From a virus (taxonomy: Duplodnaviria; Caudoviricetes), in IMG/VR virus record IMGVR_UViG_3300025030_000128, positions 1-56,546 of that record: a DNA stretch of 56,546 nucleotides; one strand, written 5' to 3'. Positions 1-56,546 of this stretch are shown here, one piece after another. Numbering within the stretch: position 1 is the first letter of the stretch; the number at the start of each line of letters is the position of its first letter. Both the position numbers and the translations under genes were made by a program. The notes under the pieces were generated by a model that ran no database searches, was not told the origin of the DNA, and saw nothing but the letters and a program-made list of their open reading frames with translations.

Positions 1-1852
1 CGCCGGCATCATCACCCAGGAAGGTATGAACGCCGCGGCAACGTATGCCCAACAGACCGGCAAGACGCGCAAGGCCCGGACCCTTGGTTATCTCAAGGGC
101 TGGAACCCGGCTGGCATGGTCCGCAACACCGAACGCATCGCCAGCCTCTTTGATTACGTCCTGGCTAACCCGGACAAGGCAGACGACAAAGCGGTTCAGG
201 ACGAAGCCCGCAAGCTGTTCAATGCTGACTATATTCCCTTCCTCAAAATCTTCGAGGCTTTTGGGATGACAGGCGGGCTCTACAAGCATCAGGACCGCAG
301 TCTTCAGACGGCGAGCGCCGGTAAGATGCAGTACCGCAGCAGCAAGCACCGCTTCGAGATTGACGCTCAGGGCAAGGGTCAATTCGTCAAGGGGAGCATG
401 GAGCTGCAGAAGGGTCTTCCGGCGATGCGCAAGTCGGTCAAGAAGATCTTCGAACAGACCTTGGAAGAAGAACCGAATGCTAAGATCTTTGCCTTCTTCA
501 AGGCGGGCGAGCTCTCCATCCTTGAAGGAACGTCGGCCTGGCTGATGGAATACTTCATCCCGCGCATGAAGATGGCGATGTTCGCCCGCGAGTACCTGAT
601 GAACATCACCCGCCACGAAGCGGCCATTGTTCAAGGGACCATGAGCAAACAGCAGGTCGCCATTTCGACCATGCTCTTCATTGAGAGCAAAGCTGGTGAG
701 CAGAACTGGCAGAACATGTGGCTGGAGCCGACGATGAAGACGGCGCTGCAGATGGCGTTCCGGTCCTTCACCTGGATCTTTGGTGACGTCTCAGCCATGA
801 GCAAGTCCGGCGAGGAGATGATCAAGTGGGGCTGGGTCAATGTCGTCCGTGGTAACGCCCTCAACGAGAATCGCTATAAGCTGACCGAGAAGGGGTGGTG
901 GGCAATCAACTCCATGGTCGGGCATCTCATGGTTCGGGCCGCTCTTGGCACTCTCTTCTATCTCTCAGTGGCTGGTGGGGATGACGACGAGTATGTGCCC
1001 GACGATCCCAATACGCCATGGTTGACGACCGCCCTCTTCCCCCGGATGAATAAACATGATCCTTACGACCGGCTGCAGTTCGGTTCGTACATCACGGAGA
1101 TGTATAAATATTCGTCACACCTGGGAGCCTTCGGGAATGAAGCCGACGTCAAGAAGTTGATCAGCGGTCGCTACTCGGATCTACTCAGCCAGGGCTACGA
1201 AGCTTTCGTCAAGGGCTCCGACTGGCAAGGGGTAGAGATTGTCTCGGAGAACGACAAGCCCGGGATCGCCTTTGGCAAGAAGCTCTTTCACACCCTGGCC
1301 GTTACCCCGATCTCTCTCGGATCGATTTATGACGACTACAAGGCGAAGGGATTCAGTGCCGAGCGGACGGCTCTTTCCTTTGCCGGCTTGACCAGCGCGC
1401 CCGCCACGTCCAAGCGGTCGCCGGCCACGAACAAAGCCTATGCCATTGCCCGTAGCGCCAGCGACGAATACACGATCACCGAGGAGAAGGCCGAACAGAG
1501 GCTCGACCTCAAGCGGGCAATGTTCGCCGTGCAGCAGGGTAACACTGCCATGGTCGACAAGCTGATTACAACCGGGGCCGTCTCTCCCGAACAGTACCGC
1601 AAAGCCCTGACCAAGATCCCGCTGATCAATGGCAAGCCCAACCTGCAATACCAGAACCCGCTGCAGCAGGTCCTCCGCCGCCTGACGATTGAACAAGCCT
1701 TGGAGGTCTGGGAAGAAATGAATGAGACCGAGAAGAAGCAGATGCGGGGCGCCATTGAGGCCAAGTACATCAACTCGGCCAACCGCAAGAACATGAGTGA
1801 CAATGTGCGGAAAGAGGTTCATAAGAAGATGAAGAAGTACGGCATTCTCTAA
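1..1852 (+). CDS. C-terminal part of the giant internal-virion/polyvalent protein (continues from 48841 across the circular junction)
   Basis: Frame is open from position 2. The window end (...GCG GTC TC) plus first base C gives TCC, in frame with GCC GGC ATC ATC ACC CAG GAA GGT ATG(26). Stop TAA at 1850-1852 is followed by a terminator. Confidence 0.8.
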   Translation, partial: AGIITQEGMNAAATYAQQTGKTRKARTLGYLKGWNPAGMVRNTERIASLFDYVLANPDKADDKAVQDEARKLFNADYIPFLKIFEAFGMTGGLYKHQDRSLQTASAGKMQYRSSKHRFEIDAQGKGQFVKGSMELQKGLPAMRKSVKKIFEQTLEEEPNAKIFAFFKAGELSILEGTSAWLMEYFIPRMKMAMFAREYLMNITRHEAAIVQGTMSKQQVAISTMLFIESKAGEQNWQNMWLEPTMKTALQMAFRSFTWIFGDVSAMSKSGEEMIKWGWVNVVRGNALNENRYKLTEKGWWAINSMVGHLMVRAALGTLFYLSVAGGDDDEYVPDDPNTPWLTTALFPRMNKHDPYDRLQFGSYITEMYKYSSHLGAFGNEADVKKLISGRYSDLLSQGYEAFVKGSDWQGVEIVSENDKPGIAFGKKLFHTLAVTPISLGSIYDDYKAKGFSAERTALSFAGLTSAPATSKRSPATNKAYAIARSASDEYTITEEKAEQRLDLKRAMFAVQQGNTAMVDKLITTGAVSPEQYRKALTKIPLINGKPNLQYQNPLQQVLRRLTIEQALEVWEEMNETEKKQMRGAIEAKYINSANRKNMSDNVRKEVHKKMKKYGIL

Positions 1853-1866
1853 GCCGGGACACAGAG

Positions 1867-1913
1867 CTGAAAAAAATACCCAGGCGCCCGCAAAGGGAAC
1901 CTGGGTATTTCAG
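1867..1913. terminator. Probable bidirectional intrinsic terminator between the convergent late and early arms
   Basis: AAATACCCAGG...CCTGGGTATTT stem with an A-run on the left and a T-run on the right, at the convergence of the two gene blocks. Confidence 0.8.
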
Positions 1914-1965
1914 TTTCAACCAACCGCACGACCGGACAAGCCGGTCAGCGGGCGGGCCGTTATGG
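1914..1965 (+). other. attC-like site (somewhat degenerate)
   Basis: TTTCAAC-caacc-GCA[C]GACCgg acaag ccGGTCAGC...GTTATGG; GGACAAGCC-type loop. Confidence 0.6.
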
Positions 1966-2169
1966 CGCGTCTACGCACGCGGTCAGGACACACCCGGACG
2001 CATCCAGATTGCCGTCATAGTGAAGCTCTACATCCTCGGCGGACCATACCGGGTCTCTTGCGCCTATGTCGAGTTGTAGTGTCACAACGATCTCTTCCGG
2101 GCTCTCCCCGCATTCTCTGGCACGTTCAATTGCCGAGTCCACAGCCTCTTTCAGCTCTTTCAAGTTCAT
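1960..2169 (-). CDS. Cassette-borne hypothetical protein (69 aa, acidic)
   Basis: ATG 2169 with GGAG RBS. Stop TAA is supplied by the GTTA core at 1959-1962. Cassette ends GTTATGGCGC (1959) / GCGCCATAAC (2192-2201). Confidence 0.75.
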   Translation of the reverse strand: MNLKELKEAVDSAIERARECGESPEEIVVTLQLDIGARDPVWSAEDVELHYDGNLDASGCVLTACVDAP

Positions 2170-2194
2170 AATTTCGTCTCCGTTGGAGGGTGCG

Positions 2195-2257
2195 CCATAA
2201 CCAGAAAAATACACTCTGGCTGCGCTGCGCTTGCAGGTGATTTACTAGCCGTTAGTT
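2195..2257 (+). other. attC-like site
   Basis: CCATAAC...AAAT[A]CAC...GTGATTT...GTTAGTT; CGCTGCGC loop. Confidence 0.75.
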
Positions 2258-2530
2258 TGCTTCCAACATGTCCAACTCGATATGCTGGAGTGCGCCCATG
2301 ATGACTGCCGCCTGATCTACGAGGTCGCGCCGGTCGCTGAACGTCATGTCGTCACGAAATTTACCGCTGAAACAGAGGGTATATTTATCCTGCTCAACCG
2401 GGGCCATAGTCCCGTCATGCCGTCCACAGCAAAAAAAACTCTGTTCGCCCTTGACCATCTCGGATTGTATTTGCCCGTATGGTTGGCACGTAGTTAGATT
2501 CCTCAAGCATTTTTCAGGGTATTTCAACAT
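2252..2530 (-). CDS. Cassette-borne hypothetical protein (92 aa, Cys-containing)
   Basis: ATG 2530 with AAGGA RBS; stop lies in the GTTA core. Cassette ends GTTAGTTTGC (2251) / GCAAACTAAC (2551-2560). Confidence 0.75.
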   Translation of the reverse strand: MLKYPEKCLRNLTTCQPYGQIQSEMVKGEQSFFCCGRHDGTMAPVEQDKYTLCFSGKFRDDMTFSDRRDLVDQAAVIMGALQHIELDMLEAN

Positions 2531-2553
2531 TTGATGTCCTTTCCGGCACCGCA

Positions 2554-2616
2554 AACTAACCAGTGCTCGGAAGCCGCCCGGTGAGGCCTGGCGGTCCACC
2601 GCCCATGCCGTTATCG
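2554..2616 (+). other. attC-like site (degenerate L boxes)
   Basis: AACTAAC...CCGCC/GGCGG inner stem...GTTATCG. Confidence 0.65.
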
Positions 2617-2618
2617 GT

Positions 2619-2837
2619 CTACTTCTCTCCCGGCAGCTTCTCATAATCCGACTTTCTGAGATCGGATAGCGCCCTTGTCAAATCCATACTCGCACGCTTG
2701 ATTGCTCCGGTTTCTCTCGGGTATGAATAGGTGTAACTATCAGGCTTCTTCTCTCCGAATTGGCCTTCAAGATTGCTGATTGTAACTTGCAGCCGCTTCA
2801 TTTCGGCCTTCACTTTTTCGAGTCTGATACGTTTCAC
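2619..2837 (-). CDS. Cassette-borne hypothetical protein (72 aa)
   Basis: GTG 2837 with AAGGAGG RBS. Cassette ends GTTATCGG (2610) / CCGATAAC (2864-2871). Confidence 0.75.
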   Translation of the reverse strand: MKRIRLEKVKAEMKRLQVTISNLEGQFGEKKPDSYTYSYPRETGAIKRASMDLTRALSDLRKSDYEKLPGEK

Positions 2838-2864
2838 AAATCCTCCTTGCTGGCTACCGGAATC

Positions 2865-2925
2865 CGATAACCAGCGCTGTGCAGCAGGCCGGAAAAGCCC
2901 GGCTGCTGACGCTTGATCGTTATGC
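2865..2925 (+). other. attC-like site
   Basis: CGATAAC...GT[G]CAGCA[G]GCCGG aaaagc CCGGCTGCTGAC...GTTATGC; two extrahelical bases on the left arm. Confidence 0.85.
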
Positions 2926-3159
2926 CCCGCCGGGAAAACATTCGTCCCCGACACAAATTACCTTGGTGTAGTCGTACTGTTTCAATACCGGGAGATTGAC
3001 CGGATCGTTTACCTGCAACCTCGACACTTCGCGCTCCAACCTGCGAATCTCGGCCCATATCTCTACGGGCGTAGCAACCCTTCCGTCGTCGTGGCGGATA
3101 GCTACGCAAACGGGGTCGTCTCTACCCAGATGTTTGTTGCATGGCGACAGATGTAGCAT
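2920..3159 (-). CDS. Cassette-borne hypothetical protein (79 aa)
   Basis: ATG 3159 with AGGAGG RBS; stop lies in the GTTA core. Cassette ends GTTATGCC (2919) / GGCATAAC (3174-3181). Confidence 0.7.
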   Translation of the reverse strand: MLHLSPCNKHLGRDDPVCVAIRHDDGRVATPVEIWAEIRRLEREVSRLQVNDPVNLPVLKQYDYTKVICVGDECFPGGA

Positions 3160-3174
3160 TTTACCTCCTGTCTG

Positions 3175-3231
3175 GCATAACCAGCGGGTACACGGGATCG
3201 CTACGCTCACCCGTGACCCTTGTCGTTATGT
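3175..3231 (+). other. attC-like site (canonical geometry)
   Basis: GCATAAC-cagcg-GGT[A]CACG-ggatcgctacgctcacc-CGTGACC-cttgtc-GTTATGT: 5-nt spacer, 8-nt L'' with an extra 4th base, 7-nt L', 6-nt spacer. Confidence 0.9.
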
Positions 3232-3237
3232 ATAAAA

Positions 3238-3456
3238 TTAATCGTCGTAATTCCACCAAGCATCTTTGATCCCAAATTCCACCGATATACCGTCTTCAGA
3301 TAGAGTAACATCATGTCCGTACTGGTTTTTCGCCTCTCTGTTACCCCTACAATCCGGTTCATCCTGAAACCCGCCTGTCAACCGTTCAATTTCAGCTTTA
3401 TCGGCCTCAGTTTCGGGGGTAATAATTAGAGTTCCATCGTCAAAAGATAATTTCAT
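3238..3456 (-). CDS. Cassette-borne hypothetical protein (72 aa, acidic, TPETEA motif)
   Basis: ORF with GGAGG RBS between the attC at 3175 and the half-site at 3493. Confidence 0.75.
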   Translation of the reverse strand: MKLSFDDGTLIITPETEADKAEIERLTGGFQDEPDCRGNREAKNQYGHDVTLSEDGISVEFGIKDAWWNYDD

Positions 3457-3492
3457 GTAGCACCTCCGAGATTTATGGGCATCAGTGCTTCA

Positions 3493-3518
3493 CTCACCCG
3501 TGACCATTGTCGTTAAAG
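3493..3518 (+). other. Right half of an attC-like site abutting the ruvC stop codon
   Basis: CTCACCCGTGACCATTGTCGTTA (3493-3515) is 22/23 identical to 3206-3228; its TTA is the ruvC stop. Confidence 0.75.
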
Positions 3519-3974
3519 ATTCTTTCTTCGGCCGTATTCCGCAAGCAAAATTGCCTCGGCTACCCCGTCATGAGGATTACGACATCGCGGCTGAACCAAC
3601 GTCGCCTTCGGGAAAAGATTTTCGCAAACAATAATGCTTGCCCCTTTTCCTTTGTCGGTCCCGGCCAGGATTGCCTTTTTCCATGCCTGCGGGGTTGGCT
3701 CAATAATCACAAAGTCGAGAGCCGTGCAAATACCGAGGATGATCCCACACCCCTTGCCGAACTTGAATGTACTGGCGACCCCCTGTTTCGGCATGGAGTG
3801 GACAAGTTCGACGACAACCGTAATATTTTTGTAAGTCATTCCAGCCGCGCGGAGAAAGTCGGATATCCCCCTGCGTGTTTCCGGCATGGGAATGTGCTCA
3901 AGAAGAAGACCGTCTTCCGTCAGAACAGCGAGCCCGCCCTTTTGTCCGGGGTCTATCCCAATATATGCTTTCAT
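3513..3974 (-). CDS. ruvC: RuvC-like Holliday junction resolvase
   Basis: YIGIDPG..GG, VVVE, FKFG..CG and HDGVAEAILLA motifs. Confidence 0.85.
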   Translation of the reverse strand: MKAYIGIDPGQKGGLAVLTEDGLLLEHIPMPETRRGISDFLRAAGMTYKNITVVVELVHSMPKQGVASTFKFGKGCGIILGICTALDFVIIEPTPQAWKKAILAGTDKGKGASIIVCENLFPKATLVQPRCRNPHDGVAEAILLAEYGRRKNL

Positions 3975-4456
3975 TTTCCCTCCTGGTAGGAAAGACCCTG
4001 ATGTAAGAAGTGGGCGAGCAGATCAACAAACTTCTCGTTCTCCCTCAGCTCGTGCTCACCCATGAAGAAAAGGGCGAAATGGATTGTCTCGTGCCAAAGC
4101 GATTCTTCCTGCAGCGTCGGATGGATGTCGCCGGCAAGCAGAATGCGCAGGTTGGGGTAGTCGCTGTAGCCGCCCAGTTGTTTGTCAGCGAAGAGGGTGG
4201 GCATGATCAGCACTTCGATCTTCAGACCGGCAAGAGAGATGTTTTTGGGTATTGTCATTGGATTCCTTTTTATCGAGATAAATAAAAGCGGACGCTTAAA
4301 TTCTTCGAAAAGCCTTCTGCTCTCTTCTTTACGACTTTTGACATAAACATCTTTGAACCACTTATTAAAGCTTTCTTGCTCTGCGCGGTCTATCTTTGCG
4401 AGTCTTTTTTGCCAAGCATAAGGCCACCAGAAGAATCCCAATATTTTATCGAGCAT
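3971..4456 (-). CDS. Small HExxH zincin-like protein (true start possibly 4258)
   Basis: LWHETIH followed by EKFVD; resembles common phage metallopeptidase-like proteins from MTIPKNI onward. Confidence 0.6.
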   Translation of the reverse strand: MLDKILGFFWWPYAWQKRLAKIDRAEQESFNKWFKDVYVKSRKEESRRLFEEFKRPLLFISIKRNPMTIPKNISLAGLKIEVLIMPTLFADKQLGGYSDYPNLRILLAGDIHPTLQEESLWHETIHFALFFMGEHELRENEKFVDLLAHFLHQGLSYQEGK

Positions 4457-4468
4457 TACACGGCCCCC

Positions 4469-4801
4469 TTATTTTTCCAGTTCAAGCCTCTGCTGCCGCT
4501 CGTGCTCCGGGATAATGTCGTGGTCGACTTCTTCCCCGGTGTCCTGGCGGAAGAGAGTGCGAGTGCCGGCGGCCCAGTTGTAATCCCACTGGCACTCGAC
4601 GCTGCGCTGCTCTTCTCCGCTGTCGACGATCTTAGAGAGGCATTCGGCCCGCTCGGAGTAAGGCTTGATGGCGGCGTTGATTTCCTTGCGCTTCTCTTCG
4701 AGCTTGCCCTTCTCGACCAGGCAGGCCGCCAACTCCTTTCCGTAGGCTTCTGACTCTCTTAGGGTGATCTTGACTGGCAGGTAGCGTGTGGCGGTTTGCA
4801 T
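4469..4801 (-). CDS. Hypothetical coiled-coil phage protein
   Basis: ATG 4801 with AAGGAGG RBS (MQTATRYLPV...). Confidence 0.7.
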   Translation of the reverse strand: MQTATRYLPVKITLRESEAYGKELAACLVEKGKLEEKRKEINAAIKPYSERAECLSKIVDSGEEQRSVECQWDYNWAAGTRTLFRQDTGEEVDHDIIPEHERQQRLELEK

Positions 4802-4823
4802 TGTTGTTCCTCCTTGGTTGGGG

Positions 4824-5807
4824 TTAAAATAGACAAGGTTCGAGGTCGGCAGCCAGAGGCTTTCCTTCGGCAGCCGAGAGGCGACGGTTCTGGGCACAGA
4901 CTTCGGAAACGTCGCAATGCTCCGCGCAGCGGGTGCGACCAGACCACCGTTCGACAATCTCGTACTCGGTGTGCGATAGGCCCTTCTCGTTGAAGATGGC
5001 GGTCGCCTCGGCCATGGTATCGGCCTTGCGGTAGGCACGATCCCGACTACCTCGCTTGTAGATCGCCACGTCCATCAACCGCTGCCACATTTCTTTCTTG
5101 CTGCAGGGTGGCAGCTCTTCGTCTGAGAGGTGTTCGCAGTTGAGGATAGCCTGCACCCTTGCCTTAACGTACATCTCCTGCTCAGCGAAGCTCCAGAGCC
5201 TCAGGGGGACCTTGATGATCGAGGCGGGCGGGTAGTTCTGTGGATCCTTGGCGAGCTCGCTCTTCTTCCAGTCTCCGATGAAGGCCCAGACATTCAACCT
5301 CTCGACGGTCTTTCCTTTGAGTCGAAGAAGGTAGGCATATGTGTTTTGGCCGGCTTCCCAATCCTCGTAACCCTCTTTTTTCCCCAACAGAATCTTGTAG
5401 ACCATACAGTTTTTGTAGTCCCGGATCTCGGGCTCTTCGAAGCAATCCAGCTTTCCAGAGACCACACGACCGAGGACGTCTGCGTAGATACGCTCCTCAA
5501 CCACAGAGTTCATGGTTGGGTGCCAGCTATCTTCGAGGATCTGATGACTGACGCTGCCGCGGAACTGCCAGTATTTGTCGATGACGTCGAAGGTCTTAAG
5601 CTTGTCGGGGTGCCGGCGCTTGAGCACGGTCATTTGGGTTGGAGCGGTCAGAGTCGAGGCGGATTCGTCGAAACTTTCTTCGTCTGTGTTGGTATATCGG
5701 TCCTTCAAAATTGCTCGACAGATTTCCGGAGGTAAGGAATGTTTGTTTGTATAGCGCCGGCCGCCTACTTCAAATATGCCGGTGTAATCGATTGCTGCTT
5801 CCGTCAT
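4824..5807 (-). CDS. PD-(D/E)xK Cas4-like exonuclease
   Basis: RGSVSH, SGKLD...IRDYK, QNTYAYL and C-terminal RC..HC.....C motifs. Confidence 0.8.
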   Translation of the reverse strand: MTEAAIDYTGIFEVGGRRYTNKHSLPPEICRAILKDRYTNTDEESFDESASTLTAPTQMTVLKRRHPDKLKTFDVIDKYWQFRGSVSHQILEDSWHPTMNSVVEERIYADVLGRVVSGKLDCFEEPEIRDYKNCMVYKILLGKKEGYEDWEAGQNTYAYLLRLKGKTVERLNVWAFIGDWKKSELAKDPQNYPPASIIKVPLRLWSFAEQEMYVKARVQAILNCEHLSDEELPPCSKKEMWQRLMDVAIYKRGSRDRAYRKADTMAEATAIFNEKGLSHTEYEIVERWSGRTRCAEHCDVSEVCAQNRRLSAAEGKPLAADLEPCLF

Positions 5808-5817
5808 GGTTTTCTCC

Positions 5818-6753
5818 CTAGAAGAGTTGGTCGGCCAGTTGGCCGTGAAAGTGGTTCTCTGTTTTTGAACAGGCGCATCCACCGATCAGGTCAGCCAGTC
5901 GATAGCTGACGTGCGGGCCGTCAAAGGTAAACCCCCTCTTGCCCTTGTTGCAGTTGTCGTTCAGTGCCATCCAGTCGAGCTTGTCCGGATGGGTGAAGGA
6001 CATCTTGTTGGCGACCAGGTATTCGGTGATGGATCCCGGGCGGCCGTCTCTTTTTCTTGACCGCCTCCAGAGTCCTTCGATCTTCCGGTTGTAGGGTTCG
6101 GCCACCACTTCCACCCGCACGATGCGGCCGAGCTCGTCTTCTGAGAGATCGTCCAGTTCGTGCGGCTTCATGTTTGGGCAGAAGATGCAGCTCGACTTGG
6201 GCGGGACCGGCAAACTGGCTTCGACAATGCGGGCTTTGCACTCTTCCCGATCCCATCCCCAGTCCTGTAGAGGGTAGACGTTGTCGCAGCCCTGAGTGGC
6301 ATGGGCTTTGTCGCCGGCCCGCAGTTGGCGGTATTCCTCCCCCGCCTCGAAGCCGATCGCTTTGATGATGTGACCGCGAATGTTTTCCTTCTCCCACCGT
6401 CTCTGCGGCTGAATCTTCCACTTGTCCGTGCAGCTGCCGCGATTGAACGTGGCCCCCGGAAGAGTGGCGTTCATCACCATGTTCCCTTCGATAGTCGTGT
6501 AGGGGCTATACTTCGGGATGTATTTGACCACGGTGACCGGCGGGAAGTGATGCTTGGCCAAGTACTCTTGTATGATTGGAAGGTAATTGTAGGTTGACTG
6601 CTTCTCTGCCCCGACGTCCGCGAAGAGAATGAAATCCGGGCGGATCCCCCTGGCTACGTAGCCGGCAATGATAGCGGTCGAGTCAACCCCGAGCCCATAG
6701 GCCAGTCCGAGGATCGACTTCTGATTGGTCTCAAACAGGTCAATCTGGCTCAT
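5818..6753 (-). CDS. PAPS-reductase-like PP-loop (adenine nucleotide alpha hydrolase) protein
   Basis: AYGLGVDST PP-loop, FADVGAE, CTDKWKI.P, YPL.DWGW.R and PPKSSCIFCP motifs. Confidence 0.8.
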   Translation of the reverse strand: MSQIDLFETNQKSILGLAYGLGVDSTAIIAGYVARGIRPDFILFADVGAEKQSTYNYLPIIQEYLAKHHFPPVTVVKYIPKYSPYTTIEGNMVMNATLPGATFNRGSCTDKWKIQPQRRWEKENIRGHIIKAIGFEAGEEYRQLRAGDKAHATQGCDNVYPLQDWGWDREECKARIVEASLPVPPKSSCIFCPNMKPHELDDLSEDELGRIVRVEVVAEPYNRKIEGLWRRSRKRDGRPGSITEYLVANKMSFTHPDKLDWMALNDNCNKGKRGFTFDGPHVSYRLADLIGGCACSKTENHFHGQLADQLF

Positions 6754-6898
6754 CTCTTGGCTCCTGGAGGGTGGGGTAGGAAAGACGTTGTGGCTGGTAG
6801 GCGGGCTTGAGTGGTGGGGCTGTCCTGGTATCGCAGTCACCGCAGCATTCCTGCTGGTTGCACATGCGAGCCCCAGTCTTGGGGCAGATACGGCACAT
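6740..6898 (-). CDS. Small Cys-rich hypothetical protein
   Basis: MCRICP...CCGDC with AAGGA RBS. Confidence 0.45.
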   Translation of the reverse strand: MCRICPKTGARMCNQQECCGDCDTRTAPPLKPAYQPQRLSYPTLQEPRDEPD

Positions 6899-6917
6899 GA
6901 TGTATTCCTTTCTTCGG

Positions 6918-7235
6918 CTATTTGTCCAGCGGGATCTCTCCTGTGTAGAGATTGTGGTACTCCTTCTCCAGATCGACCGCGGCTGCATTCAAGACGTCAA
7001 TGAAGACATCCTGGTTGAGAACTAGGTACTTTTTGGAGAGCGTCTGCATCTGTGTATGGATCTCCGCCTTGGTGTCGGCCTGATAGCTGGCGAGCTGCTG
7101 AACGCAGACATCACCTCGGCTGTTGGCGGTTTCGAGGACTCCTCTGTGAATGCGCATAGAAATGCCTGCGCCGACGACGAAGCCAACGAACAGGCCGACA
7201 ATGAAGGCTGTGGATAGGTGTTTTGATACGATCAT
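6918..7235 (-). CDS. Hypothetical membrane-anchored protein
   Basis: N-terminal hydrophobic stretch AFIVGLFVGFVVGAGI; ATGA overlap with the upstream gene. Confidence 0.65.
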   Translation of the reverse strand: MIVSKHLSTAFIVGLFVGFVVGAGISMRIHRGVLETANSRGDVCVQQLASYQADTKAEIHTQMQTLSKKYLVLNQDVFIDVLNAAAVDLEKEYHNLYTGEIPLDK

Positions 7236-7468
7236 TTGTCCTCCATCTTGGCGCGGATAGCGGCGGCAATACATTTATGGTCTGTGCAATAAACCGGCCC
7301 TTCGTCTGCCCCAATGTCAGCAATCACCGCCGCTTCCCTAAGTCCTCCAAGACGACCGGCGTTGAAGCAGTTCCTACGCACCTCCGTTTGATGCCCGTCG
7401 AGAAGCAGGGCGTATTCGTTACTATAGTGTAGTTTTCCGTACTCTTTGGCGAACTTTTCAAACATCAT
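7232..7468 (-). CDS. Hypothetical protein (AGRLxGLREAA...AIRAKME type)
   Basis: GGAGG RBS; paralogous to 7975..8271. Confidence 0.65.
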   Translation of the reverse strand: MMFEKFAKEYGKLHYSNEYALLLDGHQTEVRRNCFNAGRLGGLREAAVIADIGADEGPVYCTDHKCIAAAIRAKMEDK

Positions 7469-7603
7469 CTCTACCTCCCGCGCCATAACCATGACGCTGC
7501 AATTAGGTTAATTTTCTTCGTCCTTCCATCCAAGAAAGCGGGCGAGGAGTTCGGTCATTTCTTCGGCTCCCAATGTGTCGGGTTAATTGGTAGACCGATC
7601 ATT

Positions 7604-7972
7604 TCATTGAGGCAGTCGCAGCACGGCGAGTTCGGCGCGGAGCGCCTTTAACTCTTCCCGGTAGTTTTCAACCGCCAGCAATTCGCTGGCAAGGTTTTCA
7701 TACTCCTCGGTCATGGCGGCGAGAGCGGATTCGGCGGCTTCGGCACGAGCAAGGCAATTCGCGGCGGTCGTTGACATTCTCGCGTTATCATCTTCCAGCC
7801 GCTCAATCTCCTCCTGCGCCGCGCTGAGTTGCGCGGTGAGGGATTCGGTGAGTTTAGCGGCGAAGCCCTTCAGGTATGAGGAAGACGATCCTCCGATTAG
7901 TACCTCGGGGATGTATTGGTGAATCCCAGATTCGTATACAGCCTTCATAATCTGTTCTTCCGTTGGCCTCAT
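7604..7972 (-). CDS. Hypothetical coiled-coil protein
   Basis: Ala/Glu/Leu-rich heptads (RAEAAESAL); in operon context. Confidence 0.7.
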   Translation of the reverse strand: MRPTEEQIMKAVYESGIHQYIPEVLIGGSSSSYLKGFAAKLTESLTAQLSAAQEEIERLEDDNARMSTTAANCLARAEAAESALAAMTEEYENLASELLAVENYREELKALRAELAVLRLPQ

Positions 7973-7974
7973 CT

Positions 7975-8271
7975 CTATTCCTCCATCTTGGCGCGGATAG
8001 CGGTTTTATGTATCGCAACGACATCGACCTCTTGCCCGATGTAGGGCGTCAGAGCGAACGATACCAATTCTAGTCGTCCTTCTCCACCAACCTTTTTCTG
8101 TACCGGCTGAGAGAATATCCTGATGGCGTTATTTGGTTCTCCTTCTGCCGCCTCCCTGAGTCCTTCGAGACGGCCAGCGGTGAAGGCGCGCTTCGCAATC
8201 TCCCGGCCTCCCGGCCACGGTCGGTTGTCTGACTCGGGGCGGGAAAATGGCCACCACTCGGCGAATGTCAT
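7975..8271 (-). CDS. Hypothetical protein (AGRLxGLREAA...AIRAKME type)
   Basis: AGGAG RBS; paralogous to 7232..7468. Confidence 0.65.
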   Translation of the reverse strand: MTFAEWWPFSRPESDNRPWPGGREIAKRAFTAGRLEGLREAAEGEPNNAIRIFSQPVQKKVGGEGRLELVSFALTPYIGQEVDVVAIHKTAIRAKMEE

Positions 8272-8387
8272 GGCTTGTTCTCCTGTTCTTTAAGCGTCCA
8301 GACGCGGACGAAGCGGCCGTGGTTGCTCTTCCAGGTTGAGGCTTGGGTACGAAGCACGATCCATTCGTCCTTGGAAAAGATTGCTCT
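8268..8387 (-). pseudogene. Start-less gene fragment directly after the HNH stop codon
   Basis: RAIFSKDEWIVLRTQASTWKSNHGRFVRVWTLKEQENKP* ends in an ATGA overlap with the next gene but has no start of its own. Confidence 0.4.
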
Positions 8388-8957
8388 TTAATAAAGGGCT
8401 GAATAAATGACAGCACGTTCATCGCTATAGCCGCGTTTTATTCTGTCATAGATTCTGTCTCTCTTAATTCCGTAATGTTCCGCCCATTGAGTTATATTTT
8501 TTGTTACGCCCTCAATTGTAATTAAGTGGCATTGTCGGCTATTGTTACCTTGTTCTTTTTTTGTAGACCACTTAACATTTTCCGGCTCATAGTTTCCGTC
8601 GTTTTTAATGCGGTCAACTGAATGATCTCTTGATGGACGCTGACCAATATCTTTTTTGAATGCTAGGAAATCGTTCTTCCATTTATCGCAAACGACAATT
8701 CCCCTTCCGCCATAATTATTATAGTGCACGTGATTCTTATTATAGCAACGCTCTAACATTTTCGACCATAAACGGAAAAGGTTTGTCTTTGTTTCGTTGT
8801 GCTTTACCCTGTTACAACCACAGGATTTTGAAAGCCCGCGGGTAAGCGAGCTTTTGTATATATCTTTGACGACACCGCAATCGCATTTGCACGTAAGGTG
8901 ATGTTTCTTTGTGCTAATCCCGATGACTAAGAGTTTTCCATATTTATTTCCTATCAT
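8388..8957 (-). CDS. Free-standing HNH-type homing endonuclease
   Basis: GNKYGKLLVI, CKCDCG, SCGC, YGGRGIVVC and HSVDRIKNDGNYEPENVKW motifs; visibly AT-rich. Confidence 0.85.
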   Translation of the reverse strand: MIGNKYGKLLVIGISTKKHHLTCKCDCGVVKDIYKSSLTRGLSKSCGCNRVKHNETKTNLFRLWSKMLERCYNKNHVHYNNYGGRGIVVCDKWKNDFLAFKKDIGQRPSRDHSVDRIKNDGNYEPENVKWSTKKEQGNNSRQCHLITIEGVTKNITQWAEHYGIKRDRIYDRIKRGYSDERAVIYSALY

Positions 8958-9306
8958 CTTCTTGCTCCCGGAGAAGAAGTTCGAGGCGGGCGAGGCTATT
9001 CCAGACCTCATGAGAGAGATGTAGGAGCCCACTGTCCTGAGCATGGGTCTCTCCCTTACAGATGTCCAGCTCGTGTCTCATTTGGGCGTCTGCGTAGCGG
9101 AGCTGCCCGTTGGGGATGGTGTGCCAGGTATCCCATCCGTGCTTCGTGGCGCCGAACTCGGAGACTCTGGCGACTTGCTCCAGGGCTCTAGGAAAGTAGC
9201 GCAGGACAGAGTGGATGTGGGCCTTGCCGTTGTCATGTTTGGCGCCAGGGTCGACAAGGAAAGATTTCCATGGATACAGTTTGGCGTCCTCTTCTTGGTC
9301 GCTCAT
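8944..9306 (-). CDS. dATP/dGTP diphosphohydrolase (DUF5664-like)
   Basis: GAKHDNGK, V.EFGA.KHG, RY.DA.MRH and DSGLLHL.H..WN motifs. Confidence 0.8.
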   Translation of the reverse strand: MSDQEEDAKLYPWKSFLVDPGAKHDNGKAHIHSVLRYFPRALEQVARVSEFGATKHGWDTWHTIPNGQLRYADAQMRHELDICKGETHAQDSGLLHLSHEVWNSLARLELLLREQEDDRK

Positions 9307-9572
9307 TTGTTCCTCGCTGCAAGATAGTGGTAGGAGGGCTCAGAAGGCTTCCAGATGCGGCCGTCCGCTCCCTTGTAGTAAGGACGCGGGCAGCCCTTGC
9401 GATTGCCTCCACAACAGTCCTGGGCGTACTGCTTGGGGTTGAAGAGATGACGGAGGCCTTCGGCGTGGACGATCTGGGTGAGGGTGGAATGATTGGTGCC
9501 AATAACGAGGGCGGTCGCCCTGATGCTCATGCCAAGGCCGGCATAATATGTGATCTCTTCTTTGAGGGTCAT
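9303..9572 (-). CDS. Small HTH-like protein
   Basis: GMSIRATALVIGTNHSTL helix-turn-helix-like pattern. Confidence 0.55.
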   Translation of the reverse strand: MTLKEEITYYAGLGMSIRATALVIGTNHSTLTQIVHAEGLRHLFNPKQYAQDCCGGNRKGCPRPYYKGADGRIWKPSEPSYHYLAARNK

Positions 9573-9772
9573 ATTGGCAACGTTTCGATCTCGTCGGCGG
9601 CCCAACGAAGGTAGTCCGCGTACTCTTCCTTCGACCGCCACCTGGTCATATTGTCGAGAGAAACGACGAGGAAGCGGCGGCTGCCTGACATTTCGACCGT
9701 GACGGCGAGAGACTGGTAAGTTTCAGCTTTGTTGCCGCGGTCTGCGGTGAAGCGTTGCTCGGTGAGTTTCAT
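9569..9772 (-). CDS. Hypothetical protein
   Basis: 67 aa ORF ending LRWAADEIE; overlaps the next gene by 4 nt. Confidence 0.6.
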   Translation of the reverse strand: MKLTEQRFTADRGNKAETYQSLAVTVEMSGSRRFLVVSLDNMTRWRSKEEYADYLRWAADEIETLPI

Positions 9773-9774
9773 GG

Positions 9775-9822
9775 TTTCAACTTTCTCATGGAGCGGACAA
9801 GCCGCTCATGCTTTAGTTATCC
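9775..9822 (+). other. attC-like site (48 bp, minimal)
   Basis: TTTCAAC-tttct-CAT[G]GAGC-ggacaagcc-GCTCATG-cttta-GTTATCC. Confidence 0.85.
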
Positions 9823-9824
9823 TT

Positions 9825-10196
9825 CTATTTGCCTCGGAACATATCACCCACAATTTTAAACGCTTGTTCCAGCCGCTGCATTGCTTGTTCGGCCTGTAAT
9901 CGCTTGCGTTCAGCCTTGGCTACCCTTCGTTTTTCCACATTTTCAGGCTTCCAGTATGTGGCGTGGCGTTTATCCTGGATTGCCTTTTTCTTGGTTGCAA
10001 TAGATTCCTGAATCGTTGCCTCTTTTTCATAATCAACCATCCGCCGCGCCTGGTTGCCCTCTTCACAAACAGTGCAAAGAGCATAGTCCAGTTGGTTGTG
10101 ATATGTCGGCACCACGCAGCAATCCTCACAGACAGGTTCACCGCAAATATGACAGGTGAAATCGGTTTTATTCTCTTCGCAAACGTGGCAAATCAT
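9825..10196 (-). CDS. Cassette-borne Zn-finger plus charged coiled-coil protein (123 aa)
   Basis: CHVC, CHIC, CEDC and CTVC motifs; GGGAG RBS. Confidence 0.75.
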   Translation of the reverse strand: MICHVCEENKTDFTCHICGEPVCEDCCVVPTYHNQLDYALCTVCEEGNQARRMVDYEKEATIQESIATKKKAIQDKRHATYWKPENVEKRRVAKAERKRLQAEQAMQRLEQAFKIVGDMFRGK

Positions 10197-10226
10197 GAAA
10201 ACTTCTCCCTCGATTGCCACCCCGAA

Positions 10227-10277
10227 GGATAACAATCGGCTGGACGGGTCAAGCCCGTCATCCTCTAGCCGTTATGG
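10227..10277 (+). other. attC-like site
   Basis: GGATAAC-aatcg-GCT[G]GACG-ggtcaagcc-CGTCATC-ctctagcc-GTTATGG. Confidence 0.8.
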
Positions 10278-10311
10278 CGCAAGGCCAGCATCGACCCTGC
10301 GCCACGTTCAG

Positions 10312-10530
10312 TTAAAGCAAAATACCCCAATCTTCGGACAGCATATCGAGATTGTTCGGGTTCCACGGAAACAGTTTTCCGGCAACGTCGCTCATGTAAA
10401 TGTACGAGTGTCCCATTTTGCTGTTTTCGTCGCAAACCTGAAGAGCTAACCACATTCCCTTGCCATTCCAGCCATCACGACTTACTTTGCTTCCGAGCTT
10501 GAGTGCTTCCAACGCTTGTCCGAAATTCAT
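10312..10530 (-). CDS. tad2: DUF2829 / Tad2-like anti-defence nucleotide sponge (72 aa), cassette-borne
   Basis: MNFGQALEALK.G.KV.R.GWNGKGMWL ... PW.P...DMLSEDW signature; AAGGAG RBS. Confidence 0.85.
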   Translation of the reverse strand: MNFGQALEALKLGSKVSRDGWNGKGMWLALQVCDENSKMGHSYIYMSDVAGKLFPWNPNNLDMLSEDWGILL

Positions 10531-10563
10531 ACTGTTCTCCTTTGTAGTTTGGTTGCCCATGCG

Positions 10564-10622
10564 CCATAACCAGCGCATAGACACCGGCTCCCGCTGGTCG
10601 CGGGTCATGCTTGTCGTTATCC
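10564..10622 (+). other. attC-like site (canonical geometry)
   Basis: CCATAAC-cagcg-CAT[A]GAC[A]CCG-gctcccgctggtcg-CGGGTCATG-cttgtc-GTTATCC. Confidence 0.9.
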
Positions 10623-10988
10623 CTGATGGTGTAAGTAGCGCCCAATCTTAGAGTGCTTCACTTGCCGGGCTGCCTGAATCCGGCCAGAATCAATATCCTT
10701 CCCTGCATATTGCCCAGCGGCTAACAGGTCTAGCGCGGCCAGCACATCACCGCATTCGCGCTCCAACAGCTCCCTATTAGTTGGGCCTCCGTCAGGGTGC
10801 CGGGACTCGTAGCCATGCCTGAGAATTTTCCCGACAGCCTGAATTACCTCGCCGCATTCTTCCGCCAATAGTGCAAGTCGTTCGACCTCCGCAAGGGAAA
10901 GGAACGGGATAACCAGTGAATCGACCGGAGGTTTATCCTTGTCGCACTGGCACTGCATGGTTGATGTATCTACCGTCGATTTACACAT
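10617..10988 (-). CDS. MazG-like nucleotide pyrophosphohydrolase
   Basis: LAEECGEVIQAVGKILRHG ... LERECGDVLA: EExxE...ExxD all-alpha NTP-PPase pattern. Confidence 0.8.
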   Translation of the reverse strand: MCKSTVDTSTMQCQCDKDKPPVDSLVIPFLSLAEVERLALLAEECGEVIQAVGKILRHGYESRHPDGGPTNRELLERECGDVLAALDLLAAGQYAGKDIDSGRIQAARQVKHSKIGRYLHHQG

Positions 10989-11342
10989 TTCGTTCTCCCG
11001 GTCATTCACAGACCCGTTAAATAGATCCCTGGCCCCATTAAATCTCCGCATGGTGTCTCCTGACCTTCCGAGACCTGCGCAGAGAAACTTAGACCGGCGG
11101 CATATAGACTGATTGCTGGCCGGGAGACTCACATACCCTGTATCGACCGCCCGTATCGTGGGCTAAACGCTCCGCCTTCCCCTTGTGGTGTTGGGAAGAA
11201 CCATTACAGCCATGCGTATGATAGGTCGTTTGCTCCGGGGCTAAGAGCGGGTAAGCGGTCTTTGGTGCGACTTCCTTGCCAGCCTTCCGTCCTCAGTTTG
11301 GGACATTTGGTGAGGCCCACTGGCGAGGCCAAGAGCGGGCAA

Positions 11343-11449
11343 AGCAAAACCCGCAAAACCACTTCGCCTTGGACGGGCAGAGAAGGGATTTACGGGTGCG
11401 GGTTTTGCTGTGTTCAGTGTTTGGAAGTTTACAACAGATGCCCGTCCAA
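11343..11449 (-). promoter_or_regulatory. Structured leader with competing pairings (attenuator-like)
   Basis: 13-bp inverted repeat 11343-11355/11397-11409 overlaps an 11-bp inverted repeat 11369-11379/11439-11449. Confidence 0.55.
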
Positions 11450-11459
11450 AGGCAAGGAC

Positions 11460-11488
11460 ATGTTACTTAGGGCTGAAAAAAAAGTCAA
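11460..11488 (-). promoter_or_regulatory. Sigma70-type promoter facing cassette array 2
   Basis: TTGACT-17 nt-TAACAT on the minus strand. Confidence 0.65.
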
Positions 11489-11504
11489 ACTTTATCTTTG
11501 GCGA

Positions 11505-11765
11505 TCAGAGATGACAGAGAATGTTGCGGACGTTTTTGCGGGATTTGCGAACGAAGGAAGGGCTACAACCTTGGCAATCCCACTGCCAGGCTCCTTCTTT
11601 CAGCAAGGCAACGAGCGTGTCCTTGACAAGCCTGTAGGTGCCTTCTTCTTCGGCGGCAACATCGATGCAGCCGGTGGCGATTACCTTGCGGGCGTTTTCT
11701 CTGGCCCGCTCGAAAGATTTTTTCAGTAGTTCGTCAACCTTGTCGAGAAATTCTTGGTCAGTCAT
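11505..11765 (-). CDS. Hypothetical protein
   Basis: ATG 11765 with GAGGAG RBS (MTDQEFLDK...). Confidence 0.65.
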   Translation of the reverse strand: MTDQEFLDKVDELLKKSFERARENARKVIATGCIDVAAEEEGTYRLVKDTLVALLKEGAWQWDCQGCSPSFVRKSRKNVRNILCHL

Positions 11766-12093
11766 TGTTTTTCTCCTCTGGTCGTTTGATTTCGCCAACT
11801 GTGCTGCCGTTGAAGGTGTAGGCGACGATCGGCGGAACAACGGTGGTGCCGAGCAGATCCTTCACTTCCCGGGCCGAGATCGACACGCCGCGGTCGGCGT
11901 ACTTGTCGACCAGCACTGGATCGTTCGAGACGAAGGCGACCGCCTTGTCGTTCTGATACAAGGCCGCTATCACCTTCTTGTCAGTCGAGAGCATGTAGTC
12001 AACCACACTCTTTCCCAATAGGTCGTTGGCCGGGATTGGGTTCCAGTGCGGCCGGTTGTCGATGATCTCCAGCTGTTTGATTTCGACTCTCAT
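11758..12093 (-). CDS. Hypothetical protein
   Basis: 111 aa ORF with AAGGA RBS in the replication cluster. Confidence 0.65.
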   Translation of the reverse strand: MRVEIKQLEIIDNRPHWNPIPANDLLGKSVVDYMLSTDKKVIAALYQNDKAVAFVSNDPVLVDKYADRGVSISAREVKDLLGTTVVPPIVAYTFNGSTVGEIKRPEEKNND

Positions 12094-12105
12094 CTTTTCC
12101 TTTCT

Positions 12106-12576
12106 TTAGGTGGCCAGATACTTGACCGCATCAACAAATGACATCTGATCACGATCGATCAGTGTATCAAGGGCTGAGAAGTAGCGGTTACAGGACCCAC
12201 ACCAGGCGATCCCCTTCTTGCTCATGAAGGTGAGCGACGGCCGCTTGTCGTCGTGGCACCAGGCGAAGGCTTTCCCGAAGCGGTCGAACTGAATCACCGC
12301 GGTCACAGGGACGGCCCGGGCCGCCTCGATCATGGCGTCGGTAATCTGGTTGGTCTGTTGGGGTACAGAAAACTCTCCGCCTTCGTTCTTAGTCAGGTAG
12401 GCGATCTCGTCGAGGATTTCTTTGGCGAAGTGGAGAGCAACCGGAGAACCGTCGAGGATCAGGGCGCCGAGGTAGGGGGTGAGGAATCTCTTTCTCATGC
12501 GACTAGCGGCGAGCTTGTTGATCTCGAACTCCTTGGCCTTGCGGAAGGTAAGCGCGGGGTCTTTATTGGCGAACAT
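12106..12576 (-). CDS. CHC2 (primase-type) zinc-finger protein
   Basis: WCHDDKRPSL..WCGSC...D....MSFVDAVKYL resembles the DnaG zinc-binding domain; no TOPRIM domain. Confidence 0.7.
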   Translation of the reverse strand: MFANKDPALTFRKAKEFEINKLAASRMRKRFLTPYLGALILDGSPVALHFAKEILDEIAYLTKNEGGEFSVPQQTNQITDAMIEAARAVPVTAVIQFDRFGKAFAWCHDDKRPSLTFMSKKGIAWCGSCNRYFSALDTLIDRDQMSFVDAVKYLAT

Positions 12577-12584
12577 GGATTCTC

Positions 12585-12749
12585 CTACTGATCGAGCGGA
12601 TGCCCTTCCGCTTCGTGGTCCTCAACACAGCATTCGCAGTAGTACTTCCCTCCGTCCACCGCATAGACCTCTTCTGGCTGAATGCGGTCCCGGCAGTCGA
12701 GACAAATCTTTTCGGTGTCGGAGGTACGGCGGGCAAGATTTGGTATAAT
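12585..12749 (-). CDS. Small Zn-finger ORF with an atypical (ATT/ATA) start
   Basis: ICLDC...YYCECC; AAGGAA upstream but no ATG. Confidence 0.35.
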   Translation of the reverse strand: MIPNLARRTSDTEKICLDCRDRIQPEEVYAVDGGKYYCECCVEDHEAEGHPLDQ

Positions 12750-12761
12750 TATTTCCTTTTT

Positions 12762-12974
12762 TTAAGTAGGTCTTCCATCGCACATTGGGCAAGCGTGAGA
12801 GCCTGGGTTTCTTTTGAAATACTCAATGATTCGTAAAGAACCTCCACCTTCAGCGCATGGATCGCCTTCGCAGTAAGCACAAGTTCCATTCAGGCCGCGA
12901 GGATAATCTGCGATATAAAGAACTTCGAGCTGTTCTTTTGTTCCATCTCCTGAGAGATAATCAACTACTGACAT
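12762..12974 (-). CDS. Small Cys-rich hypothetical protein
   Basis: CAYCEGDPC...CPMCDG; AT-rich. Confidence 0.6.
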   Translation of the reverse strand: MSVVDYLSGDGTKEQLEVLYIADYPRGLNGTCAYCEGDPCAEGGGSLRIIEYFKRNPGSHACPMCDGRPT

Positions 12975-12986
12975 ATTTTTTTCCTT

Positions 12987-13850
12987 TCAGAATGGGCAAT
13001 CGTGGTAGACGGGAATGGAATACTCTTTGTCGCTGAGGCATTTGAAGCGGCCGGTCTTGCGTTCGTAGTCGAGATGGACAGAACCGATCTGCCCCATCCA
13101 CTTGAGCTTCACCTTGGCCGCCTCAATTTCGATTTGGTTCTTTGTCCTGTCGGGACGGTGGGCGATGAAAGCATAGTCCACCTTGTTCCACCACATTGCC
13201 CCGCCTGAGATGTCAGAGACGGTGCATCGTGGCATTTTCCCCGTCTTGTCTTTCATGGCAGACTTGGGATGAGCGACGATGTTGACCAGAATGTTTTGCC
13301 GGCGGGCGAAGTAAGAGATTTCGGTTAGTATCTCGGCCAGGTATTCGTCCTCTCTTTGTTCCCGGCCCCGGGCATGCGAGCAGCCGTTCCAGGGATCGAT
13401 CACTAGGCAGTCGAGACCGCCTATTTCCATCTTCCGTTTTGCTTTTTCGAGGATCTGCTTGGGTGAAGGCAGGTCGTCCTCAATGTTGATCCAGGAGAAC
13501 GAGTCGTTGATGCGGGCGAGCACTTCTTTGCACTCGGTCTCAGTGAACTGCTTGACCCATTTGCCGACAATCTTTTCCGCCAGCTTGGCGATATGCTCCT
13601 GCACCGGGTAGTTTTCCGGCGAGAAGTACAGTGTTTTCCAGCCGTGCATGATCGAAGCGTTGACCAGAACCGCGTCGAGCCATTCGCTCTTGCCGCTACC
13701 GGGGTATCCGGTTACCACTCCGAGATATCCCTTGGCCAGCTTGAAAAGTTCATCGAGGTCCTGGTAGCCAGATGAGTAGGTCTTGCGGAAGGTTGTTTCA
13801 GTGCGGAGCTTGTGAAATTCTCCGGCAAGTTCGTTCGCAGAAATAATCAA
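12987..13850 (-). CDS. dnaB: DnaB/SF4-type replicative helicase (ATPase domain)
   Basis: Walker A TGYPGSGKS, VIDPWN, VAHP and DISGG motifs. Confidence 0.85.
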   Translation of the reverse strand: MIISANELAGEFHKLRTETTFRKTYSSGYQDLDELFKLAKGYLGVVTGYPGSGKSEWLDAVLVNASIMHGWKTLYFSPENYPVQEHIAKLAEKIVGKWVKQFTETECKEVLARINDSFSWINIEDDLPSPKQILEKAKRKMEIGGLDCLVIDPWNGCSHARGREQREDEYLAEILTEISYFARRQNILVNIVAHPKSAMKDKTGKMPRCTVSDISGGAMWWNKVDYAFIAHRPDRTKNQIEIEAAKVKLKWMGQIGSVHLDYERKTGRFKCLSDKEYSIPVYHDCPF

Positions 13851-13939
13851 GGGGTTCCTCCCAGTAAGGTTTCAATCCACTGACCGGGGCAGATGATAAC
13901 AAAGGTTGGATGGAAAATTCCACCGTTGGTTTTTTGACG

Positions 13940-14449
13940 CTATTTGAATTCTTCCCAATTCATTTTATTGGCGCCGGTTTCGAGCTCGGTTTTCATGTCC
14001 GGGTTTTCATCTTCAAAGCGGCGCTGGTTGAGGTAGGTCGTGGCCATGGGAATGTACTTGCCGTTCTCCTCCGTCCACTGCTCGGTGGTCTTCTGCCAAG
14101 CGATGCGGTCGAGGCAGATATCGAGTAAGGCCGGCTCTGGGATGCGCAAGGTATAGACTGCTTTCTGCCAGGCGCGGTAGGCGGGCGCCTTTCCCGACTT
14201 AACCCCGCCGCGCGACGGGTATGCCTCCCAGAAGGCATTGAAGGCCGCTGAGTAGCCCTCACCCCTAGCCTGTTTCTTCCGAGGTTCAGGAAGGGCTTCC
14301 GCCCAACTTGGGATGTCCGTACCCCGGATCATCCTGTCGACCATGTTGGTGATGAAGGCTCCGCGGGCGGCCAGAAGATTTGACGTACCTTTCCCGATAG
14401 TAATCAATGCATCCCGTAATTTCTCCGGATCGATTCGGTAGAGCATCAC
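13940..14449 (-). CDS. Phage replication initiator / helicase-loader-like protein
   Basis: F..FW.AYP....K..A..AW.K ... YIPMATTYLNQRRFEDE motif, next to the helicase. Confidence 0.7.
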   Translation of the reverse strand: MMLYRIDPEKLRDALITIGKGTSNLLAARGAFITNMVDRMIRGTDIPSWAEALPEPRKKQARGEGYSAAFNAFWEAYPSRGGVKSGKAPAYRAWQKAVYTLRIPEPALLDICLDRIAWQKTTEQWTEENGKYIPMATTYLNQRRFEDENPDMKTELETGANKMNWEEFK

Positions 14450-14709
14450 GCCTCCTTGGCCAGCTTTTTCTGCAGGCGGGCCAGTTCTTTTTCGTCGTTC
14501 TGCTTCTCTTTGGCGGTGAGGAGCGCGTCGATATCACAGCCCGTATCAGGTTCGACGATCACGCCGATGCAGTCTGAACCAACGAAATGCGAGACGTAAA
14601 TGCGGACGTCATTGGAGTAGAGATCAACCTTTACATCGGCACTGCGGGTGTTGTGAAATTTGGCCCACTCAAGGGCGGCGACCATCTGGTCAATGCGAGT
14701 TTGGTTCAT
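14446..14709 (-). CDS. Hypothetical protein
   Basis: 87 aa ORF with AAGGAG RBS. Confidence 0.65.
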   Translation of the reverse strand: MNQTRIDQMVAALEWAKFHNTRSADVKVDLYSNDVRIYVSHFVGSDCIGVIVEPDTGCDIDALLTAKEKQNDEKELARLQKKLAKEA

Positions 14710-14724
14710 GGTGTCTCTCCTTTG

Positions 14725-14761
14725 AGAAAGAAGCGCCCGCCTGGGTGAGCAAGCGGGCGCT
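14725..14761 (-). terminator. Intrinsic terminator after the SSB-like gene
   Basis: AGCGCCCGC...GCGGGCGCT stem followed by TCTTTC on the minus strand. Confidence 0.65.
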
Positions 14762-14787
14762 GTTTGACTTCTGGTTGTAGGAATGGA

Positions 14788-15423
14788 TCAGAACGGCGGC
14801 TTCTCGTTGCCCATGCTGAAGCCGTCATCGTGGCTGTCACTTTGCTCCGATGGCATGGCGCCTTTGGTCTCCAGCGACTCTTCGATTACTTTTCGGACCC
14901 ACGGATACAACTTCTCCATCAGCTCCTTGTTACCACGGTCTTCGATGGCGAAGTCGACCAGGTCATTGACGCGGTCGGCGACGGTCATTCCTTTGGCCAG
15001 CGGCATGATCGACAGCACGTTGTTGAAGAACTTCTTTGCGTCCTTCTTGCTTGCGACCTTAGCGATGTTCAGCATACAGGGGGCGTCGAGGATGTTCTTC
15101 ATTGCGAAGCCCTGCAGTTCTTCAGCGGTGAAGTCCCGGCCACGCCAGGACTTGAGGTCGCTGCGCAGAATGGCCTTGTCGCCGAGTGAAAGGGTATAGC
15201 GTTTGTTGACAACGAACGGCCGCCCGTCCTGCATCAGTTCACCCGAAAGCTCCCAGACGATCAGAACTTCGTGCTTGACCGATCCGGCCTTGGCCTGCGG
15301 GTGGGTGTTGGGATGACTGCCGAGATCGACGATCTGGATGCAGCGGCCTGGGTAGACCCCGCCTTCCAGCAGTTCGTAGTCCTTGGTCTCGGTGTAGTTT
15401 CCAGCGGTGGCTGTGACTCCCAT
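14788..15423 (-). CDS. Putative ssDNA-binding protein
   Basis: G.YPGRCIQIVDLG, YTLSL.DKA.LR.DL.SWRG and an acidic tail ending PF. Confidence 0.65.
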   Translation of the reverse strand: MGVTATAGNYTETKDYELLEGGVYPGRCIQIVDLGSHPNTHPQAKAGSVKHEVLIVWELSGELMQDGRPFVVNKRYTLSLGDKAILRSDLKSWRGRDFTAEELQGFAMKNILDAPCMLNIAKVASKKDAKKFFNNVLSIMPLAKGMTVADRVNDLVDFAIEDRGNKELMEKLYPWVRKVIEESLETKGAMPSEQSDSHDDGFSMGNEKPPF

Positions 15424-15446
15424 AAATCTTTCTCCTTGGTTGTGCC

Positions 15447-15917
15447 TTACGGCTGTTGAAGGGCCTGAATGAGCGGAATCAGTTCCGCCGAATAGGATTT
15501 GACGCAGGCCCAGATTTCCATTGATGTTGGCAGCGGTCGTTTGTTGGGAAACATCCACACCCCGTCGACGTCCCGCAGATTGAGGCGGTCGCCGTCAATG
15601 TGTCTAAGGATGCAGTCGAGGTAGTTTGTCATGGTGCTCTTGAGTTTGAGATACTGGACGGCGCCGGTCAGGATGTCAACAAGGTGGGAGTCGTGCTCGT
15701 GGGCCGCCCGTATGGCCTCGAATGTCCTGATTTTAACATCTGGCAGATGGATTTGGAAGTGCCTTGCAAAGAAGTGCTGGATCTGCTTGGGGGAGTCCCA
15801 GTTGATCGCCGGCAGAAGTTCCAGGGTGAAGTCGATGGAGGCCCGGTACTCAGTCTTCAGTTGGCGGACTCGTTCGATGTCGAAGATGAGGTAGGGAGCG
15901 ACCGCCTCTTCAGCCAT
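15447..15917 (-). CDS. Stand-alone family A DNA polymerase thumb-like protein
   Basis: INWDSPKQ and Y.KLKS..TNYLD motifs; no palm motifs. Confidence 0.55.
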   Translation of the reverse strand: MAEEAVAPYLIFDIERVRQLKTEYRASIDFTLELLPAINWDSPKQIQHFFARHFQIHLPDVKIRTFEAIRAAHEHDSHLVDILTGAVQYLKLKSTMTNYLDCILRHIDGDRLNLRDVDGVWMFPNKRPLPTSMEIWACVKSYSAELIPLIQALQQP

Positions 15918-16461
15918 GGCCTTCCTCCAGCTTTGACAGTTCCTTCTTCAGCTCTTCTACCCGGCGGGCATCAAGTTCTTTCTGAACCTGGGCCTTGTAG
16001 TGATTGAAGAGAATCTTGTACTGCACTCGCGCCTCAGATGCGTTTTCGTGGGTAAAATAAAGCGCGTGGTTGGCGGAGTCGATGTATTTCGGGTTCAGCT
16101 TTTTCAGCTCGACGAAGAAGGTATTGAAGCTCTGGGTTGGGTAGTCGTTATGGAAGGAGTAAGCGCCACAGGGGAAGGAAATGCGGTAAAGCCATTCGTC
16201 TTCTGGTTGGCTGTCGTCGTCGGACCAAGAGATAGTGCGGCAATGTTTTGCACCCCAGAGAGCTAGGTCGGAATATTCGTCGACTTTGAGATAGTCGCCG
16301 AAGACGGTTGTCAGTTCCATCTTGAACTTTTCTTTCAACTCTTCCGTAAGGATGACGGCCTCAACCGCATACCTGTTGTCGATCGATTCTTTCAGAATGC
16401 CTTTAGCGAGAAGGTCATTCAACATCTCCAAGAGTTTTTGGTAGTGCTGGATTTTGGTCAT
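15910..16461 (-). CDS. Hypothetical protein
   Basis: ATG 16461 (MTKIQHYQK...) with AAGGA RBS. Confidence 0.7.
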   Translation of the reverse strand: MTKIQHYQKLLEMLNDLLAKGILKESIDNRYAVEAVILTEELKEKFKMELTTVFGDYLKVDEYSDLALWGAKHCRTISWSDDDSQPEDEWLYRISFPCGAYSFHNDYPTQSFNTFFVELKKLNPKYIDSANHALYFTHENASEARVQYKILFNHYKAQVQKELDARRVEELKKELSKLEEGHG

Positions 16462-16513
16462 TGCGTTTCCTTTCTTGGTTGTCTTTGGGCTTAGGGGAAA
16501 GCGAAAGGCGGGG

Positions 16514-17020
16514 TCAAGAACGGTTCCAGGTAACCTCTCTGACCTTCTTCCGAAGGGCGAAGAACTTGTCGGTGCGGGCCGGATCTTCTTGGGTGACATT
16601 TTCAATGAAGTGCCAGCAGTCCTGAATCGTATCGAGCAGGACTTGCTCGTCGAGCTTCTTCGTTCTCGGGGTCACCCCTTCGATTAGATCCAGCTCCCGC
16701 TCCATCGTATTGATCGCGCCCGCCAAATCGCCTTCTTCCCAACAGGCGAGGACATTGCGGCAGGCGTCTCTCAAGGCTTGGTGGGGAATAGGCGGGCGTG
16801 GTTGGTTCATGGCTTTGCTGCTTACAAGCTGACGTTCGGCCTTTAAGATAGCTTCGTTTTCCTCGTATTCTTTTTGCGCCTCTTCTTGGGTTTTTTCGAA
16901 GCTGAGACAGGTACGTTGAGAGCTTAAGTTTTGGTGCCGTCGGAAGGTGTTGTCTTTGTTTAAGGAGCGTTTTGCGCGGCACCAAGGGCAGAATACTTTA
17001 CGATATTTTGTAACCGTCAC
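16514..17020 (-). CDS. Hypothetical protein with N-terminal CPWC..H..C Zn finger
   Basis: GTG start overlapping the upstream stop; N-terminus similar to 18098..18289. Confidence 0.55.
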   Translation of the reverse strand: MTVTKYRKVFCPWCRAKRSLNKDNTFRRHQNLSSQRTCLSFEKTQEEAQKEYEENEAILKAERQLVSSKAMNQPRPPIPHQALRDACRNVLACWEEGDLAGAINTMERELDLIEGVTPRTKKLDEQVLLDTIQDCWHFIENVTQEDPARTDKFFALRKKVREVTWNRS

Positions 17021-17385
17021 TTGTCTACCTCCTCTGAAAAGTGGGTTTCGGCCATGCGGGCGCACATCTCGAAGTCGATGCCGTTGGCGTGGCAGTAGTG
17101 ACGCAGATCGGCCAGCATTTCTGTGATAATCTCGTCGTCGACTTCAAGGCCGTCGATGTAGTCAGGATGTGCGATGCAGTATGCCCCGATGGCGTGCTCC
17201 GCTCGATCTGCTCTGGACTGGTTACTCGGTTCATCCTTCTTTTCGATGCAGTGGTTGCACAGACGCCACAGGCCGTTCATGCTGTCCATGTTGGGCTCAT
17301 CCCCTTGGTACGTCGTTAGAGTGGTCACAATAGCCCCACAGCTGTCGCAGACCAAGGTTTCGCCTTTGATCTCTCGCCCGCCCAT
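17017..17385 (-). CDS. Hypothetical protein (Zn ribbon plus LADLRHYC helical domain)
   Basis: CDSC...CNHC; AAGGAG RBS. Confidence 0.65.
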   Translation of the reverse strand: MGGREIKGETLVCDSCGAIVTTLTTYQGDEPNMDSMNGLWRLCNHCIEKKDEPSNQSRADRAEHAIGAYCIAHPDYIDGLEVDDEIITEMLADLRHYCHANGIDFEMCARMAETHFSEEVDK

Positions 17386-17460
17386 ATTCTCTCCTTTCAT
17401 AGGCCCGATTGCCTTGATGCTACCCCCTGTCGCCAAGGGGCAGACTCAAATCAATTGAGA

Positions 17461-18066
17461 TTACCAGGACGCCCTGTATTCGAAGTCGCAGTCCTTGAGC
17501 AAAGGATCAGACAGCGCCTTGGTGATGATCTCCACGGTGTTCTGAAGGTCCTGGATGTACCACATGTCATAGTCGGTCGAGCCGAAGAAGAGGCCTTCCG
17601 TGGTGGGCAACTTCTCCATGGCGGCTTCCGCCCCGAAAACGATCTTTCCGTCGATGATGATGTCTTCCCACTTGCCATTGGCAAAGTGCTGGCCGTTGCG
17701 CACTTTGCCGTCGATCAGCAGCGACTTCGACAGAACTTCTTCGCACAGCCGCTTAAGCTCTTCGAGTTGCGACCGCTCGACATGAACCGGTTGGCAGTCG
17801 TCTTCTCCTTCAGCCACCTGGTCGACAAACCATTTGTGAATCGCATTGGCCTTGCGCCAGTAGCCAACCCGCAATGTGATGTCTTCGACTTGGGAAAGGT
17901 TGGTCATCTGGATAAAGGGTTCTTCCGGGCCGGTCGGCTCGTACTCGTTTTTGTCGTGGTTGTACTTGACCGGCCGTTTTTTAATGTCAATCGTTCCGGT
18001 AATGCCGTTGTGCTCGTAGCAGCCGCCGATGTAGAGCTTTGCCGACAAAAATTGATCCAAACCCAT
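17461..18066 (-). CDS. Conserved phage protein (MGLD..YWRKANAIHKWF family)
   Basis: YWRKANAIHKWFV and FFGSTDYD.WY motifs; AAGGAGG RBS. Confidence 0.75.
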   Translation of the reverse strand: MGLDQFLSAKLYIGGCYEHNGITGTIDIKKRPVKYNHDKNEYEPTGPEEPFIQMTNLSQVEDITLRVGYWRKANAIHKWFVDQVAEGEDDCQPVHVERSQLEELKRLCEEVLSKSLLIDGKVRNGQHFANGKWEDIIIDGKIVFGAEAAMEKLPTTEGLFFGSTDYDMWYIQDLQNTVEIITKALSDPLLKDCDFEYRASW

Positions 18067-18097
18067 AGTAGTCCTCCTTGGTAAGTGGTTAGGGTTT

Positions 18098-18289
18098 CTA
18101 CTTCTTGTCTTGTGCAGAGCAGGCCGCCTCGTAGATCTTGAACGTCCTCACAGCCTCTTCAGGGGCCCTCTGTGACCCTCGGCAGGGATGGTTGCGGCCA
18201 GGGGCATCGTTGTGGTAGCGAAAGACGCCCGCCTTCGTCAATGCCTTCTTGCTGCGGCACCAGGGGCAGAACTTACGAAGAGACGTCAT
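18098..18289 (-). CDS. Small Zn-finger protein
   Basis: CPWC...FRYH...C.GS. Confidence 0.55.
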   Translation of the reverse strand: MTSLRKFCPWCRSKKALTKAGVFRYHNDAPGRNHPCRGSQRAPEEAVRTFKIYEAACSAQDKK

Positions 18290-18498
18290 TGTCCTCTCCC
18301 TCGGCTCCAGGGTTGGCTGTCGGGCCGACACCACGGACAAAGCGATATTGCATGCCCATTGCACCTAGCGAATGCTCCTTGGCTATCTGCGTCGCCAGGG
18401 TAGACGGTTTTGCAGTCGACACATTGGACCGATGGGTCAGAGCCCGCCGATCGTCCGTCTGGATGATGCGTGTATCTCACGAGCTTTCCAGTTTTCAT
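18286..18498 (-). CDS. Small Cys-rich protein
   Basis: CVDC...CPWC; ATGA overlaps on both sides. Confidence 0.55.
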   Translation of the reverse strand: MKTGKLVRYTHHPDGRSAGSDPSVQCVDCKTVYPGDADSQGAFARCNGHAISLCPWCRPDSQPWSRGRGQ

Positions 18499-18788
18499 GG
18501 TGCATTCCTTTCGTCGTAAATTCTGTTGAGTTCAGCGATCGCCCATTCGTAGTCGAGACCGTACAACTTGGCAAACGACCGCTTACCGAGGTCGTGCCGC
18601 GCTCTGTGGTGCTCATTACAGAGAGGAAGGCAGCGACGGTCAGAACACTTTAGTCCTTTGGCGCCGCCGCCCTTCTCGGGCTCGTGGTGAGGTTCAATTG
18701 GGCCAGGTTTGTGACAGATGAGGCAGATGGTGTTGCGGATCCAGGCTTTGTATTTCTCGTCACGGAGCGTCTGTGGCTTGGGGAACAT
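18495..18788 (-). CDS. DUF968-like HNH/Zn nuclease
   Basis: Y..WIR...CLIC...HHE...K.SD..CLPLC..HH..RH. Confidence 0.7.
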   Translation of the reverse strand: MFPKPQTLRDEKYKAWIRNTICLICHKPGPIEPHHEPEKGGGAKGLKCSDRRCLPLCNEHHRARHDLGKRSFAKLYGLDYEWAIAELNRIYDERNAP

Positions 18789-19164
18789 GAGTTAATCCTT
18801 TGGTAGGAATGAGCGTGGCGACCAGCAGGCACTGTTTACAGACAAGCACGCCGAGGCCTTCAGCGGCCCGCATGGCAATCTCAAAATCACGAGATCCACA
18901 CCGCACGCATTCGTAGATTTCTTCTCCGCTTTCCATAGGTTCTCCTTTCGTTGGGTTAAAAAAGATAGTCTTTGTAGTCTCGCAAAATTTCGCGAATCTC
19001 TTCCACCATCGCTCTCGGCCCCATCGTGCAAAAATACAGAGGAACCATCACAAGCAAAACCAATACAAGTTTTATGAATCGAAACATTTGATCCTCCTGT
19101 TGCTAGGGTAGGGGGTTGAGCCCTCTAGGGTGCCTCCCTCCGAAGAGGGAAGCACGAACAGGGT

Positions 19165-19989
19165 TCAAGCGGCCTGCTTCAATTCTGCCATGCGCTCCGC
19201 CATCAGCCAAAGCGCTTTATTCAATTTCACGTCCTGGTCAACACCAGTAATGGCCCGGGTGGTCATGCGGCGACGGGTGCGGCCCTGAGACTGACCGTGG
19301 ATGCCGCCCTTGACGATGTTCTCCTGCACCTTGTTGAGCGTTGTGAAAAGGCTGAGGTCCTTGTCCTCGTATCTCCGGGAGTTCAACAACTGCACCGGAT
19401 TGATCGGCGGAGCTTCAGGATAGCGAAGCGATAAAGCGGCCTCGGCGAAGATCCCCTGCTCATTGGGCGTGAGGGTAATCGCTTGGAACTGTTCGACCTG
19501 ATCCTGAATCCGCGGGACTTCTCCGCCGATAGCAAAGGCCGCCCGCATCGCTTCTTCCAACACGCTGCCGCTGTGCCGAATGGAGACCTTCTCAAACGTC
19601 GAGTCCGCTACGATCATTCCGTTGGAACAGACTAGGCGAAAGAGGCCGGCGTGCATTTGATAGGCAGAAGCCCCGTCGTGCGAGTTGACCAGGATGATCT
19701 CGGGGAAGAGATCGCCCTTCATCGGAGCGGCGTCCGCATGTCTAAGGCGAATGAGGTGCTTGACGTAGCCATGCTTGTCGTCGATCCGGGTGCGGGCTTC
19801 AAAGGCCCTGAAGGGCTGATAGCCTTCGCTGCGCATCGCTTCAATGACGTCGATAGTTGGAACGAAGCCGTACTTGTCCGACATCTTGTGATAGGGCTCC
19901 AGGGCGAAGATACTGGGCGCCATACGCATCAGCATGGCGTTGTCGAGCGGGGTCGTACCTGTGCTGCGGGACTGGCGTATGAAGCTCAT
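19165..19989 (-). CDS. DUF932 (DUF945/YubP-like) family protein
   Basis: APSIFA, S.KY.FVPT, KHLIRLR, NSHDG.SAYQM.AGLFRLVCSNG and LNKALW motifs. Confidence 0.9.
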   Translation of the reverse strand: MSFIRQSRSTGTTPLDNAMLMRMAPSIFALEPYHKMSDKYGFVPTIDVIEAMRSEGYQPFRAFEARTRIDDKHGYVKHLIRLRHADAAPMKGDLFPEIILVNSHDGASAYQMHAGLFRLVCSNGMIVADSTFEKVSIRHSGSVLEEAMRAAFAIGGEVPRIQDQVEQFQAITLTPNEQGIFAEAALSLRYPEAPPINPVQLLNSRRYEDKDLSLFTTLNKVQENIVKGGIHGQSQGRTRRRMTTRAITGVDQDVKLNKALWLMAERMAELKQAA

Positions 19990-20180
19990 GGTTGATCTCC
20001 TTTCAGGGCGATGATGCGGGTGTGCATCTCGGCGATGGCGCTGTGCGGGCTCTTTTTCCCCATTTCTTTGTAGGTGGCCGAAACGATCATGGCGGCCTTA
20101 TACTTGGCGCGACTGAAGCCCGCTTCGTAGCCTTCCTGGCGGGCCTGCTCCAACCTGATTCGATCTTCGTCATTACTCAT
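19986..20180 (-). CDS. Hypothetical protein
   Basis: 64 aa ORF with ATGA overlaps. Confidence 0.6.
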   Translation of the reverse strand: MSNDEDRIRLEQARQEGYEAGFSRAKYKAAMIVSATYKEMGKKSPHSAIAEMHTRIIALKGDQP

Positions 20181-20797
20181 TGGGTAACCTCCGGAAAGAG
20201 GACCGCCTTCATTACCAGGTAACCACTGTCGCCCGGGTGAATGCCGTCGTAGAGATAGAGGATCTGGCCATAGTCGTTGAGAAACAAGGGGTAGAGGTTG
20301 ATGTACTCGACTGAAGGGTAGTTCACGAGCATCTTCTGAATCTGCTGGTTGGTCTCGACGATGGTGGTCAAGGGAATGCGGTCGGTCGGCAAGATGCTTT
20401 CGACGTGGATCTTGGTCGACGATGGCAACTGCAGGATCATCTTCTCGATGTTCTCGACGACATGTTGTGTCGGCCTGTCCCAGCCTTCACCAAAGGCACA
20501 GAGATCGTTGACGCCGATCATCAAGTATAACTCGTCAGGTTCTTCCTTGACGACCAGCCAGAAGCGCGCCAGGACGTCGGTGGTCTTGTCGCCCGGGACA
20601 CCGCGGTTGATGGCGCCTTCGGGAAGATACTGTTGCGGCCAGCCGGCGGTGATACTGTCGCCCAGCATCATGATTCCGCCGCGGTGATTTTCCGAAGCCC
20701 AGCGCGGCACCAACCAGGTTCCCGGCTTGGGGTCTTCCGAGTCACCACCACCACAGGCTGACAAGAGCAGGGCAACCAGAACAATCCATCGCTTCAT
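20177..20797 (-). CDS. Lipoprotein with SGNH/GDSL hydrolase domain
   Basis: Lipobox LLSAC; GDSIT, NRGVPGD, GVND and DGIHP blocks. Confidence 0.85.
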   Translation of the reverse strand: MKRWIVLVALLLSACGGGDSEDPKPGTWLVPRWASENHRGGIMMLGDSITAGWPQQYLPEGAINRGVPGDKTTDVLARFWLVVKEEPDELYLMIGVNDLCAFGEGWDRPTQHVVENIEKMILQLPSSTKIHVESILPTDRIPLTTIVETNQQIQKMLVNYPSVEYINLYPLFLNDYGQILYLYDGIHPGDSGYLVMKAVLFPEVTQ

Positions 20798-21147
20798 CGA
20801 TCATCTCCTTGAGCTTCAGTCGCCTCAACAAAAGCGATACCGATCTCTTCACTAAGGTTGAGACCGTCAAGATAGACGACAAAGGCGCTGTAGACGCGAT
20901 AGACGACTCCGGGGCCGATCCCGCCAGCTGCCTTGATCACATCTGCCGCGAACATCGCCGCATAGTCCATCACCGGGTCGATATCATAATCCTTAATTGA
21001 CCACAAGACCGACTCGCGCGTGGCGCCTTTGATATCGAAGAGGCACGTCTGCTTATCCAAGCCCGCCTCCTTGAGCCTGTCCTTAACCCAAGTGGGTACT
21101 TCATCTCTCAAGGCCGCCAATAGATCAACCTGTTTTGAAATTCTCAC
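20794..21147 (-). CDS. Hypothetical protein
   Basis: GTG start after AAGGAGG. Confidence 0.55.
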   Translation of the reverse strand: MRISKQVDLLAALRDEVPTWVKDRLKEAGLDKQTCLFDIKGATRESVLWSIKDYDIDPVMDYAAMFAADVIKAAGGIGPGVVYRVYSAFVVYLDGLNLSEEIGIAFVEATEAQGDDR

Positions 21148-21333
21148 ACAACACCTCCTTTTTTTGGTTGTATTCACCGTCTGCCTGGTTACAAGAGGCA
21201 TTATAAGCCTTATCTTCAACTTCAAAGATACCCCCGGCATTCAGGACAATACTTCATCGAAGATTCTTTCTACTGGAGAGAAGAACGAAAATCCGTCAAT
21301 AGATACCGAAAGCAACCGGTCAGAGCAACGCAG

Positions 21334-21363
21334 AAAAGGGCGACCCCCGAAGGAGCCGCCCCA
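21334..21363 (-). terminator. Intrinsic terminator
   Basis: GGGCGGCTCC-TTCG-GGGGTCGCCC-TTTT on the minus strand. Confidence 0.7.
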
Positions 21364-21616
21364 GTCTTACCGCTTTAGTAACAGGTAGACGTTGCCTTTC
21401 TGTTCGATGCGTTTACAGTCGCCGATAGGGATGTGTTTCCCTTGAAGGTTGGGAACGGCGCGCTCGATCTGGTCTTGTTGATAGTGTGCACGGATACTGG
21501 TCGGAATGAATTTCATGGGTGGCCTCCTTGGCGGTCGAAGAGAATGCCTACGGCCTGGTAGCGCAGTAAATCAGCACCACCAGACCGCAGGCGAGCAGGA
21601 AAACTGCCACTTAGAA

Positions 21617-21940
21617 CTAGACTTCGCCATTGCCGGCTTCGCAGCCTTCCGCGGATGTGGTGGTCATACCGGCGATGTAGGCATCGACGTCGAACGGAAT
21701 TGCTTCACCGACTTCACGGCTGAGGACCTTGCACGAGCCGGTGGGGATGAGGTACTGGCCGACCTGAGCCAGACCTTCCATTTCGATCACGAAGCCTTCG
21801 CGCTGGCAGGGAGTGGCCTCACCGAAGAGTTTCTTGGGCAAGCGGATCGACGGGGAGTTGTTGCCGAGTTCTTTGATGCGGGCGAGGACGTTGGAGGAGG
21901 TTTCCGAGACGTGGTTGACGGCGGCGTGGAAAACTTTCAT
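21617..21940 (-). CDS. Hypothetical early protein
   Basis: AAGGAG RBS; 107 aa. Confidence 0.6.
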   Translation of the reverse strand: MKVFHAAVNHVSETSSNVLARIKELGNNSPSIRLPKKLFGEATPCQREGFVIEMEGLAQVGQYLIPTGSCKVLSREVGEAIPFDVDAYIAGMTTTSAEGCEAGNGEV

Positions 21941-22051
21941 GGTGATTCTCCTTCTGCGCAGTCGTGCGCGGTTGAGTGCCCAGTATTGGGCGGGATGATG
22001 GATCGGAGACGAAAACCCCGGAACAAAACGGGAGCCTTCATTTTAAGAAGA

Positions 22052-22237
22052 TCATCGGGTTGGCAGTCCGCAGACTGAACACGAGGCCGCCCAGACATCC
22101 GTTTGTCGTTTGCAGCGGCGGCAATAGGCGAAATGGGCTGGTTTGACGGTGATGGGAAGGTGGGCCGCTGCGAGCCTCATAACCTCTTTAGCTGCGTCGT
22201 AGCAGTCAAGCATGGCGCCGTTGACGATGGTTTGCAT
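22052..22237 (-). CDS. Small Zn-ribbon protein
   Basis: CRRC...CSVC; AGGAGG RBS. Confidence 0.55.
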   Translation of the reverse strand: MQTIVNGAMLDCYDAAKEVMRLAAAHLPITVKPAHFAYCRRCKRQTDVWAASCSVCGLPTR

Positions 22238-22756
22238 AAGTCCTCCTAGTCGATGGGTGGTAGACAGGGGTTCGCCCGCCTGATTGACTCGTAGGCCGCT
22301 TCAGCACAGGTATCGCAGAAGCAAGGCTCGTGAGCTTCGACCGCATAGAGTCTTCCGAGGTTGAAGATTAAGAGAGCGGCCAAACAAGCGGTAAGGATAG
22401 CGGCGGTGAGTTTCACGGTTGTCTCCTTGTGATGAAGGGAAAGGAACGAAAACCCCGAGACAAGACTGGGAATCTCGACCTTGAAAGGTTAAGCCCAGAA
22501 GTTAAGCCCGCCCGCCTACTTCTCTGTCTTTTTTTACCCATTAGAACTCAAGTAAAGTAGTCTCTGAAAGTTCAAGAAAGCTCAATGAAATCAACAGTGA
22601 AGTGTTATCTATTATTAAATAAAACTCCGTTGTCACTCCAACTATGCTAAATTACTCACATTATACACATAATGGAGTAGCGGCCGAAGTGGCGACCGAG
22701 CCCCTTTTTGCCCCTTCCGAAGGCCCGAGAGTGTCATGCGAGTATTCAGAAAACCA

Positions 22757-22802
22757 TTGACTTGTCCGTACAGGAAGACTAAGGTTTGATCCAACCTGTA
22801 CG
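22757..22802 (+). promoter_or_regulatory. Sigma70-like promoter with overlapping operator-like inverted repeat
   Basis: TTGACT-17 nt-TAAGGT; CGTACAGG...CCTGTACG inverted repeat upstream of the RHH gene. Confidence 0.55.
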
Positions 22803-22816
22803 TACGGAGGAGAGAA

Positions 22817-23143
22817 ATGCAAGAACGAATCGAACTAAGGATTGATGCCGAGAAGAAGCAGAAGTGGGCTGAGGCGGCCTCTGCCGTAGGGATGTCGCTG
22901 TCTGACTTCATCAGGGAAGCAACCGACCAAAGGGCAGCGACGGGAGTTGAGGCCGCACCAAAGGCTGTGTCCCCAAAGGCCAAGGTAGCCACCCAGAAGG
23001 CACCCCCCCCGGTGAAGACGGCAGCGCAGGCAGCGGCCCAGGTTGCGACTGTGGCGGCCAGCAAGCCCTACAGCAAACCACATCACGGCATGTGCGTGTG
23101 TGACGAATGCGAAGCCAAGCGGCCAGTCAGGTTGATCCGCTGA
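22817..23143 (+). CDS. Ribbon-helix-helix DNA-binding protein
   Basis: RIELRI..EKKQKW..AA...GMSLSDFIREA. Confidence 0.75.
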   Translation: MQERIELRIDAEKKQKWAEAASAVGMSLSDFIREATDQRAATGVEAAPKAVSPKAKVATQKAPPPVKTAAQAAAQVATVAASKPYSKPHHGMCVCDECEAKRPVRLIR

Positions 23144-23245
23144 CCACCACCCCCGCACCCCCTGCGCAAGGGGGGTGGTGAAATAAATGAATCCCCTCGT
23201 TAGAATCTACGTAGAATTTTTCTCGCGTGACATGGAGTTTTTTAG

Positions 23246-23518
23246 ATGATCAAATATCGGATTATTCAGGCTCGTTTTTTGGCGCACATGACAAGCGATG
23301 ATTATTTGCTTGAGGGGATAGCAATACCGACCAGGGCGTTTGAGCGGCGAGGCTTTGGGCCGATGGGGTTTTCGGTGGTAATACACCCGTCGCACATTTT
23401 GGAGGGGAAAAAGGGCGTGGCGTTTCGGAAGGAGCTGGACGCCAACCTTCAGATAGCGTGGGGGCGGAAGCCGAATAAGGATGGAAGTGTGACATATGAT
23501 ATGGAGGTCGACAAATGA
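23246..23518 (+). CDS. Hypothetical protein
   Basis: GGAG RBS; ATGA overlap with the next gene. Confidence 0.6.
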   Translation: MIKYRIIQARFLAHMTSDDYLLEGIAIPTRAFERRGFGPMGFSVVIHPSHILEGKKGVAFRKELDANLQIAWGRKPNKDGSVTYDMEVDK

Positions 23519-23682
23519 AAGTCGAATTGAGTAGAGATGGGGTTTTGGCGCTTACTCCTGAGACAGAGGCAGAGGCACAGGATTTGAACAGGTGGTTCGC
23601 GGCGTACATGGGCCACGGAACGGAGACGGAGGGGTATTGGGGATCTCTCAGGATAAAGAAGTTTGAATTGTGCCCGCTATGA
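23515..23682 (+). CDS. Small hypothetical protein (55 aa, TPETEA motif; not in ORF track)
   Basis: MKVELSRDGVLALTPETEAEAQDL...; ATGA overlaps at both ends. Confidence 0.6.
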   Translation: MKVELSRDGVLALTPETEAEAQDLNRWFAAYMGHGTETEGYWGSLRIKKFELCPL

Positions 23683-24179
23683 ACAGCCCAGAAGATCGCA
23701 GTAAAGGCGGGCAGGCCCGGGCAGGGAAGGCGCGGGTTGGCGTTCTGGAGGGACAGATCCCCGAGCGGGAGATGATCGTTCTGGAGAAGCGGTTTGTGGA
23801 GGGGGCGACGCTGGAGGAGTGCGCGCGGGCGGCCGGGTACGAGGGGAATGTAGGGACGATGAAGGTGCGGGCGCATCAGATCATCGACAAGCATAAGAAC
23901 GCGAACGGAGAGCTGCTACTGGCGATGTCGAAGCGGGGGATCGATGCCGGCACCCTGGCGGACAAGATTGTTGAAGGTCTGCAGTCGACTATGTTCGTGA
24001 AGAAGAAGGTCGACAAGGACCGGGAGGAGTTAGTGGAGGTCCCAGACAATCACGCCCGCCACAAGTTTGTGGAGACGGTGGTGGATATCTCAGGAGCCCG
24101 GGCGCCGAAGAAGATCGAGATCGAGTCGAAGTCGTTTGAGCAGAGACTTTTGGAGATTACATTACGGAGGGAAGGATGA
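23679..24179 (+). CDS. terS: Terminase small subunit (probable)
   Basis: HTH-like ECARAAGY, PDNHARHKFVET..DI.G; upstream of terL. Confidence 0.65.
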   Translation: MNSPEDRSKGGQARAGKARVGVLEGQIPEREMIVLEKRFVEGATLEECARAAGYEGNVGTMKVRAHQIIDKHKNANGELLLAMSKRGIDAGTLADKIVEGLQSTMFVKKKVDKDREELVEVPDNHARHKFVETVVDISGARAPKKIEIESKSFEQRLLEITLRREG

Positions 24180-24865
24180 AATTTGCCAAAGCGGACGTCC
24201 CTATTTTCAACCGCAGCGTCGTGATGTGCACAGAGTGCAGTGAGGCCGAAGCGATTTGCTTTTTCCAAAAATGGGCGAAGGAGAGGGCGAACCACACCCC
24301 ATTTCTTGTCGCTTTGAATTCTTCTGGATGGTGCCAAACAAACGACGGGGATGTCTACCTGTGGGCGCGGGACAAGGACCGCTACTCGGTAGAGCTTCAC
24401 GAAGTCGTTCATGCCGCTTTCCACCTTTGCTCTTCTGTTGATGCACCGCCCCAAGAAGAGATGATCTGCCGGCTGGTCGAATTTCTAAAGATCAACCTGC
24501 TTGACGAATTGGTCGAACACGACGAGATGACGAAAGACCGCTTCTTGCTTTTGCTCCCGAAGATCAGAGAGGCGGCGAGAGAACACGGCTATGCGGTCGG
24601 GCTGCATGGCAGCCTGGCCCGGGACTTCGACCTGATTGCCGTGGCCTGGACAGAAGAGGCCGCTCACCCGGAGGTCGTAGCCGAAGCCATCAAAATTGCT
24701 GCCGGTGGGATGGATCGGTGGCGAGTTCATCCGGCGAGACCAAACGCCCATCCGAAACCACACGGCCGTCTCTGCTACTGCTTTGACTTCGACAAGCACG
24801 ATCCAAACAACCGCGGCTATTGCGACCTGAGTGTTGTTCACCCTGGCTTCAAGGAGGCGACATGA
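24176..24865 (+). CDS. Two-domain protein: HExxH domain plus Pol-beta nucleotidyltransferase-like domain
   Basis: LHEVVH...EE; GYAVGLHGSLARDFDLIAV...DLSV. Confidence 0.6.
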   Translation: MKFAKADVPIFNRSVVMCTECSEAEAICFFQKWAKERANHTPFLVALNSSGWCQTNDGDVYLWARDKDRYSVELHEVVHAAFHLCSSVDAPPQEEMICRLVEFLKINLLDELVEHDEMTKDRFLLLLPKIREAAREHGYAVGLHGSLARDFDLIAVAWTEEAAHPEVVAEAIKIAAGGMDRWRVHPARPNAHPKPHGRLCYCFDFDKHDPNNRGYCDLSVVHPGFKEAT

Positions 24866-25143
24866 CTATTTTAAGTTTCCTGCAAAAACTAAAACAGCTC
24901 TTCGCCTGGCTTCCGTGGAACAAGCGGACGAACGCCTGGTCGATCCCGGCGAACGCGATTGTCGCCGGCCGCATCATTACCATGGAGCAGCTGCTGTCGT
25001 GGGGCGTACCTGAGTCGGAGCTGTGGAATCTGCACAAGGCCTTTGTGGGAAAGCGGCACACCCTGAGAGCGATGAAGATCGACGGGGAAGACTGCTACCG
25101 GGTGATGAGGATTCGGTACTACGGCGAGCGGAGGATCAAGTGA
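24862..25143 (+). CDS. Hypothetical protein
   Basis: ATGA overlap with the upstream gene. Confidence 0.5.
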   Translation: MTILSFLQKLKQLFAWLPWNKRTNAWSIPANAIVAGRIITMEQLLSWGVPESELWNLHKAFVGKRHTLRAMKIDGEDCYRVMRIRYYGERRIK

Positions 25144-25565
25144 GCGACAAGCGAGCGGTACTCAACGTCGCGCGGGCGATCAATGCTCTGCCGGAGCAAA
25201 GGCTCCTCACGGTCTTCACTCCGGTAGAGGGGCTTGGAGGCAGCACGAAGCGCATTCTGACTACCATCAGCCGGGAAACAGCGGTCAACATCATCAGCGA
25301 TCTTGGCGGCGTGGACGTCAGTGATGACGACTGCTGCAGGTCGGGATTCGGGATCTGCTTCCCTCTGATGAGCGGGGGCGAAATCCGCTGGTTCTTCGTC
25401 GAGACACGGCAAGACTTCTGCCCGTTCTGCCAGGGCGCCAAGACGGTCAGAAACGAAGCCGACTTCGAGATCGTCAGTGAGGAATGTTGGGTCTGCGATG
25501 GCGTCGGCCGCATCCTCACAGCACCTCTTCCCCAGAGGCCGAAGAAGACGGAGCTGGTCGCATGA
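25140..25565 (+). CDS. Hypothetical protein with DnaJ-like CxxCxG motifs
   Basis: CPFCQG...CWVCDGVG; GTGA overlap. Confidence 0.55.
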   Translation: MSDKRAVLNVARAINALPEQRLLTVFTPVEGLGGSTKRILTTISRETAVNIISDLGGVDVSDDDCCRSGFGICFPLMSGGEIRWFFVETRQDFCPFCQGAKTVRNEADFEIVSEECWVCDGVGRILTAPLPQRPKKTELVA

Positions 25566-27382
25566 GTGAAGAAGAACAGGGACCGCCCGACATTTCAGAG
25601 GAGGAGCTGGTCGAACTGCTCGACCGCTACCGAACCGACTTTGAATTTGCCGCCCCGAGGCTACTGAAGGTTCTGAACATGAAGGGCAAGATCGTTTCAT
25701 TCGTTCTGAACGGACCGCAGCGAGTGCTCAACAAAATCATCGAGGACATCGCTACCCGCCGCCTCGTTCGTCTCATCCTCCTCAAAGCCCGCCGCGTGGG
25801 ATGGTCCACCCTCATCTCCGCCCGCAACTTCCACAAGACAAGCTGGAACTTTAACCGCCTTGCTTCCCAGGTAACCCACGAACCGGACGCCACCGAGGTC
25901 CTGTTTGGGATGGTGAAGCGCTTCTATGACTTCACCCCCGAGTGGCTACGGCCCTCAACCCGCTACAACAACGCTCGCCTTCTGGACTTCAACACCAAAG
26001 ATGGGAAAGGGCTGGGAAGTGGGTTCCGTGTGGCCACCGCCGCCAAGGAAGACTTTGGTTCTGGCCAGTTGATCCATTATTTTCACGGATCCGAGGTCTC
26101 CAAATGGCCCGAAGAGACGGTCAAGGACCTGATCACGTCGGTGTTGCAGTGCGTGCCAGACGATCCCGACACCGAGGTCATCTTTGAGTCGACCGCCAAA
26201 GGAATCGGTGGGGAATACTTCGACCGCTTCTGGGGCGCCCGCTTCCGCGTCAAGGTCGTGAAGATGAATCCCCCAAGTCTGGATCATCTCTACGGATATG
26301 ACGCCGCCGGGAAGTACGACGTCTCCCGAGCAGCCGAAGAGATTGAGGCGGCCGCGGAATTGGAAGAGGCGATTAACGAAGACGCCAAGGCCGAGAACAT
26401 CTACACCGCGATCTTCGTGCCTTGGTTCTGCTTCGAAGAATACCAGACAAAGCCCTACCCAACCTTCGCCAACGATCTGACCGACGAAGAGAAAGAGATC
26501 CAGAAGACTTACGGGCTAACCCTGGCACAGCTCTACTGGCGCCGTCTGACCATTGCCAACAAGTGCAACGGCAGCATCGACATCTTCAACCAAGAATATC
26601 CGGACTGTCCTGAGCATGCCTTCCTGGCCGCCGGCAGGCCCGTCTTTGACAACGCCAAGCTCATGCGCCTGCGCAATGCCGTACCGAAACCGGTCGCCCG
26701 CTACGAACTCGCCCAGTCGATAAACCAATTTATCTCCAACCCCAAAGGCGCCCTGCTCGTCTGGGAAGAACCGAAGGCAGGACAGAACTACATCATCTCA
26801 GCGGACGTCGCCGAAGGCTTGGAGCATGGCGACTTCTCCTCGGCCGACGTCATCAACCACGCCACCGGGATCCAGGTCGCTCAGTGGCATGGCCATACCG
26901 ACCCCGACCTCTTCGCCTACGTCCTTGCCGCCCTGGGAAAGCGTTACAACACCGCACTCTTGGCGCCCGAGCGTAACAATCACGGCCTGACGGTGGTGAA
27001 ATGGCTGCATGAGATCATCCAATACCCCAATCTCTACGTCGAAATGGTCCCGGATCCCCCGGGAAAGCCCCGCAAACGCTACGGCTGGCTCACATCGAGC
27101 GCCACCAAGCCGATGATTATCGACGTTTTGGTGCGGGAAGTCAGGGACGATTGCCATGGCATCGCCTGTGCGGCCACGTTTGACGAAATGATGGCGTTCA
27201 AAGTGCAGGGAAATGGCAAAACCGAGGCCGATCGCGGCCGCTTTGACGACCGCGTTATCTCTCTGGCCATTGGCAAGTACCTCCGCACCGCGATTCCACT
27301 CCCGGAGGCCGCCATTCCCGACCACATCAAACAGCGGGAGGAGCGAACCGAACGAAAAAGATCACCTCTTGGTTGGACATGA
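25562..27382 (+). CDS. terL: Terminase large subunit
   Basis: LLKARRVGWST (Walker A), FHGSE (Walker B), FESTAKG, ADVAEG and DDRVISLA nuclease motifs. Confidence 0.93.
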   Translation: MSEEEQGPPDISEEELVELLDRYRTDFEFAAPRLLKVLNMKGKIVSFVLNGPQRVLNKIIEDIATRRLVRLILLKARRVGWSTLISARNFHKTSWNFNRLASQVTHEPDATEVLFGMVKRFYDFTPEWLRPSTRYNNARLLDFNTKDGKGLGSGFRVATAAKEDFGSGQLIHYFHGSEVSKWPEETVKDLITSVLQCVPDDPDTEVIFESTAKGIGGEYFDRFWGARFRVKVVKMNPPSLDHLYGYDAAGKYDVSRAAEEIEAAAELEEAINEDAKAENIYTAIFVPWFCFEEYQTKPYPTFANDLTDEEKEIQKTYGLTLAQLYWRRLTIANKCNGSIDIFNQEYPDCPEHAFLAAGRPVFDNAKLMRLRNAVPKPVARYELAQSINQFISNPKGALLVWEEPKAGQNYIISADVAEGLEHGDFSSADVINHATGIQVAQWHGHTDPDLFAYVLAALGKRYNTALLAPERNNHGLTVVKWLHEIIQYPNLYVEMVPDPPGKPRKRYGWLTSSATKPMIIDVLVREVRDDCHGIACAATFDEMMAFKVQGNGKTEADRGRFDDRVISLAIGKYLRTAIPLPEAAIPDHIKQREERTERKRSPLGWT

Positions 27383-27450
27383 GAATATTTTGGTTGACAA
27401 TTGAGTAACATTTGGTAGTAAATGGTGTTAATTTTGACTCAGGAGGTTCA

Positions 27451-27609
27451 ATGGTCCGCTCATCCGACCTCTCAAAAGACGAAAAAGCCGGACTCGAAGC
27501 CCTGTTGAAGCGGCTTCAGCTCATGCCAGCTAAAAGTTGCCAGATCATTCTCCATTGTGCCCAAGGCACAGTCCAGACCATCGAATACGCGCAGTTGAAA
27601 CTGAAGTAG
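27451..27609 (+). CDS. Small hypothetical protein between terL and portal
   Basis: AGGAGG RBS; preceded by TTGACA at 27394. Confidence 0.5.
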   Translation: MVRSSDLSKDEKAGLEALLKRLQLMPAKSCQIILHCAQGTVQTIEYAQLKLK

Positions 27610-27651
27610 CACGACATAACGGCAAGTTTCACCCGCCTACCGCGGTCAATG

Positions 27652-27692
27652 AAGCCCGGATGATGACTTAATTGTCATTGTTCGGGCTTTTT
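27652..27692 (+). terminator. Terminator-like hairpin immediately before the portal gene
   Basis: AAGCCCGGATGATGAC-ttaatt-GTCATTGTTCGGGCTT-TTT. Confidence 0.65.
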
Positions 27693-27711
27693 GCTTTTCA
27701 GGAGTGGCGCG

Positions 27712-29799
27712 ATGCAAGCAATCCCGACGGGAACACCAGGCGTCAGCTCACTCGGTCTGGTGAAGATCCGCACCAACGAAGCCCTCGAAGCCGAAAAAAC
27801 CACTGCCGCCACTCCCTCCACCCAACGTATCGTCGACTCCCTGACTTCCCATCTCAACGGCAAGCTCTTCGCTTCCAAGCGGGCCAAAGAACCGATTGAG
27901 CGACAGATGCTTAAGAACATGCGTCAGGTCTACGGTCAATATGAGCCGGAGAAGCTGGCCGCAATTCGTAACATGGGCGGCAGCGAAGTCTACATTCTCC
28001 TGACCATGACCAAATATCGGGCGGCAATCGCCTGGGTCAACGATATCCTCCGCCCGGTTGGTGACCGCCCCTGGACCATTGCCCCCACCCCCAAAGCCGA
28101 CCTTCCCCCAACCGCCGAACAGCAGATCAAAGCCGAAGGGCAACTTCTTCTCCAGACGGTGATGAAGCAGCTGGCCGCCATGGGACAGAACGCCGACCCG
28201 TCTTACCTGCAGAGCAAAATCCAGAAGTTCGAGCAGGAAGTCAGAGACGACGTTCAGCAGAATATTCAGAAGGAAGCCAAGGTTCGCGCCGAACGCATGG
28301 CAATCAAGATCGATGACCAGATGACCGAAGGTGGCTGGGACGATGCGTTTTGGGCCTTCATCTCCGACCTGATTATGCTCAAGGCCGGCATTCTTAAAGG
28401 CCCGGTTGTCCGCCGCAAGCCGATTGAAAGCTACGTCGAGCGTAATGGCGACTGGGAAATCGACGTCGTCAACAAGCTGGTGCCCGAGTTCGACCGCGTT
28501 TCCCCCTTTGATTACTACCCCCTCTCCGGAGCGACCTCGGCCAAGGATGGCGGCTTCGAACGGCATCATCTCAACCGTGGGGATTTGGTCTCGCTGATCG
28601 GCGTCCCTGGCTACAACGAGGCGAAGATCCGACTGGCCCTGACCGATTATGCCACCGGTCGCCGGGAGATGCTGTCGACCGATACCGAGCTGGCGATGCT
28701 GCGGGACGGACAGACACAGTCGCTGCTCGACTCCGAGCGGATTGAAGCCTGGGAGTTCTGGGGTTCGGTACAGGGCAGTCTGATCCAGAGCTGGGGCTTG
28801 CCGGTCGCCGATGCAGAAATGGAGTACGAGGTCAATGCTTGGATGGTTGGCGAGCACGTCATCCGGTTGATTCTCAACCCCGACAAGCTCGGCCGCAAGC
28901 CGTATGCCATTGATTCCTTCGAGCGGGTTCCTGGTTCCATCTGGGGTAAAGGTCTGCCGGAGCTGATGGCTGACGTGCAGGATGTCTGCAACGCCACCGC
29001 GCGGGCGATCGTCAATAATGCCGGGCTCGCTTCCGGCCCCCAGGTTGAAGTCGACAAGAGCCGCTGTGGCGATAAAGAAGAAATCTGGCCGTGGAAGATC
29101 TGGCCGTCGACCAACGCCCAGATGTCCGATCAGCCAGCAGTCAGGTTCACCCAGCCAACAGTGGTGGTTGGCCCGCTTCTCGAAGTCTTCAACACCTTCT
29201 CCTCGATGGCCGACGACCAGACCGGCGTACCCAAGTGGGCGCACGGCGGTCAATCCGGAGGCGCCGATGAGACCGCTTCGGGCCTTTCCATGCGCATGAC
29301 CTACGCCGCCCGAGGGATCAAGGAAGTCATTGCTCACGTCGACTGTGTGATCAAGGACATCGTCACCCGCACCTACAGCTACAACATGCTCTACGACCCG
29401 GACAAGACGATCAAGGGCGATGCCCGTATTGTCGCCCGCGGATCTTCCTCCCTCTTGGCCAAGGAACAGAGACTGGTTCGTACCAACGAGTTTCTGGCAG
29501 CCACCAACAACCCGCTCGATTCGCAAATCATGGGACTGCCCGGGAGAGCCAAGCTCCTTCGCCAGGCCGCCAAGCTCCTCGACATCGATACCACCGGCAT
29601 CATCCCCGACACCGAGAGCGAGCTGGAGCAGTTACAAGCCCTGGTCGAACAGGCGGAAGCCGCCGGAGCCTCGCCCCCGGGAGGCAGTCAGCCGGGATCT
29701 GGGGCCGCGCCCCCACCTACTCCCCAGACCACTGACGCCGCCGGCAACCCGGCAGGCGGGACTGATACCAACACTTTCCAAAACCCGGAAGGAGCATAA
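27712..29799 (+). CDS. Portal protein
   Basis: Position after terL; ~695 aa; G.LKGP, VSPFDYYP, WGKGLPE.M.D.Q and TASGLSM motifs. Confidence 0.88.
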   Translation: MQAIPTGTPGVSSLGLVKIRTNEALEAEKTTAATPSTQRIVDSLTSHLNGKLFASKRAKEPIERQMLKNMRQVYGQYEPEKLAAIRNMGGSEVYILLTMTKYRAAIAWVNDILRPVGDRPWTIAPTPKADLPPTAEQQIKAEGQLLLQTVMKQLAAMGQNADPSYLQSKIQKFEQEVRDDVQQNIQKEAKVRAERMAIKIDDQMTEGGWDDAFWAFISDLIMLKAGILKGPVVRRKPIESYVERNGDWEIDVVNKLVPEFDRVSPFDYYPLSGATSAKDGGFERHHLNRGDLVSLIGVPGYNEAKIRLALTDYATGRREMLSTDTELAMLRDGQTQSLLDSERIEAWEFWGSVQGSLIQSWGLPVADAEMEYEVNAWMVGEHVIRLILNPDKLGRKPYAIDSFERVPGSIWGKGLPELMADVQDVCNATARAIVNNAGLASGPQVEVDKSRCGDKEEIWPWKIWPSTNAQMSDQPAVRFTQPTVVVGPLLEVFNTFSSMADDQTGVPKWAHGGQSGGADETASGLSMRMTYAARGIKEVIAHVDCVIKDIVTRTYSYNMLYDPDKTIKGDARIVARGSSSLLAKEQRLVRTNEFLAATNNPLDSQIMGLPGRAKLLRQAAKLLDIDTTGIIPDTESELEQLQALVEQAEAAGASPPGGSQPGSGAAPPPTPQTTDAAGNPAGGTDTNTFQNPEGA

Positions 29800-29802
29800 G
29801 CC

Positions 29803-30756
29803 ATGCCCGCCTTATTTCCTCTTGAAGCAACGATGAATCCCATTGAGCGCGTAACCGGCGCCATTGCCACCATCGATACCAATCACGGCCAAATTCATGC
29901 CGGCAACGCCTTCAGTTTGAGCACGGGCAAGATTAGCATTGCCGCTGCCGCAGTTGTCGACCTGACCTTCACGATCCCGGAAGACGTCTATGTCCATTTT
30001 CAGCAGTTTGACGTCACGACAGATGGCGGCAACGAGCTGACCATCACGCTCTTCGACGAGACCGTGCTGAACGCCACCCCCGCCGGTACGCTGATCACTC
30101 CGATCAATCGCAACCGGCAAGGACACGGCAAACGCGCTTTCGGCATTCTGACCTTTGCCGGCGTCGTTACCAACAACGATACCGTCACTATCGGCGACCG
30201 CACCTACACCTTCAAGTCGACCCTGACCGGGGCCGCCAACGAGATTCTGATCGGCGCTAACGCCCCTGCTTCCGTCGCCAATATAGTTGCCGCCATCAAC
30301 GCCGCTTCCGGCGCTGGCACGACTTACGGAACCGGCACGGTGGTCAACGCCGATGTTTTTGCTTATGACGGTCCGGGCGACACGGTTGGAGTTGTGGCCA
30401 AGGCACGGGGCACTGCCAGCAACAGTATCGCCACGACCGAGACCCTGACCAACGCCGCCAGCATTTGGGGCGCCGCGACTCTCACCGGTGGCGCCGATCC
30501 GACCGTCAGTTCCGGCTCCAGTGTCACGGTGCGCCAGGGACCGACTATCGACTACGTCGGCTACGACCAGCTTGACACGATCTGGATGCCAAAACCGGCC
30601 GCCGCCGCCGCGCAACGAATGGAGATCAAGAGCGAAGCGCAGGAGTGGAATTTCAAGAACGCCCGCACAACCACCATGCGCCTGACCAACACCGGCACGT
30701 CGACCGCCGTTGTCGTTTGCGTCCGCCCCCTCTGGTATGAAGAGGTCGCCGCATGA
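29803..30756 (+). CDS. Virion structural/decoration protein
   Basis: Thr/Ala/Gly-rich beta pattern (DTVTIGDRTYTF, TLTGG). Confidence 0.6.
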   Translation: MPALFPLEATMNPIERVTGAIATIDTNHGQIHAGNAFSLSTGKISIAAAAVVDLTFTIPEDVYVHFQQFDVTTDGGNELTITLFDETVLNATPAGTLITPINRNRQGHGKRAFGILTFAGVVTNNDTVTIGDRTYTFKSTLTGAANEILIGANAPASVANIVAAINAASGAGTTYGTGTVVNADVFAYDGPGDTVGVVAKARGTASNSIATTETLTNAASIWGAATLTGGADPTVSSGSSVTVRQGPTIDYVGYDQLDTIWMPKPAAAAAQRMEIKSEAQEWNFKNARTTTMRLTNTGTSTAVVVCVRPLWYEEVAA

Positions 30757-30998
30757 TTGACGCCTTAATTCGAGAACTGGCCGAGCTGGATGGCGGCGAA
30801 CTGCACAAGGCGCTCTTGCAGCGCCGGCAGGAAGTCGTTGCCGGATGGACGGCCTCAGACGATGACCGTCGAGACCTGATCTCCAAAGGGGAGAAGAGGA
30901 TCCTCGACCAGCTGATCGGAGACATCGAGAACGCCAAGAACGAAGTCAAGAAAAGCCGGCAAGGGGCCGAGCGGACATTGATGAGTCAGGCGTTCTGA
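30753..30998 (+). CDS. Small head-assembly region protein
   Basis: Helical 81 aa protein between portal and scaffold. Confidence 0.6.
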   Translation: MIDALIRELAELDGGELHKALLQRRQEVVAGWTASDDDRRDLISKGEKRILDQLIGDIENAKNEVKKSRQGAERTLMSQAF

Positions 30999-31091
30999 CT
31001 GAGCGGGACCCGCCAGTCAACACCACTTTGGGGAGAGTAACCGCACCCCGCAACGGCCATACCCCACCGGGAGGCCAAAGGAGACGAGGAA

Positions 31092-32003
31092 ATGGCATTC
31101 GAGAACGATGAGACCAAAGCCGAACGTGAACTGGAAGTCCTGGAGCGTCAGCATGCCGCTACGCAAGCCCCCGACCCCGCCGCTGTCAAGCCTGAGCCCG
31201 AGGGCCAGACCGAGAAGCCGGCCGGAGAGGTCGAGAAACCCGCCGAGACTGCACCCGCGAAGACCGAAGACGACGGCTACAAGCAGCGTTATCAGACCCT
31301 TCAGGGAATCATGCGGTCGGAACGTGCGAAATGGGACGCGGAACGCGCCGAACTGATCGCCCAGATCCAGAAACTGCAGGCCCGCCCGCCCCAGAACGAC
31401 AGCGTCGAAGTGGAAGAAGACTACCGTTCTTCCCTCGTCAGCGACGAAGTCCGCCAGAGTCTCGCTTATCGGAGAATGGCGGAACTCAACGGGCAGCGGC
31501 ATGCCGAGATTCACTTCGAGTCGATGGCCGCCATGCAACCCAAGGAACAGCCCAAGGAGAAAGCAAAGGGTCCGAGTCAGGACTTCTTCAGCAACCTCTC
31601 GCAGCTGGCGCCGAAATGGCAGGTCCTCAACCAGGATCCCAAGTTCTTGAGCTTCCTCGCACAGACCGCCCCCTACAGCGGGGGGATGACTTTGCAGACC
31701 AAGCTCGACCAGGCTGTCCAGGCCGGCGATGCCGCTTCGGCCGCCCAGTTCTTCCTGGATTTCGAAGACAACAACCGTGAAGCCCCTCCGGCCCGTCAGG
31801 TGCCCGAGGAGCTGGTCACCCCACCCCGTCGTAGCTCGGCCGCTCAAACGGCAGCCGATACCCACAAAGGCAAGGTCTATACGACTGCCGAGTGGAACGC
31901 CGGGTGGAAGAAGTTGGAGCTCGACAACATGCCGGCGAAGGCCGCCGCCGAACTCGAACTCGACCTGACCAATGCTCCATCGGAAGGACGTGTCGTTGGG
32001 TAA
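31092..32003 (+). CDS. Capsid scaffolding protein
   Basis: Acidic/Pro-rich, YKQRYQTLQG, W..LNQDP.FL.FL and terminal EGRV; directly before the capsid gene. Confidence 0.8.
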   Translation: MAFENDETKAERELEVLERQHAATQAPDPAAVKPEPEGQTEKPAGEVEKPAETAPAKTEDDGYKQRYQTLQGIMRSERAKWDAERAELIAQIQKLQARPPQNDSVEVEEDYRSSLVSDEVRQSLAYRRMAELNGQRHAEIHFESMAAMQPKEQPKEKAKGPSQDFFSNLSQLAPKWQVLNQDPKFLSFLAQTAPYSGGMTLQTKLDQAVQAGDAASAAQFFLDFEDNNREAPPARQVPEELVTPPRRSSAAQTAADTHKGKVYTTAEWNAGWKKLELDNMPAKAAAELELDLTNAPSEGRVVG

Positions 32004-32027
32004 TCCCTTACCCTACGGAGAAACGCC

Positions 32028-33083
32028 ATGAAACACATCGACCGCTTTATTTTCGGCAATCTGCCGATGCTTCTCTGGATGGTGGTGGGCATTGCCCTCG
32101 TCGCCATCTTTGGTGACGCTGCCGCCCTGTGGTGCACCGTTCCCGCCGCCGCCGGTTATCCCACCGGGGGCTCGGCCGGCGCCAGCAAGTACACCCCGCA
32201 GATCTACGCCAAGAAACTCTTGGTCAAGTTCTACAAGAAAACTGTCTTCGGCGAGATCGCCAATCGTGATTACGAAGGCAGCATCACCGGCCAGGGCGAC
32301 AAGGTCCTGATCCGCACCCGCCCCTCGGTCACCGTCTACAAGTACTACAAAGGGATGGATCTCAACGAGAAACGTAAAGCGCTTGAGCCCCCGAACGTCG
32401 AACTGATCATCGACCAGGCCCTCGGCTACTCGGTGGCTATCGACAGCATCGACAAGATCCAGAACGATGTCAATGCCCTGGACGAGTGGGCACAGGATGG
32501 CTCCGAGAATCTCGGCATCGAGATGGACCGCGACATTCTCAATACCATCTATGCCGACGCCGCCACGACCAATAAGGGCGCGACTGCCGGGGCTGTTTCC
32601 GGTGGGTACAATATCGGCGCCGCCGGGTCTCCGGTTGCCCTGACCAAGTCGAACATCCTCGACTACATCGTCTACTGCGACAGCGTTCTCTCCGAGAACA
32701 ACGTCCCGGTGCCCGACCGCTTCATCATCATCCCCGAGTGGGCCAAGTCCTGCATTAACACCTCGGATCTGCGCAGCGCGCTCTTTACCGGTGACGCCGG
32801 CAACCAGAACCTGCGCAACGGCAAGATCGGTGGCATCAGCAACTTCACCGTCTACGCCAGCAACAACCTGACCGCGGTGACCGATGCCGCCGACGGAAAC
32901 AGCTCCTGCTACAACATCCTCTTCGGCCAGAAGTCGGCCCTGACCTTCGCGTCTCAGTTGGTCAAGAACCGCACCCTTGAACTCCAGAACACCTGGGGGC
33001 ATGTCATGGAAGGCTTGCACGTCTATGGCTACAAGGTCGTCAAGTCCGATGCGCTCGGTGTGCTCTACGCCAAGAAGGGTTAA
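32028..33083 (+). CDS. Major capsid protein (HK97 fold)
   Basis: PQIYAKKLL.KFY, N.DYEG.I...GD.V.IR, LIIDQ, NGKIG and GLHVYGYKVV motifs. Confidence 0.9.
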   Translation: MKHIDRFIFGNLPMLLWMVVGIALVAIFGDAAALWCTVPAAAGYPTGGSAGASKYTPQIYAKKLLVKFYKKTVFGEIANRDYEGSITGQGDKVLIRTRPSVTVYKYYKGMDLNEKRKALEPPNVELIIDQALGYSVAIDSIDKIQNDVNALDEWAQDGSENLGIEMDRDILNTIYADAATTNKGATAGAVSGGYNIGAAGSPVALTKSNILDYIVYCDSVLSENNVPVPDRFIIIPEWAKSCINTSDLRSALFTGDAGNQNLRNGKIGGISNFTVYASNNLTAVTDAADGNSSCYNILFGQKSALTFASQLVKNRTLELQNTWGHVMEGLHVYGYKVVKSDALGVLYAKKG

Positions 33084-33132
33084 CCTCTCACGCCTTCCCC
33101 CGTCCTAGTGGCGGGGGAGGGCAAGGAGAACC

Positions 33133-33363
33133 ATGATGGGATTCAAACAGTTTCGTGATATGGCGGCACAGGCCAAAGCCAAACCCGCCATGAAAACCGC
33201 CACCAAACCGGTTGGCGGATTCGGCGCCATCGTAAGTGCCATCAAGGCCGGTACGCCCGGTCTCGCTACTGCCCGCAAAGGTCCCGGGTTGGCACTCAAG
33301 TCCGGCGAAGCTCCGAAGCTCGCTCCAGGCCCAACCCGGATGCGCAAAAAGCGCGGCTGGTAA
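33133..33363 (+). CDS. Small basic Lys/Ala/Pro-rich protein
   Basis: AAGGAG RBS; strongly basic. Confidence 0.55.
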   Translation: MMGFKQFRDMAAQAKAKPAMKTATKPVGGFGAIVSAIKAGTPGLATARKGPGLALKSGEAPKLAPGPTRMRKKRGW

Positions 33364-33394
33364 ACCTTACTCACACCTTCAAGGAGAATAGATC

Positions 33395-33844
33395 ATGGCC
33401 AATCTTCCCGCTTCTGGTTACCTCGTTGCCGACAAGATCGTCAAGCGTGACGTCGGCGCCAAACTTCCCTACAGCATCGAGCGCGAGTTCGATCTGGCGA
33501 CTCTGTTGGCCGCCGTCATTGCCGACGCCGACGTTGTCAATCTCTTTCAGTTGCCGGCGGAGCACGTCATTGTGGCGACCGCACTGGAAACCCTGACGGC
33601 CGGCACCAAGGATGCTACCACCTTTACCCTGCAACTGCGGGTCGGCACCACCGCTCTCGGCGCCGCTCTTGACGCCACCGCAGCCGGCAAAGCCATCGGC
33701 GGTAACGCCACCTACAACATGCCACTGGTTTCGGCTGCCGCCGCTACCGTCAACCTCGTCGCCGCGGTCTCGGGGGGTAATGCCCTGGTCACCGCCAATC
33801 CGGTCGTCCGCATCAAACTGCTCGTCTGCGACATGGGCGACTAA
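33395..33844 (+). CDS. Capsid decoration/cement-like protein
   Basis: Position after the capsid gene; ADVVNLFQLPA pattern. Confidence 0.65.
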   Translation: MANLPASGYLVADKIVKRDVGAKLPYSIEREFDLATLLAAVIADADVVNLFQLPAEHVIVATALETLTAGTKDATTFTLQLRVGTTALGAALDATAAGKAIGGNATYNMPLVSAAAATVNLVAAVSGGNALVTANPVVRIKLLVCDMGD

Positions 33845-33856
33845 GGGGAGGCCACT

Positions 33857-34201
33857 ATGCAATTCGTCAATTTCGTCTGTCACAACCTCGAAGTTATTGG
33901 GACCACGATTCTTCGCGGAGCCCAAACGGTTGCTGGAGCCCTTACTGTCAGTGGCCTCATCTCGGCCTCTGAGGGTGTCAAGCTTTCGGCGACTGCCGCT
34001 TCCGGGGTCACGGTGCTTCTAACCGATAGCGCCGGGAAAGCACTGCTGGCCACCGGAGAAACGGTGCCATCAGATGCCGGAACAATCTACGCCAAGGGGT
34101 GCCTTTTCATCGACACCAACGTAGCGACCGGCACGACCGGACTCTACTGTAATAAGGGCACGTCGGCGTCGTGCGTCTTCACTGCCGTTACTCAGGCCTA
34201 A
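33857..34201 (+). CDS. Virion protein, hypothetical
   Basis: YAKGCLFIDT..GLYCN.GT. Confidence 0.6.
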   Translation: MQFVNFVCHNLEVIGTTILRGAQTVAGALTVSGLISASEGVKLSATAASGVTVLLTDSAGKALLATGETVPSDAGTIYAKGCLFIDTNVATGTTGLYCNKGTSASCVFTAVTQA

Positions 34202-34205
34202 CAAC

Positions 34206-34233
34206 GGGCGGGGGTGAAAGCCCCCGCCTTTTT
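34206..34233 (+). terminator. Intrinsic terminator after the head genes
   Basis: GGCGGGGGT-GAAA-GCCCCCGCC-TTTTT. Confidence 0.8.
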
Positions 34234-34248
34234 CCAAGGAGATCCCGA

Positions 34249-34593
34249 ATGGCCCCCAATTATCTGCGGAAAATCGGCACGAACGAATGCTTCGCATACA
34301 GCCCCTTTCTTGAGGCTCGCGGAGACATGACTGAGTGGATCGGACCGCTGCCGTGGGAGAATAAAGCTTCGGTCGTCGTACCGGTGGCTGCCATTGCCAT
34401 TCCGGTTATTGAAGGGCCCGTAGTTATTCCTACCCGCGAGCCCATCGAAGAACTGGTTGGCAACAACATCGTTGAAGCGCCTGCCGAGGTTGTCAGGGCC
34501 CCTGAAGAGGTCAACCCCCTGGCCTGCACCATCTGTGGTTTCGTCGCCAAGAATGCCAGTGGCGTTCGCATGCACATGAAAAAACACGCTTAA
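34249..34593 (+). CDS. Hypothetical protein with C-terminal C2H2-like finger
   Basis: CTICGFVAKNASGVRMHMKKH. Confidence 0.65.
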   Translation: MAPNYLRKIGTNECFAYSPFLEARGDMTEWIGPLPWENKASVVVPVAAIAIPVIEGPVVIPTREPIEELVGNNIVEAPAEVVRAPEEVNPLACTICGFVAKNASGVRMHMKKHA

Positions 34594-34605
34594 TCGGAGC
34601 CCGCC

Positions 34606-35208
34606 ATGACTCTTGACCAGCTACTCACCACCATCCTGCCGCGCTTCGGAGTCGAGCCGCCTATTCTCGCCTTCATCGATGCGGCGAACGCTGTTCAAGA
34701 TGTCATTGCCCAGAGACTCTGGTTGGAGAAGTCCGACCTGTTGCGAACCACTCTGTCGGGCACACTGGCAATTGACGCCAGTACTTACGCGCTGGCATCC
34801 GGCACGTTGGGCCTGGCGGAGTGGCCCTGGATCACCAATACCGAAATCACCCCGGGCCGCCGGGTCCGGCCGCTTGATCCGGAAGACCGCTACCTCTACA
34901 CCGACTCCGGGCATCCCAAGTTCTTTCAGCAGCGCGGGCTGACGCTAACCTTCTACCCGCCCGCCCTGATCGAAACCACCATCAAGGCGGAAGTCTACAC
35001 CCGTCCGGCCGCCTTCACCCTTATTGCCAACACGATCCCCTGGGACGGACTGTTCGATCAGGTGTTTGTTGAGGCCGTTCCCCGCTTCACCCTCTCCGGA
35101 GGGATGATCACCATCACCCAGGAACTCGAATCTTTCATCGTGCAACGTGTCGATATGCTGGTGGATCACCGGCCCGCCAAAGACATTCACTGGCACTACC
35201 CCGCCTGA
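34606..35208 (+). CDS. Head-tail adaptor-like protein
   Basis: Y.L..G, G.PKFF and L.FYPP pattern typical of podovirus adaptors. Confidence 0.6.
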   Translation: MTLDQLLTTILPRFGVEPPILAFIDAANAVQDVIAQRLWLEKSDLLRTTLSGTLAIDASTYALASGTLGLAEWPWITNTEITPGRRVRPLDPEDRYLYTDSGHPKFFQQRGLTLTFYPPALIETTIKAEVYTRPAAFTLIANTIPWDGLFDQVFVEAVPRFTLSGGMITITQELESFIVQRVDMLVDHRPAKDIHWHYPA

Positions 35209-35222
35209 TCTGGAGAGAGACC

Positions 35223-35525
35223 ATGCAATCAGAAGTCATTGTCGCGCAAATTGTAGGCGGGATCATTGTGGTTGAGGCGATCAAGTACTTGGCTGTCAAG
35301 TATATCAAGAAGGCGGACGCGGACTACAAGACGGTTGAGGACTGCGCCCGCTGTCGCAAAGAATGCCAAGAGGTTCGCGATCGACAAGGCAAAGAAGACC
35401 GCCGTGTGCGAACCGAGAGCGATAATGACATCGACCGGGCATTGTCGGAGATTCGCGGAATCCTGTTGGTCGTCGCTTTGAAAAGTGGTGTTCCCCCGGA
35501 GGAACTGAGAGATCTCACGCGATGA
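35223..35525 (+). CDS. Holin-like membrane protein
   Basis: N-terminal transmembrane segment; upstream of the endolysin. Confidence 0.5.
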   Translation: MQSEVIVAQIVGGIIVVEAIKYLAVKYIKKADADYKTVEDCARCRKECQEVRDRQGKEDRRVRTESDNDIDRALSEIRGILLVVALKSGVPPEELRDLTR

Positions 35526-35682
35526 CGTGCCACTGCAATAAGTTCAACAAGCCCCGCTGCTGCGTCAAAGACTGTCTGGGCAAAGTGACGGTCGAGCGCG
35601 GCTCCAACGGCTGCTACCCATGCCACTGCTACGACGGCCACGAGCGCTGCATCCAGAATGGACAACTGAGAGGAGACCGCCG

Positions 35683-36111
35683 ATGAACATCAAGATTATT
35701 CGGAGCGCACACAGCGACCAGGGAACCCGGGGGATCCTCGTGACCCCCAACGGAGAGTTCTGTAAAACCTTCGAACTACCCTGGCGCGACAACCTTCCGA
35801 AGCTCTCTTGCATCCCCTGCGGAACTTACGACGTCAAAGCCCGCTACTCACCGAAGTTTGGCACCTGTTACGAGGTGCAGGGTGTACCTGGGAGAAAATA
35901 CATTCTGATTCACTCGGGAAACCTCGCAGGAGACACCACAAAGGGCTATCGGTCGCACGTTGAGGGCTGCATATTGCTCGGCAAGTATCACGGCCAATTA
36001 TGCCAGCAGGACGCCGTGCTGTACTCGGGTCTGATCGTGCGGGAGTTCTTCGAGATGATGGGCGGGAAACCTTTTCGACTGACTGTGGAGGACGCAACAT
36101 GTGGCAATTAA
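35683..36111 (+). CDS. Endolysin candidate (DUF5675-like)
   Basis: T.ELPWRDN...SCIP.G.Y, VPGR.YILIHSGN and EGCILLG motifs. Confidence 0.8.
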   Translation: MNIKIIRSAHSDQGTRGILVTPNGEFCKTFELPWRDNLPKLSCIPCGTYDVKARYSPKFGTCYEVQGVPGRKYILIHSGNLAGDTTKGYRSHVEGCILLGKYHGQLCQQDAVLYSGLIVREFFEMMGGKPFRLTVEDATCGN

Positions 36112-36608
36112 TTTTAGGCCCGCTTCTTGGGACCATCGGTGGCATTGCAACGAAGTGGATGGAAGGCAAAGAGAAAAAAGCCGACCGTGCGCATGAGCTT
36201 GCCGTCATGGACAAAGAGGCGGAGCTGGCTGATCGTCGCCTGAAGATGGAAGGGGAGTTGAAACGGGAAGAAATGGACGCCGCCTCCTTTTCTGCAAGCT
36301 ACCAGTTCAATAACGACAATCTGACCCCGGAGCATGTGAAGTTGTCGAAGGGGCAGTTGTGGCTGGCGATCTTCGTCGATGCCCTGAACCGGCTGATCCG
36401 CCCGCTGATGACGGTTTGGTATCAGTTCGCCCTGGCCGGCTGCTTTATCTGGGCGGCCCTTCTTTTGCAGCGTCTCGGAGTTGGCGCACTCGACGTTAAA
36501 GAAGCACAAGGGATGATGCACGAAATCGTCTATAGCGTCATTGGAACGGCGGAAACGATTTTGCTCTGGTGGTTTGGTATCCGCGGGACCAGCAAGCGCG
36601 GCAAGTGA
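36099..36608 (+). CDS. Holin-like multi-TM lysis protein
   Basis: Hydrophobic N-terminus, coiled coil, IRPLMT and WWFG.R motifs. Confidence 0.65.
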   Translation: MWQLILGPLLGTIGGIATKWMEGKEKKADRAHELAVMDKEAELADRRLKMEGELKREEMDAASFSASYQFNNDNLTPEHVKLSKGQLWLAIFVDALNRLIRPLMTVWYQFALAGCFIWAALLLQRLGVGALDVKEAQGMMHEIVYSVIGTAETILLWWFGIRGTSKRGK

Positions 36609-36654
36609 GCCCGCCTAATTACCCTTCAGAAGCCTAAGTAAGGAGCACGGCCAG

Positions 36655-38925
36655 ATGGAGAGACGGACACACATCGAGACGGGAGCCATTCCGGCCATTG
36701 CCGCTAGTACTGAGGTCGCGGTCTATACCGACTCCGGGCTGACGGTGCTGGCGACGCTGTACGCCGACGACGAAGTAACGCCGGTTGCCAACCCGGTCAT
36801 TGTCGACGCCAATGGGGAGTTTCATTATCGGGCGGCGGACGGGATTTATTGGGAGAAGATCGGCACGGAAGCGGCGGCGGAATTGATCATGCGGTCGTAT
36901 GTTGCCCCTCTTGCCGCCACCGACAAGCTCGAAGTCCGCCTCGCCGGTCAAGCCGCCCGCCTTAACGGTCTGCGTACCGACGCTGGGGCCTCACTGGCTA
37001 ACCCCTTCACCGTCGCGCAGGCAGGTGGGGTCAATTCATGGGCGGTGCGGGTGCCGACCAAGCGGCAGGTTGATCTTTATCACCAGGAGGGCGCCGCCAT
37101 CATCGACAGCCCCCGCCTGATTCGACCCGCCGTCGATCATTTCAGCGCCGATCTCACCGGCACCGTGCCGGAATCCTACATGTACGACGTGCGAGTCTTC
37201 GCCGAGATCACCGACCCTGGCACGGTCGAAGTACAGCCTAACGGCACCATCGAGGTGACATTCGGCGAGGCAGTCAGCGGCGTCACCTGCGGCGGCAACG
37301 GCACCGGCACACTGGAGGCCACCGACGGCACCAGCTATGCCCCCTCGGTCAGCGGCTCAGGCGCTGTCTATACCCTGGCCGCTCCGGTGGCCGGATGGAT
37401 TGAGGGCGCGGTGGTGACGATCACCATCAAGCCGACCATCGCCGCCGTGGCCGATTCCGCGCAGCTCTATGACGGCCTCGGGTTTTTGCTCGATGTTGCC
37501 ACCCTTGCCCCCGATGTGCAGGCCCCGGTTGTGACCGGCTTTGTCATCGAAGCGACCAGCGCCGACGCCACTATCGCCATCACCACTTTGACCGCCACCG
37601 ACGACCGCGCCGTGACCGCCTATCAGGTCAACACCAGCGCCACCCCGCCGGGAGCCGGTGCCGGGACCTGGCAGAGCGCATCGGCGTGGATCTCGGCAGG
37701 GTATCCGTCAGGGTTGACCGCTGGCCAGTCGCAGACCATTACCCTCTATGCCTGGGCCAAGGATGCCGCCGGCAACGTCAGCGCGGCACTATCCGATAGC
37801 TGTGACGTGGCGATCCCCGCCTATGTCGCCAGTTTCTCGGCCCAGCCGACCCTGACCGCCGCGCTCTATGACGGCGGCGCTTTCGGATTTACCGTCGCAG
37901 ATTCCGGTTCGCGTAATGTCGATATTGAGGCATGGACCGGCGCGGCCTGGGTGGCCAAGCTCTCCAATGTCGCCGCCGGAGCCAAGAGCGTCACCATCGA
38001 CGGCCTCACCGCTGGCAGCAAGGCGGGGCTCAAGTTCCGCGTCAGCCCGACCGGACTGGCCGAGTGGGTCGAATCTAATGCCATCGCCACCTTCAGCACC
38101 GTCGCCCCGACCCTGACCAGCGTCACCCCCGGCGACACCACCAATACCCTCGTTTTCGCCGACCATGCCAACGACACGGCGGACTCGTTCAACATCAAGT
38201 GGGGCACGGCCTCTGGTGCTCTCAGTAACACAATTACCGGCGTCACCAGCCCTTATACCCACACGGGCCGCACCAACGGGGTTGAATACTTCTACGCGAT
38301 GGTGGCCGTCGTGGGCGGGATTGAATCGACGCCGAGCAGCGAGTTGAGCGGGACGCCTGCCCCGTCGGTGACTTATGCCACATTCGACCCGGCAAAAAAA
38401 GGCGCCGGAGTTACCCTCAGTAACGGCAATCTTCGCGCGGTCGTTTCAACGAATAACTGGTATTCGGCTCTATTGAATGTAGGAAAAACCACAGGCAAGC
38501 GGGTTTTTGCGGTCACTCTAGTTAGTGCGACCAGCAGCCTCGATTGGATGATCGGGATGGGCAAGAGCACGACGCTTTTATCGTCGTATCTGGGCGCAAA
38601 TAGTGTCTCTATCAGTTGCCGCCCGGCGGAAGGCAAACAATACTTCAATGGAGCGTCTGGTGGCGTCATTTGGCCGGTAAACACTGGAACAGCCGGAATT
38701 ACTTTTGGTGTCTGTATTGACTTTGATGCTCGAACCATGTCAATCATTGGCTCCGATGGTGTGCACGATACTACCGCGTCGTCGGCTATCGATGGTACGG
38801 AAGCGCTGTTTGGCGGGATTGGCATTATCGCGCAGACGGGCTCTTGCACTATAGATATTAACTGCGGTCAGTCGGCAGCGCCTTTTGATATTCCGGCGGG
38901 CTACACTTGGGGGATTGAAGCGTGA
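36655..38925 (+). CDS. Tail fibre/spike-like protein with Ig/FN3 repeats and C-terminal SPRY-like domain
   Basis: Attachment-domain-like N-terminus (ATLYAD..NPV..DANGEF), YAWAKDAAGNVS, FN3-like segment and LSNGNL...TGK..F SPRY-like end. Confidence 0.7.
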   Translation: MERRTHIETGAIPAIAASTEVAVYTDSGLTVLATLYADDEVTPVANPVIVDANGEFHYRAADGIYWEKIGTEAAAELIMRSYVAPLAATDKLEVRLAGQAARLNGLRTDAGASLANPFTVAQAGGVNSWAVRVPTKRQVDLYHQEGAAIIDSPRLIRPAVDHFSADLTGTVPESYMYDVRVFAEITDPGTVEVQPNGTIEVTFGEAVSGVTCGGNGTGTLEATDGTSYAPSVSGSGAVYTLAAPVAGWIEGAVVTITIKPTIAAVADSAQLYDGLGFLLDVATLAPDVQAPVVTGFVIEATSADATIAITTLTATDDRAVTAYQVNTSATPPGAGAGTWQSASAWISAGYPSGLTAGQSQTITLYAWAKDAAGNVSAALSDSCDVAIPAYVASFSAQPTLTAALYDGGAFGFTVADSGSRNVDIEAWTGAAWVAKLSNVAAGAKSVTIDGLTAGSKAGLKFRVSPTGLAEWVESNAIATFSTVAPTLTSVTPGDTTNTLVFADHANDTADSFNIKWGTASGALSNTITGVTSPYTHTGRTNGVEYFYAMVAVVGGIESTPSSELSGTPAPSVTYATFDPAKKGAGVTLSNGNLRAVVSTNNWYSALLNVGKTTGKRVFAVTLVSATSSLDWMIGMGKSTTLLSSYLGANSVSISCRPAEGKQYFNGASGGVIWPVNTGTAGITFGVCIDFDARTMSIIGSDGVHDTTASSAIDGTEALFGGIGIIAQTGSCTIDINCGQSAAPFDIPAGYTWGIEA

Positions 38926-39773
38926 GACGTTTAATAGCCGCCGTGGCGCTGGTGATGGTTACGGCTTTGGAAGGATTTGCGATGGATCAGGCGGTCAATG
39001 TCATCTGTGTCGGCGACTCAATCACCTACGGGTCGTATATTGATCAGGGCGGACTGCCTTACCCCAATCAACTGCTGACGCTGTTAGGCGCTGGCAACAC
39101 GGTTGTCAACCGGGGGCATCCAGCCTGGACGCTGGCGCAATTGGTTGCGAATTTTTCTACTGATGTCACCGTGGCTCTTTCCTCGACCAAAGAAAATGTC
39201 GTCATCCTTTTTGCCGGCACCAATGACCTCTATTTTTCTGCAGACCTACAATCAAACCCGCAACCGATAATTGACGACATGGTTGAATATATTGGCCTCG
39301 CTCACGGCGTCGGATCAAAAATCCTCATTGCTACCATGATTCAGCGGGGGAGTGTCGGGGCGGGAAGCATGGCCGGATATTGGTCGGCACGAGAAACCAT
39401 CAACTCTGCCATTATGTCTGATGCTGTGGATGTCTGGGGCGCCGATGGTATCTGTAATTTTGCCGGGACCGCCAGCCAATTTGAAACTCAATTTACGGGA
39501 AATGGACCGTCGGGATGGTACACCGACACTGCGCACCTTACCGGCGCCGCGTTGGCCTATCCGACGGCGGAAGCTTATGCCAAAACGCAGCTGCTCTATC
39601 CAGACGCGCCCACTTACACTAACTGGCTCGGTTATGCCCTCGATCCTGCCGGTACCGGGCCACAGGTCGGAAACCACGGGCGGCATGTGTTGGTCCTATC
39701 CAACGACCCGGCCGCCAGCTCGGTGCGGGTGGTGCGAGGTGGGGTGAGATATCGGCTGAGAAGGGCGGAGTGA
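38922..39773 (+). CDS. SGNH/GDSL hydrolase in the tail cluster
   Basis: VGDSITYG, NRGHPA, AGTND and DTAH blocks; signal-peptide-like N-terminus. Confidence 0.75.
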   Translation: MRRLIAAVALVMVTALEGFAMDQAVNVICVGDSITYGSYIDQGGLPYPNQLLTLLGAGNTVVNRGHPAWTLAQLVANFSTDVTVALSSTKENVVILFAGTNDLYFSADLQSNPQPIIDDMVEYIGLAHGVGSKILIATMIQRGSVGAGSMAGYWSARETINSAIMSDAVDVWGADGICNFAGTASQFETQFTGNGPSGWYTDTAHLTGAALAYPTAEAYAKTQLLYPDAPTYTNWLGYALDPAGTGPQVGNHGRHVLVLSNDPAASSVRVVRGGVRYRLRRAE

Positions 39774-39895
39774 TGCCACTACAGGAGGTAGCAGCGTGAT
39801 TACAATCTCAGGCGGAGGTAGCGGTAGCACAGAGCAACCGGCAAAACCAACCGGCGGTACTTACGGAAAACCTGGTACTCCAACTGGAGGCAGTT

Positions 39896-40777
39896 ATGGG
39901 TAAGATCTACATTGACATCCCCGCCGTTGCGCCCTACAAAGTGGCGGTTAAGACAGCGGCGACTGCCTACGCTGCACAGACGGAAATCTTCTATGATCTC
40001 TATTCCGGGCTGACACAGGCCGGAGGCAAGGTTGAGATCGACGATGCCGACATTTCCTCGTTGCTCTGGAGCTTCGTCTATTTCGAAGACGCCTATGGAC
40101 TCAGGGGGGAAGCGCTGATCATCCCGCCATCAGCCGTTGGTGGCGCCACCATCCTCGCCAAGAGCATCGTCGAGCGGGCGGGAATTATTCTCTCCGATGA
40201 ACCTGCGGTTGGCTGGACCAAGGCGAGCCTTTTGGACGACCTCAACGATGGCCAGCTGGAGCTGGCTACGCGGGTCTACGGCGCTTCGGTGGACACTTAT
40301 CTGCATACCCTGGTTCCGGGCCCCAATCAGGAGCTTCCTACCGGGTCGTTGCGGCTGCTGCGCCCGATCCGCAACATGGGCGCCAACGGCTCGACCCCTG
40401 GCCGCGCTATCGAACTCAAGCCTTTGGGGATCATGGACCGCCTCTATCCCCAGTGGACGTCATTGCCAGGGTCGGGAGAGGTTTTGGCTATCCTTTACAA
40501 TCCTCAAAATCCTTTGCTGTTCCAGACCTACCCGTCACAGCCTGCCTCGCCGCACCGTGTTGAGTTGGAGCGGTCGATTGTGCCGACTCCTTGCACGATG
40601 AATGGCGTTAATGGCTCTTCGGTGGATTCGGTGATTTCGGTCTCGGACGCCTGGACGGAAACGCTTTTGGCTTTTGTTCTCGGTCGGGCCTTCGGGAGAG
40701 AAACGACAGAGGCGAGCGCCGGTAAGAGCGCCGCCTGGATGGGACGATTCGACGCTGCAACCACGACAGGAGGCTAG
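39896..40777 (+). CDS. Head-tail adaptor / tail tubular A-like protein with N-terminal extension
   Basis: W....LL..LNDGQ, Q.LP.GSLRLL..IRN and P..F..YP motifs. Confidence 0.7.
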   Translation: MGKIYIDIPAVAPYKVAVKTAATAYAAQTEIFYDLYSGLTQAGGKVEIDDADISSLLWSFVYFEDAYGLRGEALIIPPSAVGGATILAKSIVERAGIILSDEPAVGWTKASLLDDLNDGQLELATRVYGASVDTYLHTLVPGPNQELPTGSLRLLRPIRNMGANGSTPGRAIELKPLGIMDRLYPQWTSLPGSGEVLAILYNPQNPLLFQTYPSQPASPHRVELERSIVPTPCTMNGVNGSSVDSVISVSDAWTETLLAFVLGRAFGRETTEASAGKSAAWMGRFDAATTTGG

Positions 40778-40778
40778 A

Positions 40779-43115
40779 GTGCTGATTGCTCGCATCGACA
40801 AATTCCAGGGCCAGGCGCCCGGGATCGCCCCGCAACTGCTGCCGCCAAACGTGGCCCAGTCGAGCATCAATGTCGTGCGGGAGAATGGCAATCTGCGCCC
40901 GCTCAAATCTCCGGTCACGGTCAATACCCCGACTAAAGCCGGGACCAAGAAAAGCATCTATCTCTTCGCCAACCTCTACTGGTTTCATTGGACCGAAGAA
41001 GTCGACGTCGTCAAAGCCCCGATTCCTTTCGATACCCAGGAGCGTACCATCTTCACCGGGGTCAACGAGCCCAAGGTCACTGATGCTTCGATCGCTCTGG
41101 TTGGCGGCACAGATTATCCCATGGCGGCCTACAGCCTGGGGATCCCTGCTCCGACCGTGGCACCAGTGGTGAATTACACCCCGCCTACCTACATCTCCGA
41201 AACCCCGAAAGACATTACCGCAGTGAACTGGGCCGCAGGAGAAGTCACCCTGACCAGTACCGCGCATGGCATTCTCGATGGGCAGACCTTCAGTGCCGTC
41301 ATGCAGGGAACCGGGCTGACGCTTCTCGACAAGAAAACCCTGAGCCTCAGCCGCAAGACAGACGACGCACTGCTGGTTAAGGGCGTCACCACGGTTGCCA
41401 ATGGCAAGATCACCGCTATCACCAAGGCTAACCCCGCCAAAGTTACCCGGGCCGGTCACGGACTGCGTGACGGGGACGTGCTAAAATTCTCCATCTCGGC
41501 CGGTATGGTCGAGCTCCACGATTATGAAGGCGCAATCACGGTCGTCGACGCCAACAACTTCACCCTCGACGGGAAAGACACGACCGCCTACACAACTTTT
41601 ACCGCGGGAACCTATGAACTGAAAACCCGGGCCACGGTTTATGCCCCAGTTAACATTGTTTCCATCTCGAAGACACGGCCGACCAGTGTTGCTGCCGTCG
41701 ATCATGGTCTGGTCACCGGGGAACGGGTTTCGCTGTCGGTGGTTGGGATGACGCAGTTGGATGGTTGGACCGGGCAGGTCGTCAAAGGAACGGCGGGTGT
41801 GTTTTCGTTGCGGGATCTCGAAGGAGTAATGGTCGACTCGACCCTCTACGACACCTTCGTCTCGGGAACATTCACTCATCTGTGCCGGCTGGAACCGACG
41901 GCCGTTGCCGTGGATGCTCAAATTGAAACCACCGTCTATGTCGAAACCTTTCTCCGGCGCTGGAGCGGGATTGATGAAGAAGGCCCCCCAGGCCCGCCCT
42001 CGGCCAGCGTCGATATCAACTTCACGTCTGGCGAGTCGGTTGCCCTGACCGGGCTGAACGCGGCCCCTGATACTAAATACAACATCACCCATCGCCGTAT
42101 CTACCGGCTCAATACCGGCAGCAGCGCCACCGATTTCCAGCTCGTCACCGAACTGGCGATTGCCGTAACCGAATATGATGATGGCACGCTCTCCTCGACC
42201 CTCGACGAGGTCCTAACTTCGACCGAATACACCGCACCGCCAACCGATCTCAAAGGGATTCGGGCAATGCCCAATGGATCACTGGTCGGTTTTTCGATGT
42301 CGGCCAAGGCGATCTGTTTCTCGGTACCGTATCAGCCGCATGCTTGGCCGACCCGCTTCCGTTTGCATGTCGATTTCGAAACGGTCGGGGTCGAGGTCTT
42401 TGGCGGATCGGTCCTGGTGACCACCAAAGGTCAGCCTTACGTCGCTACCGGGGCGCAGCCGGGTTACATGACCATCGACAAGGCCGAGATTGCGCAAGCT
42501 TGTGTCAGCAGGCGTGGTATGGCCGATATGGGCGGGGTTATCGCTTATCCCTCTCCTGACGGTCTCATGCTCATAGGCTCAGGAATTGCCAAGAACATTA
42601 CGGAAAAGATCTACCGCCGGGAAGACTGGCAAGCCCTGCGCCCCAGCACCTTTCTCGCCGCCGCTCACAACGGCCGCTACTACGCCTTCTACGACACCGG
42701 CACCGCCACTGGCTGTCTCTCGATTGATATGGAAGACGGCACCATCGACGTGCACAACTACGCTGCTACTGCGGTTCACGTCGATCTTCTGAGCGACGAG
42801 CTTTATGCCCAGATCGGCAGCGTCATTCAGAAGTGGGATGCCGGCACCGCCCAGAACATCACCTGGAAAGGGCCACGCATCGATACCCCGACGAAGATCT
42901 GCCCCCGGGTTGCTCAGGTCAATGCAAAGACTTACCCTTGTACCCTGAAAGTCTATGCCGATGGCGTGCTGAAGCACACTCAGACCGTTGCCAGTGCTCT
43001 CCCGTTTCGGCTGACCGCCGGTTATCGGGCCGACAGTTTCGAAGTGGAAGTTTCAGGAACGGCGGAAGTTGAACAAGTTTCTTTGGCGGAAGCGATGGAG
43101 GACCTGGTGCAATGA
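40779..43115 (+). CDS. Tail nozzle / tubular protein B-like protein with inserted beta repeats
   Basis: F.G.APGIAP.LLP, RRIYR, FS.PY.PHAWP, ACVS.RG and YPSPDGL motifs. Confidence 0.75.
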   Translation: MLIARIDKFQGQAPGIAPQLLPPNVAQSSINVVRENGNLRPLKSPVTVNTPTKAGTKKSIYLFANLYWFHWTEEVDVVKAPIPFDTQERTIFTGVNEPKVTDASIALVGGTDYPMAAYSLGIPAPTVAPVVNYTPPTYISETPKDITAVNWAAGEVTLTSTAHGILDGQTFSAVMQGTGLTLLDKKTLSLSRKTDDALLVKGVTTVANGKITAITKANPAKVTRAGHGLRDGDVLKFSISAGMVELHDYEGAITVVDANNFTLDGKDTTAYTTFTAGTYELKTRATVYAPVNIVSISKTRPTSVAAVDHGLVTGERVSLSVVGMTQLDGWTGQVVKGTAGVFSLRDLEGVMVDSTLYDTFVSGTFTHLCRLEPTAVAVDAQIETTVYVETFLRRWSGIDEEGPPGPPSASVDINFTSGESVALTGLNAAPDTKYNITHRRIYRLNTGSSATDFQLVTELAIAVTEYDDGTLSSTLDEVLTSTEYTAPPTDLKGIRAMPNGSLVGFSMSAKAICFSVPYQPHAWPTRFRLHVDFETVGVEVFGGSVLVTTKGQPYVATGAQPGYMTIDKAEIAQACVSRRGMADMGGVIAYPSPDGLMLIGSGIAKNITEKIYRREDWQALRPSTFLAAAHNGRYYAFYDTGTATGCLSIDMEDGTIDVHNYAATAVHVDLLSDELYAQIGSVIQKWDAGTAQNITWKGPRIDTPTKICPRVAQVNAKTYPCTLKVYADGVLKHTQTVASALPFRLTAGYRADSFEVEVSGTAEVEQVSLAEAMEDLVQ

Positions 43116-44902
43116 GCGGCTTCGACTTCTCGAAGATCCGGCAGCTCTCCAATAAACCGACCGACCAGGAGTTAGTGGAGTTCTCCCGGGATATCCGCGC
43201 CGCTTTGCTGGAGCTCTACACCTTGTCGCAACAGCTTGGCGCCGTCGAGAGCAGTGTCGCCGATGCCGCTGCAACGGTTGCCGGCCTGGTGGCCGCCGCC
43301 GAAGAAGTCACCGTTATCGAATTACCGACCACTCCGACCGGACTATTGGCGACCCCGGACTTTGCCGCCATTGGTTTGTCGTGGGACATCCCTTCGTATC
43401 TGGGACATTCTTTCACACAGATCTGGCGGGCGACGACCGACGACTTCACAGCCGCCACCAAGATCGGAACGTCACAGCTCAACGTCTACAACGACGTGCT
43501 GCTCTCCACTGAGGTTCTGACGACCTATTACTACTGGGTGCAGCATGTCAATGGCTCCGGGGAAGTCAGTGCCTCCAGTACGGTCTCAGAGACGCCCAAC
43601 CCCTATTACATGGCGCCACCGACCGACCTCGTAATGGCCAGCGGCAGCGATCACCTCTACCTGACGGAAAGCGGCTCGGTTATCAGCCGGATCTTCTTGT
43701 CCTGGGCCGCTTCTCTCTCTTCGTTTGCCTCCGGGTATGAAGTCGAGTATAAGGCGCTCGGAAGCGAGGCTTGGCTGGCGCTGACGTCTACCGAAGTCAG
43801 TGCTTATCTGCAGCCGGTACAACCGGGAACCTTCTACGACATACGGGTCCGCGCCAAGAGCCCGTCGGCCAAGAGCGCCTGGCTAACCGGGACGCACATG
43901 GCTGTGGGTAAACTCGAACCTCCGCCCGCCCCTGACTACTTCCTGGTGACGACACAGGGCGACGGCACGCGCGAGTTTCGTTGGGAGCTGGCGAATCCAC
44001 CGGTCGACGTCCGGGTCGGGGGTGGCTTCAAAATCCGCTACAAATCCGGGACCGGCCACGTCTGGGCCGATATGACCGATCTGCATGGCGGGCTGCTCCT
44101 GGTTTCGCCCTACGAGGTCAATCAGTTGGGGGCGGGAGAATATACCTTCGCCCTCAAGACGGTTGATTCCACTGGCAACGAAAGCACGGACGCACTTTAC
44201 ATCGTTGCTACCATCGGCAGTCCGCGCCTCTCTGGTGTTTTGGCCGAAGTCTATCCGAGAGACTTGTCCTGGCCGGGAACCTTGACCAATTGCTACATCG
44301 AGACCAACGGGGATCTGGCGGCCGACGATCAGAAAGACTGGAGCGACTTCGACACTGACGTGGTCGATTGGGACAACTGGACCGCTTATGCACGCGACCC
44401 CTACCTGACGATTATCTACGAGCACCCAGTGATTGATGCCGGCTCGATTGCCAATATCGCTGTCGATATGTCGGTGATCACCAACGGCAGCGTGACCAAC
44501 GAAATCAGTACGAGCACAGACGATGTCACCTATGGCGCCTGGGCGGTAGCCGGCGGACTGGTCCTGGCCCGCTACATCAAAGCGAGAACAACCGTGACAA
44601 TTGGCTCAGGAGTCGCTAATATCACGGCAATTACCATCCGTTTGACCGCCGATACCATGATCGAAGACGTTGAAGACCTCGATTCGAGCCTTTTAACCCC
44701 AGAAGCGGGGGGTGGTTTCCGAATCCCCCTGACAAAAACATTCCTGATGATTCGCAAAGTCGACGTCGCCTTACAGAATGTCGGCGCCGGCTGCACCTGG
44801 GAACTGATCGACAAGTCCATTTCAGGCCCGCATATCAAAGTCTGGGACAGTACCAATACCCTGACCTACCCGCTGATCGACGCCACCATCAAAGGACTGT
44901 AA
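43112..44902 (+). CDS. Tail protein with FN3 repeats
   Basis: YYYWVQHVN, YDIRVRA and YTFALKTVDSTGNES FN3-like strands. Confidence 0.7.
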   Translation: MSGFDFSKIRQLSNKPTDQELVEFSRDIRAALLELYTLSQQLGAVESSVADAAATVAGLVAAAEEVTVIELPTTPTGLLATPDFAAIGLSWDIPSYLGHSFTQIWRATTDDFTAATKIGTSQLNVYNDVLLSTEVLTTYYYWVQHVNGSGEVSASSTVSETPNPYYMAPPTDLVMASGSDHLYLTESGSVISRIFLSWAASLSSFASGYEVEYKALGSEAWLALTSTEVSAYLQPVQPGTFYDIRVRAKSPSAKSAWLTGTHMAVGKLEPPPAPDYFLVTTQGDGTREFRWELANPPVDVRVGGGFKIRYKSGTGHVWADMTDLHGGLLLVSPYEVNQLGAGEYTFALKTVDSTGNESTDALYIVATIGSPRLSGVLAEVYPRDLSWPGTLTNCYIETNGDLAADDQKDWSDFDTDVVDWDNWTAYARDPYLTIIYEHPVIDAGSIANIAVDMSVITNGSVTNEISTSTDDVTYGAWAVAGGLVLARYIKARTTVTIGSGVANITAITIRLTADTMIEDVEDLDSSLLTPEAGGGFRIPLTKTFLMIRKVDVALQNVGAGCTWELIDKSISGPHIKVWDSTNTLTYPLIDATIKGL

Positions 44903-44912
44903 GGAGATTCCC

Positions 44913-45512
44913 ATGGCCCTGCCTACTGACGACCTTACAACCGACCATCTCGACGCCGGAACCGACAGCCCCGCACAGGCGCGCAGTGAACTCTACGCCG
45001 CCGTGCTGAAGCTCAAGACGTTACTGGGCGTTCTCGCCACAGAGATTGTGGCTGTTGTTACCACTCACAATTCTGTAACAAATGCACACGCGGCAACATT
45101 TTCCGCTACCGCAAACCGCATGATTCTCCGCGATACAAACGGACGCGCAAAAATTGCAGATCCATCTGCCGACGACGACATCGCCACCAAGGGATCTTCC
45201 AATACCGCAATAGCGGCTTTGGCCATTGGTGTGAATCAGGCGTGGCAAGATGTTTCCGCTTCGCGAAGTATCGGTACTGAGTACACCAACGATACCGGCC
45301 GGCCGATCATGGTATCGGCGGGAGGAGATGCGGTTAACGGGTCCAACTCGTTATATTGCGGTTCGGTTACCGCCAGCATTCGCATTGCTCTTGGCAGCGC
45401 TCTTTCGTTTGACGGGACTACGGGAACGAACTTCGTAACGGGAATCATCCCCGCAGGACACAAATACAAGGTCACCGGCTCGGCCAAGACCTTCTGGGTG
45501 GAATTGCGCTAG
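44913..45512 (+). CDS. Short tail fibre protein
   Basis: RDTNGRAKIADP and GVNQAWQDVSASR..GT.YTN.TGRPIMV...W.ELR phage fibre C-terminal motif. Confidence 0.75.
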   Translation: MALPTDDLTTDHLDAGTDSPAQARSELYAAVLKLKTLLGVLATEIVAVVTTHNSVTNAHAATFSATANRMILRDTNGRAKIADPSADDDIATKGSSNTAIAALAIGVNQAWQDVSASRSIGTEYTNDTGRPIMVSAGGDAVNGSNSLYCGSVTASIRIALGSALSFDGTTGTNFVTGIIPAGHKYKVTGSAKTFWVELR

Positions 45513-45518
45513 GAGAGA

Positions 45519-45911
45519 ATGATGATGCAGGCGGCCGACATTCGTACTTGTTGGGAGAAAATCAGGCCCGGGCTGGAAGAGCTCAAGGCCGAGATGAAGG
45601 CCGATTGGCGACCGGAGGACATCTACTCTCTGGTGCGGATGAAGAAGGCGACCCTCTACATGGACCCCGCCCTCTCTTCCGGGTTTGTCATTCTCTCCCG
45701 GATGGAGAATGAGTTTACCGGCGAGCCTTACCTTTTGGTCTTGGCGGCCTGGGCTCCCGGCGAAGAAGTGCGCGACGTCTATTTCCCCCAAATCGAAGCG
45801 GTCGCCCACACGGTCGGCGCAAAGTACATCGAATGCTGTTCCCCGAGGCGGGGTTTTGAGCGCACCGGCTGGACCGTGGAACACGTCTGCTACCGAAGGA
45901 GCCTGACATGA
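45519..45911 (+). CDS. Hypothetical protein (GNAT-like fold possible)
   Basis: Located between tail and ejection genes; S.RRGF motif. Confidence 0.55.
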   Translation: MMMQAADIRTCWEKIRPGLEELKAEMKADWRPEDIYSLVRMKKATLYMDPALSSGFVILSRMENEFTGEPYLLVLAAWAPGEEVRDVYFPQIEAVAHTVGAKYIECCSPRRGFERTGWTVEHVCYRRSLT

Positions 45912-46510
45912 GCAAGAAAGAGACAGCCGTCGCCGCCACTCCGGAAGAGATTGCGTTGGCCGATATCTCCCGCCAGCAATTCAACCGCTACCAGAAGGTC
46001 CTGGCGCCATTTGAAGATGAATTTCTAAGAGAGTCGCGGATCACAGAGGGGGAGAAGCAGCAGATGCACGGCACCATCAATGCCGACGTCAAGCAGGCGG
46101 TCGCCACCGAATATCCCGGCGTGACTCCGGCCGGCGGGCGCAATGTACAGACCGCGGCGCGAGACCTGGCGGTGGGCGAGACCAAAGCCATGAGCTCCGC
46201 CCAGGCCGCCGGCAACATGCGCGCCGAGAATGCCGACGTTAAGGCGATCATGGATGGCATTCAGATGGGCCGGGGGCAGGCGATCGAAGCGGTGTCCGGT
46301 CTTGGAACCGAGGCCGCCTACTCGACCGACAAAGCGATCCGGGATGCCTTCGGTGACCAGCAAGAGCGCAACGACAACGCCGAGCTGATCGGCTCCGCCA
46401 TGGGCACCATCGCCTACGGCGCTGGCAAGATTACAGCACCGACCACCGCGAAAACCGACGCATCCGGCATTCCGCTTGATGCCTATGGCAATTATCAGTT
46501 TGACCCCTGA
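45908..46510 (+). CDS. Internal virion/ejection protein
   Basis: Ala/Gln-rich helical protein with Gly-rich hydrophobic C-terminal segment. Confidence 0.6.
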   Translation: MSKKETAVAATPEEIALADISRQQFNRYQKVLAPFEDEFLRESRITEGEKQQMHGTINADVKQAVATEYPGVTPAGGRNVQTAARDLAVGETKAMSSAQAAGNMRAENADVKAIMDGIQMGRGQAIEAVSGLGTEAAYSTDKAIRDAFGDQQERNDNAELIGSAMGTIAYGAGKITAPTTAKTDASGIPLDAYGNYQFDP

Positions 46511-46533
46511 TACAGATAAAGGAGGACGCCGCC

Positions 46534-47127
46534 ATGGGCTTCGGAAGTAGCGTCGTAAAGAAACTCAAGAAGACCTTCATCCCCTCAAGCACCAAGCTGT
46601 CCTGGAACAATATCGAGGACAACTGGAACCCTTTTGTCGGTGGTCCTTCTGCCGGCGCCAAAGAACAGTTTGAAAAGATCTCTGGAGGTAAAAGCCAGAG
46701 CGAGGTCATTGACAAAACTATTGGCAGAAACAAGGGAATTACAGGAGTAACTACCGGAGGGCTGGCGCAAATCTACCGTAGCCAGTGGGCCGACTATCGC
46801 AAGCGTTTTGCCCCCCTGGAAAACGAGCTGATCGATACCTATCGCAATCGGGCGGTGCACGACAAGGCGATTGAGGCGGGCGCACAACAGGCCGCTATCT
46901 CTGCCGACGGCGCCGAAGAGTCTTACGACCGCAATGTGCAGCGCTTCGGGGTGGACACCGAACAGATGTCGCAGGAAGAAACCGACCGCGCTTTCGATCT
47001 GGCCCGCTCCAAAGCCATCGTCGATGCCAAGAACCGCACTCGTCAAGCTTTGGTCGACCGCGATCAGGGCATGCTCTCGGGTGGTATCACCACCGGGGGC
47101 GTTCGTAAGGAAGGAGTCGCCACATGA
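46534..47127 (+). CDS. Internal virion protein
   Basis: QWADY..RF.P.E..L pattern; operon context. Confidence 0.6.
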   Translation: MGFGSSVVKKLKKTFIPSSTKLSWNNIEDNWNPFVGGPSAGAKEQFEKISGGKSQSEVIDKTIGRNKGITGVTTGGLAQIYRSQWADYRKRFAPLENELIDTYRNRAVHDKAIEAGAQQAAISADGAEESYDRNVQRFGVDTEQMSQEETDRAFDLARSKAIVDAKNRTRQALVDRDQGMLSGGITTGGVRKEGVAT

Positions 47128-47381
47128 ACATCACCGATCTTGGAGCCAATACGCGGCAGGTAGCGATTGCCGGTATGGAGAAGGCACACCGCCTCGGTCT
47201 CGACCGCGAACGGGCCAATGAAGAGATGGAGCGGGCCCATGATACAACCCAGAAGTCGATGGCGGGCAGCGGGCTGGCAACGGGCGCAATGATTGGTTCG
47301 TCGATTAGCCCCGGGATTGGCACCGTAGTTGGAGCTGTTATTGGTGGAGCGGCCGGCTACTTCGGCGCAGACCTTTTCTAG
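47124..47381 (+). CDS. Glycine-zipper ejection protein
   Basis: GAMIGS..PGIGTVVGAVIGGAAG. Confidence 0.65.
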   Translation: MNITDLGANTRQVAIAGMEKAHRLGLDRERANEEMERAHDTTQKSMAGSGLATGAMIGSSISPGIGTVVGAVIGGAAGYFGADLF

Positions 47382-47390
47382 GAGGATAAC

Positions 47391-48824
47391 ATGGCCGACC
47401 CCATTGCGCGGGCGATTCAATCTTACGGCGCCCTGAAGAACATTGAGCATCAGGACGCGATCAACGAACGGCAAGAGCAACAGATGGACCGTCAGGATCG
47501 TCTCGACGCGATTGCCATGGAAGACCGTGAAAAGGCGGCCGCAATTCAGACCGAGGACCGCGCCTGGCAGAAAAAGCAGCGGGCGGTACAGGAAAAGGAA
47601 TGGAATCTGAAAGAGCGGGAGCGGGCCAAGGGTGAAGTCAACAAGATCCTGCACTCGGCTCTCCTGGAGGCCAAGGGCGACGAATCCAAGATCAACTGGG
47701 GCGCTGTGGCCCCACAACTGAAACCGTACTATGACGCCGAACTGTTGCCGGAAAAGTTCAAGACCGTCTTCGAGCCTGACCGCCTTAATAAAGAACTGGG
47801 CGCCACCCGAGGGCTTCTGGATATGATGGCCACTGGTAAACTCGACCACACCAAAGGTTTGATGCTCTTGAATAGCAGCTTCAAGGGCGAGCTCTACGAG
47901 CGTGGTAAAAGGAATGGTGCTACTGGCTTCACCCTGGTCGATGCCGTCCCTTCCCCGAACGCCGACGGCTTTATGTTCGAGGCCGAACTGAACTACCCCA
48001 AAGGTTCTCGCCGCGCTCCCCTGACGGTCAATGCCGGAACCGAGGATCAGGGCGACAACGAAGTGAAGAATTTCCGCCTGGAGCATGAGGTCGCCCCCTA
48101 TGTCGTTTCGAAGTACCGGGCGCTGAAAGGGATCGAGGCCTACCTGCAGTCGGAAGGGGTGATCAAACCTAAAACCGAAAAGGGACGCAAGGTTATTGAA
48201 GTCGGAGATCCTGGCGCCAAGGAACTTGTCTACGCCGATACTGGCAAAAGAGTGCGGGCGCTGCCCCAGGGCCCCGGAGTAGTCAAGGACAACTCCGATT
48301 CGTCCAGTGGGCTCAAGCCCAATGAAGAGCGACAGATCCGCGGCGAAGTGCGCAAGATCCTGCAGTTCAATTTCATCGCCGACTATTTCAGCGCCGCCGA
48401 CATTGAGACGAAGAAGAAGCTGGTGGCGACGATCCCGGGCGCTTCAGTAAATCCCGAGACCGGCAAGATTGTCACCGATCCCAAATTCAACGTGCAATGG
48501 GATAGGGTCATTGCCGCCTTACCTCCCGAGGCACAGAAACAGTACAACCGTTCCGAGCAGTATGCCGGCCTGATGATTGGTCAGGGGCGCATGCTGGGCA
48601 ATCCTGCCGGCATTGCCACTGAGGCAATCAGTAAAGCCTCTCTTGCCGAAGCCCCGGGTCAACAACAGGCGATTCCGAGCCAGCCGGCACCACCAAGCAA
48701 GCCACCTTTTGATGTCGCCATTACCGAGGCCCGGGCCAAGCTCGCAAAGCGTCCGGACATGAAACAAGAGATCATGCGCAGAATCGATGCGATCTATGGC
48801 CAAGGCGCTTCGCAAAACATCTAG
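47391..48824 (+). CDS. Internal virion/ejection protein
   Basis: 477 aa with N-terminal coiled coil; precedes the giant protein. Confidence 0.65.
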   Translation: MADPIARAIQSYGALKNIEHQDAINERQEQQMDRQDRLDAIAMEDREKAAAIQTEDRAWQKKQRAVQEKEWNLKERERAKGEVNKILHSALLEAKGDESKINWGAVAPQLKPYYDAELLPEKFKTVFEPDRLNKELGATRGLLDMMATGKLDHTKGLMLLNSSFKGELYERGKRNGATGFTLVDAVPSPNADGFMFEAELNYPKGSRRAPLTVNAGTEDQGDNEVKNFRLEHEVAPYVVSKYRALKGIEAYLQSEGVIKPKTEKGRKVIEVGDPGAKELVYADTGKRVRALPQGPGVVKDNSDSSSGLKPNEERQIRGEVRKILQFNFIADYFSAADIETKKKLVATIPGASVNPETGKIVTDPKFNVQWDRVIAALPPEAQKQYNRSEQYAGLMIGQGRMLGNPAGIATEAISKASLAEAPGQQQAIPSQPAPPSKPPFDVAITEARAKLAKRPDMKQEIMRRIDAIYGQGASQNI

Positions 48825-48840
48825 GATGGAGTGACACCCT

Positions 48841-51800
48841 ATGGGCATGTTCGATGATATTCCCGATGAGCCTACCGTCAGCTCTTCGCAACCCGCATCC
48901 TCTCAAACGATGTCGAGCGGGCTCTTCGATGACATCCCCGACGTTCCTGAAGTTGAAGATGCGCCAACGTCTGCAGACGGTTCGACCATGGGCGATTTCT
49001 TCCGCGACCTTCCCAATGCCGCTATCCGTACCGCGCAAAGTATTCCTGTTGGCGTCCGTAAGACAGCGGGCGCCATTGGCGTCTTAGGGGCTGACCTTGG
49101 CCTTCGTCCTGGTGATTCCGGAGGCGAAGACGGCCCCGTCGTAATGACCCCCGAAGAATCCCGTCAAGAGCTTCGCCAGGCTGACGCCGAGTCGCAACAA
49201 CTGCAGAGGGATTATCCGACCAAGACAGAGCTGGGCGGGTTGGTGGCTGGTGCTGGCGAGTCTATCGCCTATATGGCGCCGATGCTGCCCGCAGGACCCG
49301 GAGCGGCCGTGGCCGGCATGGCGGGACGAACCGCGATCGATACCTACGGCGAAGCCCGAGAGCTGGAAGGGAAGTCGGTTCAAAACGCTGGGATCGAGGC
49401 GGTCGTTTCCGGGACGGCCGAAGGCGCGCTGGAAATGGCGCCGACCGCCATGTTGTTCGATCTCTTCGGCAAGTCGGCCAATAAGTCTTTGGCCGGCAAG
49501 CTGGTCAAGTACTTTGCCGCCGAACAGGTTACCGAAGTTCCGACCACCTTAATTCAAAACGCCGCCGACATCTACACCTCGAACGATCCCCAGGCAGAAG
49601 AGAAGGCGATGCAGTATGCCCTCGACTACCGGGATTCGATTCTCGGAGGCTTTGCCGAGACTCCGGACATTACGGTCGATGGCCGCAAGTACAACGCCTA
49701 CAACGATATGGTCCAGACGATGAAGCAGACCGCAGTTCAGGCGGGCCTCATGGGAGCCCCTGCGGCCGGTCTGAGGGGCGTTCATAAGCTGGCCATAGGA
49801 GAGGCAGGGCGGGCGCAGGAGCGGGTTGACAAAGAGGCCTACGACGCTCTCAGTAAGCCTGACCGCAAGCAGTACGACGCTGCCGTGGAAGAGCAAGCGG
49901 CTGGCCGCAGTCTGAACCGGATGTTTGGCCGCTCGAACGAAATTGAACGCCGCGACATCGACCTCCTCAATCCCGAGGCAGAGTTCGACGTCGAGGCCTA
50001 CCTTAGAGGAGAGCAAAATGATCTGTCAGAATCCGAACTGCCGCTGTCTGGGAACGAGACCGGGACGCCTCTGCAAGAAGTGCGGACACAAACAGCCGGC
50101 GTAGACTCGCCTGTTGTTCCTCCCGTTCCTATTCCTCCGGTGGAATTAGTAGCACCTCAGACTTCCCCAATGCCCCTACAGCCGGCGATCGTACCCTGGC
50201 AGATGGCAGTGCCGCCCCCCGCAGAAGAGATTGCCCCAGAAGTCTTGCCCACTCAGACTCAACCCCTACAGGAGGAACCTACCAATGCGATGCCCACGGT
50301 GTCAGGAGCTAGTGAAGCGGGGCAGTCGATGCCCGAATTGCGGGAAGGTGGTTCGACCATAGGCGAAGCGACCGACGCCGAAGGAAACGAAACGGTTTTC
50401 GTTACACAACCCGGACCGCGCCTTCGTCCTGCCACTGAAGAAGAGATTGAAGAGTTTGCGGAATTGATGCGCGAAGCTGGCGTCAAGGAAGGGTCCGACT
50501 CTTGGAATAAGATGCTTGCCAGCAAGACTAACGGCATCAAGATCCGAGCGATCGACCCTCTCAGTGGCTACCAGGGCCGCTCCGAGTTTGGGCTGGCTCT
50601 GCCGAAGATCTGGGAGAGGCATGTTGAAGGGGTCCCAGTTACCATCACTGAGTTCGACATTGTTAATCTCGGCGGACTAAACGAGAATATCGGAGAGCCG
50701 GAAGCGAATAAGGTTCTGACGGACATCTACAAGATCTTCTCCGATACTCTCGTCTCTTTCGGGATCAAGGACGCGCAGCTCTTTCGCAATGGCGGCGACG
50801 AGGGCCAGGCGGTCTCGACCGCGCCGAAAGAACTTCAGGTGCAGGCCGTAGCCGAGGCCAAGAAGAGAATCGACGCCTACGTCAAAGAGAAAGGTCTGGA
50901 GAAGACTTTTGGCAAGACTGCCAAAGGCCAACCGAAGAACACGACGGAAATTGGGACCGGGATTTACCACGCAACCGAGTCATTCTCCGACTGGCCGAAC
51001 TTGCAAGACGCAATCGATGCTGTTAAACTTGGGGTGAACGAAGCAAAGCGAGCAGAGAAAGGGCTAGACGATGGGCGAACAAGCATTGAAAGACCTGGGA
51101 CTGTTCGAGCTGAAGGACAACCCGCAAGCACTGAAGGCGGAGATGTCCAAGATGCGCCAGGAGCTGGAGTCCCGCCGGCTCAAAACTCCTCGACCAACCT
51201 CTACTCAGGTATCCCCCTCCCGGAACTGAAGAAGCTCGCCGGCAATCTCAAAGCGGCCTATCCTCATCTGCTCAACCTCGGCTCCCAAGTCTATCAGGCG
51301 GGCCACACTACCCTCGACCAATTCAAGAAGGAAATGCAGCGTGTTTTGGGCGACCTCTACCGGTCGTTCAAGGATGCGATGATCCGCGTCTTCAATGACG
51401 TACGTGCCCGCCTGAAGGACGAGCGTGGCGTTGTCGGCAGGGACATCAATGAGCTTCGGAAAGACGAGGCCTCCGCCGATCAGGTCTCTCCCAAGGACAT
51501 GACCGACGATGATGTCCAAGTTGAAGACACGAGAGAAGCAAGAGTGCTTTTCGTTGGACTAGAATTAAGTAAAGCGAAGCGCCAAATTGAAAACGATCAA
51601 CTTTGGGAATCAACGGTCGATAAGCTTCGTTATCTTTATAGGGTTGTTCCGGACAAAGACCTTCGGGAAAAAATAACGGAGATGGCAAATCTTTATATTA
51701 AGGCTTTGGCCCCCGGTAAAACTTTCGGCTCAATCGAAGACAAGGAGCGTGAGGCGGCCAAACAGAGAATTGCAGAGAGGAAGGCAAAAGACGGGGCAAC

Positions 51801-54800
51801 CGAGTCTGTCGACCGCATAATTAAGATACCGAAAAAAAATGAATCTCCTGAGCTGGCAAAGAAGGACGAAGCGGACGCTGACCAAGTTACCCCCAAAAAG
51901 ATGACCGACGAAGAGCGCAAGGTCATGCACGAACGTCTGTTCGACGAGCAGTACCGTGCCCGCCGGGAAGAGAACGAAGATCAGATTGAGGAGACGGTCG
52001 ACTTTACCGACGAGGCGCCGATCAAAGACTCCCGCGACTACGAGGACAACTTCTTCCCTTCTGGGAAAGAGTTCTTCCCTTCTCGTTCTTCTGGGGTTCA
52101 AGACAAAGCGAAGCAGGCTCAGGTGCGGGAGCTGAAAGATTCGCAGGGCATGCAGATGGCGCAGGACGATGATGCCAAGCTCCGCAAGATCCGGCCGATG
52201 ACGATGATGGAATCAGAAGTCGTCCGCTCGAACGATGCCCTTGCCTCCGCAGGCCAGAATATTGAGAAGCGCGAAAGGGCGGCCGCCAAGAACAACGCGA
52301 CCGCCGATGCGTTTCAAGAGAAGTTCTGGCAGGCCCAGAAAGACGCCCTCACCTACGCCGCCAAGGAGCTTGCCCGCAATCCGCTCATGACCACTGCCGA
52401 GAAGGGCCGGCAGACGCTGATGCAGATTATCGGCAATGACCTGGCTCAGTTGGCCGAGACGTTCTACGCCGCCGACCTCATTGCCTTCATCGAGAAGAGC
52501 AAGAACGGGGGTCAGCTCGCTACCTTAACCGGCTACCCGGACGCCCTCACAGAGCTTCTGGACTACCAGGAAAGGTATTACGCGAGCGATGTCAACCAGA
52601 CGTCCGAGGAAGCGACCGACGAAGAGGCCGAGAACGCACCCCGCTCTATCGCCGACCGTAAAGCCGTGAATGCTGAGTATGAAGCGGAGCGGAAAGAGGA
52701 AGTACAAGAGGAAGATGTCGATACCGTTTCCAAGGAGGAGCTATCCGCTCACAGAGAAAAGCGGGATGCAGAAGAAAAGGCGACCGCGAAGAAGGAGGGC
52801 AAGCAGAAAAGAGCTGAACGTTCTTATGCTCGTCAACGGTTCGATAAGGCGGGCCTTGCTCTCTTCAAAAAGAAAGACACTGCCAACCAGCAGTTAATCT
52901 CTGAGAACTGGAAGGGCTTTTTCCTGGGGGTCGCCGATCATATTTTCAGCGGTAAGGTCAATGAGCTCAAGGATGTCGATCATGCGCTGATTGCTCACAA
53001 GATGGTCGGGACCAAGAAGGTGACGAAGGAGTTCCGCGATCTCTACATGCACGGCGACCGCAGCAAGGCGATTGAAATCGTCAAGGAGATGATGGAGCAC
53101 TCGATCCTTCTTCTCCCGTTTGAAAAGGAAATGACGTCGGATCTCTACCGCGGCGAAGTAGAGTTGCCGGCCCGGGTGCAGCCGAAAGAGAAGTTCGCTC
53201 CGGTCTATACCAAGCACGACGCCTTTATCGACAGTCACTGGGATGCCCTCGACAAGATCCTGAAGGACATTGTCCTCTCCTCTGGAAAGAACCAGGCCGC
53301 ACCAAAGCACCGTCAGGAATTGCCAGGCGGGCGTCCTGGGGGTCAGGTCTATGTCTGGAGTGTCATGCGGAAAGATTCGCCGCTGAATCTGAGCGAAGCG
53401 ATGAACCGGCTGTTCGACAAAACAGACTACGACGGCGCAACCCGCCAGAGTATCTTCGACGAGATGCTGCACCGCTCCGGGCTTACCGCCCTCAAAGGAT
53501 CCACCTACCCCGTCAGTGAGTTCGCCGAATCGAAGTATGCCGAAGGCGCCATGCAGCCGGTCGAACTGAATCCCGTTGACCAGACCGAAGAGACCCGGCT
53601 GCGCGAGGTTGCCGGCGTCAAGGTCAATGAAGATGGAAAGTTGTTGAACTATGACTTTGGCAACGACATTATCGACATGATCCGCGACGTTGTCTACTCC
53701 GACCTGGGGAACCAGATTGCCGAGGAGCGGGGCTTCCCTTCGAGGGATGCCTACGTCAAACATTTGGCGCAGAGATTCAACACTGGTTGGCCGAAGGTGA
53801 AGAACCACAAGGAGTCGGACGCGATCAAGAAGAAGCGTGGTCAGGCCCGGGAACTCTTTTACAAAGAAGACTTGCCACTGATCAAGGCTGCCCGCATGGA
53901 GCGCCAGTATCGGGACAAGAATCTACTCGACAAGGATTTCTTCGAGAAGATCGTCGCCTTGGCTCCTGAAGCCGAGATGAGCGCAGAAGAGGCTTACGGT
54001 ATCTGGATCCGGAGAGGAAACTACGGGGCAATCTATGCTGAGGTCAGGCGGCGGGCGGAAGAGAATCTACAGGCCAAGGCCGACAAGAACTTTGCTGTCC
54101 TCAAGGAGCTGCGGAGCAAGGGCGCCCGGGCCATCGCCGAAAGTATCCTGACTCCGGCACAGCAGAAGCAGTACGGCTTGGCACGGTCGTCAATGGAGAA
54201 AGGAAAGCCCAACTTCAAAGGGATCGACACCAAGGACCGTTCAGCTCTGGTTGCTGCGTTTCAGATTGAGCAGGACTTGCTGGCCGGCCGCGAAGCTGAA
54301 CTGGCCGATCTCAAGCTCGATCACGGCTACCCGGTCCAGGCAGAAGACGTCTTTCAGCGGGACCTCGATAACATCTTTGCCGAAGAAGCCAACATCGGCG
54401 GACTCAAGGTCGGCAAGTTGCGCAACGAGGCGGCCCAGAAGTTCTACCAGGCGGTCGCCAAAGCGTTCGGCGCCGAGCTGGTTGTCGTCTCTGATCCTTT
54501 TTACCGCTCCCGCTACATCGGCTCTACCGAGGGACAGAGCAAGATCGTCGTCAATGTCCAGGAGAGCAAGCAGATTGAAAAGCTCTTCGCTCACGAGCTG
54601 TTTCACCATGTTGTCAACCGGGCTGATCCTGCTGCCTACAGGGAGTTTGTGCGGGCGGTGAAGCTTGTGGTCGGGCAAGAGAAGTGGGACGCCGCACAGG
54701 CCCGCCTGCTTCGCCCTGATAGCCTTTCCGAGATGAGCATGAGCGAGGCGGTCGACGAAGTGCTGCGCGATCCCAACAATGAAGCACTCGACGAAGAGAT

Positions 54801-56546
54801 GTTGGCCGATCTCTTTACTGAGGTCTTCACTCAGACCGAGTTTTACAACGAGCTGGCCAAGACCATCCCGGGACGGACGATGGCCCAGAAAATCATCGGC
54901 CGCCTGGTCAATCTGGTCGCAAAGGTGCTTAAGTCGATTGACGGCAAGGCACGGTGGGGCTACGAAGAGATTCAGTTGCTCGGTCCTTCCCAGATGTCTC
55001 AGATTCTTTCTCTGGTTTCCGATCTCATGTCGTCCCTCGGGGGGGAGAAATATTCAGGCGAGCGCTACTTCATGCGGCTGCCGGAGAAGGGCGAAGCGGT
55101 TCCTCTGCCGTTCACCGGCCCGCTCGGCATGCCCAAGTGGTCGGATATCTTTCCCAAGGGAAGTAAAGCCCATACCGTCATTCTCGACGCCATTGAGCAA
55201 CTGGCCAAAGATTCAAAGAAAGCCCTGGGCCGACTGGCCCGAGTGATCATGGCCGACGTCGGGGCCGAGAAGAAGGTGCAGGATCTTGCCTATGCCCTGG
55301 CCTACACCGCCAATCAAAAGCTCGACTTTCTGGAAGCGACCGTTCTTGACAAACACAAGGACACCTTCGACAACTGGGTGGGTGAACGGATTCAGAAGGT
55401 CAAGGCTCAGGCCGATGCCGATCTCAAGGCGGGCAAGCTGAAACAGAGCTCCTATGACAAGGTCATGGAGGCCAATAAGCGCGAGTTCTACTTCGAATCG
55501 ATGCACGACGACTTCGTCCGCCGGCCGGATCCGAACCGCATTCGTCAATACCCTCAGACGGTCCGGGACGCCTTCGCCGACTTTAAGGAAGTGGCTGACG
55601 ACATCCACGCCGAACTGGTCAAGCTCGATCCGGAGATGGCCGAGCAATACCGGGAAACCCATCAGCTGCAGACGATCCGCTGGCAGAGCAAGGGGGCCCT
55701 TCCCTTTGACGACAGCTTTGCCTCTCTCTCCGCGCGGTCGAAGCTGGAAGGCGACAAGAACTTTCTCAAGACCAAAGACACCGAGCGGACCACCGCCGAG
55801 ATCCGCAAGGACGGTTTCGAGTACGACACCATCCATCCGCTTCAGATGGCGCGCAACTACATCCATGACGCCTACAAGCTCATCGCTTTCCGGGAGATGA
55901 TTCAGAACGCCTACCAGACCGATGTTGAGTTTGAGGTCCTGGGGAAAGACGGCAAGCGCACCACCGTCAAGAAAGAAGCCGCCAAGATTTTCGCCAACAC
56001 CTTCCAGGCTAACAAAGAAGGCTATCGCCCGGTCAACGACAACGCCACTCAGATCCTCATGGGACTGAATGGCGGCATTGGTTACCGGGTCAAAACCGAC
56101 CAGGGCTATCTGCGGGAAGACGGCGTTGAGATGGTCTTCGGGACGGAACATGAAGCCAACCAGAAAGCGATCTCGCACCGTCAACTCTTTGGCGGAGCTG
56201 CAAAGGTCGAAGCACAGCGCGGACAGAAGAAGGTGACCGAAGGACCCGGTTTCGTTGTCACGCATATCGGCAAGAATGGCGAACGAATCACCGGGAAGCG
56301 CTTTGACGCCGCCGCTGCCGCCCGCGAATATGCCGACAGTCTTGGTGAAGGGTACTTGGTGGAAAAGGAACTGATCGGCGCCGACTCGGTGCCGGTGGCG
56401 CGCATCTACTTCCACCCCGACCTGGCCCGGATGATCAACCGATTGACGGCAACCAACCATCTTCTTTCAGGATCCACTGGGAAGTATTTCGGGCGGCCGT
56501 TCATGGCGGTAAAGAACTACATGACCAAAATGGTCTTTGCGGTCTC
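48841..56546 (+). CDS. Giant internal-virion polyvalent protein, N-terminal ~2568 aa (GGDEF-like and HExxH peptidase domains); runs off the window end
   Basis: ATG 48841 after GGAG. The ORF track lists no terminated ORF in this frame, consistent with an open frame to the end. Contains FDDIP repeats, DPLSG/RNGGDEG and HELFH..EEMLAD. Confidence 0.85.
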   Translation, partial: MGMFDDIPDEPTVSSSQPASSQTMSSGLFDDIPDVPEVEDAPTSADGSTMGDFFRDLPNAAIRTAQSIPVGVRKTAGAIGVLGADLGLRPGDSGGEDGPVVMTPEESRQELRQADAESQQLQRDYPTKTELGGLVAGAGESIAYMAPMLPAGPGAAVAGMAGRTAIDTYGEARELEGKSVQNAGIEAVVSGTAEGALEMAPTAMLFDLFGKSANKSLAGKLVKYFAAEQVTEVPTTLIQNAADIYTSNDPQAEEKAMQYALDYRDSILGGFAETPDITVDGRKYNAYNDMVQTMKQTAVQAGLMGAPAAGLRGVHKLAIGEAGRAQERVDKEAYDALSKPDRKQYDAAVEEQAAGRSLNRMFGRSNEIERRDIDLLNPEAEFDVEAYLRGEQNDLSESELPLSGNETGTPLQEVRTQTAGVDSPVVPPVPIPPVELVAPQTSPMPLQPAIVPWQMAVPPPAEEIAPEVLPTQTQPLQEEPTNAMPTVSGASEAGQSMPELREGGSTIGEATDAEGNETVFVTQPGPRLRPATEEEIEEFAELMREAGVKEGSDSWNKMLASKTNGIKIRAIDPLSGYQGRSEFGLALPKIWERHVEGVPVTITEFDIVNLGGLNENIGEPEANKVLTDIYKIFSDTLVSFGIKDAQLFRNGGDEGQAVSTAPKELQVQAVAEAKKRIDAYVKEKGLEKTFGKTAKGQPKNTTEIGTGIYHATESFSDWPNLQDAIDAVKLGVNEAKRAEKGLDDGRTSIERPGTVRAEGQPASTEGGDVQDAPGAGVPPAQNSSTNLYSGIPLPELKKLAGNLKAAYPHLLNLGSQVYQAGHTTLDQFKKEMQRVLGDLYRSFKDAMIRVFNDVRARLKDERGVVGRDINELRKDEASADQVSPKDMTDDDVQVEDTREARVLFVGLELSKAKRQIENDQLWESTVDKLRYLYRVVPDKDLREKITEMANLYIKALAPGKTFGSIEDKEREAAKQRIAERKAKDGATESVDRIIKIPKKNESPELAKKDEADADQVTPKKMTDEERKVMHERLFDEQYRARREENEDQIEETVDFTDEAPIKDSRDYEDNFFPSGKEFFPSRSSGVQDKAKQAQVRELKDSQGMQMAQDDDAKLRKIRPMTMMESEVVRSNDALASAGQNIEKRERAAAKNNATADAFQEKFWQAQKDALTYAAKELARNPLMTTAEKGRQTLMQIIGNDLAQLAETFYAADLIAFIEKSKNGGQLATLTGYPDALTELLDYQERYYASDVNQTSEEATDEEAENAPRSIADRKAVNAEYEAERKEEVQEEDVDTVSKEELSAHREKRDAEEKATAKKEGKQKRAERSYARQRFDKAGLALFKKKDTANQQLISENWKGFFLGVADHIFSGKVNELKDVDHALIAHKMVGTKKVTKEFRDLYMHGDRSKAIEIVKEMMEHSILLLPFEKEMTSDLYRGEVELPARVQPKEKFAPVYTKHDAFIDSHWDALDKILKDIVLSSGKNQAAPKHRQELPGGRPGGQVYVWSVMRKDSPLNLSEAMNRLFDKTDYDGATRQSIFDEMLHRSGLTALKGSTYPVSEFAESKYAEGAMQPVELNPVDQTEETRLREVAGVKVNEDGKLLNYDFGNDIIDMIRDVVYSDLGNQIAEERGFPSRDAYVKHLAQRFNTGWPKVKNHKESDAIKKKRGQARELFYKEDLPLIKAARMERQYRDKNLLDKDFFEKIVALAPEAEMSAEEAYGIWIRRGNYGAIYAEVRRRAEENLQAKADKNFAVLKELRSKGARAIAESILTPAQQKQYGLARSSMEKGKPNFKGIDTKDRSALVAAFQIEQDLLAGREAELADLKLDHGYPVQAEDVFQRDLDNIFAEEANIGGLKVGKLRNEAAQKFYQAVAKAFGAELVVVSDPFYRSRYIGSTEGQSKIVVNVQESKQIEKLFAHELFHHVVNRADPAAYREFVRAVKLVVGQEKWDAAQARLLRPDSLSEMSMSEAVDEVLRDPNNEALDEEMLADLFTEVFTQTEFYNELAKTIPGRTMAQKIIGRLVNLVAKVLKSIDGKARWGYEEIQLLGPSQMSQILSLVSDLMSSLGGEKYSGERYFMRLPEKGEAVPLPFTGPLGMPKWSDIFPKGSKAHTVILDAIEQLAKDSKKALGRLARVIMADVGAEKKVQDLAYALAYTANQKLDFLEATVLDKHKDTFDNWVGERIQKVKAQADADLKAGKLKQSSYDKVMEANKREFYFESMHDDFVRRPDPNRIRQYPQTVRDAFADFKEVADDIHAELVKLDPEMAEQYRETHQLQTIRWQSKGALPFDDSFASLSARSKLEGDKNFLKTKDTERTTAEIRKDGFEYDTIHPLQMARNYIHDAYKLIAFREMIQNAYQTDVEFEVLGKDGKRTTVKKEAAKIFANTFQANKEGYRPVNDNATQILMGLNGGIGYRVKTDQGYLREDGVEMVFGTEHEANQKAISHRQLFGGAAKVEAQRGQKKVTEGPGFVVTHIGKNGERITGKRFDAAAAAREYADSLGEGYLVEKELIGADSVPVARIYFHPDLARMINRLTATNHLLSGSTGKYFGRPFMAVKNYMTKMVFAV

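What the first reader, a model, noticed from the sequence alone, without database searches (positions are those of the whole stretch)
1914..10928. Two integron-style attC cassette arrays in a phage that has no integron integrase
Seen: eight AAC-palindrome-GTT sites (1914, 2195, 2554, 2865, 3175, 9775, 10227, 10564) alternate with single small ORFs. The two ends of each cassette are exact reverse complements: GTTATGGCGC/GCGCCATAAC, GTTAGTTTGC/GCAAACTAAC, GTTATCGG/CCGATAAC, GTTATGCC/GGCATAAC, GTTATCCTTC/GAAGGATAAC, GTTATGGCGCA/TGCGCCATAAC and GTTATCCC/GGGATAAC. The pairing is between ends of the same cassette, not within one site. Established: this is the footprint of cassettes that were circles and recombined at G|TT, and the L''/L' boxes with extrahelical bases are the IntI recognition structure. 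No tyrosine recombinase is recognisable in the genome. Inference: the phage uses a host IntI in trans to gain, lose or shuffle early accessory genes.
Basis: partly seen in the sequence, partly recalled or inferred. Interest (0 to 1): 0.95.

Follow-up and report, generated by a model that had tools for sequence, protein, structure and literature searches.

The report
Reverse-oriented integron cassette arrays in phage
A groundwater phage carries two real arrays of integron gene cassettes but no integron integrase, and its cassette genes lie on the opposite strand to the textbook arrangement, a layout shared by other phages, some of which encode their own integron integrase.

Summary
The window, a 56.5-kb podovirus-like phage record, holds two arrays of integron attC sites: A-F at 1914-3518 and G-J at 9775-11022. 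There are 8 cassettes. Seven of them have exactly complementary ends of 8-11 nt.

A covariance model built only from attC-like sites of other contigs hits sites D, E, H and I. The same model hits the aadA1 attC of R100, attCs of a chromosomal integron, and the published phage TJE1 CALIN. No tyrosine recombinase is found in the record.

Phage CALINs are already published (Qi 2023), so the kind is known. What is new here:
- All 8 cassette ORFs lie on the attC bottom strand. The same holds for 39 of 42 cassettes in 7 phage or prophage contigs, while the canonical controls give the opposite result.
- Each array is bounded as if cassettes were inserted into one of two copies of a resident phage attC.
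- The cargo includes Tad2-like and MazG-like genes.
- Unrelated phages with this attC family carry their own IntI (G040:C222).
- 10 of 10 IntI-like genes tested, out of 45 related IMG/VR contigs, pass the integron-integrase cut-off.

IntI acting in trans remains an inference. The source could be the host or another phage.

The parts
1914..1965 (+). attC site A, the left-most site of array 1. It is a candidate resident ('docking') attC, with R'' GTTTCAAC and loop GGACAAGCC.
   Evidence: Sequence. The fold has a 6-bp stem with more unpaired bases on the + strand 5' arm. It shares its R'' and loop with site G, and these motifs occur only at 1913/9774 and 1934/9795. R1 does not find it at E<=10.
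1960..2169 (-). cassette c1 ORF (69 aa, no family). The cassette runs 1960-2251.
2195..2257 (+). attC site B (diverged; weak hairpin)
   Evidence: Cassette-end pairs on both sides. The fold z-score is about 0. It resembles L105_3 and the G040 sites that begin AACCAGAAAAAT/AACCAAAAAGAT. A B-like copy sits in another contig of the same metagenome.
2252..2533 (-). cassette c2 ORF (93 aa, no family)
2554..2616 (+). attC site C
   Evidence: Cassette-end pairs on both sides; folds. R1 does not find it at E<=10.
2619..2837 (-). cassette c3 ORF (72 aa, GTG start, no family)
2865..2925 (+). attC site D
   Evidence: R1 35.9 bits, E 5e-8, + strand, full length. Minus-strand fold z-score -3.2.
2920..3159 (-). 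cassette c4 ORF (79 aa, no family)
3175..3231 (+). attC site E, with textbook geometry: R box, 4/5-nt unpaired spacer, and a stem with one extra base on the + strand 5' arm.
   Evidence: R1 56.4 bits, E 3e-14, + strand; folds.
3238..3456 (-). cassette c5 ORF (72 aa, no family)
3477..3518 (+). site F, a decayed attC. The 3' arm and R' GTTAAAG are kept; the AAC and part of the 5' arm are lost. The R' overlaps the stop codon of the RuvC-like gene.
   Evidence: Sequence. There is no significant fold and no R1 hit.
3513..3974 (-). RuvC-like Holliday-junction resolvase, the backbone gene upstream of array 1 in the direction of transcription.
   Evidence: phrog_1770, E 2e-28
9775..9822 (+). attC site G, the left-most site of array 2. 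It is the second copy of the candidate resident attC.
   Evidence: The fold has one extra base on the + strand 5' arm, z-score -2.7. It shares motifs with site A.
9825..10196 (-). cassette c6 ORF (123 aa, Cys-rich, no significant family)
10227..10277 (+). attC site H
   Evidence: R1 22.1 bits, E 8.5e-4, + strand. A loose end of another contig falls exactly at 10272.
10312..10530 (-). cassette c7 ORF (72 aa), Tad2-like (Thoeris anti-defence 2-like domain)
   Evidence: PF11195, E 9e-24, 84 bits against a cut-off of 25
10564..10622 (+). attC site I. It is near-identical to sites in two other phage contigs.
   Evidence: R1 50 bits. It is 88-93% identical to L105 and L083 sites. Other contigs of the community diverge right after 10619.
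10617..10991 (-). cassette c8 ORF (124 aa), MazG-like nucleoside triphosphate pyrophosphohydrolase. Its start codon lies inside the loop of site J.
   Evidence: PF03819 E 1.4e-4; phrog_4856 E 1.4e-18
10906..11022 (+). site J, a long attC with R'' GGGATAAC and R' GTTAAAT at 11016-11022.
   Evidence: A 12-bp interrupted stem with a one-base bulge on the + strand 5' arm appears in the MFE fold. The element recurs in 2 other contigs, with loose ends at 10910 and 11019. R1 gives only 9.2 bits for 10910-10950.

Best explanation
The window is a podovirus-like phage genome from groundwater. It is probably complete and circularly permuted, and it is probably associated with Desulfuromonadaceae-type hosts. 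Its leftward-transcribed early region holds two integron-type cassette arrays without an integrase (CALINs): 5 cassettes in array 1 and 3 in array 2.

Each cassette is a former circle that recombined at G|TT of an attC. The attC top strand is the + strand, so the recombinogenic bottom strand is the minus strand. That is also the sense strand of every cassette ORF. The cassettes are therefore mirror-oriented relative to the canonical cassette, and the phage's own leftward transcription expresses them.

In attC orientation, each array starts with a copy of one resident attC (A and G share R'' GTTTCAAC and the same loop) and ends with G|TTAAA(G/T). This is the pattern expected if cassettes were inserted one after another by attC x attC recombination into a resident phage attC. 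On that reading the newest cassette lies next to A or G, and the oldest lies at the far end, which is decayed in array 1.

The recombinase is not encoded in the record and must act in trans. The candidates are an IntI of the host chromosome or an IntI of another phage or prophage in the same cell.

The cargo is phage accessory and counter-defence genes (Tad2-like, MazG-like) plus small unknown proteins.

Shown: site structure, cassette footprints, strand polarity, absence of intI in the record, sharing of the attC family with other phages, and breakpoints at the cores in other contigs. Inferred: IntI dependence, insertion order, present-day mobility, and the reason for the reversed polarity.
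For: Footprints:
- 7 of 7 cassettes with two intact ends have complementary ends of 8-11 nt.
- 0 of 300 simulations reach the observed 4 pairs of 10 nt or more.

attC identity:
- Model R1 was built from 11 sites of other contigs. In the window it finds E, I, D and H at 56, 50, 36 and 22 bits, all on the + strand and full length.
- In R100, its only significant hit in 50 kb is the aadA1 attC, on the aadA1 coding strand.
- It finds 4 attCs beside a chromosomal intI (L254).
- It finds the two sites after orf2 and orf3 of phage TJE1, whose attCs were recombined by IntI1 (Qi 2023).
- Negative controls: no hit in 965 kb of 80 unrelated phage loci.

Polarity:
- In the window all ORFs are on the minus strand. 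ATAACCAG occurs 5 times on the + strand and 0 times on the minus strand.
- The longer ORF is on the bottom strand in 25 of 27 cassettes, plus 10 of 11 and 4 of 4. That makes 39 of 42 in 7 phage or prophage contigs.
- Controls are canonical: L254 18 of 21 rows on top, with RBS+ATG after each attC; L263 2 of 2; TJE1 and R100.

Resident attC:
- GTTTCAAC and GGACAAGCC occur together only at A and G.
- The right ends are GTTAAAG and GTTAAAT.

Mobility at the cores:
- Window c7 and a cassette of phage contig L105 share both ends (38 nt at 97%, 84 nt at 88%). The similarity stops at the GTT cores and the ORFs are unrelated.
- Other contigs of the same metagenome diverge at 10272, 10619, 10910 and 11019.

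IntI sources:
- 38 of 81 genomes of the family score above the cut-off.
- Phage G040:C222 has its intI between two arrays of this attC family.
- Phage contig G001:C92 has an IntI remnant beside its array.

Host link:
- The capsid protein is 59% identical in 2 of 124 genomes of the family, and one 16.7-kb contig holds a syntenic structural module.
- A prophage with such an array lies in a chromosome of that family.
Against: - No recombination was observed. Read laying used assembled contigs only, so no circles or excision junctions can be seen.
- R1 does not find sites A, B, C and G at E<=10. The fold z-scores of B, C, I and J are not significant.
- F is decayed and J is atypical: its spacers are 2 and 6 nt, and it carries a coding loop.
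- The record is rated 77% complete and 'linear', so an intI could lie in a missing part.
- The only backbone relative found (L233, 30-73% aa identity) has no attC at the matching place and is too distant to map gain and loss.
- The strand assignment rests on one home-made model and on geometry, not on IntegronFinder's curated model.
- Two cassettes of G005 and one of G040 gave a slightly longer top-strand ORF.
- The attC family also occurs in canonical orientation in one non-phage contig (L263).
Confidence: 0.72

Rival explanations
1. Fossil arrays. The cassettes were captured once, for example from a phage or host integron, and are now fixed accessory genes. The attCs are relics that no recombinase uses any longer.
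For: - There is no intI in the record.
- F is decayed, J is partly coding, and B folds poorly.
- No excision product is visible (contigs only).
Against: - The 8-11-nt complementarity of the cassette ends matters only in the excised circle, yet it is perfect in 7 of 7 cassettes.
- E, I and D score 36-56 bits.
- Site I is 88-98% identical to sites in other phages that carry other cargo.
- Several other contigs of the same community break exactly at the cores.
Confidence: 0.13
2. The phage has its own IntI, but the gene lies in a part of the genome missing from this record, as in phage G040:C222 where intI sits between two arrays.
For: - CheckV rates the record 77% complete and 'linear'.
- Phage-borne IntIs with this attC family, or with reversed cassettes, are common: G040:C222, and 45 IMG/VR contigs of which 10 of 10 tested pass the cut-off.
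Against: - The two open ORFs at the ends are in one frame and would give a protein of about 3185 codons, similar to the 3392-aa ORF of G040:C222. This fits a circularly permuted complete genome.
- In the phages that have intI, it lies beside the arrays. Here the 6 kb between the arrays and both of their flanks hold no intI.
Confidence: 0.1
3. The AAC...GTT hairpins are intergenic transcription terminators or RNA-processing sites of the phage, not recombination sites.
For: They lie in every intergenic gap of two operon-like gene runs. Qi 2023 cites attC sites as weak terminators.
Against: - A terminator role does not explain why R'' of one site pairs with R' of the previous site.
- It does not explain the match to bona fide attCs.
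- It does not explain the breakpoints at the cores.
- The two roles could coexist.
Confidence: 0.03
4. Assembly chimera: bacterial integron DNA was joined to a phage contig.
For: In sample S2 the depth of bin 10147-10680 is 112 against 3-5 elsewhere. A repeat shared with an abundant replicon therefore exists.
Against: - In X1, one contig of even depth 12.3 spans 1-10298 and another spans 10286-16000.
- The arrays lie at two places between phage genes and have similar GC.
- The same layout is seen in six other phage contigs.
Confidence: 0.02

Closest known systems
[quoted passage not shown] 2023, Front Microbiol, PMC9892861. Read here: the abstract, sections 2.1 and 3.4, and passages.
   Same: Arrays of attC sites with small ORFs lie in phage genomes without intI. 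The cargo includes counter-defence genes (DNA methyltransferases in that paper; Tad2-like and MazG-like here). The paper showed that IntI1 recombines phage attCs in trans.
   Different: - That survey covered 10,705 NCBI phage genomes and found 17 CALINs. It describes TJE1 and PH101 as having the typical bacterial structure.
- In TJE1 my model places the attCs on the ORF sense strand. In the window and its attC family the ORFs are antisense to the attC top strand.
- The paper's main text does not discuss this polarity: 0 occurrences of 'opposite' or 'antisense'. Its supplementary tables could not be read.
- Two arrays built on two copies of one resident attC are not described there.
Sedentary chromosomal integron arrays, here the one in L254 (a genome of the Desulfuromonadaceae-type family)
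   Same: The cassette-end footprint, the attC geometry and the small ORFs of unknown function are the same. So is the sharing of nearly identical attCs among cassettes with unrelated cargo (window site I, L083d and L105).
   Different: In L254 the intI is adjacent and divergent, and the ORFs lie on the attC top strand with RBS+ATG after each attC. The window has no intI, no attI and reversed ORFs.
Inverted integron-integrase group (Treponema and others), as described in Cury et al. 2016, PMC4889954 (passages)
   Same: intI and the cassette ORFs point the same way in the related phage integrons.
   Different: [quoted passage not shown] In the phage integrons seen here intI is opposite to the attC top strand, which is canonical (21 of 21 R1 hits). 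It is the ORFs that are reversed.
Reverse-oriented cassettes with their own promoters (e.g. toxin-antitoxin cassettes) in large chromosomal integrons.
   Same: The ORF is antisense to the attC polarity.
   Different: There they are a minority within canonical arrays. Here whole arrays are reversed and are read by phage transcription.
IntI-mediated cassette insertion outside att sites (attG): Loot et al. preprint 10.1101/2022.09.11.507474. Only the search listing and the start of the abstract were seen.
   Same: It offers a route by which cassettes enter genomes that have no attI.
   Different: The window arrays begin with a full resident attC, not a simple secondary site. Arrays in L083 and L085 do have simple left junctions.

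Membership tests
integron attC site | Inverse core R'' (RYYYAAC) and core R' (GTTRRRY) at the two ends of a site of 50-130 nt | tested here: met
   All of A-E and G-J begin with ...AAC and end with GTTA.... F lacks the AAC.
integron attC site | Imperfect hairpin with an unpaired central spacer and extrahelical base(s) on one arm, which gives strand polarity | tested here: met
   This is clear in E, G, D, I, A and J: the extra base is on the + strand 5' arm, and the 3' spacer is as long as or longer than the 5' spacer. The geometry matches the aadA1 attC on its coding strand. It is unclear for B, C and H.
integron attC site | Match to a covariance model of attC sites | tested here: inconclusive
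   The curated IntegronFinder and HattCI models were not available, and Rfam has no hit. My own model R1, built from 11 sites of other contigs, finds 4 of the 8 sites listed in the finding (D, E, H, I), plus J weakly at 9.2 bits. It also finds bona fide attCs in R100, L254 and TJE1.
integron gene cassette | R'' at the end of a cassette is complementary to the first bases of the same cassette (footprint of circularisation at G|TT) | tested here: met
   7 of 7 cassettes, 8-11 nt. 0 of 300 simulations reach the 4 pairs of 10 nt or more. c5 cannot be tested because F is decayed.
integron gene cassette | ORF on the attC top strand with the attC downstream of it (canonical polarity) | tested here: not met
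   8 of 8 ORFs lie on the bottom strand. Canonical controls behave as expected.
integron gene cassette | Recombination by an integron integrase | not testable with these tools
   Only indirect evidence exists: breakpoints at the cores in other contigs.
complete integron | An intI gene next to the array | tested here: not met
   There is no PF00589 or TIGR02249 match in six frames of the record.
complete integron | An attI site and a Pc promoter | not tested
   No attI model was available. The junction TAATCAATG|GTTAT seen beside intI in G040:C222 and at the left end of the L085 array was not seen in the parts of the window I read; I ran no search for it.
CALIN | Two or more attC sites on one strand within about 4 kb, with no intI nearby (definition read in Cury 2016) | tested here: met
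   Two clusters, both on the + strand, with no intI.
inverted integron-integrase group | [quoted passage not shown] | tested here: not met
   The window has no intI. In the related phage integrons intI is opposite to all R1 hits: 9 of 9 in L262 and 21 of 21 in IMG/VR loci.
Tad2-like (PF11195), for cassette c7 | Pfam match above the gathering score over the whole domain | tested here: met
   84.2 bits against a cut-off of 25, residues 1-70 of 72. Anti-Thoeris activity was not tested.

The most novel reading that the evidence does not exclude
Phages maintain their own integron system with mirror polarity. The intI and attC geometry is canonical, but every cassette ORF lies on the attC bottom strand. 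The cassettes are therefore read by phage transcription running towards attI and intI, not by a Pc promoter.

Some phages keep the integrase. This holds for G040:C222, and 10 of 10 tested IMG/VR contigs pass the IntI cut-off, with 21 of 25 adjacent cassettes reversed. Others, like this window, keep only resident docking attCs and borrow IntI in trans.

Because insertion orientation is fixed by the attC bottom strand, phage cassettes (counter-defence genes: Tad2-like, MazG-like, methyltransferases) would be antisense and silent in a bacterial integron. Bacterial cassettes, many of which are defence genes, would likewise be silent in a phage array. There would then be two cassette pools that share one recombinase but are insulated from each other in expression.
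Probability: 0.4. Interest if true: 0.9.

Novelty: new variant of a known kind. Interest (0 to 1): 0.75.

Why it matters
Integron cassettes in bacteria have recently been shown to store anti-phage defence genes. I saw only passages of Darracq et al. and a listing of the 'Mobile Integrons Encode Phage Defense Systems' preprint.

If phages run a mirror-image version of the same system for counter-defence genes, then both sides of the arms race use one recombination machinery. The strand polarity of a cassette would decide who can express it.

This makes several questions directly testable:
- How do phages swap accessory genes so precisely?
- Can a virulent phage exploit a host or co-resident IntI?
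- Why is the cassette orientation what it is?

It also gives a simple rule for mining small phage counter-defence genes from metagenomes: ORFs flanked by attCs, on the attC bottom strand, in a viral contig.

Tried and rejected
- Rfam scan of the window: no family.
- Megablast of 20 kb of the window against the phage collection: no match.
- Relatives found through the RuvC-like protein: 80 loci share only that gene and have no R1 hit. They served as a negative control.
- Relatives through the C-terminal part of the giant ORF: none.
- Relatives through the PAPS-reductase-like protein: one true backbone relative, L233. It has no attC at the matching place and is too distant to map cassette gain and loss.
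- Pattern scan of genome contigs with 18 specified bases: 120 hits. By my own estimate most are chance, and only L105 had two matches and a real array.
- MFE z-scores are a poor test: B, C, I and J are not significant although I scores 50 bits.
- The 'chained 8-mer' statistic is weak: 4 of 300 simulations reach the observed value. I replaced it with the 10-mer count.
- My first reading of J as a short decayed site was dropped.
- Chromosomal IntI-like genes with long N-terminal frames: 5 loci have no R1 hit and no cassette chains within about 10 kb. They give no support as partners of these arrays.
- The full IntI of G001 has no array beside it.
- Read laying: the bins without cover in S2, the joint 2239->2867 (side 24) and the joint 10930->10995 (side 22) were disregarded, as the tool advises. 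All runs were contigs, so circles, strand and abundance of variants cannot be read.
- Literature: no paper on reversed cassettes in phages, or on a class of phage-encoded integrons, was found in searches. Supplementary tables of Qi et al. 2023 (S1, S2, S4 and File S1: the other CALINs, their boundaries and annotations) could not be read and may bear on how general the polarity is.

Full report
What the window is. The window is an IMG/VR virus record of 56,546 bp, classed 'linear' and rated 77% complete by CheckV. It encodes a large terminase, a portal/adaptor, a major head protein, an internal virion protein and a tail fibre on the + strand from about 25 kb onward. From about 22 kb down to 1.9 kb a long leftward run encodes replication and recombination genes: a DnaB-like helicase, an exonuclease, a RuvC-like resolvase, a PAPS-reductase-like protein and a DUF932 protein. 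The ORF that runs off the 3' end (48841-56544) and the one that runs in at the 5' end (2-1852) are in one frame across the ends. I read this as a circularly permuted, probably complete genome, but it is not proven. The source is a groundwater metagenome.

The observation. Four pairs of 10 nt or more within 100-500 nt are far beyond chance: the simulated mean was 0.33 and 0 of 300 simulations reached 4. A cruder chain statistic was only marginal. Two further sites close the arrays. F (3477-3518) is a decayed attC. J (10906-11022) is a long attC whose loop holds the start of the c8 ORF. Each cassette holds one small ORF, always on the minus strand. c7 is Tad2-like (PF11195, E 9e-24) and c8 is MazG-like. 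The other six have no family in Pfam or PHROGs.

Are they attC sites? Rfam has no attC family and gave nothing. I built a covariance model, R1, from 11 attC-like sites of other contigs only: five IMG/VR contigs found with a pattern search, plus one MAG contig. With filters off, R1 finds E, I, D and H in the window at 56, 50, 36 and 22 bits. All hits are full length and on the + strand, and none of these sites scores on the minus strand. R1 does not find A, B, C and G at E<=10. Their support is the cassette-end footprint on both sides, their fold, and their likeness to sites in other arrays.

The same model recognises bona fide attCs. In 50 kb of plasmid R100 its only significant hit is the aadA1 attC (26.8 bits), on the aadA1 coding strand. 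Beside a chromosomal intI of a Desulfuromonadaceae-type genome it finds four attCs of the array. In phage TJE1 its two best hits follow orf2 and orf3, where Qi et al. place a CALIN whose attCs were recombined by IntI1. It finds nothing in 965 kb of 80 unrelated phage loci.

Polarity. In R100, in the chromosomal integron L254, in TJE1 and in the non-phage contig L263, the R1 strand is the sense strand of the cassette ORFs. In the window it is the antisense strand for all 8 cassettes. The geometry agrees. On the + strand the 5' spacer is shorter than or equal to the 3' spacer, and the extra base sits in the 5' arm, as in the aadA1 attC read on its coding strand. The + strand is therefore the attC top strand, and the minus strand, which is the sense strand of the genes, is the recombinogenic bottom strand.

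The same reversal holds in every phage context where I found this attC family:
- L083/G002: 4 of 4 cassettes.
- L085/G003: 5 of 5.
- G005, a 74.9-kb genome with a 127-bp terminal repeat and two arrays: 4 of 6.
- G001:C92, a phage contig binned in a Desulfuromonadaceae MAG: 4 of 4.
- G040:C222: 10 of 11.
- A prophage in the chromosome of G030: 4 of 4.

With the window this gives 39 of 42 cassettes. These phages are unrelated to the window at the protein level, apart from one virion protein in G040:C222.

Cassette units move at the cores. Window cassette c7 and a cassette of G001:C92 share 38 nt (97%) at one end and 84 nt (88%) at the other, attC included. The similarity begins within 5 nt of the G|TT of site H and ends at the GTTA of site I, yet the ORFs between are unrelated. 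The conserved unit is 'cassette start ... attC on its right', which is the unit expected if the + strand is the top strand.

Contigs assembled from the same groundwater community tell the same story:
- One 2.9-kb contig has the c7 frame with 375 other letters in place of the Tad2-like ORF, and diverges right after 10619. Its depth is 20 in one sample and 232 in the other, against 12 and about 4 for the phage.
- Another contig begins to match exactly at 10272, the first T after the G of site H.
- Two contigs hold a J-like element bounded at 10910 and 11019.
- A B-like attC lies in yet another contig.

These are contigs, not reads, so they show mosaicism at the cores. They do not show ongoing excision.

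How the arrays are anchored. In attC orientation both arrays begin with a complete attC that has no cassette on its left. A and G share R'' GTTTCAAC and the loop GGACAAGCC, motifs that co-occur nowhere else in the window. Both arrays end with G|TTAAAG or G|TTAAAT. This is what repeated attC x attC insertion into two copies of one resident attC would leave. The left part of the resident site stays at the left end, and its last bases stay beyond the attC of the oldest cassette. In array 1 the far-end site, F, has decayed, which fits its being the oldest. This reading is an inference. Arrays in L083 and L085 have simple left junctions instead.

Where could the integrase come from? The record has no match to PF00589 or to the integron-integrase model in six frames. 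G005, which has terminal repeats, also has none.

Host source. IntI scores above the curated cut-off in 38 of 81 genomes of the family of G001. The window's structural module has relatives in that family: capsid 59% identical in 2 of 124 genomes, and one syntenic 16.7-kb contig.

Phage source. G040:C222 is a 58-kb phage with portal, capsid, internal virion protein, RecT and a 3392-aa ORF. Its IntI scores 316.7 bits against a cut-off of 265, and it is 41% identical to the chromosomal IntI over 323 residues. This intI lies between two arrays of the same attC family, with 9 R1 hits, all on the strand opposite to intI. About 50 nt upstream of intI there is a junction TAATCAATG|GTTAT, which recurs at the left end of the L085 array. 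G001:C92 has the last 53 codons of an IntI fused to the right arm of an attC.

Searching IMG/VR with the G040 IntI gave 45 viral contigs. All 10 IntIs tested out of those 45 pass the cut-off at 265.3-374.5 bits. All 21 R1 hits there lie on the strand opposite to intI, and 20 of them lie upstream of it. Of 25 adjacent cassettes, 21 have the longer ORF on the intI strand, 3 on the other strand, and 1 is tied. Terminase, portal or helicase genes lie beside five of these intI genes, and two cassettes next to intI encode DNA methyltransferases. The platform is therefore canonical with respect to the attCs, and it is the cargo that is reversed. This differs from the known 'inverted integrase group', in which intI has the same orientation as the attCs (Cury 2016).

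Comparison with what is known. Integron components in phages, including 17 CALINs and IntI1-dependent recombination of attCs from virulent phages, were reported by Qi et al. 2023. 'A phage with attC arrays and no integrase' is therefore a known kind. That paper's main text does not address ORF-versus-attC polarity, and the one published CALIN I tested, TJE1, is canonical. Seven full-text searches found no description of reversed cassette arrays in phages or of a class of phage integrons. The supplements of Qi et al. were not readable. I therefore rate the finding as a new variant of a known kind.

Why reversed? This part is inference only. Three ideas fit the data:
- Insertion orientation is set by the attC bottom strand. 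Once a phage holds a docking attC of this polarity, only reversed cassettes are expressed by phage transcription, and a separate phage cassette pool follows.
- The reversal would keep phage counter-defence cassettes silent in bacterial integrons, and bacterial cassettes silent in phages.
- With genes co-directional with replication, or simply under heavy transcription, the bottom strand would be the lagging-strand template or the non-template strand. It would then be single-stranded more often, which favours folding during a short infection.

None of these was tested.

Verdict. The integron reading is right. The claim of 'host IntI in trans' is plausible but unproven, and a phage-borne IntI is a serious alternative source. 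The most interesting content is the mirror polarity and the evidence that it is shared by many phage arrays and phage-encoded integrons.

Noticed in passing
window 48841-56546 and 1-1852: One giant ORF of about 3185 codons appears to run across the record's ends in frame. Its only family hit is a weak GGDEF-like stretch (residues 570-713; 25.4 bits against a cut-off of 23.8). The unrelated phage G040:C222 has a 3392-aa ORF at a similar place.
   Followed up: partly
L262 (G040:C222:1-9000), intI frame 4889-6250 (-): A 58-kb phage contig in a Desulfuromonadaceae-type genome carries a complete integron. Its IntI scores above the curated cut-off, an attI-like junction TAATCAATG|GTTAT lies about 50 nt upstream, and attC arrays lie on both sides. 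All cassette ORFs are co-oriented with intI. Cargo on the left side includes a Dam-type methyltransferase.
   Followed up: partly
L276-L320 (45 IMG/VR contigs): Integron integrases are common on viral contigs. All 10 tested out of the 45 pass the TIGR02249 cut-off. The attC hits are always on the strand opposite to intI, and the cassettes are mostly (21 of 25) on the intI strand. intI often sits just upstream of the terminase genes (L276, L278, L285).
   Followed up: partly
L215 (G001:C92) 2106-2315 (+): The last 53 codons of an IntI, 71% identical to the chromosomal type, are fused in frame to the right arm of an attC, so that the RHS codons come from the attC arm. This looks like a deletion at a short microhomology that removed attI and most of intI from a phage-borne integron. 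The first cassette of that array is also duplicated (341-637 and 1806-2102).
   Followed up: partly
window 10286-10619 versus contig record 7: The same cassette frame (both ends plus attC I) carries a different 375-nt interior on a replicon that is about 50-fold more abundant than the phage in the second groundwater sample. Identical attC frames with unrelated ORFs were also seen between the window and L105.
   Followed up: partly
L268-L271 and L214 (chromosomal loci of G019, G044, G066, G014, G001): Many genomes of the family hold an IntI-like gene scoring about 340-355 bits with a 450-500-aa open frame (an N-terminal extension). No cassette array lies within about 10 kb of it, so it looks like an In0 element.
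   Followed up: partly
window 11023-11500: About 480 nt upstream of array 2, in the direction of transcription, have no convincing ORF. This could hold a promoter or a regulatory RNA. Rfam found nothing at gathering thresholds.
   Followed up: no
L230 (G005:C1:20001-40000) 1840-4268 and 17130-18850: An unrelated 74.9-kb phage with a 127-bp terminal repeat also has two separate attC arrays of four sites each and no tyrosine recombinase.
   Followed up: partly
L048 5904-6469 and 7326-7889; L063 1548-2945: Two of the phage loci fetched through the RuvC-like protein show chained end-complementary pairs starting GTTAG..., with gaps of about 90-100 nt. These may be attC arrays of another family that R1 does not detect.
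   Followed up: no

What the first reader, a model, noticed from the sequence alone, without database searches (positions are those of the whole stretch)
1914..10622. Every cassette ORF is inverted relative to attC polarity
Seen: the extrahelical base sits 9-10 nt after AAC on the plus strand (e.g. cagcgGGT[A]CACG, tttctCAT[G]GAGC, cagcgCAT[A]GAC), so plus is the attC top strand. All ORFs are on the minus strand, so each cassette's attC lies 5' of its RBS, and the stop codon is often the TTA of the R' core (1960, 2252, 2920, 10617). Established: ordinary cassettes have the ORF pointing towards their own attC. Inference: these may be a phage-adapted cassette class, expressed from phage early promoters but antisense to Pc (silent) if stored in a host integron.
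Basis: partly seen in the sequence, partly recalled or inferred. Interest (0 to 1): 0.85.

Follow-up and report, generated by a model that had tools for sequence, protein, structure and literature searches.

The report
Phage integron cassettes with mirrored polarity
This phage genome carries integron-type gene cassettes, one of them an anti-defence gene, whose recombination hairpins point the opposite way to those of bacterial integrons, and other phage contigs show the same layout.

Summary
The window is a 56.5 kb phage contig with no tyrosine recombinase. It has eight attC-like hairpins and two remnants, in two clusters (1914-3518 and 9775-10622). They bracket seven single-ORF cassettes, all coding on the minus strand.

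- **Cassette signature:** R' of each site pairs with R'' of the next over 8-11 nt in 6 of 6 adjacent pairs, against 3-6 nt within a site.
- **Polarity:** bulge geometry, a position-weight matrix trained on 13 class-1 attCs (plus favoured in 7 of 8), and two covariance models (4 of 8 sites hit, all on plus) put the canonical top strand on plus. The ORFs therefore lie on the recombinogenic bottom strand, with each attC 5' of its ORF.
- **Controls:** phage TJE1 and an IntI-anchored Nitrospinae MAG integron come out canonical.
- **Recurrence:** the mirrored layout recurs in other viral contigs. The same attC family is canonical in MAG contigs; four of five such MAGs encode integron integrases.
- **Natural variants:** they link the hairpin to the ORF downstream of it.

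Phage attC clusters are already published; systematic mirrored polarity was not found in the papers I searched. Catalysis by a host IntI, expression, and silence in a host integron are inferred.

The parts
1914..1965 (+). attC-like site A, the last site of the leftward operon, next to the inverted repeat 1876-1909
   Evidence: Sequence. PWM plus 14.5 vs minus -9.5 bits. R' pairs with R'' of B over 10 nt. Not detected by the covariance models.
1960..2169 (-). Cassette ORF, 69 aa, unknown function; stop codon in the R' core of A
   Evidence: SD GGAG before the ATG. No Pfam or PHROG hit.
2195..2257 (+). attC-like site B
   Evidence: AAC, spacer, AAT[A]CAC on plus. PWM 3.0 vs -11.9 bits. Not detected by the covariance models.
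2252..2530 (-). Cassette ORF, 92 aa, conserved hypothetical; stop codon in the R' core of B
   Evidence: 21 homologues at 43-88% identity. SD-like motif.
2554..2616 (+). attC-like site C; geometry ambiguous
   Evidence: PWM 4.0 vs -10.0 bits. R' pairs with R'' of D over 8 nt. Not detected by the covariance models.
2619..2837 (-). Cassette ORF, 72 aa, GTG start
   Evidence: SD AAGGAGG. No family hit.
2865..2925 (+). attC-like site D
   Evidence: R2 plus, 10.8 bits, E 3. PWM 9.9 vs -5.2 bits.
2920..3159 (-). Cassette ORF, 79 aa, orphan; stop codon in the R' core of D
   Evidence: SD GGAGG. No homologue other than itself.
3175..3231 (+). attC-like site E, the best-formed site
   Evidence: AAC-CAGCG-GGT[A]CACGGG ... 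CCCGTG-ACC-CTTGTC-GTT, geometry (5,1,0,6) as in aadA1. R1 plus 15.8 bits. R2 plus 25.6 bits, E 0.0011.
3238..3456 (-). Cassette ORF, 72 aa
   Evidence: SD GGAGG. No family hit.
3495..3518 (+). Remnant F: L' plus R' of an E-like site; holds the stop codon of the resolvase gene 3513-3974
   Evidence: Sequence comparison with E. phrog_1770 for 3513-3974.
7480..7491 (+). Remnant G: GCGCCATAACCA, identical to the R'' ends of B and I; in front of ORF 7232-7468
   Evidence: Sequence.
9775..9822 (+). attC-like site J
   Evidence: AAC-TTTCT-CAT[G]GAGCGG-ACAAG-CCGCTC-ATG-CTTTA-GTT. R' pairs with R'' of H over 10 nt. PWM ambiguous, -2.0 vs 2.7 bits. Not detected by the covariance models.
9825..10196 (-). 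Cassette ORF, 123 aa, Cys-rich
   Evidence: SD. No significant family hit.
10227..10277 (+). attC-like site H
   Evidence: PWM 22.9 vs -1.2 bits. R2 plus 11.1 bits, E 2.6.
10312..10530 (-). Cassette ORF, 72 aa, Tad2-like (Thoeris anti-defence 2 domain)
   Evidence: PF11195, E 9.1e-24, 84.2 bits, cut-off 25.
10564..10622 (+). attC-like site I; holds the stop codon of the MazG-like gene 10617-11051
   Evidence: R1 plus 11.8 bits. R2 plus 18.8 bits, E 0.041. VTS nearly identical to a site in L243, with compensatory L-box changes. Another contig in the source runs shares 10535-10619 and diverges inside R'.

Best explanation
The region holds two clusters of integron attC sites without an integrase (a CALIN) in a phage genome. 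They cut the ends of the leftward operon into seven promoterless single-ORF cassettes, one of which encodes a Tad2-like anti-Thoeris protein.

The sites have the canonical attC build: R and L boxes, one extrahelical base, an unpaired spacer and a variable loop. Their canonical top strand, however, is the plus strand, while every ORF is on the minus strand. The coding strand is therefore the recombinogenic bottom strand. The mobile unit, read in the direction of the gene, is attC, then leader with RBS, then ORF, then TAA. The predicted crossover AA|C falls directly after the ORF's own stop codon.

Shown here:
- the sites and the cassette-junction signature;
- the polarity, by geometry, PWM and covariance models with controls;
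- the recurrence in other phage contigs;
- the linkage of a hairpin to the ORF downstream of it.

Inferred:
- a host integron integrase acts in trans;
- the cassettes are transcribed by read-through from phage promoters;
- such a cassette captured at attI of a host integron would face Pc and stay silent, and a canonical host cassette dropped into this array would be antisense to phage transcription.
For: Cassette signature: 6 of 6 adjacent pairs pair over 8-11 nt, against 3-6 nt within sites.

Polarity rule checked on real data:
- 13 class-1 attCs were oriented by their annotated genes.
- 10 of 13 fit the pattern AAC, 5 nt, 3 bp, 1 bulge on the sense strand by script.
- The PWM separates the strands in 13 of 13, leave-one-out.

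Window:
- PWM favours plus in 7 of 8 sites.
- R1 hits E and I on plus. R2 hits E, I, H and D on plus and none of the sites on minus.

Controls:
- TJE1 sites lie on the CDS strand.
- In the Nitrospinae MAG integron L396, 6 of 6 sites are divergent from intI, with ORFs on the top strand.
- The L399 site lies on the expected strand.

Recurrence:
- R2 gives 31 of 35 hits antisense to the genes in 12 phage loci. This includes 13 in L143, whose MazG-like cassette gene is homology-supported.
- In loci fetched by protein homology alone, 33 sites in 15 loci are antisense to the query gene and 4 sites in 4 loci lie on its strand.

Same attC family in bacteria: found in 7 MAG contigs. 4 of 5 MAGs searched have an integron integrase above the TIGR02249 cut-off. 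L384 and L385 are canonical.

Unit boundaries:
- An identical hairpin R lies upstream of ORF112 in L372, L373 and L374, each behind a different 5' core.
- A contig in the source runs shares 10286-10319 joined to 10535-10619 and diverges inside R' of I.

Published rule: on the bottom strand the extrahelical bases lie on the arm opposite the cleaved AAC (PMC5027507, passages).
Against: - No integrase in the window or in 5 related contigs, all of them incomplete.
- No recombination or RNA data.
- Sites A, B, C and J are not detected by either covariance model. J's PWM leans to minus by 4.7 bits. C and D have ambiguous geometry.
- In the whole-window searches, unrelated places inside genes score like the weaker sites: 27172-27260 minus scores 14.7 bits with R2 and 14.6 with R1.
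- The folding-energy asymmetry is weak. The minus strand is more stable in 5 of 7 sites, mean 0.6 kcal/mol. In known attCs the bottom strand is more stable in 12 of 13, mean 2.7 kcal/mol.
- ORF112 contexts are not uniform. L371 has another hairpin, L376 and L377 have none, and the 2-4 bases just after AAC differ between L372, L373, L374 and L378. Some exchanges therefore did not occur exactly at AA|C.
- R2's training set includes L262 sites, which belong to the window's own attC family.
Confidence: 0.65

Rival explanations
1. Ordinary orientation. The minus strand is the true top strand, so these are normal ORF-then-attC cassettes and the polarity call is a model artefact.
For: Read along the minus strand, the order ORF, stop codon in an ATAAC core, hairpin, RBS, next ORF looks exactly like a canonical array. 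Known cassettes dfrA1, dfrA14 and dfrA27 likewise have the stop codon in R''. Four of eight sites escape both covariance models. J's PWM leans to minus. The energy asymmetry is weak.
Against: - PWM favours plus in 7 of 8 sites.
- All 4 covariance-model hits at the sites are on plus.
- The bulge sits on the AAC arm of the plus strand in E, I, J and B.
- C precedes GTT on plus in 7 of 8 sites, as in 13 of 13 known top strands.
- The same methods call TJE1, L396, L399, L262 and L384 canonical.
- Hairpin I stays with its left flank in another contig.
Confidence: 0.08
2. The modules are shuffled between phages by homologous or illegitimate recombination at the short conserved cores and leaders. This would resemble the promoter-stem-loop modules of T4-type phages (recalled), with no integrase involved. 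The hairpins would be inherited attC relics.
For: - No integrase in six contigs.
- Remnants F and G.
- A hairpin-plus-leader block is conserved between different ORFs: L243 vs L287, 88% over 85 nt, and the L143 leaders.
- The ORF112 block is bounded by both cores in L371 vs L373, and by the leader in L376 and L377.
- The bases just after AAC differ between contexts.
Against: - Breakpoints cluster at the AAC/GTT cores.
- The cross-cassette pairing of R' with the next R'' is what integrase crossover at G|TT produces.
- The same attC family sits in MAGs with integron integrases.
- Phage attCs of this kind have been shown to recombine with IntI1 (PMC9892861, section 3.4).
Confidence: 0.15
3. The hairpins work mainly at the RNA or transcription level, as intercistronic processing sites, attenuators or translation regulators. 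Their resemblance to attC would be secondary.
For: They lie in every case between a stop codon and the next RBS on the transcribed strand. The RBS of ORF 9569-9772 overlaps J. Leaders next to the hairpins are conserved.
Against: No Rfam family matches. An RNA role does not explain why R' pairs with the next site's R'' across a whole ORF. Nor does it explain the same family in integrase-bearing MAG arrays in the opposite orientation relative to genes, or the identical ORF appearing with and without hairpins.
Confidence: 0.07

Closest known systems
Clusters of attC sites lacking an integrase (CALINs) in virulent phages (Qi et al. 2023, PMC9892861; abstract, section 3.4 and passages read)
   Same: attC clusters without intI inside phage genomes. 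Cargo suited to the phage-host arms race (methyltransferases there, Tad2-like and MazG-like here). Five of six tested phage sites there recombined with IntI1.
   Different: In TJE1 the sites lie on the strand of the genes; here the ORFs are on the bottom strand. In the text I read, that paper does not discuss ORF strand relative to attC polarity.
Canonical integron gene cassettes (class 1 arrays; chromosomal integrons)
   Same: R''/L''/loop/L'/R' build with one extrahelical base, AAC/GTT cores, junction complementarity, one promoterless ORF per cassette, stop codons overlapping a core.
   Different: There the ORF is on the top strand with the attC 3' of it. Here the ORF is on the bottom strand with the attC 5' of it. 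No intI, attI or Pc is present.
Promoter-bearing cassettes, such as toxin-antitoxin cassettes, in sedentary chromosomal integrons
   Same: Cassettes whose expression does not depend on Pc (PMC13108822, passage). That some of them are encoded antisense to the array is recalled, not seen in a call.
   Different: Those are isolated cassettes with their own promoters inside canonical arrays. Here the whole array is antisense and shows no promoter-like site in any cassette leader.
Insertion of cassettes outside att sites (attG; preprint 10.1101/2022.09.11.507474, search listing only)
   Same: Gives a route by which an integrase could place or pick up cassettes in a genome that has no attI.
   Different: It does not by itself explain an ORF lying on the bottom strand.

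Membership tests
Integron attC site / gene cassette array (CALIN) | Imperfect inverted repeat ending in R'' ...AAC and R' GTT... | tested here: met
   8 of 8 sites. The cores read (C/G)ATAAC / GTTAT(G/C), as in known qnrVC1, arr-2, cupin and dfrA14 sites.
Integron attC site / gene cassette array (CALIN) | L boxes with an extrahelical base and an asymmetric unpaired spacer | tested here: inconclusive
   Clear in E, I, J and B; partial in A and H; ambiguous in C and D.
Integron attC site / gene cassette array (CALIN) | R' of one site complementary to R'' of the next, the product of crossover at G|TT | tested here: met
   6 of 6 adjacent pairs, 8-11 nt, against 3-6 nt within sites.
Integron attC site / gene cassette array (CALIN) | Several sites of one polarity less than 4 kb apart (IntegronFinder rule; PMC4889954, passage) | tested here: met
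   Five sites in 1914-3231 and three in 9775-10622, all plus by PWM or geometry. The two clusters are 6.5 kb apart.
Integron attC site / gene cassette array (CALIN) | Match to an attC covariance model | tested here: inconclusive
   Home-made models, because Rfam holds no attC family. R2 gives E 25.6, I 18.8, H 11.1 and D 10.8 bits. A, B, C and J are not found. IntegronFinder's own model was not available.
Integron attC site / gene cassette array (CALIN) | ORF on the top strand, upstream of its attC | tested here: not met
   0 of 7 cassette ORFs are on plus.
Complete integron | Integron integrase gene with attI and Pc next to the array | tested here: not met
   No PF00589 match in the window. 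The contig is rated 77% complete.
Integron attC site / gene cassette array (CALIN) | Recombination by an integron integrase on the folded bottom strand | not testable with these tools
   Needs the attC x attI assay.
Integron attC site / gene cassette array (CALIN) | Same attC family present in integrase-bearing bacteria | tested here: met
   The pattern occurs in 7 MAG contigs. 4 of 5 MAGs searched have TIGR02249 above its cut-off.
Tad2 (Thoeris anti-defence 2) | Tad2-like domain over the whole protein | tested here: met
   PF11195, residues 1-70 of 72, 84.2 bits, cut-off 25. Binding of the Thoeris signal was not tested.
Promoter-stem-loop shuffling modules of T4-type phages (recalled) | An early promoter in each intergenic module | tested here: not met
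   9 promoter-like sites against 6.4 +/- 2.6 expected. None lies in a cassette leader on the minus strand; one lies inside ORF 1960-2169.

The most novel reading that the evidence does not exclude
Phages keep their own mirror-polarity pool of integron cassettes. These are attC-first units whose 3' boundary is the gene's own TAA|C stop codon. They would be made de novo from phage genes by crossover between a resident antisense attC and a stop codon that mimics the AAC core, and traded between phages by host integrases. Because the polarity is reversed, phage cassettes would be silent in host integrons and host cassettes silent in phage arrays. The result would be an expression barrier between two cassette pools that share one recombination machinery.
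Probability: 0.3. Interest if true: 0.9.

Novelty: new variant of a known kind. Interest (0 to 1): 0.72.

Why it matters
Cassette orientation is held to be fixed by bottom-strand selectivity, so that genes read away from Pc. Nivina et al. [quoted passage not shown]

An array in which every gene lies on the bottom strand, recurring in phage contigs, has three consequences.

- **Missed genes.** At least one survey pipeline predicts ORFs only upstream of the attC on the top strand (PMC7370490, passages). It would miss these genes.
- **Anti-defence genes as cargo.** Phage anti-defence genes, here Tad2-like, can travel as integron-type cassettes.
- **Origin of cassettes.** How cassettes arise is an open question. 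These units are bounded by the ORF's own stop codon, which offers a testable handle on it.

Tried and rejected
- A strict RYYYAAC...GTTRRRY regular expression found none of the sites, because the cores read ATAAC.
- Ranking AAC...GTT stretches by folding energy was swamped by GC-rich coding sequence.
- Rfam gave nothing for the window. It holds only the attI/AAC_AAD_leader family, not attC.
- No tRNA was found.
- Megablast of 1-12000 against named phages found no match.
- blastn of 1-11200 against 160 related loci matched only the resolvase and MazG genes. No close relative was available for cassette-by-cassette comparison.
- The loose pattern TAAC-N-GTTA over the loci was uninformative.
- The scan of viral contigs with TAACCAGCG...TCGTTAT returned 120 stretches, most of them chance by my estimate. 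I kept only those that passed nhmmer or the geometry test.
- Geometry alone is not specific: 24 hits in the window against 5-20 in shuffles.
- The ORF-end heuristic is noisy in GC-rich DNA. It left 6 of 23 sites ambiguous.
- R1 is weak. Of four held-out known sites, it missed dfrA1 at both thresholds and found cupin only at E 2.
- L083/L084 have MazG-Tad2 synteny without hairpins and so say nothing about polarity.
- Most Tad2 relatives, 11 of the 12 I inspected, have no flanking sites.
- Read laying used contigs only. The joint 2239 to 2867 rests on one contig with a 24-letter side and does not lie at cores, so I do not use it. The part of X3 without cover, 6410-7077, is no evidence. Runs X1 and X2 may be the source sample.
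- GC skew of the sites is near zero and uninformative.
- I considered that the real genes might be the plus-strand ORFs, for example 1962-2171. I rejected this on SD motifs, codon-position GC, the Tad2 hit and the 21 homologues.
- Not used: structure prediction, fold search, complex prediction, the search of protein representatives and the protein-atlas search.
- The supplementary tables of PMC9892861, which hold attC coordinates and contexts, were closed. They may already list ORF strands.

Full report
**What the window is.** The assembly is this single 56,546-base contig, listed as a linear virus record rated 77% complete. Plus-strand genes from about 22 kb onward are large, structural-looking ORFs. 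The minus strand from about 1.9 to 22 kb carries small, densely packed genes. In the finding's span these include:
- a Holliday-junction resolvase (3513-3974, phrog_1770);
- an exonuclease (4824-5807);
- a PAPS-reductase-like protein (5818-6753);
- an HNH endonuclease (8388-8957);
- a dATP/dGTP diphosphohydrolase domain protein (8944-9306, PF18909);
- a MazG-like protein (10617-11051);
- a Tad2-like protein (10312-10530, PF11195, E 9.1e-24).

No tyrosine recombinase is encoded.

**The sites.** I read eight complete hairpin sites on the plus strand: A 1914-1965, B 2195-2257, C 2554-2616, D 2865-2925, E 3175-3231, J 9775-9822, H 10227-10277 and I 10564-10622. There are two remnants, F 3495-3518 and G 7480-7491.
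- ATAAC-N30-60-GTTAT occurs 4 times against 0.21 expected.
- The sites bracket seven single ORFs of 69-123 aa. The genes between 3513 and 9772 are not individually bracketed, so "every cassette ORF" means seven ORFs, not every gene in the span.
- The strongest sign that these are integron-type cassettes lies in the cores. The right core of each site pairs perfectly with the left core of the next site over 10, 10, 8, 8, 10 and 11 nt. The two cores of one site pair over only 3-6 nt. Crossover at G|TT produces exactly this in real arrays; for example, blaSIM-1 R' GTTAGGC is followed by aac(6')-Ib4 R'' GCCTAAC.
- This signature is symmetric under reverse complement, so it says nothing about polarity.

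**Coding strand.**
- All seven cassette ORFs have SD-like motifs at the right distance on the minus strand.
- GC is lowest at the second codon position in six of the seven minus frames, as in the homology-supported genes; in 3238-3456 the second and third positions are about equal.
- The Tad2-like ORF has a Pfam match.
- The 92-aa ORF 2252-2530 has 21 full-length homologues.
- ORF 2920-3159 has no homologue.

**Polarity rule and its calibration.** I fetched plasmid R100 and eight other integron plasmids and oriented 13 distinct attCs by their annotated resistance genes.
- On the gene's sense strand, 10 of 13 fit, by script, the pattern AAC, 5 nt, 3 bp, one bulged base, stem. The opposite arm has no bulge and a 5-6 nt spacer. 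The other three fit by eye.
- All 13 have C before GTT.
- This matches the published statement that on the bottom strand the extrahelical bases lie on the arm opposite the cleaved AAC (PMC5027507, passages).
- A position-weight matrix of the two ends separates top from bottom in 13 of 13, leave-one-out, by 10-28 bits.

**Polarity of the window's sites.**
- E, I, J and B have the bulge on the AAC arm of the plus strand, with a 4-5 nt spacer. E has the same geometry (5,1,0,6) as aadA1.
- A and H agree on the 5' arm only. C and D are ambiguous.
- The matrix favours plus by 14-24 bits in A, B, C, D, E, H and I. It favours minus by 4.7 bits in J.
- Rfam has no attC family, so I built covariance models.
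- R1, from 9 class-1 sites, finds E (15.8 bits) and I (11.8 bits), both on plus.
- R2, from 31 R1 hits in class-1 arrays, MAG integrons, TJE1 and L262, finds E (25.6 bits, E 0.0011), I (18.8), H (11.1) and D (10.8), all on plus. It finds none of the sites on minus.
- A, B, C and J are not detected. A few places inside genes score like the weaker sites (27172-27260 minus, 14.7 bits).
- The minus strand folds more stably in 5 of 7 sites, by 0.6 kcal/mol on average. Known bottom strands are more stable in 12 of 13, by 2.7 kcal/mol. This is a weak agreement.

**Controls for the strand calls.**
- In phage TJE1, whose sites were tested experimentally by Qi et al., R1 puts the sites on the strand of the genes.
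- In a Nitrospinae MAG contig with an integron integrase above the TIGR02249 cut-off, 6 of 6 sites have their top strand divergent from intI, with ORFs on the top strand. R1 agrees for five of them.
- A Desulfobacteria MAG site next to intI is on the expected strand.

The methods therefore call canonical arrays canonical.

**Recurrence.** The layout is not peculiar to this contig.
- L243 has two sites. One has a loop nearly identical to I, with compensatory changes in the L boxes (CAT/ATG becomes ATT/AAT). Its ORFs are on the opposite strand.
- L143 is a phage contig with HNH, glycosyltransferase and terminase genes. It has 13 R2 hits of the form GCCTAAC...GTTAGGC, all antisense to the ORFs, including a MazG-like cassette.
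- L085, L287 (gene strand confirmed by Pfam), L188 and L297 show the same. L297 is a Tad2-like gene between GCCCAAC...GTTGGGC sites.
- Over 12 such loci, R2 gives 31 of 35 hits antisense to the genes.
- In loci fetched by protein homology only, 33 sites in 15 loci are antisense to the query gene and 4 sites in 4 loci are on its strand. Several of these loci are the same or near-identical phages, so the number of independent lineages is smaller.
- Canonical arrays with the same attC family also exist in viral contigs: L262 (methyltransferase and PAPS-reductase cassettes) and L380.

**Link to bacterial integrons.** A 23-base pattern of this attC family occurs in 7 MAG contigs from several phyla.
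- Two are the same phage-like sequences as L287 and the ORF112 family.
- L384 and L385 show the ordinary layout, with the stop codon in R'' on the top strand.
- 4 of the 5 MAGs searched encode integron integrases above the curated cut-off.

The hairpins thus belong to a real integron attC family. In contigs of these MAGs genes lie on the top strand, and in most phage contigs seen here they lie on the bottom strand.

**Which hairpin travels with which gene.** A 112-aa ORF, 96-100% identical across copies, occurs in nine contexts.
- In L372, L373 and L374 it is preceded, in the gene's direction, by an identical hairpin whose 5' core differs each time. L378 has a variant and L375 only the 3' half.
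- The downstream hairpins differ more.
- This fits a unit of attC, leader, ORF and TAA with crossover in the 5' core of the coding strand, as the polarity predicts.
- Exceptions: L371 has another hairpin, L376 and L377 have none, and the 2-4 bases after AAC vary.

In the source metagenome, a more abundant contig shares 10286-10319 joined directly to 10535-10619. That is the Tad2 cassette without its ORF, plus hairpin I. It diverges inside the R' of I. Hairpin I therefore goes with its left flank, again as predicted for plus = top. These contigs may come from the sample of origin and show presence only.

**Mechanism, shown and inferred.**
- Shown: the sites, the junction signature, the polarity by three computations with controls, the recurrence, and the hairpin-to-ORF linkage.
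- Inferred: a host integrase acts in trans on the coding strand.
- Inferred: the cassettes are read through from upstream phage promoters. The scan shows no promoter-like site in any cassette leader on the minus strand; one hit lies inside ORF 1960-2169.
- Inferred: such a cassette placed at attI would face Pc.
- Speculative corollary: because only AAC is needed at the crossover, an ORF ending in TAA followed by C, downstream of a resident antisense attC, could be excised as a new cassette. This would explain why 5 of 8 stop codons sit in a core.

**Comparison with print.** Phage CALINs and their recombination by IntI1 are published (PMC9892861). Three full-text searches and the passages I read turned up no description of arrays whose genes lie on the attC bottom strand. 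[quoted passage not shown] One metagenome survey predicts ORFs only on the top strand upstream of attC.

**Verdict.** This is a new variant of a known kind. Confidence in the main explanation is 0.65 and interest is 0.72.

Noticed in passing
window 48841-56544 and 2-1852 (+): The ORF open at the 3' end of the contig and the ORF open at its 5' end are in frame across the ends: 2 nt plus 1 nt make one codon. A protein of more than 3,180 aa would span the junction, so the contig may be circular or complete although it is listed as linear and 77% complete.
   Followed up: no
window 11344-11468: A long GC-rich inverted repeat (GCAAAACCCGC ... GCGGGTTTTGC) lies in the roughly 450-nt gap upstream of the leftward operon. 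It sits next to two promoter-like sites on the minus strand, 11746-11717 and 11488-11460.
   Followed up: no
window 8388-8957: The HNH endonuclease gene (phrog_374, E 1.3e-59) lies in the lowest-GC kilobase of the window (0.464). It looks like a homing-endonuclease insertion.
   Followed up: no
window 5818-6753, 8944-9306, 10617-11051: PAPS-reductase-like, dATP/dGTP diphosphohydrolase-domain and MazG-like genes occur together. This may be a nucleotide or DNA modification set.
   Followed up: no
L143 300-5000: A phage contig with 13 covariance-model hits (GCCTAAC...GTTAGGC) and a conserved leader GGGGATGAAAACAACAAAGGAG after each site. All ORFs lie on the bottom strand, upstream of HNH, glycosyltransferase and terminase genes.
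   Followed up: partly
L262 10400-12773 and L380 1770-1840: Viral contigs with the same attC family in the ordinary orientation. The cargo includes a C5 methyltransferase-like ORF and a PAPS-reductase-like ORF, named from motifs I read in the sequence, not from a family search. L380 carries a 77%-identical ORF112 homologue followed by a canonical attC, so homologous ORFs occur in both polarities.
   Followed up: partly
window 10286-10619, runs X1 and X3: A more abundant element in the same groundwater samples (depth 20 and 232, against 12 and about 4 for the phage) carries hairpin I and the Tad2 cassette's flanks but not the Tad2 ORF.
   Followed up: partly
L083/L084 4001-4582: Distant relatives keep MazG followed by a Tad2-like gene (44% identity) with no hairpin sites at all.
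   Followed up: partly

What the first reader, a model, noticed from the sequence alone, without database searches (positions are those of the whole stretch)
10271..10622. Tad2/DUF2829-like anti-defence sponge packaged as a gene cassette
Seen: a 72-aa ORF with the GWNGKGM and PW.P..D.L.EDW signature lies between perfect 11-bp cassette ends with a canonical attC. Established: Tad2 (DUF2829) proteins sequester Thoeris gcADPR, and some bind cyclic dinucleotides. Inference: the arrays are swappable counter-defence cargo, mirroring the anti-phage cassettes of bacterial integrons. The neighbouring unknown cassettes are therefore strong candidates for new anti-defence proteins.
Basis: partly seen in the sequence, partly recalled or inferred. 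Interest (0 to 1): 0.88.

Follow-up and report, generated by a model that had tools for sequence, protein, structure and literature searches.

The report
Tad2 sponge gene in phage integron cassette
A phage from groundwater carries a small Tad2-type anti-defence gene inside a swappable integron-style gene cassette, part of a cassette family that unrelated phages share and that is built back to front compared with textbook integrons.

Summary
Window 10315-10530 (-) encodes a 72-aa Tad2/DUF2829 protein: Pfam 84 bits, predicted fold matches solved Tad2 (TM 0.87), four main ligand-contact residues kept. It lies between perfect 11-bp inverted ends (10271-10281, 10560-10570) beside a 59-nt attC-like hairpin site.

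The window is a 56.5-kb phage contig with two arrays, eight cassettes in all. For seven cassettes the two ends are 8-11 bp complementary (1.16 such pairs expected by chance).

The Tad2 cassette's flanks recur nearly unchanged around four other ORF families in nine other places, including Mu-like and SU10-like phages. So the unit is swappable.

A related site motif occurs in 35 more viral loci. Of 27 records searched, 3 encode a full integron integrase, which lies directly downstream of the array and on the same strand.

- The site travels with the ORF that follows it, so "canonical attC" is only partly right.
- Identified cargo is mixed (Tad2, MazG, NUDIX, ThyX, RyR, methylases). The six unknown neighbours are therefore not shown to be anti-defence.

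No integrase lies in this contig. The Tad2 ligand is unknown.

The parts
10315..10530 (-). Tad2-like (DUF2829) ORF, 72 aa; stop codon at 10312-10314
   Evidence: Pfam PF11195 84.2 bits. PDB sequence hits 8v3e, 9eib and 8sme at E 1e-12 to 7e-12. AF2 model pLDDT 91.9. Foldseek TM 0.87 to SPO1 Tad2 8smf.
10272..10616 (-). Tad2 gene cassette (345 bp) as bounded by the inferred crossover points in the shared TAAC/GTTA cores
   Evidence: 11-bp perfect complementary ends. Homology to nine other contexts starts and stops at these cores. Contigs of other genomes diverge right behind 10619 (table 7).
10564..10622 (-). attC-like site S_h (59 nt) that travels with the Tad2-type cassette, upstream of the ORF
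   Evidence: Pattern hit. An S_h-family site lies upstream of all 10 cassettes that start with this 11-mer; nine are near-identical and the L228 RyR copy is shorter and diverged. Word depth 470 in run X3 against about 5 for the flanking phage sequence.
10531..10563 (-). Conserved 5' leader with ribosome-binding site, part of the shared cassette chassis
   Evidence: 88-97% identical over 73-85 nt (site plus leader) in C92 and L227-L233.
10269..10311 (-). Conserved 3' chassis: a hairpin whose 3' half is the 11-bp end box
   Evidence: 97-100% identical over 38-54 nt in nine other contexts; hairpin read from the sequence.
10227..10277 (-). attC-like site S_g between Tad2 and the zinc-ribbon ORF
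   Evidence: Pattern hit. Folds with z = -3.5 against shuffles. A similar site body occurs in the integrase-bearing provirus contig L342.
9825..10196 (-). Cassette ORF, 123 aa, cysteine-rich (zinc-ribbon-like), no family above threshold
   Evidence: 10-bp complementary ends 9816/10233. Only a sub-threshold Pfam hit (Caldesmon, E 0.0079, 15.5 bits against 50) and no PHROG family. Atlas scores under 0.9.
9775..9822 (-). Terminal attC-like site S_j of array 2
   Evidence: Hairpin with one bulged base, z = -3.3.
10617..10988 (-). MazG-like cassette ORF. The MazG domain starts right after the end box at 10913. A start codon and short leader lie inside the degenerate upstream site (10907-10950).
   Evidence: phrog_4856 7.7e-19 and Pfam MazG 23.3 bits. 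All 80 kept relatives match from residue 40 of the 171-aa frame onwards, most from 76-86. 8-bp complementary ends 10616/10913. The module 10906-11019 is shared with other contigs.
1914..3518 (-). Array 1: five cassettes with 69-, 92-, 72-, 79- and 72-aa ORFs of no known family. Sites at 1914-1965, 2195-2257, 2554-2616, 2865-2925 and 3175-3231, plus a degenerate one at about 3470-3518.
   Evidence: Tiled complementary pairs; pattern hits; hairpin folds; no Pfam or PHROG family for 5 of 5 ORFs.

Best explanation
The 72-aa ORF is a short-form member of the Tad2/DUF2829 family. It most likely acts as a homo-oligomeric sponge that sequesters a nucleotide-derived immune signal of the host early in infection; which signal is unknown.

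The gene is the cargo of a 345-bp integron-type cassette. This is the middle unit of a three-cassette array (MazG-like, Tad2, zinc-ribbon ORF) in the phage's leftward early region. A second array of five cassettes lies 7 kb away.

Each cassette is bounded by imperfect hairpin sites with conserved AAC and GTT cores. The two ends of one cassette are complementary, as expected if the unit passes through a circular form and recombines in the core.

In this family the hairpin site travels with the ORF that follows it and supplies that ORF's ribosome-binding site or start codon. The crossover lies in the TAAC core on the coding strand. Where an integrase is present, the array runs towards, and ends just upstream of, a co-oriented integron integrase.

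Shown: family membership of the protein, the site anatomy, the end complementarity, reuse of the same flanks with other ORFs in unrelated phages, and linkage of the site family to IntI genes.

Inferred: that an integron integrase moves these units. It would be encoded by a co-infecting phage, by the host, or by the missing 23% of this genome. Also inferred: that the coding strand is the recombining strand, and that this Tad2 blocks a Thoeris-like system.
For: Protein
- PF11195, 84.2 bits; PDB Tad2 chains at E about 1e-12.
- 734 of 746 candidate homologues have E <= 1e-5, many about 72 aa long.
- AF2 pLDDT 91.9. Foldseek gives 24 matches at E <= 0.001; every listed row at or below that value is a Tad2, HgmTad2 or AcrIIA7 chain. 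The best is 8smf_H, TM 0.87, 41% identity.
- SPO1 Tad2 contacts W25, N26, W73, D79 (passage) align to W21, N22, W56, D62. These are invariant in 39 homologues.
- Four-copy model: score 0.93, best of 3 controls 0.00. That mark was reached by 20 of 30 proteins solved as pairs and 1 of 23 solved as single chains. Runs agree in at least 97% of contacts and partner pLDDT is at least 92. The pass may rest on solved Tad2 tetramers.

Cassette
- 4 pattern hits against 0.22 expected.
- 8 complementary pairs against 1.16 expected, 7 of them tiled.
- 19 sites fold better than shuffles, mean z -2.44.
- None of the sites is called promoter-like or terminator-like.
- Arrays are 51-52% G+C against 56% for the window.

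Mobility
- blastn of the window against phage-like contig C92 finds only the two flanks of the Tad2 ORF: 88% over 84 bp and 97% over 38 bp.
- An exact 21-mer of the flank finds 7 metagenome contigs.
- In all 10 instances the same upstream site, leader and 3' hairpin enclose one of 5 different ORF families. Sequence beyond the TAAC cores differs.
- Backbones differ: Mu-like, SU10-like, and this phage.
- Contigs of runs X1 and X3 join 10319 to 10535 with 375 other letters between, at depth 20 and 232.
- The relative L200 (helicase 65% identical) has four such cassettes about 1.2 kb downstream of the homologues of window genes 4472-5885. That is roughly where array 1 lies in the window, but the ORFs are different.

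Integrase link
- A site motif finds 35 new viral loci. About 29 have clear hairpins and 14 have 2 or more tiled cassettes.
- TIGR02249 scores over its cut-off in 3 of 27 of these records and in 0 of 14 control genomes.
- C92 and G030 carry IntI C-terminal fragments.
- In 5 of 5 cases the IntI or fragment lies directly downstream of the array on the same strand.
- In L336 one cassette occurs twice, and the two copies diverge right after TAAC.
Against: - No tyrosine recombinase is found in the window (CheckV 77% complete), in L200's record (81%), or in four other viral fragments.
- 24 of 27 records with the site motif have no IntI over the cut-off.
- The full IntI of the Desulfuromonadaceae MAG (G001) is not next to any recognisable site.
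- The outer boxes do not fit GTTRRRY at position 5.
- RNAalifold gave no consensus structure. Pair counts on the MAFFT alignment are weak, with the central helix 57% paired.
- A crude test of which strand is coding around the motif hits is inconclusive: 30 against 21, with 5 ties.
- The raw pair count is not specific in A+T-rich DNA. Two hundred other loci give 8.3 pairs per 56.5 kb, so only the own-composition control and the tiling count.
- No contig shows clean loss of the cassette. Contigs cannot show rare forms.
- 0 of 80 other viral Tad2 genes are cassette-borne, so this packaging is the exception for Tad2.
- Secondary ligand contacts of SPO1 Tad2 are not kept: T78, I63, T65, D67, H71, S76 align to L61, M46, D48, A50, F54, N59.
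Confidence: 0.78

Rival explanations
1. The cassettes are shuffled by homologous recombination between the conserved flanks (about 85 nt upstream, about 45 nt downstream). This would resemble the promoter-stem-loop modules of T4-type phages, and no site-specific integrase would be involved. The hairpins would then be regulatory or structural.
For: The flanks are 88-100% identical between unrelated phages. The window encodes an exonuclease and a Holliday-junction resolvase but no integrase. Different ORFs sit in the same flanks.
Against: - Most cassettes do not share flanks with each other. Each has its own 8-11 bp complementary end pair around a common AAC/GTT core, which homologous exchange does not predict.
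- Homology ends at the cores.
- IntI genes sit at the array ends in 5 of 5 cases where any is present.
- None of the sites looks like a sigma-70 promoter or intrinsic terminator.
Confidence: 0.12
2. The sites are only RNA or DNA hairpins for transcript processing, termination or stability between small early genes. The complementary ends are by-products, and the arrays are not mobile.
For: The sites lie between co-directional small genes, fold as hairpins, and stop codons overlap the core in several cassettes.
Against: - The same unit with identical ends occurs in Mu-like, SU10-like and other phage contigs with different cargo.
- Depth of the flanks is up to 100-fold that of the phage backbone in run X3.
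- A syntenic array in L200 holds different genes.
- The sites are linked to integron integrases.
- They have no T-run and are not called terminators.
Confidence: 0.04
3. The DUF2829 protein is not a signal sponge here. It acts otherwise, for example as an anti-CRISPR like AcrIIA7, or it has lost ligand binding.
For: - AcrIIA7 is in the same family.
- This form lacks about 13 residues of the loop that holds helix alpha-2 in SPO1 Tad2 (passage).
- Six secondary contact residues differ.
Against: - The four main contact residues are invariant in the short-form subfamily.
- The tetramer model passes its controls.
- The solved AcrIIA7/HgmTad2 entries are themselves complexes with cADPR isomers and cGG (entry titles).
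- The authors of the Tad2 paper argue that the family is anti-Thoeris rather than anti-CRISPR (passage).
Confidence: 0.15

Closest known systems
Clusters of attC sites lacking an integrase (CALINs) and integrons in phage genomes (Qi et al. 2023, PMC9892861; abstract and section 3.4 read)
   Same: Arrays of attC-type sites with small cassettes in phage genomes, usually without an integrase. Some carry DNA methylases, read there as counter-defence. In that paper five of six tested phage attC sites were recombined by IntI1.
   Different: Here the site travels with the ORF downstream of it. A conserved chassis includes the leader and a 3' hairpin. The array runs towards a co-oriented intI where one is present. 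The same cassettes are shared by unrelated phage backbones. The cargo includes a Tad2 sponge. None of this is in the parts of that paper that I read.
Canonical bacterial integron cassettes (CDS followed by its attC; bottom strand folds; cleavage in 5'-AAC-3'; passages of bioRxiv 10.1101/2022.09.11.507474)
   Same: Imperfect hairpin sites with AAC/GTT cores, bulged bases, cassette ends complementary to each other, an IntI next to an attI-like spacer, and a cassette duplicated at the position next to the integrase.
   Different: The ORFs lie on the strand that carries the cleaved AAC box and intI, so each site precedes its ORF. The canonical order is CDS then attC. The box consensus is GTTAT.. 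rather than GTTRRRY. The arrays sit in phage early operons, not downstream of a Pc promoter.
Inverted integron-integrase group (Treponema and others; passage of Cury et al. 2016, PMC4889954)
   Same: Integrase and cassettes point the same way.
   Different: [quoted passage not shown] By linkage and by the duplicated cassette, intI here keeps the usual relation to site polarity and to the attI-like spacer at its 5' end, and it is the ORFs that are turned. I could not run IntegronFinder to compare orientation calls.
SPO1 Tad2 and relatives (PDB 8sme/8smf, 8v3e, 9eib, 8wjd, 8kbj)
   Same: Pfam family, fold, the four main ligand-contact residues, and a predicted tetramer.
   Different: 72 aa against 88-104 aa: it lacks the long beta2-beta3 loop. 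The residues facing the adenine side and coordinating waters differ. The ligand is unknown. It is cassette-borne, unlike 80 of 80 other viral homologues examined.
Promoter-stem-loop (PeSL) modules of T4-type phages (recalled, not looked up)
   Same: Short structured intergenic modules flank small accessory ORFs in plastic regions of phage genomes and are linked to gene shuffling.
   Different: PeSLs are similar repeats that hold an early promoter. The sites here differ from one another, have cassette-specific complementary ends, show no promoter-like match, and are linked to integron integrases.

Membership tests
Tad2 / DUF2829 (PF11195) | Match to the family HMM above the curated cut-off | tested here: met
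   84.2 bits against a cut-off of 25, full-length match.
Tad2 / DUF2829 (PF11195) | Fold of solved Tad2: N-terminal helix plus antiparallel sheet | tested here: met
   AF2 model pLDDT 91.9. Foldseek TM 0.87 to 8smf and 0.88 to 8v3e.
Tad2 / DUF2829 (PF11195) | Main ligand-contact residues of SPO1 Tad2 (W25, N26, W73, D79) | tested here: met
   They align to W21, N22, W56, D62 (alignment; residues from the passage). All four are invariant in 39 homologues.
Tad2 / DUF2829 (PF11195) | Secondary and water-mediated contacts of SPO1 Tad2 (T78, I63, T65, D67, H71, S76) | tested here: not met
   They align to L61, M46, D48, A50, F54, N59. This bears on ligand specificity, not on family membership.
Tad2 / DUF2829 (PF11195) | Homotetramer that forms the binding pockets | tested here: inconclusive
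   Four-copy model: score 0.93, best control 0.00. The mark was reached by 20 of 30 solved pairs and 1 of 23 single chains. Runs agree in at least 97% of contacts and pLDDT is at least 92. Solved Tad2 tetramers exist, so the pass may show likeness only.
Tad2 / DUF2829 (PF11195) | Binds an immune signalling molecule and rescues phage from the matching defence system | not testable with these tools
   Needs binding assays and infection assays.
Integron gene cassette / attC site | Imperfect inverted repeat with conserved AAC and GTT cores, about 50-130 nt | tested here: met
   4 strict pattern hits against 0.22 expected. In 19 aligned sites the AAC and GTT columns are invariant.
Integron gene cassette / attC site | Single strand folds as a hairpin with unpaired or bulged bases | tested here: met
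   Mean z -2.44 over 19 sites, with single-base bulges in most. The consensus-structure tools were uninformative.
Integron gene cassette / attC site | The two ends of one cassette are complementary (split outer box), and cassettes are tiled | tested here: met
   7 tiled pairs of 8-11 bp; 8 pairs in all against 1.16 expected.
Integron gene cassette / attC site | Box consensus RYYYAAC / GTTRRRY (G|TTRRRY as quoted in Qi et al. 2023) | tested here: not met
   The boxes read GTTAT[G/C].., GTTAGTT or GTTGAAA. Position 5 is mostly T.
Integron gene cassette / attC site | The cassette is a CDS ended by its own attC (passage) | tested here: not met
   The site travels with the ORF downstream of it in 10 of 10 instances of the Tad2-type chassis. 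A duplicated cassette in L336 diverges right after its 3' TAAC.
Integron gene cassette / attC site | An integron integrase (IntI) beside the array | tested here: not met
   For this window: no PF00589 match. For the site family: TIGR02249 over the cut-off in 3 of 27 viral records, plus 2 fragments, all at array ends.
Integron gene cassette / attC site | Hit by the IntegronFinder or HattCI attC models; recombination by IntI | not tested
   The models are not on hand and the assay is a bench test.
CALIN (cluster of attC sites lacking an integrase) | Two or more attC sites together with no intI nearby | tested here: met
   Arrays of 6 and 4 sites and no integrase in 56.5 kb. This depends on accepting the sites as attC.

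The most novel reading that the evidence does not exclude
A widespread, so far undescribed class of phage-borne integrons with turned-round cassettes. Each recombination site precedes its ORF and provides that ORF's translation start. Arrays are read through as part of the early operon towards a co-oriented integrase. The same cassettes circulate among unrelated phages (Mu-like, SU10-like and others) of one groundwater or freshwater community. Such a system would give phages a shared, rapidly exchangeable pool of accessory and counter-defence genes such as Tad2 and orphan methylases.
Probability: 0.5. Interest if true: 0.88.

Novelty: new variant of a known kind. Interest (0 to 1): 0.78.

Why it matters
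Bacterial integrons were recently shown to stock anti-phage defence cassettes. This finding shows the other side: phages carry integron-type arrays, and one cassette holds a recognised anti-defence sponge.

The reuse of one cassette chassis with different genes in unrelated phages is direct sequence evidence that phages trade single small genes through a site-specific route. That could explain part of the mosaic 'moron' content of early regions.

The reversed build (site first, ORF second, integrase last) poses a testable question about strand choice by integron integrases.

The arrays also give a defined list of small unknown ORFs to screen. The identified cargo is mixed, however, so they should not be assumed to be anti-defence.

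Tried and rejected
- An early idea that excising the Tad2 cassette would restore a 'perfect' resident site (GGATAAC/GTTATCC) was dropped. Those boxes belong to the neighbouring MazG and zinc-ribbon cassettes, each with its own longer partner.
- blastn of window 8000-13000 against the phage collection gave no match.
- The MazG protein as a probe gave only distant relatives and no close genome.
- The first viral pattern scan gave 119 single hits, about what chance gives, and was not used.
- The genome-contig scan gave 8 hits, as expected by chance. Only L202 was a true homologue.
- I first took L202's contig for a bacterial integron. Its genes are phage-like, and the MAG's own full IntI has no such sites beside it. 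So 'host integron of the same site family' is not shown.
- Rfam gave no hit in the window.
- RNAalifold gave no consensus, and the pair counts on the MAFFT alignment were weak.
- My generic hairpin scan was unspecific and recovered only 3 of the known sites.
- The ORF-strand test around the motif hits was inconclusive.
- Relaxed pair criteria (GTT core, up to 2 mismatches) gave 98 pairs against 78 expected and were uninformative.
- The attI-like motif of L336 and L352 has no match in the window.
- The Atlas search for the zinc-ribbon ORF scored under 0.9.
- In run X3 no contig covers the inside of the Tad2 ORF, while the phage flanks are present at depth about 5. One contig of depth 5.9 joins 10321 to 10535 with unknown letters between. 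This may be another cargo in the same phage, but missing cover proves nothing.
- Runs X5 and X6 held only small shares and are not used for habitat.
- Supplementary tables of the papers were not opened. They may list phage CALINs or Tad2 homologues that bear on novelty.
- Not-in-print statements rest only.
Full report
WHAT IS THERE

The window is a whole IMG/VR virus record: 56,546 bp, linear, CheckV 77% complete. Late genes run rightwards from about 23 kb. Small early genes run leftwards from about 23 kb down to 2 kb.

The early region encodes:
- a DnaB-like helicase, a primase zinc ribbon, DUF932 and a GDSL lipase;
- an exonuclease, a PAPS-reductase-like protein, a replication initiator and a Holliday-junction resolvase.

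The ORF of the finding starts at the ATG at 10530 and stops at 10312-10314 on the minus strand.

THE PROTEIN

It matches Pfam Tad2-like (PF11195) over its whole length: 84.2 bits against a cut-off of 25. By sequence it matches the solved Tad2 proteins of Myroides and SPO1 phages at E about 1e-12, and AcrIIA7 more weakly.

The 72-aa form is common. Of 746 candidates, 734 have E <= 1e-5, with up to 87% identity.

An AlphaFold2 model from 39 homologues has pLDDT 91.9. It superposes on SPO1 Tad2 with TM 0.87.

The Tad2 paper names W25, N26, W73 and D79 as the main ligand contacts (passage). By the alignment these are W21, N22, W56 and D62 here, and all four are invariant in the subfamily. Six secondary contacts are not kept. 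About 13 residues of the loop that carries helix alpha-2 are missing.

A four-copy model scored 0.93 with a best control of 0.00. That mark was reached by 20 of 30 proteins solved as pairs and by 1 of 23 solved as single chains. The runs agree in at least 97% of contacts, and partner pLDDT is at least 92. Tad2 tetramers have been solved, so this shows likeness only.

Tad2 homologues bind different signals (passages). The ligand of this one therefore stays open.

THE CASSETTE

The 11-mer GTTATGGCGCA is perfect at 10271 (+) and 10560 (-), flanking the ORF.

Hairpin sites of 48-63 nt with TAAC and GTTA at their two ends lie between the small genes. The strict pattern gives 4 hits against 0.22 expected.

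The telling feature is that the box to the left of each ORF is complementary over 8-11 bp to the box on its right, while the boxes of one physical site are not. Eight such pairs occur against 1.16 expected. Seven of them tile two arrays, 1959-3181 and 9816-10913.

Nineteen sites from the window and from related loci fold better than shuffled copies (mean z -2.44), mostly with single bulged bases. None is called a sigma-70 promoter or an intrinsic terminator.

Array 2 is MazG-like, Tad2, then a cysteine-rich 123-aa ORF. Array 1 holds five ORFs of 69-92 aa. None of these six unknowns has a Pfam or PHROG family, apart from one sub-threshold Caldesmon hit for the zinc-ribbon ORF.

EVIDENCE THAT THE UNIT MOVES

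A pattern scan of species genomes gave chance-level hits, except for one near-identical copy of the site upstream of Tad2. It lies in contig C92 of a Desulfuromonadaceae MAG.

blastn of the whole window against C92 finds only the two flanks of the Tad2 ORF. C92 is itself phage-like, with SU10-type capsid, portal and adaptor.

A 21-mer of the flank finds seven metagenome contigs. Four of them are also IMG/VR viral records. Three are versions of a Mu-like phage with six tiled cassettes.

In all ten instances the same upstream site, leader with ribosome-binding site, and 3' hairpin enclose one of five ORF families:
- Tad2;
- a 74-aa ORF;
- a 100-aa ORF;
- a 125-aa RyR-domain ORF;
- a 71-aa ORF.

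Sequence beyond the TAAC cores differs in every case.

Contigs of two runs from one groundwater study show the same thing. They join the two flanks across 375 other letters, diverge right behind 10619, and give the flanks up to 100 times the depth of the phage backbone.

The only close relative of this phage, L200, has four such cassettes downstream of the homologues of window genes 4472-5885. That is roughly where array 1 lies, but the ORFs are different.

By contrast, 0 of 80 other viral Tad2 genes have cassette ends; 0 of 318 control placements had them, and both positive controls were found.

WHICH ENZYME, AND THE POLARITY

The window has no tyrosine recombinase. A motif of the commonest site class finds 35 further viral loci, about 29 with clear hairpins and 14 with two or more tiled cassettes.

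Among 27 of these records, 3 encode an integron integrase over the TIGR02249 cut-off. None of 14 control genomes does. Two more records carry C-terminal fragments.

In all five, the integrase or fragment lies directly downstream of the array on the strand of the cassette ORFs. In the three where I read the junction in detail (L336, L355, L352) it follows a spacer of about 55-60 nt.

In L336 the cassette next to the integrase is repeated further up the array. The two copies diverge right after the 3' TAAC. C92 shows a similar repeat.

Together with the chassis linkage, this puts the crossover in the TAAC core on the coding strand. It means each site belongs to the ORF that follows it. The canonical cassette is a CDS ended by its attC, with cleavage in AAC of the folded bottom strand (passages).

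So, relative to site polarity and to intI, the ORFs here are turned round. In one site class a start codon and a short leader lie inside the site and read through the box into the cargo. The MazG-like ORF is an example.

That the coding strand is the recombining one is inference. The position of the bulges fits it only by my recollection of textbook sites.

WEAK POINTS

- No integrase is found in this contig or in most related records.
- The box consensus is not canonical.
- The consensus-structure tools failed.
- The coding-strand census was inconclusive.
- No clean excision product was seen.
- The MAG's own IntI has no such sites beside it, so a host source for the enzyme is not shown.

COMPARISON AND NOVELTY

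Phage CALINs and a few phage integrons are in print, with methylase cassettes read as counter-defence (Qi et al. 2023; abstract and section 3.4). AntiDefenseFinder notes anti-defence genes in integrons (passages).

My searches found no report of any of the following:
- a Tad2 cassette in a phage;
- a shared cassette chassis among unrelated phages;
- site-first cassettes that run towards intI.

I rate this a new variant of a known kind.

Identified cargo across the arrays is mixed: Tad2, MazG, NUDIX, ThyX, RyR and methylases. The claim that the neighbouring ORFs are strong anti-defence candidates is therefore not supported, though it is worth a screen.

Noticed in passing
window 8388-9044 (-): A 218-aa ORF of visibly lower G+C whose sequence reads like an HNH-type homing endonuclease (judged by eye; no Pfam hit at E <= 0.01). 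It overlaps the 3' end of the dATP/dGTP diphosphohydrolase N-domain ORF 8944-9306 (Pfam 81 bits). It may be a homing insertion.
   Followed up: no
window 7232-7492 (-) and 7975-8271 (-); motif at 7479-7489: Two small ORFs share an identical 25-nt 3' end and look like paralogues. A one-mismatch copy of the 11-mer end box sits just upstream of the ribosome-binding site of the first, with no partner box. It may be a relic of a cassette.
   Followed up: partly
window 10906-11019 (-); L229 about 12990-13038; L233 (coding strand) about 1500-1580: In one class of sites a start codon and a short leader ending in PVDSLV lie inside the site and read through the end box into the cargo ORF (MazG-like in the window). 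The last 19-20 nt before the box are identical in three contexts that have different boxes after them.
   Followed up: partly
L336 1-104 and 3096-3199; L225 (C92) 323-701 and 1788-2166: In two phage contigs the cassette next to the integrase, or to its remnant, is an exact repeat of a cassette further up the array. This is what reinsertion of an excised cassette beside the integrase would give. An assembly artefact is not excluded.
   Followed up: partly
L336 3200-3256 and L352 about 8210-8268: The spacers between the last cassette and intI share a motif of about 15 nt in two of three records read, a candidate attI. It has no match in the window.
   Followed up: partly
window 11140-11500: A gene-poor stretch upstream of array 2 with several palindromes (pairs I7 and I9) and one promoter-like match on the minus strand at 11488-11460. 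It may hold the promoter that drives the MazG-Tad2 array.
   Followed up: no
window 48841-56544 (+): An open reading frame of at least 2568 aa that runs off the end of the contig. Not examined.
   Followed up: no
L236 9529-10176 (-), L228 1161-1640 (-): Cassettes of the same family carry a ThyX thymidylate synthase (Pfam Thy1, 4.5e-51) and a NUDIX hydrolase (2.9e-7). Nucleotide-metabolism genes therefore also travel as cassettes.
   Followed up: partly

Follow-up and report, generated by a model that had tools for sequence, protein, structure and literature searches.

The hairpin that appears to hold the start of a MazG-like gene in this phage DNA is probably one junction of a phage-borne array of integron-type cassettes, CALIN-like and without an integrase in the window, by which we mean the whole stretch analysed, a record of 56,546 bp from groundwater metagenomes that is estimated to be 77% complete. 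The sites share an architecture and covary, the ends of each unit are complementary, and sites of the same types stand with other cargo in other phage contigs. Four and five sites in two close arrays without an integrase correspond to the definition of a CALIN, provided that the sites count as attC. An earlier note on this DNA had proposed that a start-less MazG-like cassette is translated through an attC half-site and fused by recombination to an upstream leader. That reading was right in kind, the ORF being translated through an attC-like site, and probably wrong in detail, in that the site is complete and the leader and domain most likely form one cassette, not a fusion across a crossover.

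Seven small minus-strand genes lie in two arrays (10913-9816 and 3181-1959), in which they are separated by hairpin sites of the general form xxxATAAC-spacer-stem with bulge-spacer-GTTATxxx. Units were scanned for as GTT.../...AAC pairs with perfect complementarity of at least 8 nt, 120-1600 nt apart. The units, sites and genes are as follows.

10907..11022, minus strand: s1, long attC-like hairpin, 116 nt box to box
10913 to 10616, minus strand: MazG unit, ends GTTATCCC and GGGATAAC, 8/8 complementary
10617..10988, minus strand: MazG-like NTP pyrophosphohydrolase gene, 123 aa counted from ATG 10988
10564..10622, minus strand: s2, GGATAAC-GACAA-GCATGAC...GTC(T)ATGC-GCTG-GTTATGG, 47.5 bits
10570 to 10271, minus strand: unit 2 (Tad2-like cargo), ends GTTATGGCGCA and TGCGCCATAAC, 11/11 complementary
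10312..10530, minus strand: Tad2-like gene (72 aa), PF11195 at 84.2 bits, cut-off 25
10227..10277, minus strand: s3, CCATAAC ... GACGGG-CTTGA-CCCGTC ... GTTATCC, 42.9 bits
10233 to 9816, minus strand: unit 3 (Cys-rich cargo), ends GTTATCCTTC and GAAGGATAAC, 10/10 complementary
9825..10196, minus strand: Cys-rich gene (123 aa), no Pfam family above cut-off
9775..9822, minus strand: s4, last of array 1, GGATAAC-TAAAG-CATGAGCGG-CTTGT-CCGCT(C)CATG-AGAAA-GTTGAAA, 32.8 bits
1914..3231, minus strand: five sites of array 2, sA 3231-3175, sB 2925-2865, sC 2616-2554, sD 2257-2195, sE 1965-1914
3181 to 2919, minus strand: array 2 unit, end complementarity 8, gene 2920-3159
2871 to 2610, minus strand: array 2 unit, end complementarity 8, gene 2619-2837
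2560 to 2251, minus strand: array 2 unit, end complementarity 10, gene 2252-2530
2201 to 1959, minus strand: array 2 unit, end complementarity 10, gene 1960-2169

In each of the seven units the first 8-11 bases are the exact complement of the last 8-11, whereas the two boxes inside one site have only GTTAT or GTT in common. The gaps between units, of 38-50 nt, are occupied by the hairpin sites. A perfect box match across the unit and not within the site is the signature expected of circles that recombine inside the box, as integron cassettes do.

Several other features of these regions were seen. The Tad2-like protein belongs to the anti-Thoeris sponge family; its annotated 98-aa frame is probably too long, and ATG 10530 has a good RBS. 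A Pfam search with the four genes of array 2 returned no family for any of them. The GTTGAAAC box that closes array 1 closes array 2 as well, and after array 2, at about 1871-1907, comes a strong, terminator-like hairpin plus T-run. Upstream of array 1, the region 11020-11560 comprises about 480 bp without a convincing ORF and three GCAAAACCCGCA-type motif copies in an inverted arrangement, and may be a regulatory or promoter region. On the minus strand, 8944-9306 matches the N-terminal domain of a dATP/dGTP diphosphohydrolase (81 bits; protein in 8388-9306), and an HNH endonuclease ORF at 8388-9044 (phrog_374, 2e-61) overlaps the 3' end of this diphosphohydrolase-domain protein.

The 8-mer on which the earlier note was built is not significant alone, with three matches in the window against 1.08 expected and three or more in 11 of 100 shuffles. 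The window contains chains of 4 and 3 units with five adjacencies; among 300 shuffles, 222 had a longest chain of 1, 75 one of 2 and three one of 3, the mean number of adjacencies was 0.34 and no chain reached four units. The 8-mers are thus significant because of the unit series, not because of the single repeat. A chance inverted repeat around an ordinary gene with an N-terminal extension agrees with the 8-mer count, but it is contradicted by the unit chains and by the covariation and the recurrence in other contigs described below, and we regard it as hardly credible.

For the covariation analysis we aligned 36 of the 38 short sites collected, from seven records, leaving out L201:1252-1316 (a duplicate hairpin) and L202:1784-1844 (near-identical to the copy in L130). 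The consensus fold consists of a 4-bp TAAC/GTTA box and a stem of 3 bp, a bulge and 6 bp; the pairing of the R boxes is taken from this alignment fold and not from folds of single sites. Paired cells amounted to 95.5% against 74.2% in shuffled alignments and the covariation score was 0.509 against 0.131, with none of 500 shuffles as high in either measure; slid controls gave covariation of 0.03-0.08. Compensatory changes were found at 9 of 13 stem pairs. All of TAAC is invariant, whereas in the GTTA columns this holds for T54 alone, the remainder being at least 90% conserved. The AAC and GTT triplets are present in all nine window sites, but only 4-7 of 7 and 4-6 of 7 positions of the boxes fit RYYYAAC and GTTRRRY, respectively, the family consensus being ATAAC/GTTAT. 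Spacers in the folded sites are about 5 and 4 nt long. The fold of s4 has a z of -3.0, with one of 200 shuffles as good; the GTT box of sE, read by eye, is GTTGAAA. With the site model the sites of array 2 score 26.4-52.5 bits, and in the window the covariance model finds only its eight training sites, all on the minus strand, and recovers untrained sites in G001. The s1 of the window obtains a local score of 7.4 bits without a full-length match, a low score that is not accounted for by its few sequence differences; the s1 orthologue in G001 reaches 32.8 bits despite a 67-nt loop insertion. The interpretation of the two motifs (GTTATCCC at 10616-10623 and GGGATAAC at 10906-10913 on the plus strand) as R boxes of attC-like recombination sites is supported.

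Sites of the same type occur in other contigs. A pattern built from the shared site ends matched 111 stretches in a viral scan, and many of the 80 loci listed were chance or coding matches that form no hairpin, including a recurrent 53-nt match in one sample. Arrays of the same type were found in viral contigs L130 (4 units), L184 (5), L189 (7), L196 (3) and L120 (3). The four units of L130 have an end complementarity of 9-10 nt, and L130 has nothing in common with the window but a 55-bp homologue of s2 (92.7% identity), in which one compensating stem change was read by eye. This homologue lies directly after a sigma-70-like promoter region and is followed by different cassettes; the flanks of the s2 homologues in both L130 and L202 differ from those in the window. 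In bacterial contigs (one genome per species), two of 19 pattern matches are real sites (L201 and L202), at least one of them on a phage-like contig, and the other 17 look like chance. The phage-like contig L202 (322-2312), which contains the same cassette twice in one array, is binned in a Desulfuromonadaceae MAG (G003). It looks misbinned and therefore gives no evidence on the host.

Cargo differs between otherwise matching cassettes. L202 372-682 and window 10271-10570 share the site, the 5' leader and the 3' trailer (GTTATGGCGCAT.GGCAACCA ... GGCGCAGGGTCGATGCTGGCCTTGC.CCATAAC) and differ in their ORFs; on this comparison the coding part is swapped within a conserved cassette frame. A more abundant contig from the source sample shares 10286-10319 and 10535-10619, among them s2 and the 5' leader after it; it has 375 nt in place of 215 nt including the Tad2-like ORF, and its divergence sets in at the TAAC box. 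In run X3 the summed contig depth over window 10184-10851 is 75-104, compared with 3-5 elsewhere, because another, much more abundant groundwater genome shares s2 and s3; window parts that X3 does not cover are uninformative. The arrays of L184 (5 units, 7304-7381) and L196 (3 units, 4000-4077) end at the same backbone, ATAAC C.(T/C)TGATTAACAAGCCATTTTGCCCTGATAATG, which suggests a shared insertion point filled with different cassettes. Two contig joints within the window, 2239 to 2867 (side 24) and 10930 to 10995 (side 22), were too short to trust.

This kind of exchange has another conceivable explanation. For the promoter-stem-loop cassettes of T4-type phages, exchange by homologous recombination between conserved intergenic blocks has been proposed, and the hairpins described here could likewise be RNA or transcription punctuation (processing sites, attenuators or terminators), with cargo swapped by homologous recombination between conserved blocks. 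The sites are intergenic, the first one of L130 follows a sigma-70-like promoter, site sequence is kept between otherwise unrelated contigs, and ORFs are replaced within conserved 5' and 3' flanks, both in L202 compared with the window and in the abundant metagenome contig. However, punctuation leaves unexplained why a unit starts with the exact complement of its own end and why the boxes within a site differ, no T-runs follow the stems of the window sites, an Rfam search of 9500-12500 at E up to 1 gave no match, and the bulge geometry and the AAC/GTT boxes fit the rules for recombination sites. We consider this explanation improbable.

Site s1 differs in its length and in what it contains. 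Its AAC box, ATTTAAC (11022-11016, minus strand), is followed by a spacer and by the arm GTGAATGACCGG (11009-10998), which pairs with CCGGTC(G)ATTCAC (10928-10916) with one bulged G; the spacer TG precedes the GTT box, GTTATCC (10913-10907). The complete hairpin measures 114 bp; TAAC (11019-11016) and GTTA (10913-10910) stand on either side of its arms. The earlier note had described only the left attC arm after the second motif; the partner arm at 10998-11009 makes this a whole hairpin and not a half-site. The 69-nt loop contains an RBS (GGGAG, 10999-10995), ATG 10988 and about 21 codons, and the 3' arm and GTT box code for PVDSLVIP. The frame 10617-11132 on the minus strand reads ...PPVDSLVIPF... 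across the second motif, as had been noted, and the first 26-28 residues of the MazG-like protein are, by this reading, site-encoded. A second ORF that starts in a site loop is found at L202 1573-1791, where CTGGTTA is read as L-V-S. Inspection of the s1 sequence gave no fit to a tRNA-like or attP remnant.

The open frame 10617-11132 (171 aa) has possible starts at GTG 11132, ATG 11051, ATG 10988 and ATG 10958, and its stop TAA (10619-10617) sits within the GGGATAAC box. ATG 10988 has GGGAG 6 nt upstream. ATG 11051, picked by the gene caller (P0001, 144 aa), also has an RBS, AGGAG. The orthologue P0006 (123 aa) in L001, part of a complete 61.8-kb phage record with terminal repeats, has the same N-terminus, MCKSTVDTST, and an in-frame stop just upstream. 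The 23 nt 5' of the RBS are identical in the window and L001, yet lie in different frames, which makes the 144-aa form less likely. We infer that translation starts at ATG 10988. DNA similarity between L001 (6.4 kb) and the window is confined to a single 171-bp stretch around the leader, and s1 and the MazG gene stand together in L001 too. A search of isolated-phage DNA with region 9800-12200 gave no match.

The MazG-like domain corresponds to the C-terminal ~94 aa of the frame. The gene scores 21.5 bits with Pfam MazG, just below the cut-off of 22, and the protein matches phrog_4856 (2.8e-18) and, in a profile search, PDB entries 2gta and 5ie9 (E 0.004-0.006). As to the acidic EExxE...E..D metal-binding helices of the family, E91, E92, E95, E126 and D146 are invariant across 28 sequences. 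The protein is most likely a MazG-type nucleotide pyrophosphohydrolase serving the phage, beside a Tad2-like anti-Thoeris cassette. An exhaustive protein search with the frame returned 2766 cluster representatives at E<=1e-3. Among the 150 matches listed, most start at residues 74-81 of the 171-aa frame, in agreement with the expectation that similarity to homologues would begin just after LVIP; all 15 phage records align only from residues 93-95 on. Many relatives, of 95-105 aa, begin with a Met of their own at the very position of IPF in the window.

In canonical attC sites the recombined bottom strand is cut between the A and C of AAC, and the arm facing this triplet carries the extrahelical bases, of which the first is at position 16 and the last 6 bp further on (Nivina 2016, PMC5027507). 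Among 38 folded sites of our set, 49 bulges of the coding strand lie only on the GTT arm and six only on the AAC arm. A GTT-arm bulge occurs at least once in 31 of the 38, and in several sites bulges are separated by 6 bp. By this polarity the coding strand looks like the bottom strand, which would place the crossover at xTAA|C and send the hairpin with the downstream gene. Under the published attC rule the predicted crossovers of the MazG unit are 11017|11016 and 10617|10616, not G|TTATCCC. The longest ORF is on the bottom-like (coding) strand in 38 of 40 units from nine arrays, with the hairpin preceding the gene, and in 24 of the 40 the TAA of xTAAC serves as stop codon. All nine arrays start with a hairpin. 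The downstream end is intact in seven, and in four of these (L130, L184, L189 and L196) the last element is xATAAC, without a following hairpin. In L202 the last, truncated site is joined to a recombinase remnant of 53 aa. This remnant lies on the ORF strand, as expected if the ORFs of the cassettes are antisense to those of canonical ones, and its best family match is TIGR02249, the integron integrase (73.9 bits), over positions 265-315 of the 315 in the profile. At the junction, 15 nt are common to the hairpin arm and the recombinase codons. The polarity of the bulges, the orientation of the genes, the array ends and the strand of the integrase remnant suggest that a hairpin goes with the gene that follows it, in which case the leader and the MazG domain would be one cassette.

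Spelled out, the fusion reading of the earlier note would have a start-less MazG cassette beginning at G|TTATCCC, which a crossover at the GTT box of the coding strand, a top-strand event in integron terms, would join to the leader of a neighbouring site; the site would then act as a portable start-plus-leader linker. The absence of a well-placed start inside the cassette was confirmed, with no in-frame ATG, GTG or TTG between ATG 10958 and the TTG of Leu89 in conserved helix 1 of the domain. Identity to L001 falls from 99 of 116 columns between TAAC and GTTATCCC, with both arms identical, to 153 of 302 in the rest of the gene right after GTTATCCC; at the protein level the leader is 25/29 identical and the domain only 43/94. 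In L083 the s1 3' arm and GTTATCCCG are followed by unrelated DNA, with the frame open for 20 more codons, and two contigs each from X1 and X3 match only 10910-11019, with foreign DNA on both sides. The close homologues P0002, P0004 and P0089 keep PV..(V/A)IP(F/G)LS behind unrelated N-termini. In L083 and the metagenome contigs the leader DNA is thus joined to other sequence at the GTT box, whereas the four lines of evidence above put the hairpin in the MazG cassette. The coding-strand bulges on the GTT arm predict cleavage at the AAC box by the published rule, the hairpin comes first in all nine arrays and is missing at four of seven intact downstream ends, and the L202 integrase remnant lies on the ORF strand. 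Moreover, the breakpoints past the GTT box vary, falling after GTTA, after GTTATCCC or after GTTATCCCG, and L083 is a 1-kb fragment cut inside s1. Domain swapping at the GTT box is possible but less likely than the one-cassette reading, and we hold the start-less cassette of the earlier note to be unlikely.

Both edges of the sites are breakpoints in nature, which a single crossover at the AAC box does not explain; part of this may be due to homologous exchange between conserved sites or to recombination of either strand. Possibly, phages run an integron-like system of their own with the site upstream of the gene, in which some sites are portable start modules (RBS, ATG and a leader of ~26 codons in the loop, the arm and GTT box being read as ...LV(I/S)...) and a crossover at either box grafts the leader onto start-less cargo. 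Such grafting would explain how the 110-bp site came to be joined to two MazG lineages, to the unrelated DNA of L083 and to other metagenome DNA. We regard it as unlikely.

In the favoured reading, a one-cassette unit in an integron-type array, a cassette would consist of a hairpin recombination site followed by a small gene. The site is made up of an AAC box, an unpaired spacer of 4-6 nt, a stem whose GTT-side arm has a one-base bulge, a loop of variable size, a second spacer and a GTT box, and the stop codon of the gene usually falls within the next xTAAC box. Units would move as circles through the action of a tyrosine recombinase, which would cleave the folded coding strand at its AAC box, and the hairpin would accompany the gene that follows it; a host IntI or a compact phage-encoded recombinase could be the enzyme. 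The MazG cassette has an unusually long hairpin, whose leader runs into a domain that in most relatives starts at this point with a Met of its own.

No tyrosine recombinase (PF00589) was detected in the 56,546 nt of the window, the record being an estimated 77% complete, and no intI gene with attI was found beside its arrays. None of five other array-bearing records has an IntI above cut-off. These absences speak against the cassette reading. G001 and G005 encode tyrosine recombinases of 194 and 191 aa that consist of the catalytic domain only and match best a XerA-type model, below its cut-off. In contig L085 of G001 the recombinase is at 1408-1992 and one or two cassette-like sites (39.1 and 18.8 bits with the model) are within 2575-2920, about 0.6-0.9 kb downstream of the recombinase gene. 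Homologues were found in none of four other array-bearing records searched (41-87% complete); the small recombinases are candidate array enzymes but, being absent from the window and from all four of these records, show no association with the arrays. A link to host integrons through G003 was rejected: the IntI of this MAG is genuine (343 bits), yet the attC-like stretches next to it differ by eye and are not matched by the phage site model (at most 14.2 bits).

Arrays of this kind have precedents in phages, where 17 attC clusters have been reported and IntI1 was active on five of six tested sites (Qi 2023, PMC9892861). Those phage CALINs are also arrays of attC-type hairpins between small phage genes, with the integrase not nearby and with cargo thought to counter host defence. 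Those sites were found by IntegronFinder and tested with IntI1, whereas the window sites were identified from sequence patterns, folds and covariation. The window sites further differ in sharing a phage-specific consensus, ATAACGRC.AG ... CTGGTTAT, in having genes on the bottom-like attC strand, such that the hairpin precedes the gene, and in that one site holds a start codon. Canonical attC sites (Nivina 2016, PMC5027507; Larouche and Roy 2011, PMC3053210) resemble the window sites in their AAC/GTT boxes, unpaired spacer of ~5 nt, variable terminal loop and extrahelical bases opposite AAC, several window sites having 6 bp between bulges. By our count, about 16 nt separate the first bulge from the outer edge of the GTT box; the published position is 16, counted from an origin that the passage giving it does not state. 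The 116 nt of s1, measured box to box, fall within the published range of 57-141 bp. Split boxes with cassette-specific complementarity and a stop codon inside the AAC box are shared with canonical cassettes too. In contrast, 38 of 40 units here have their gene inverted with respect to the polarity of the site, many sites, of 48-61 bp, lie at the published minimum or under it, and the boxes are ATAAC/GTTAT instead of RYYYAAC/GTTRRRY. Sedentary chromosomal integrons, whose attC sites are homogeneous (PMC5027507), also combine one site type with different cargo and have long variable loops, whereas the elements described here are in virus records. Unlike canonical integrons, the window has neither IntI nor attI. 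In the accessible portion of the literature searched, no paper was found on a phage-specific site family, inverted polarity, an in-site start codon or Tad2-type cargo in such cassettes.

In the G segments inverted by Gin and Cin and in Rci shufflons, a recombination site inside coding sequence joins one N-terminal part to alternative C-terminal parts. The site described here is likewise within coding sequence; unlike in those systems, the MazG segment has no opposite-strand ORF and its repeats are only 8 bp. An inversion switch of the MazG segment was rejected, with no plus-strand ORF of at least 30 aa inside 10652-10915.

Integron cassettes are a bacterial means to stock and shuffle accessory genes and have recently been recognized also as stores of anti-phage defence. 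The arrays described here would be the mirror image in an uncultivated groundwater phage, with counter-defence-type genes (Tad2-like and MazG-like) in hairpin-bounded cassettes and a site family common to many virus contigs. The inverted gene-to-site polarity, the stop codon in the AAC box and a site with a gene start and leader raise testable questions: what recombinase mobilizes the units, on which strand it acts, and whether a recombination site can double as coding sequence.
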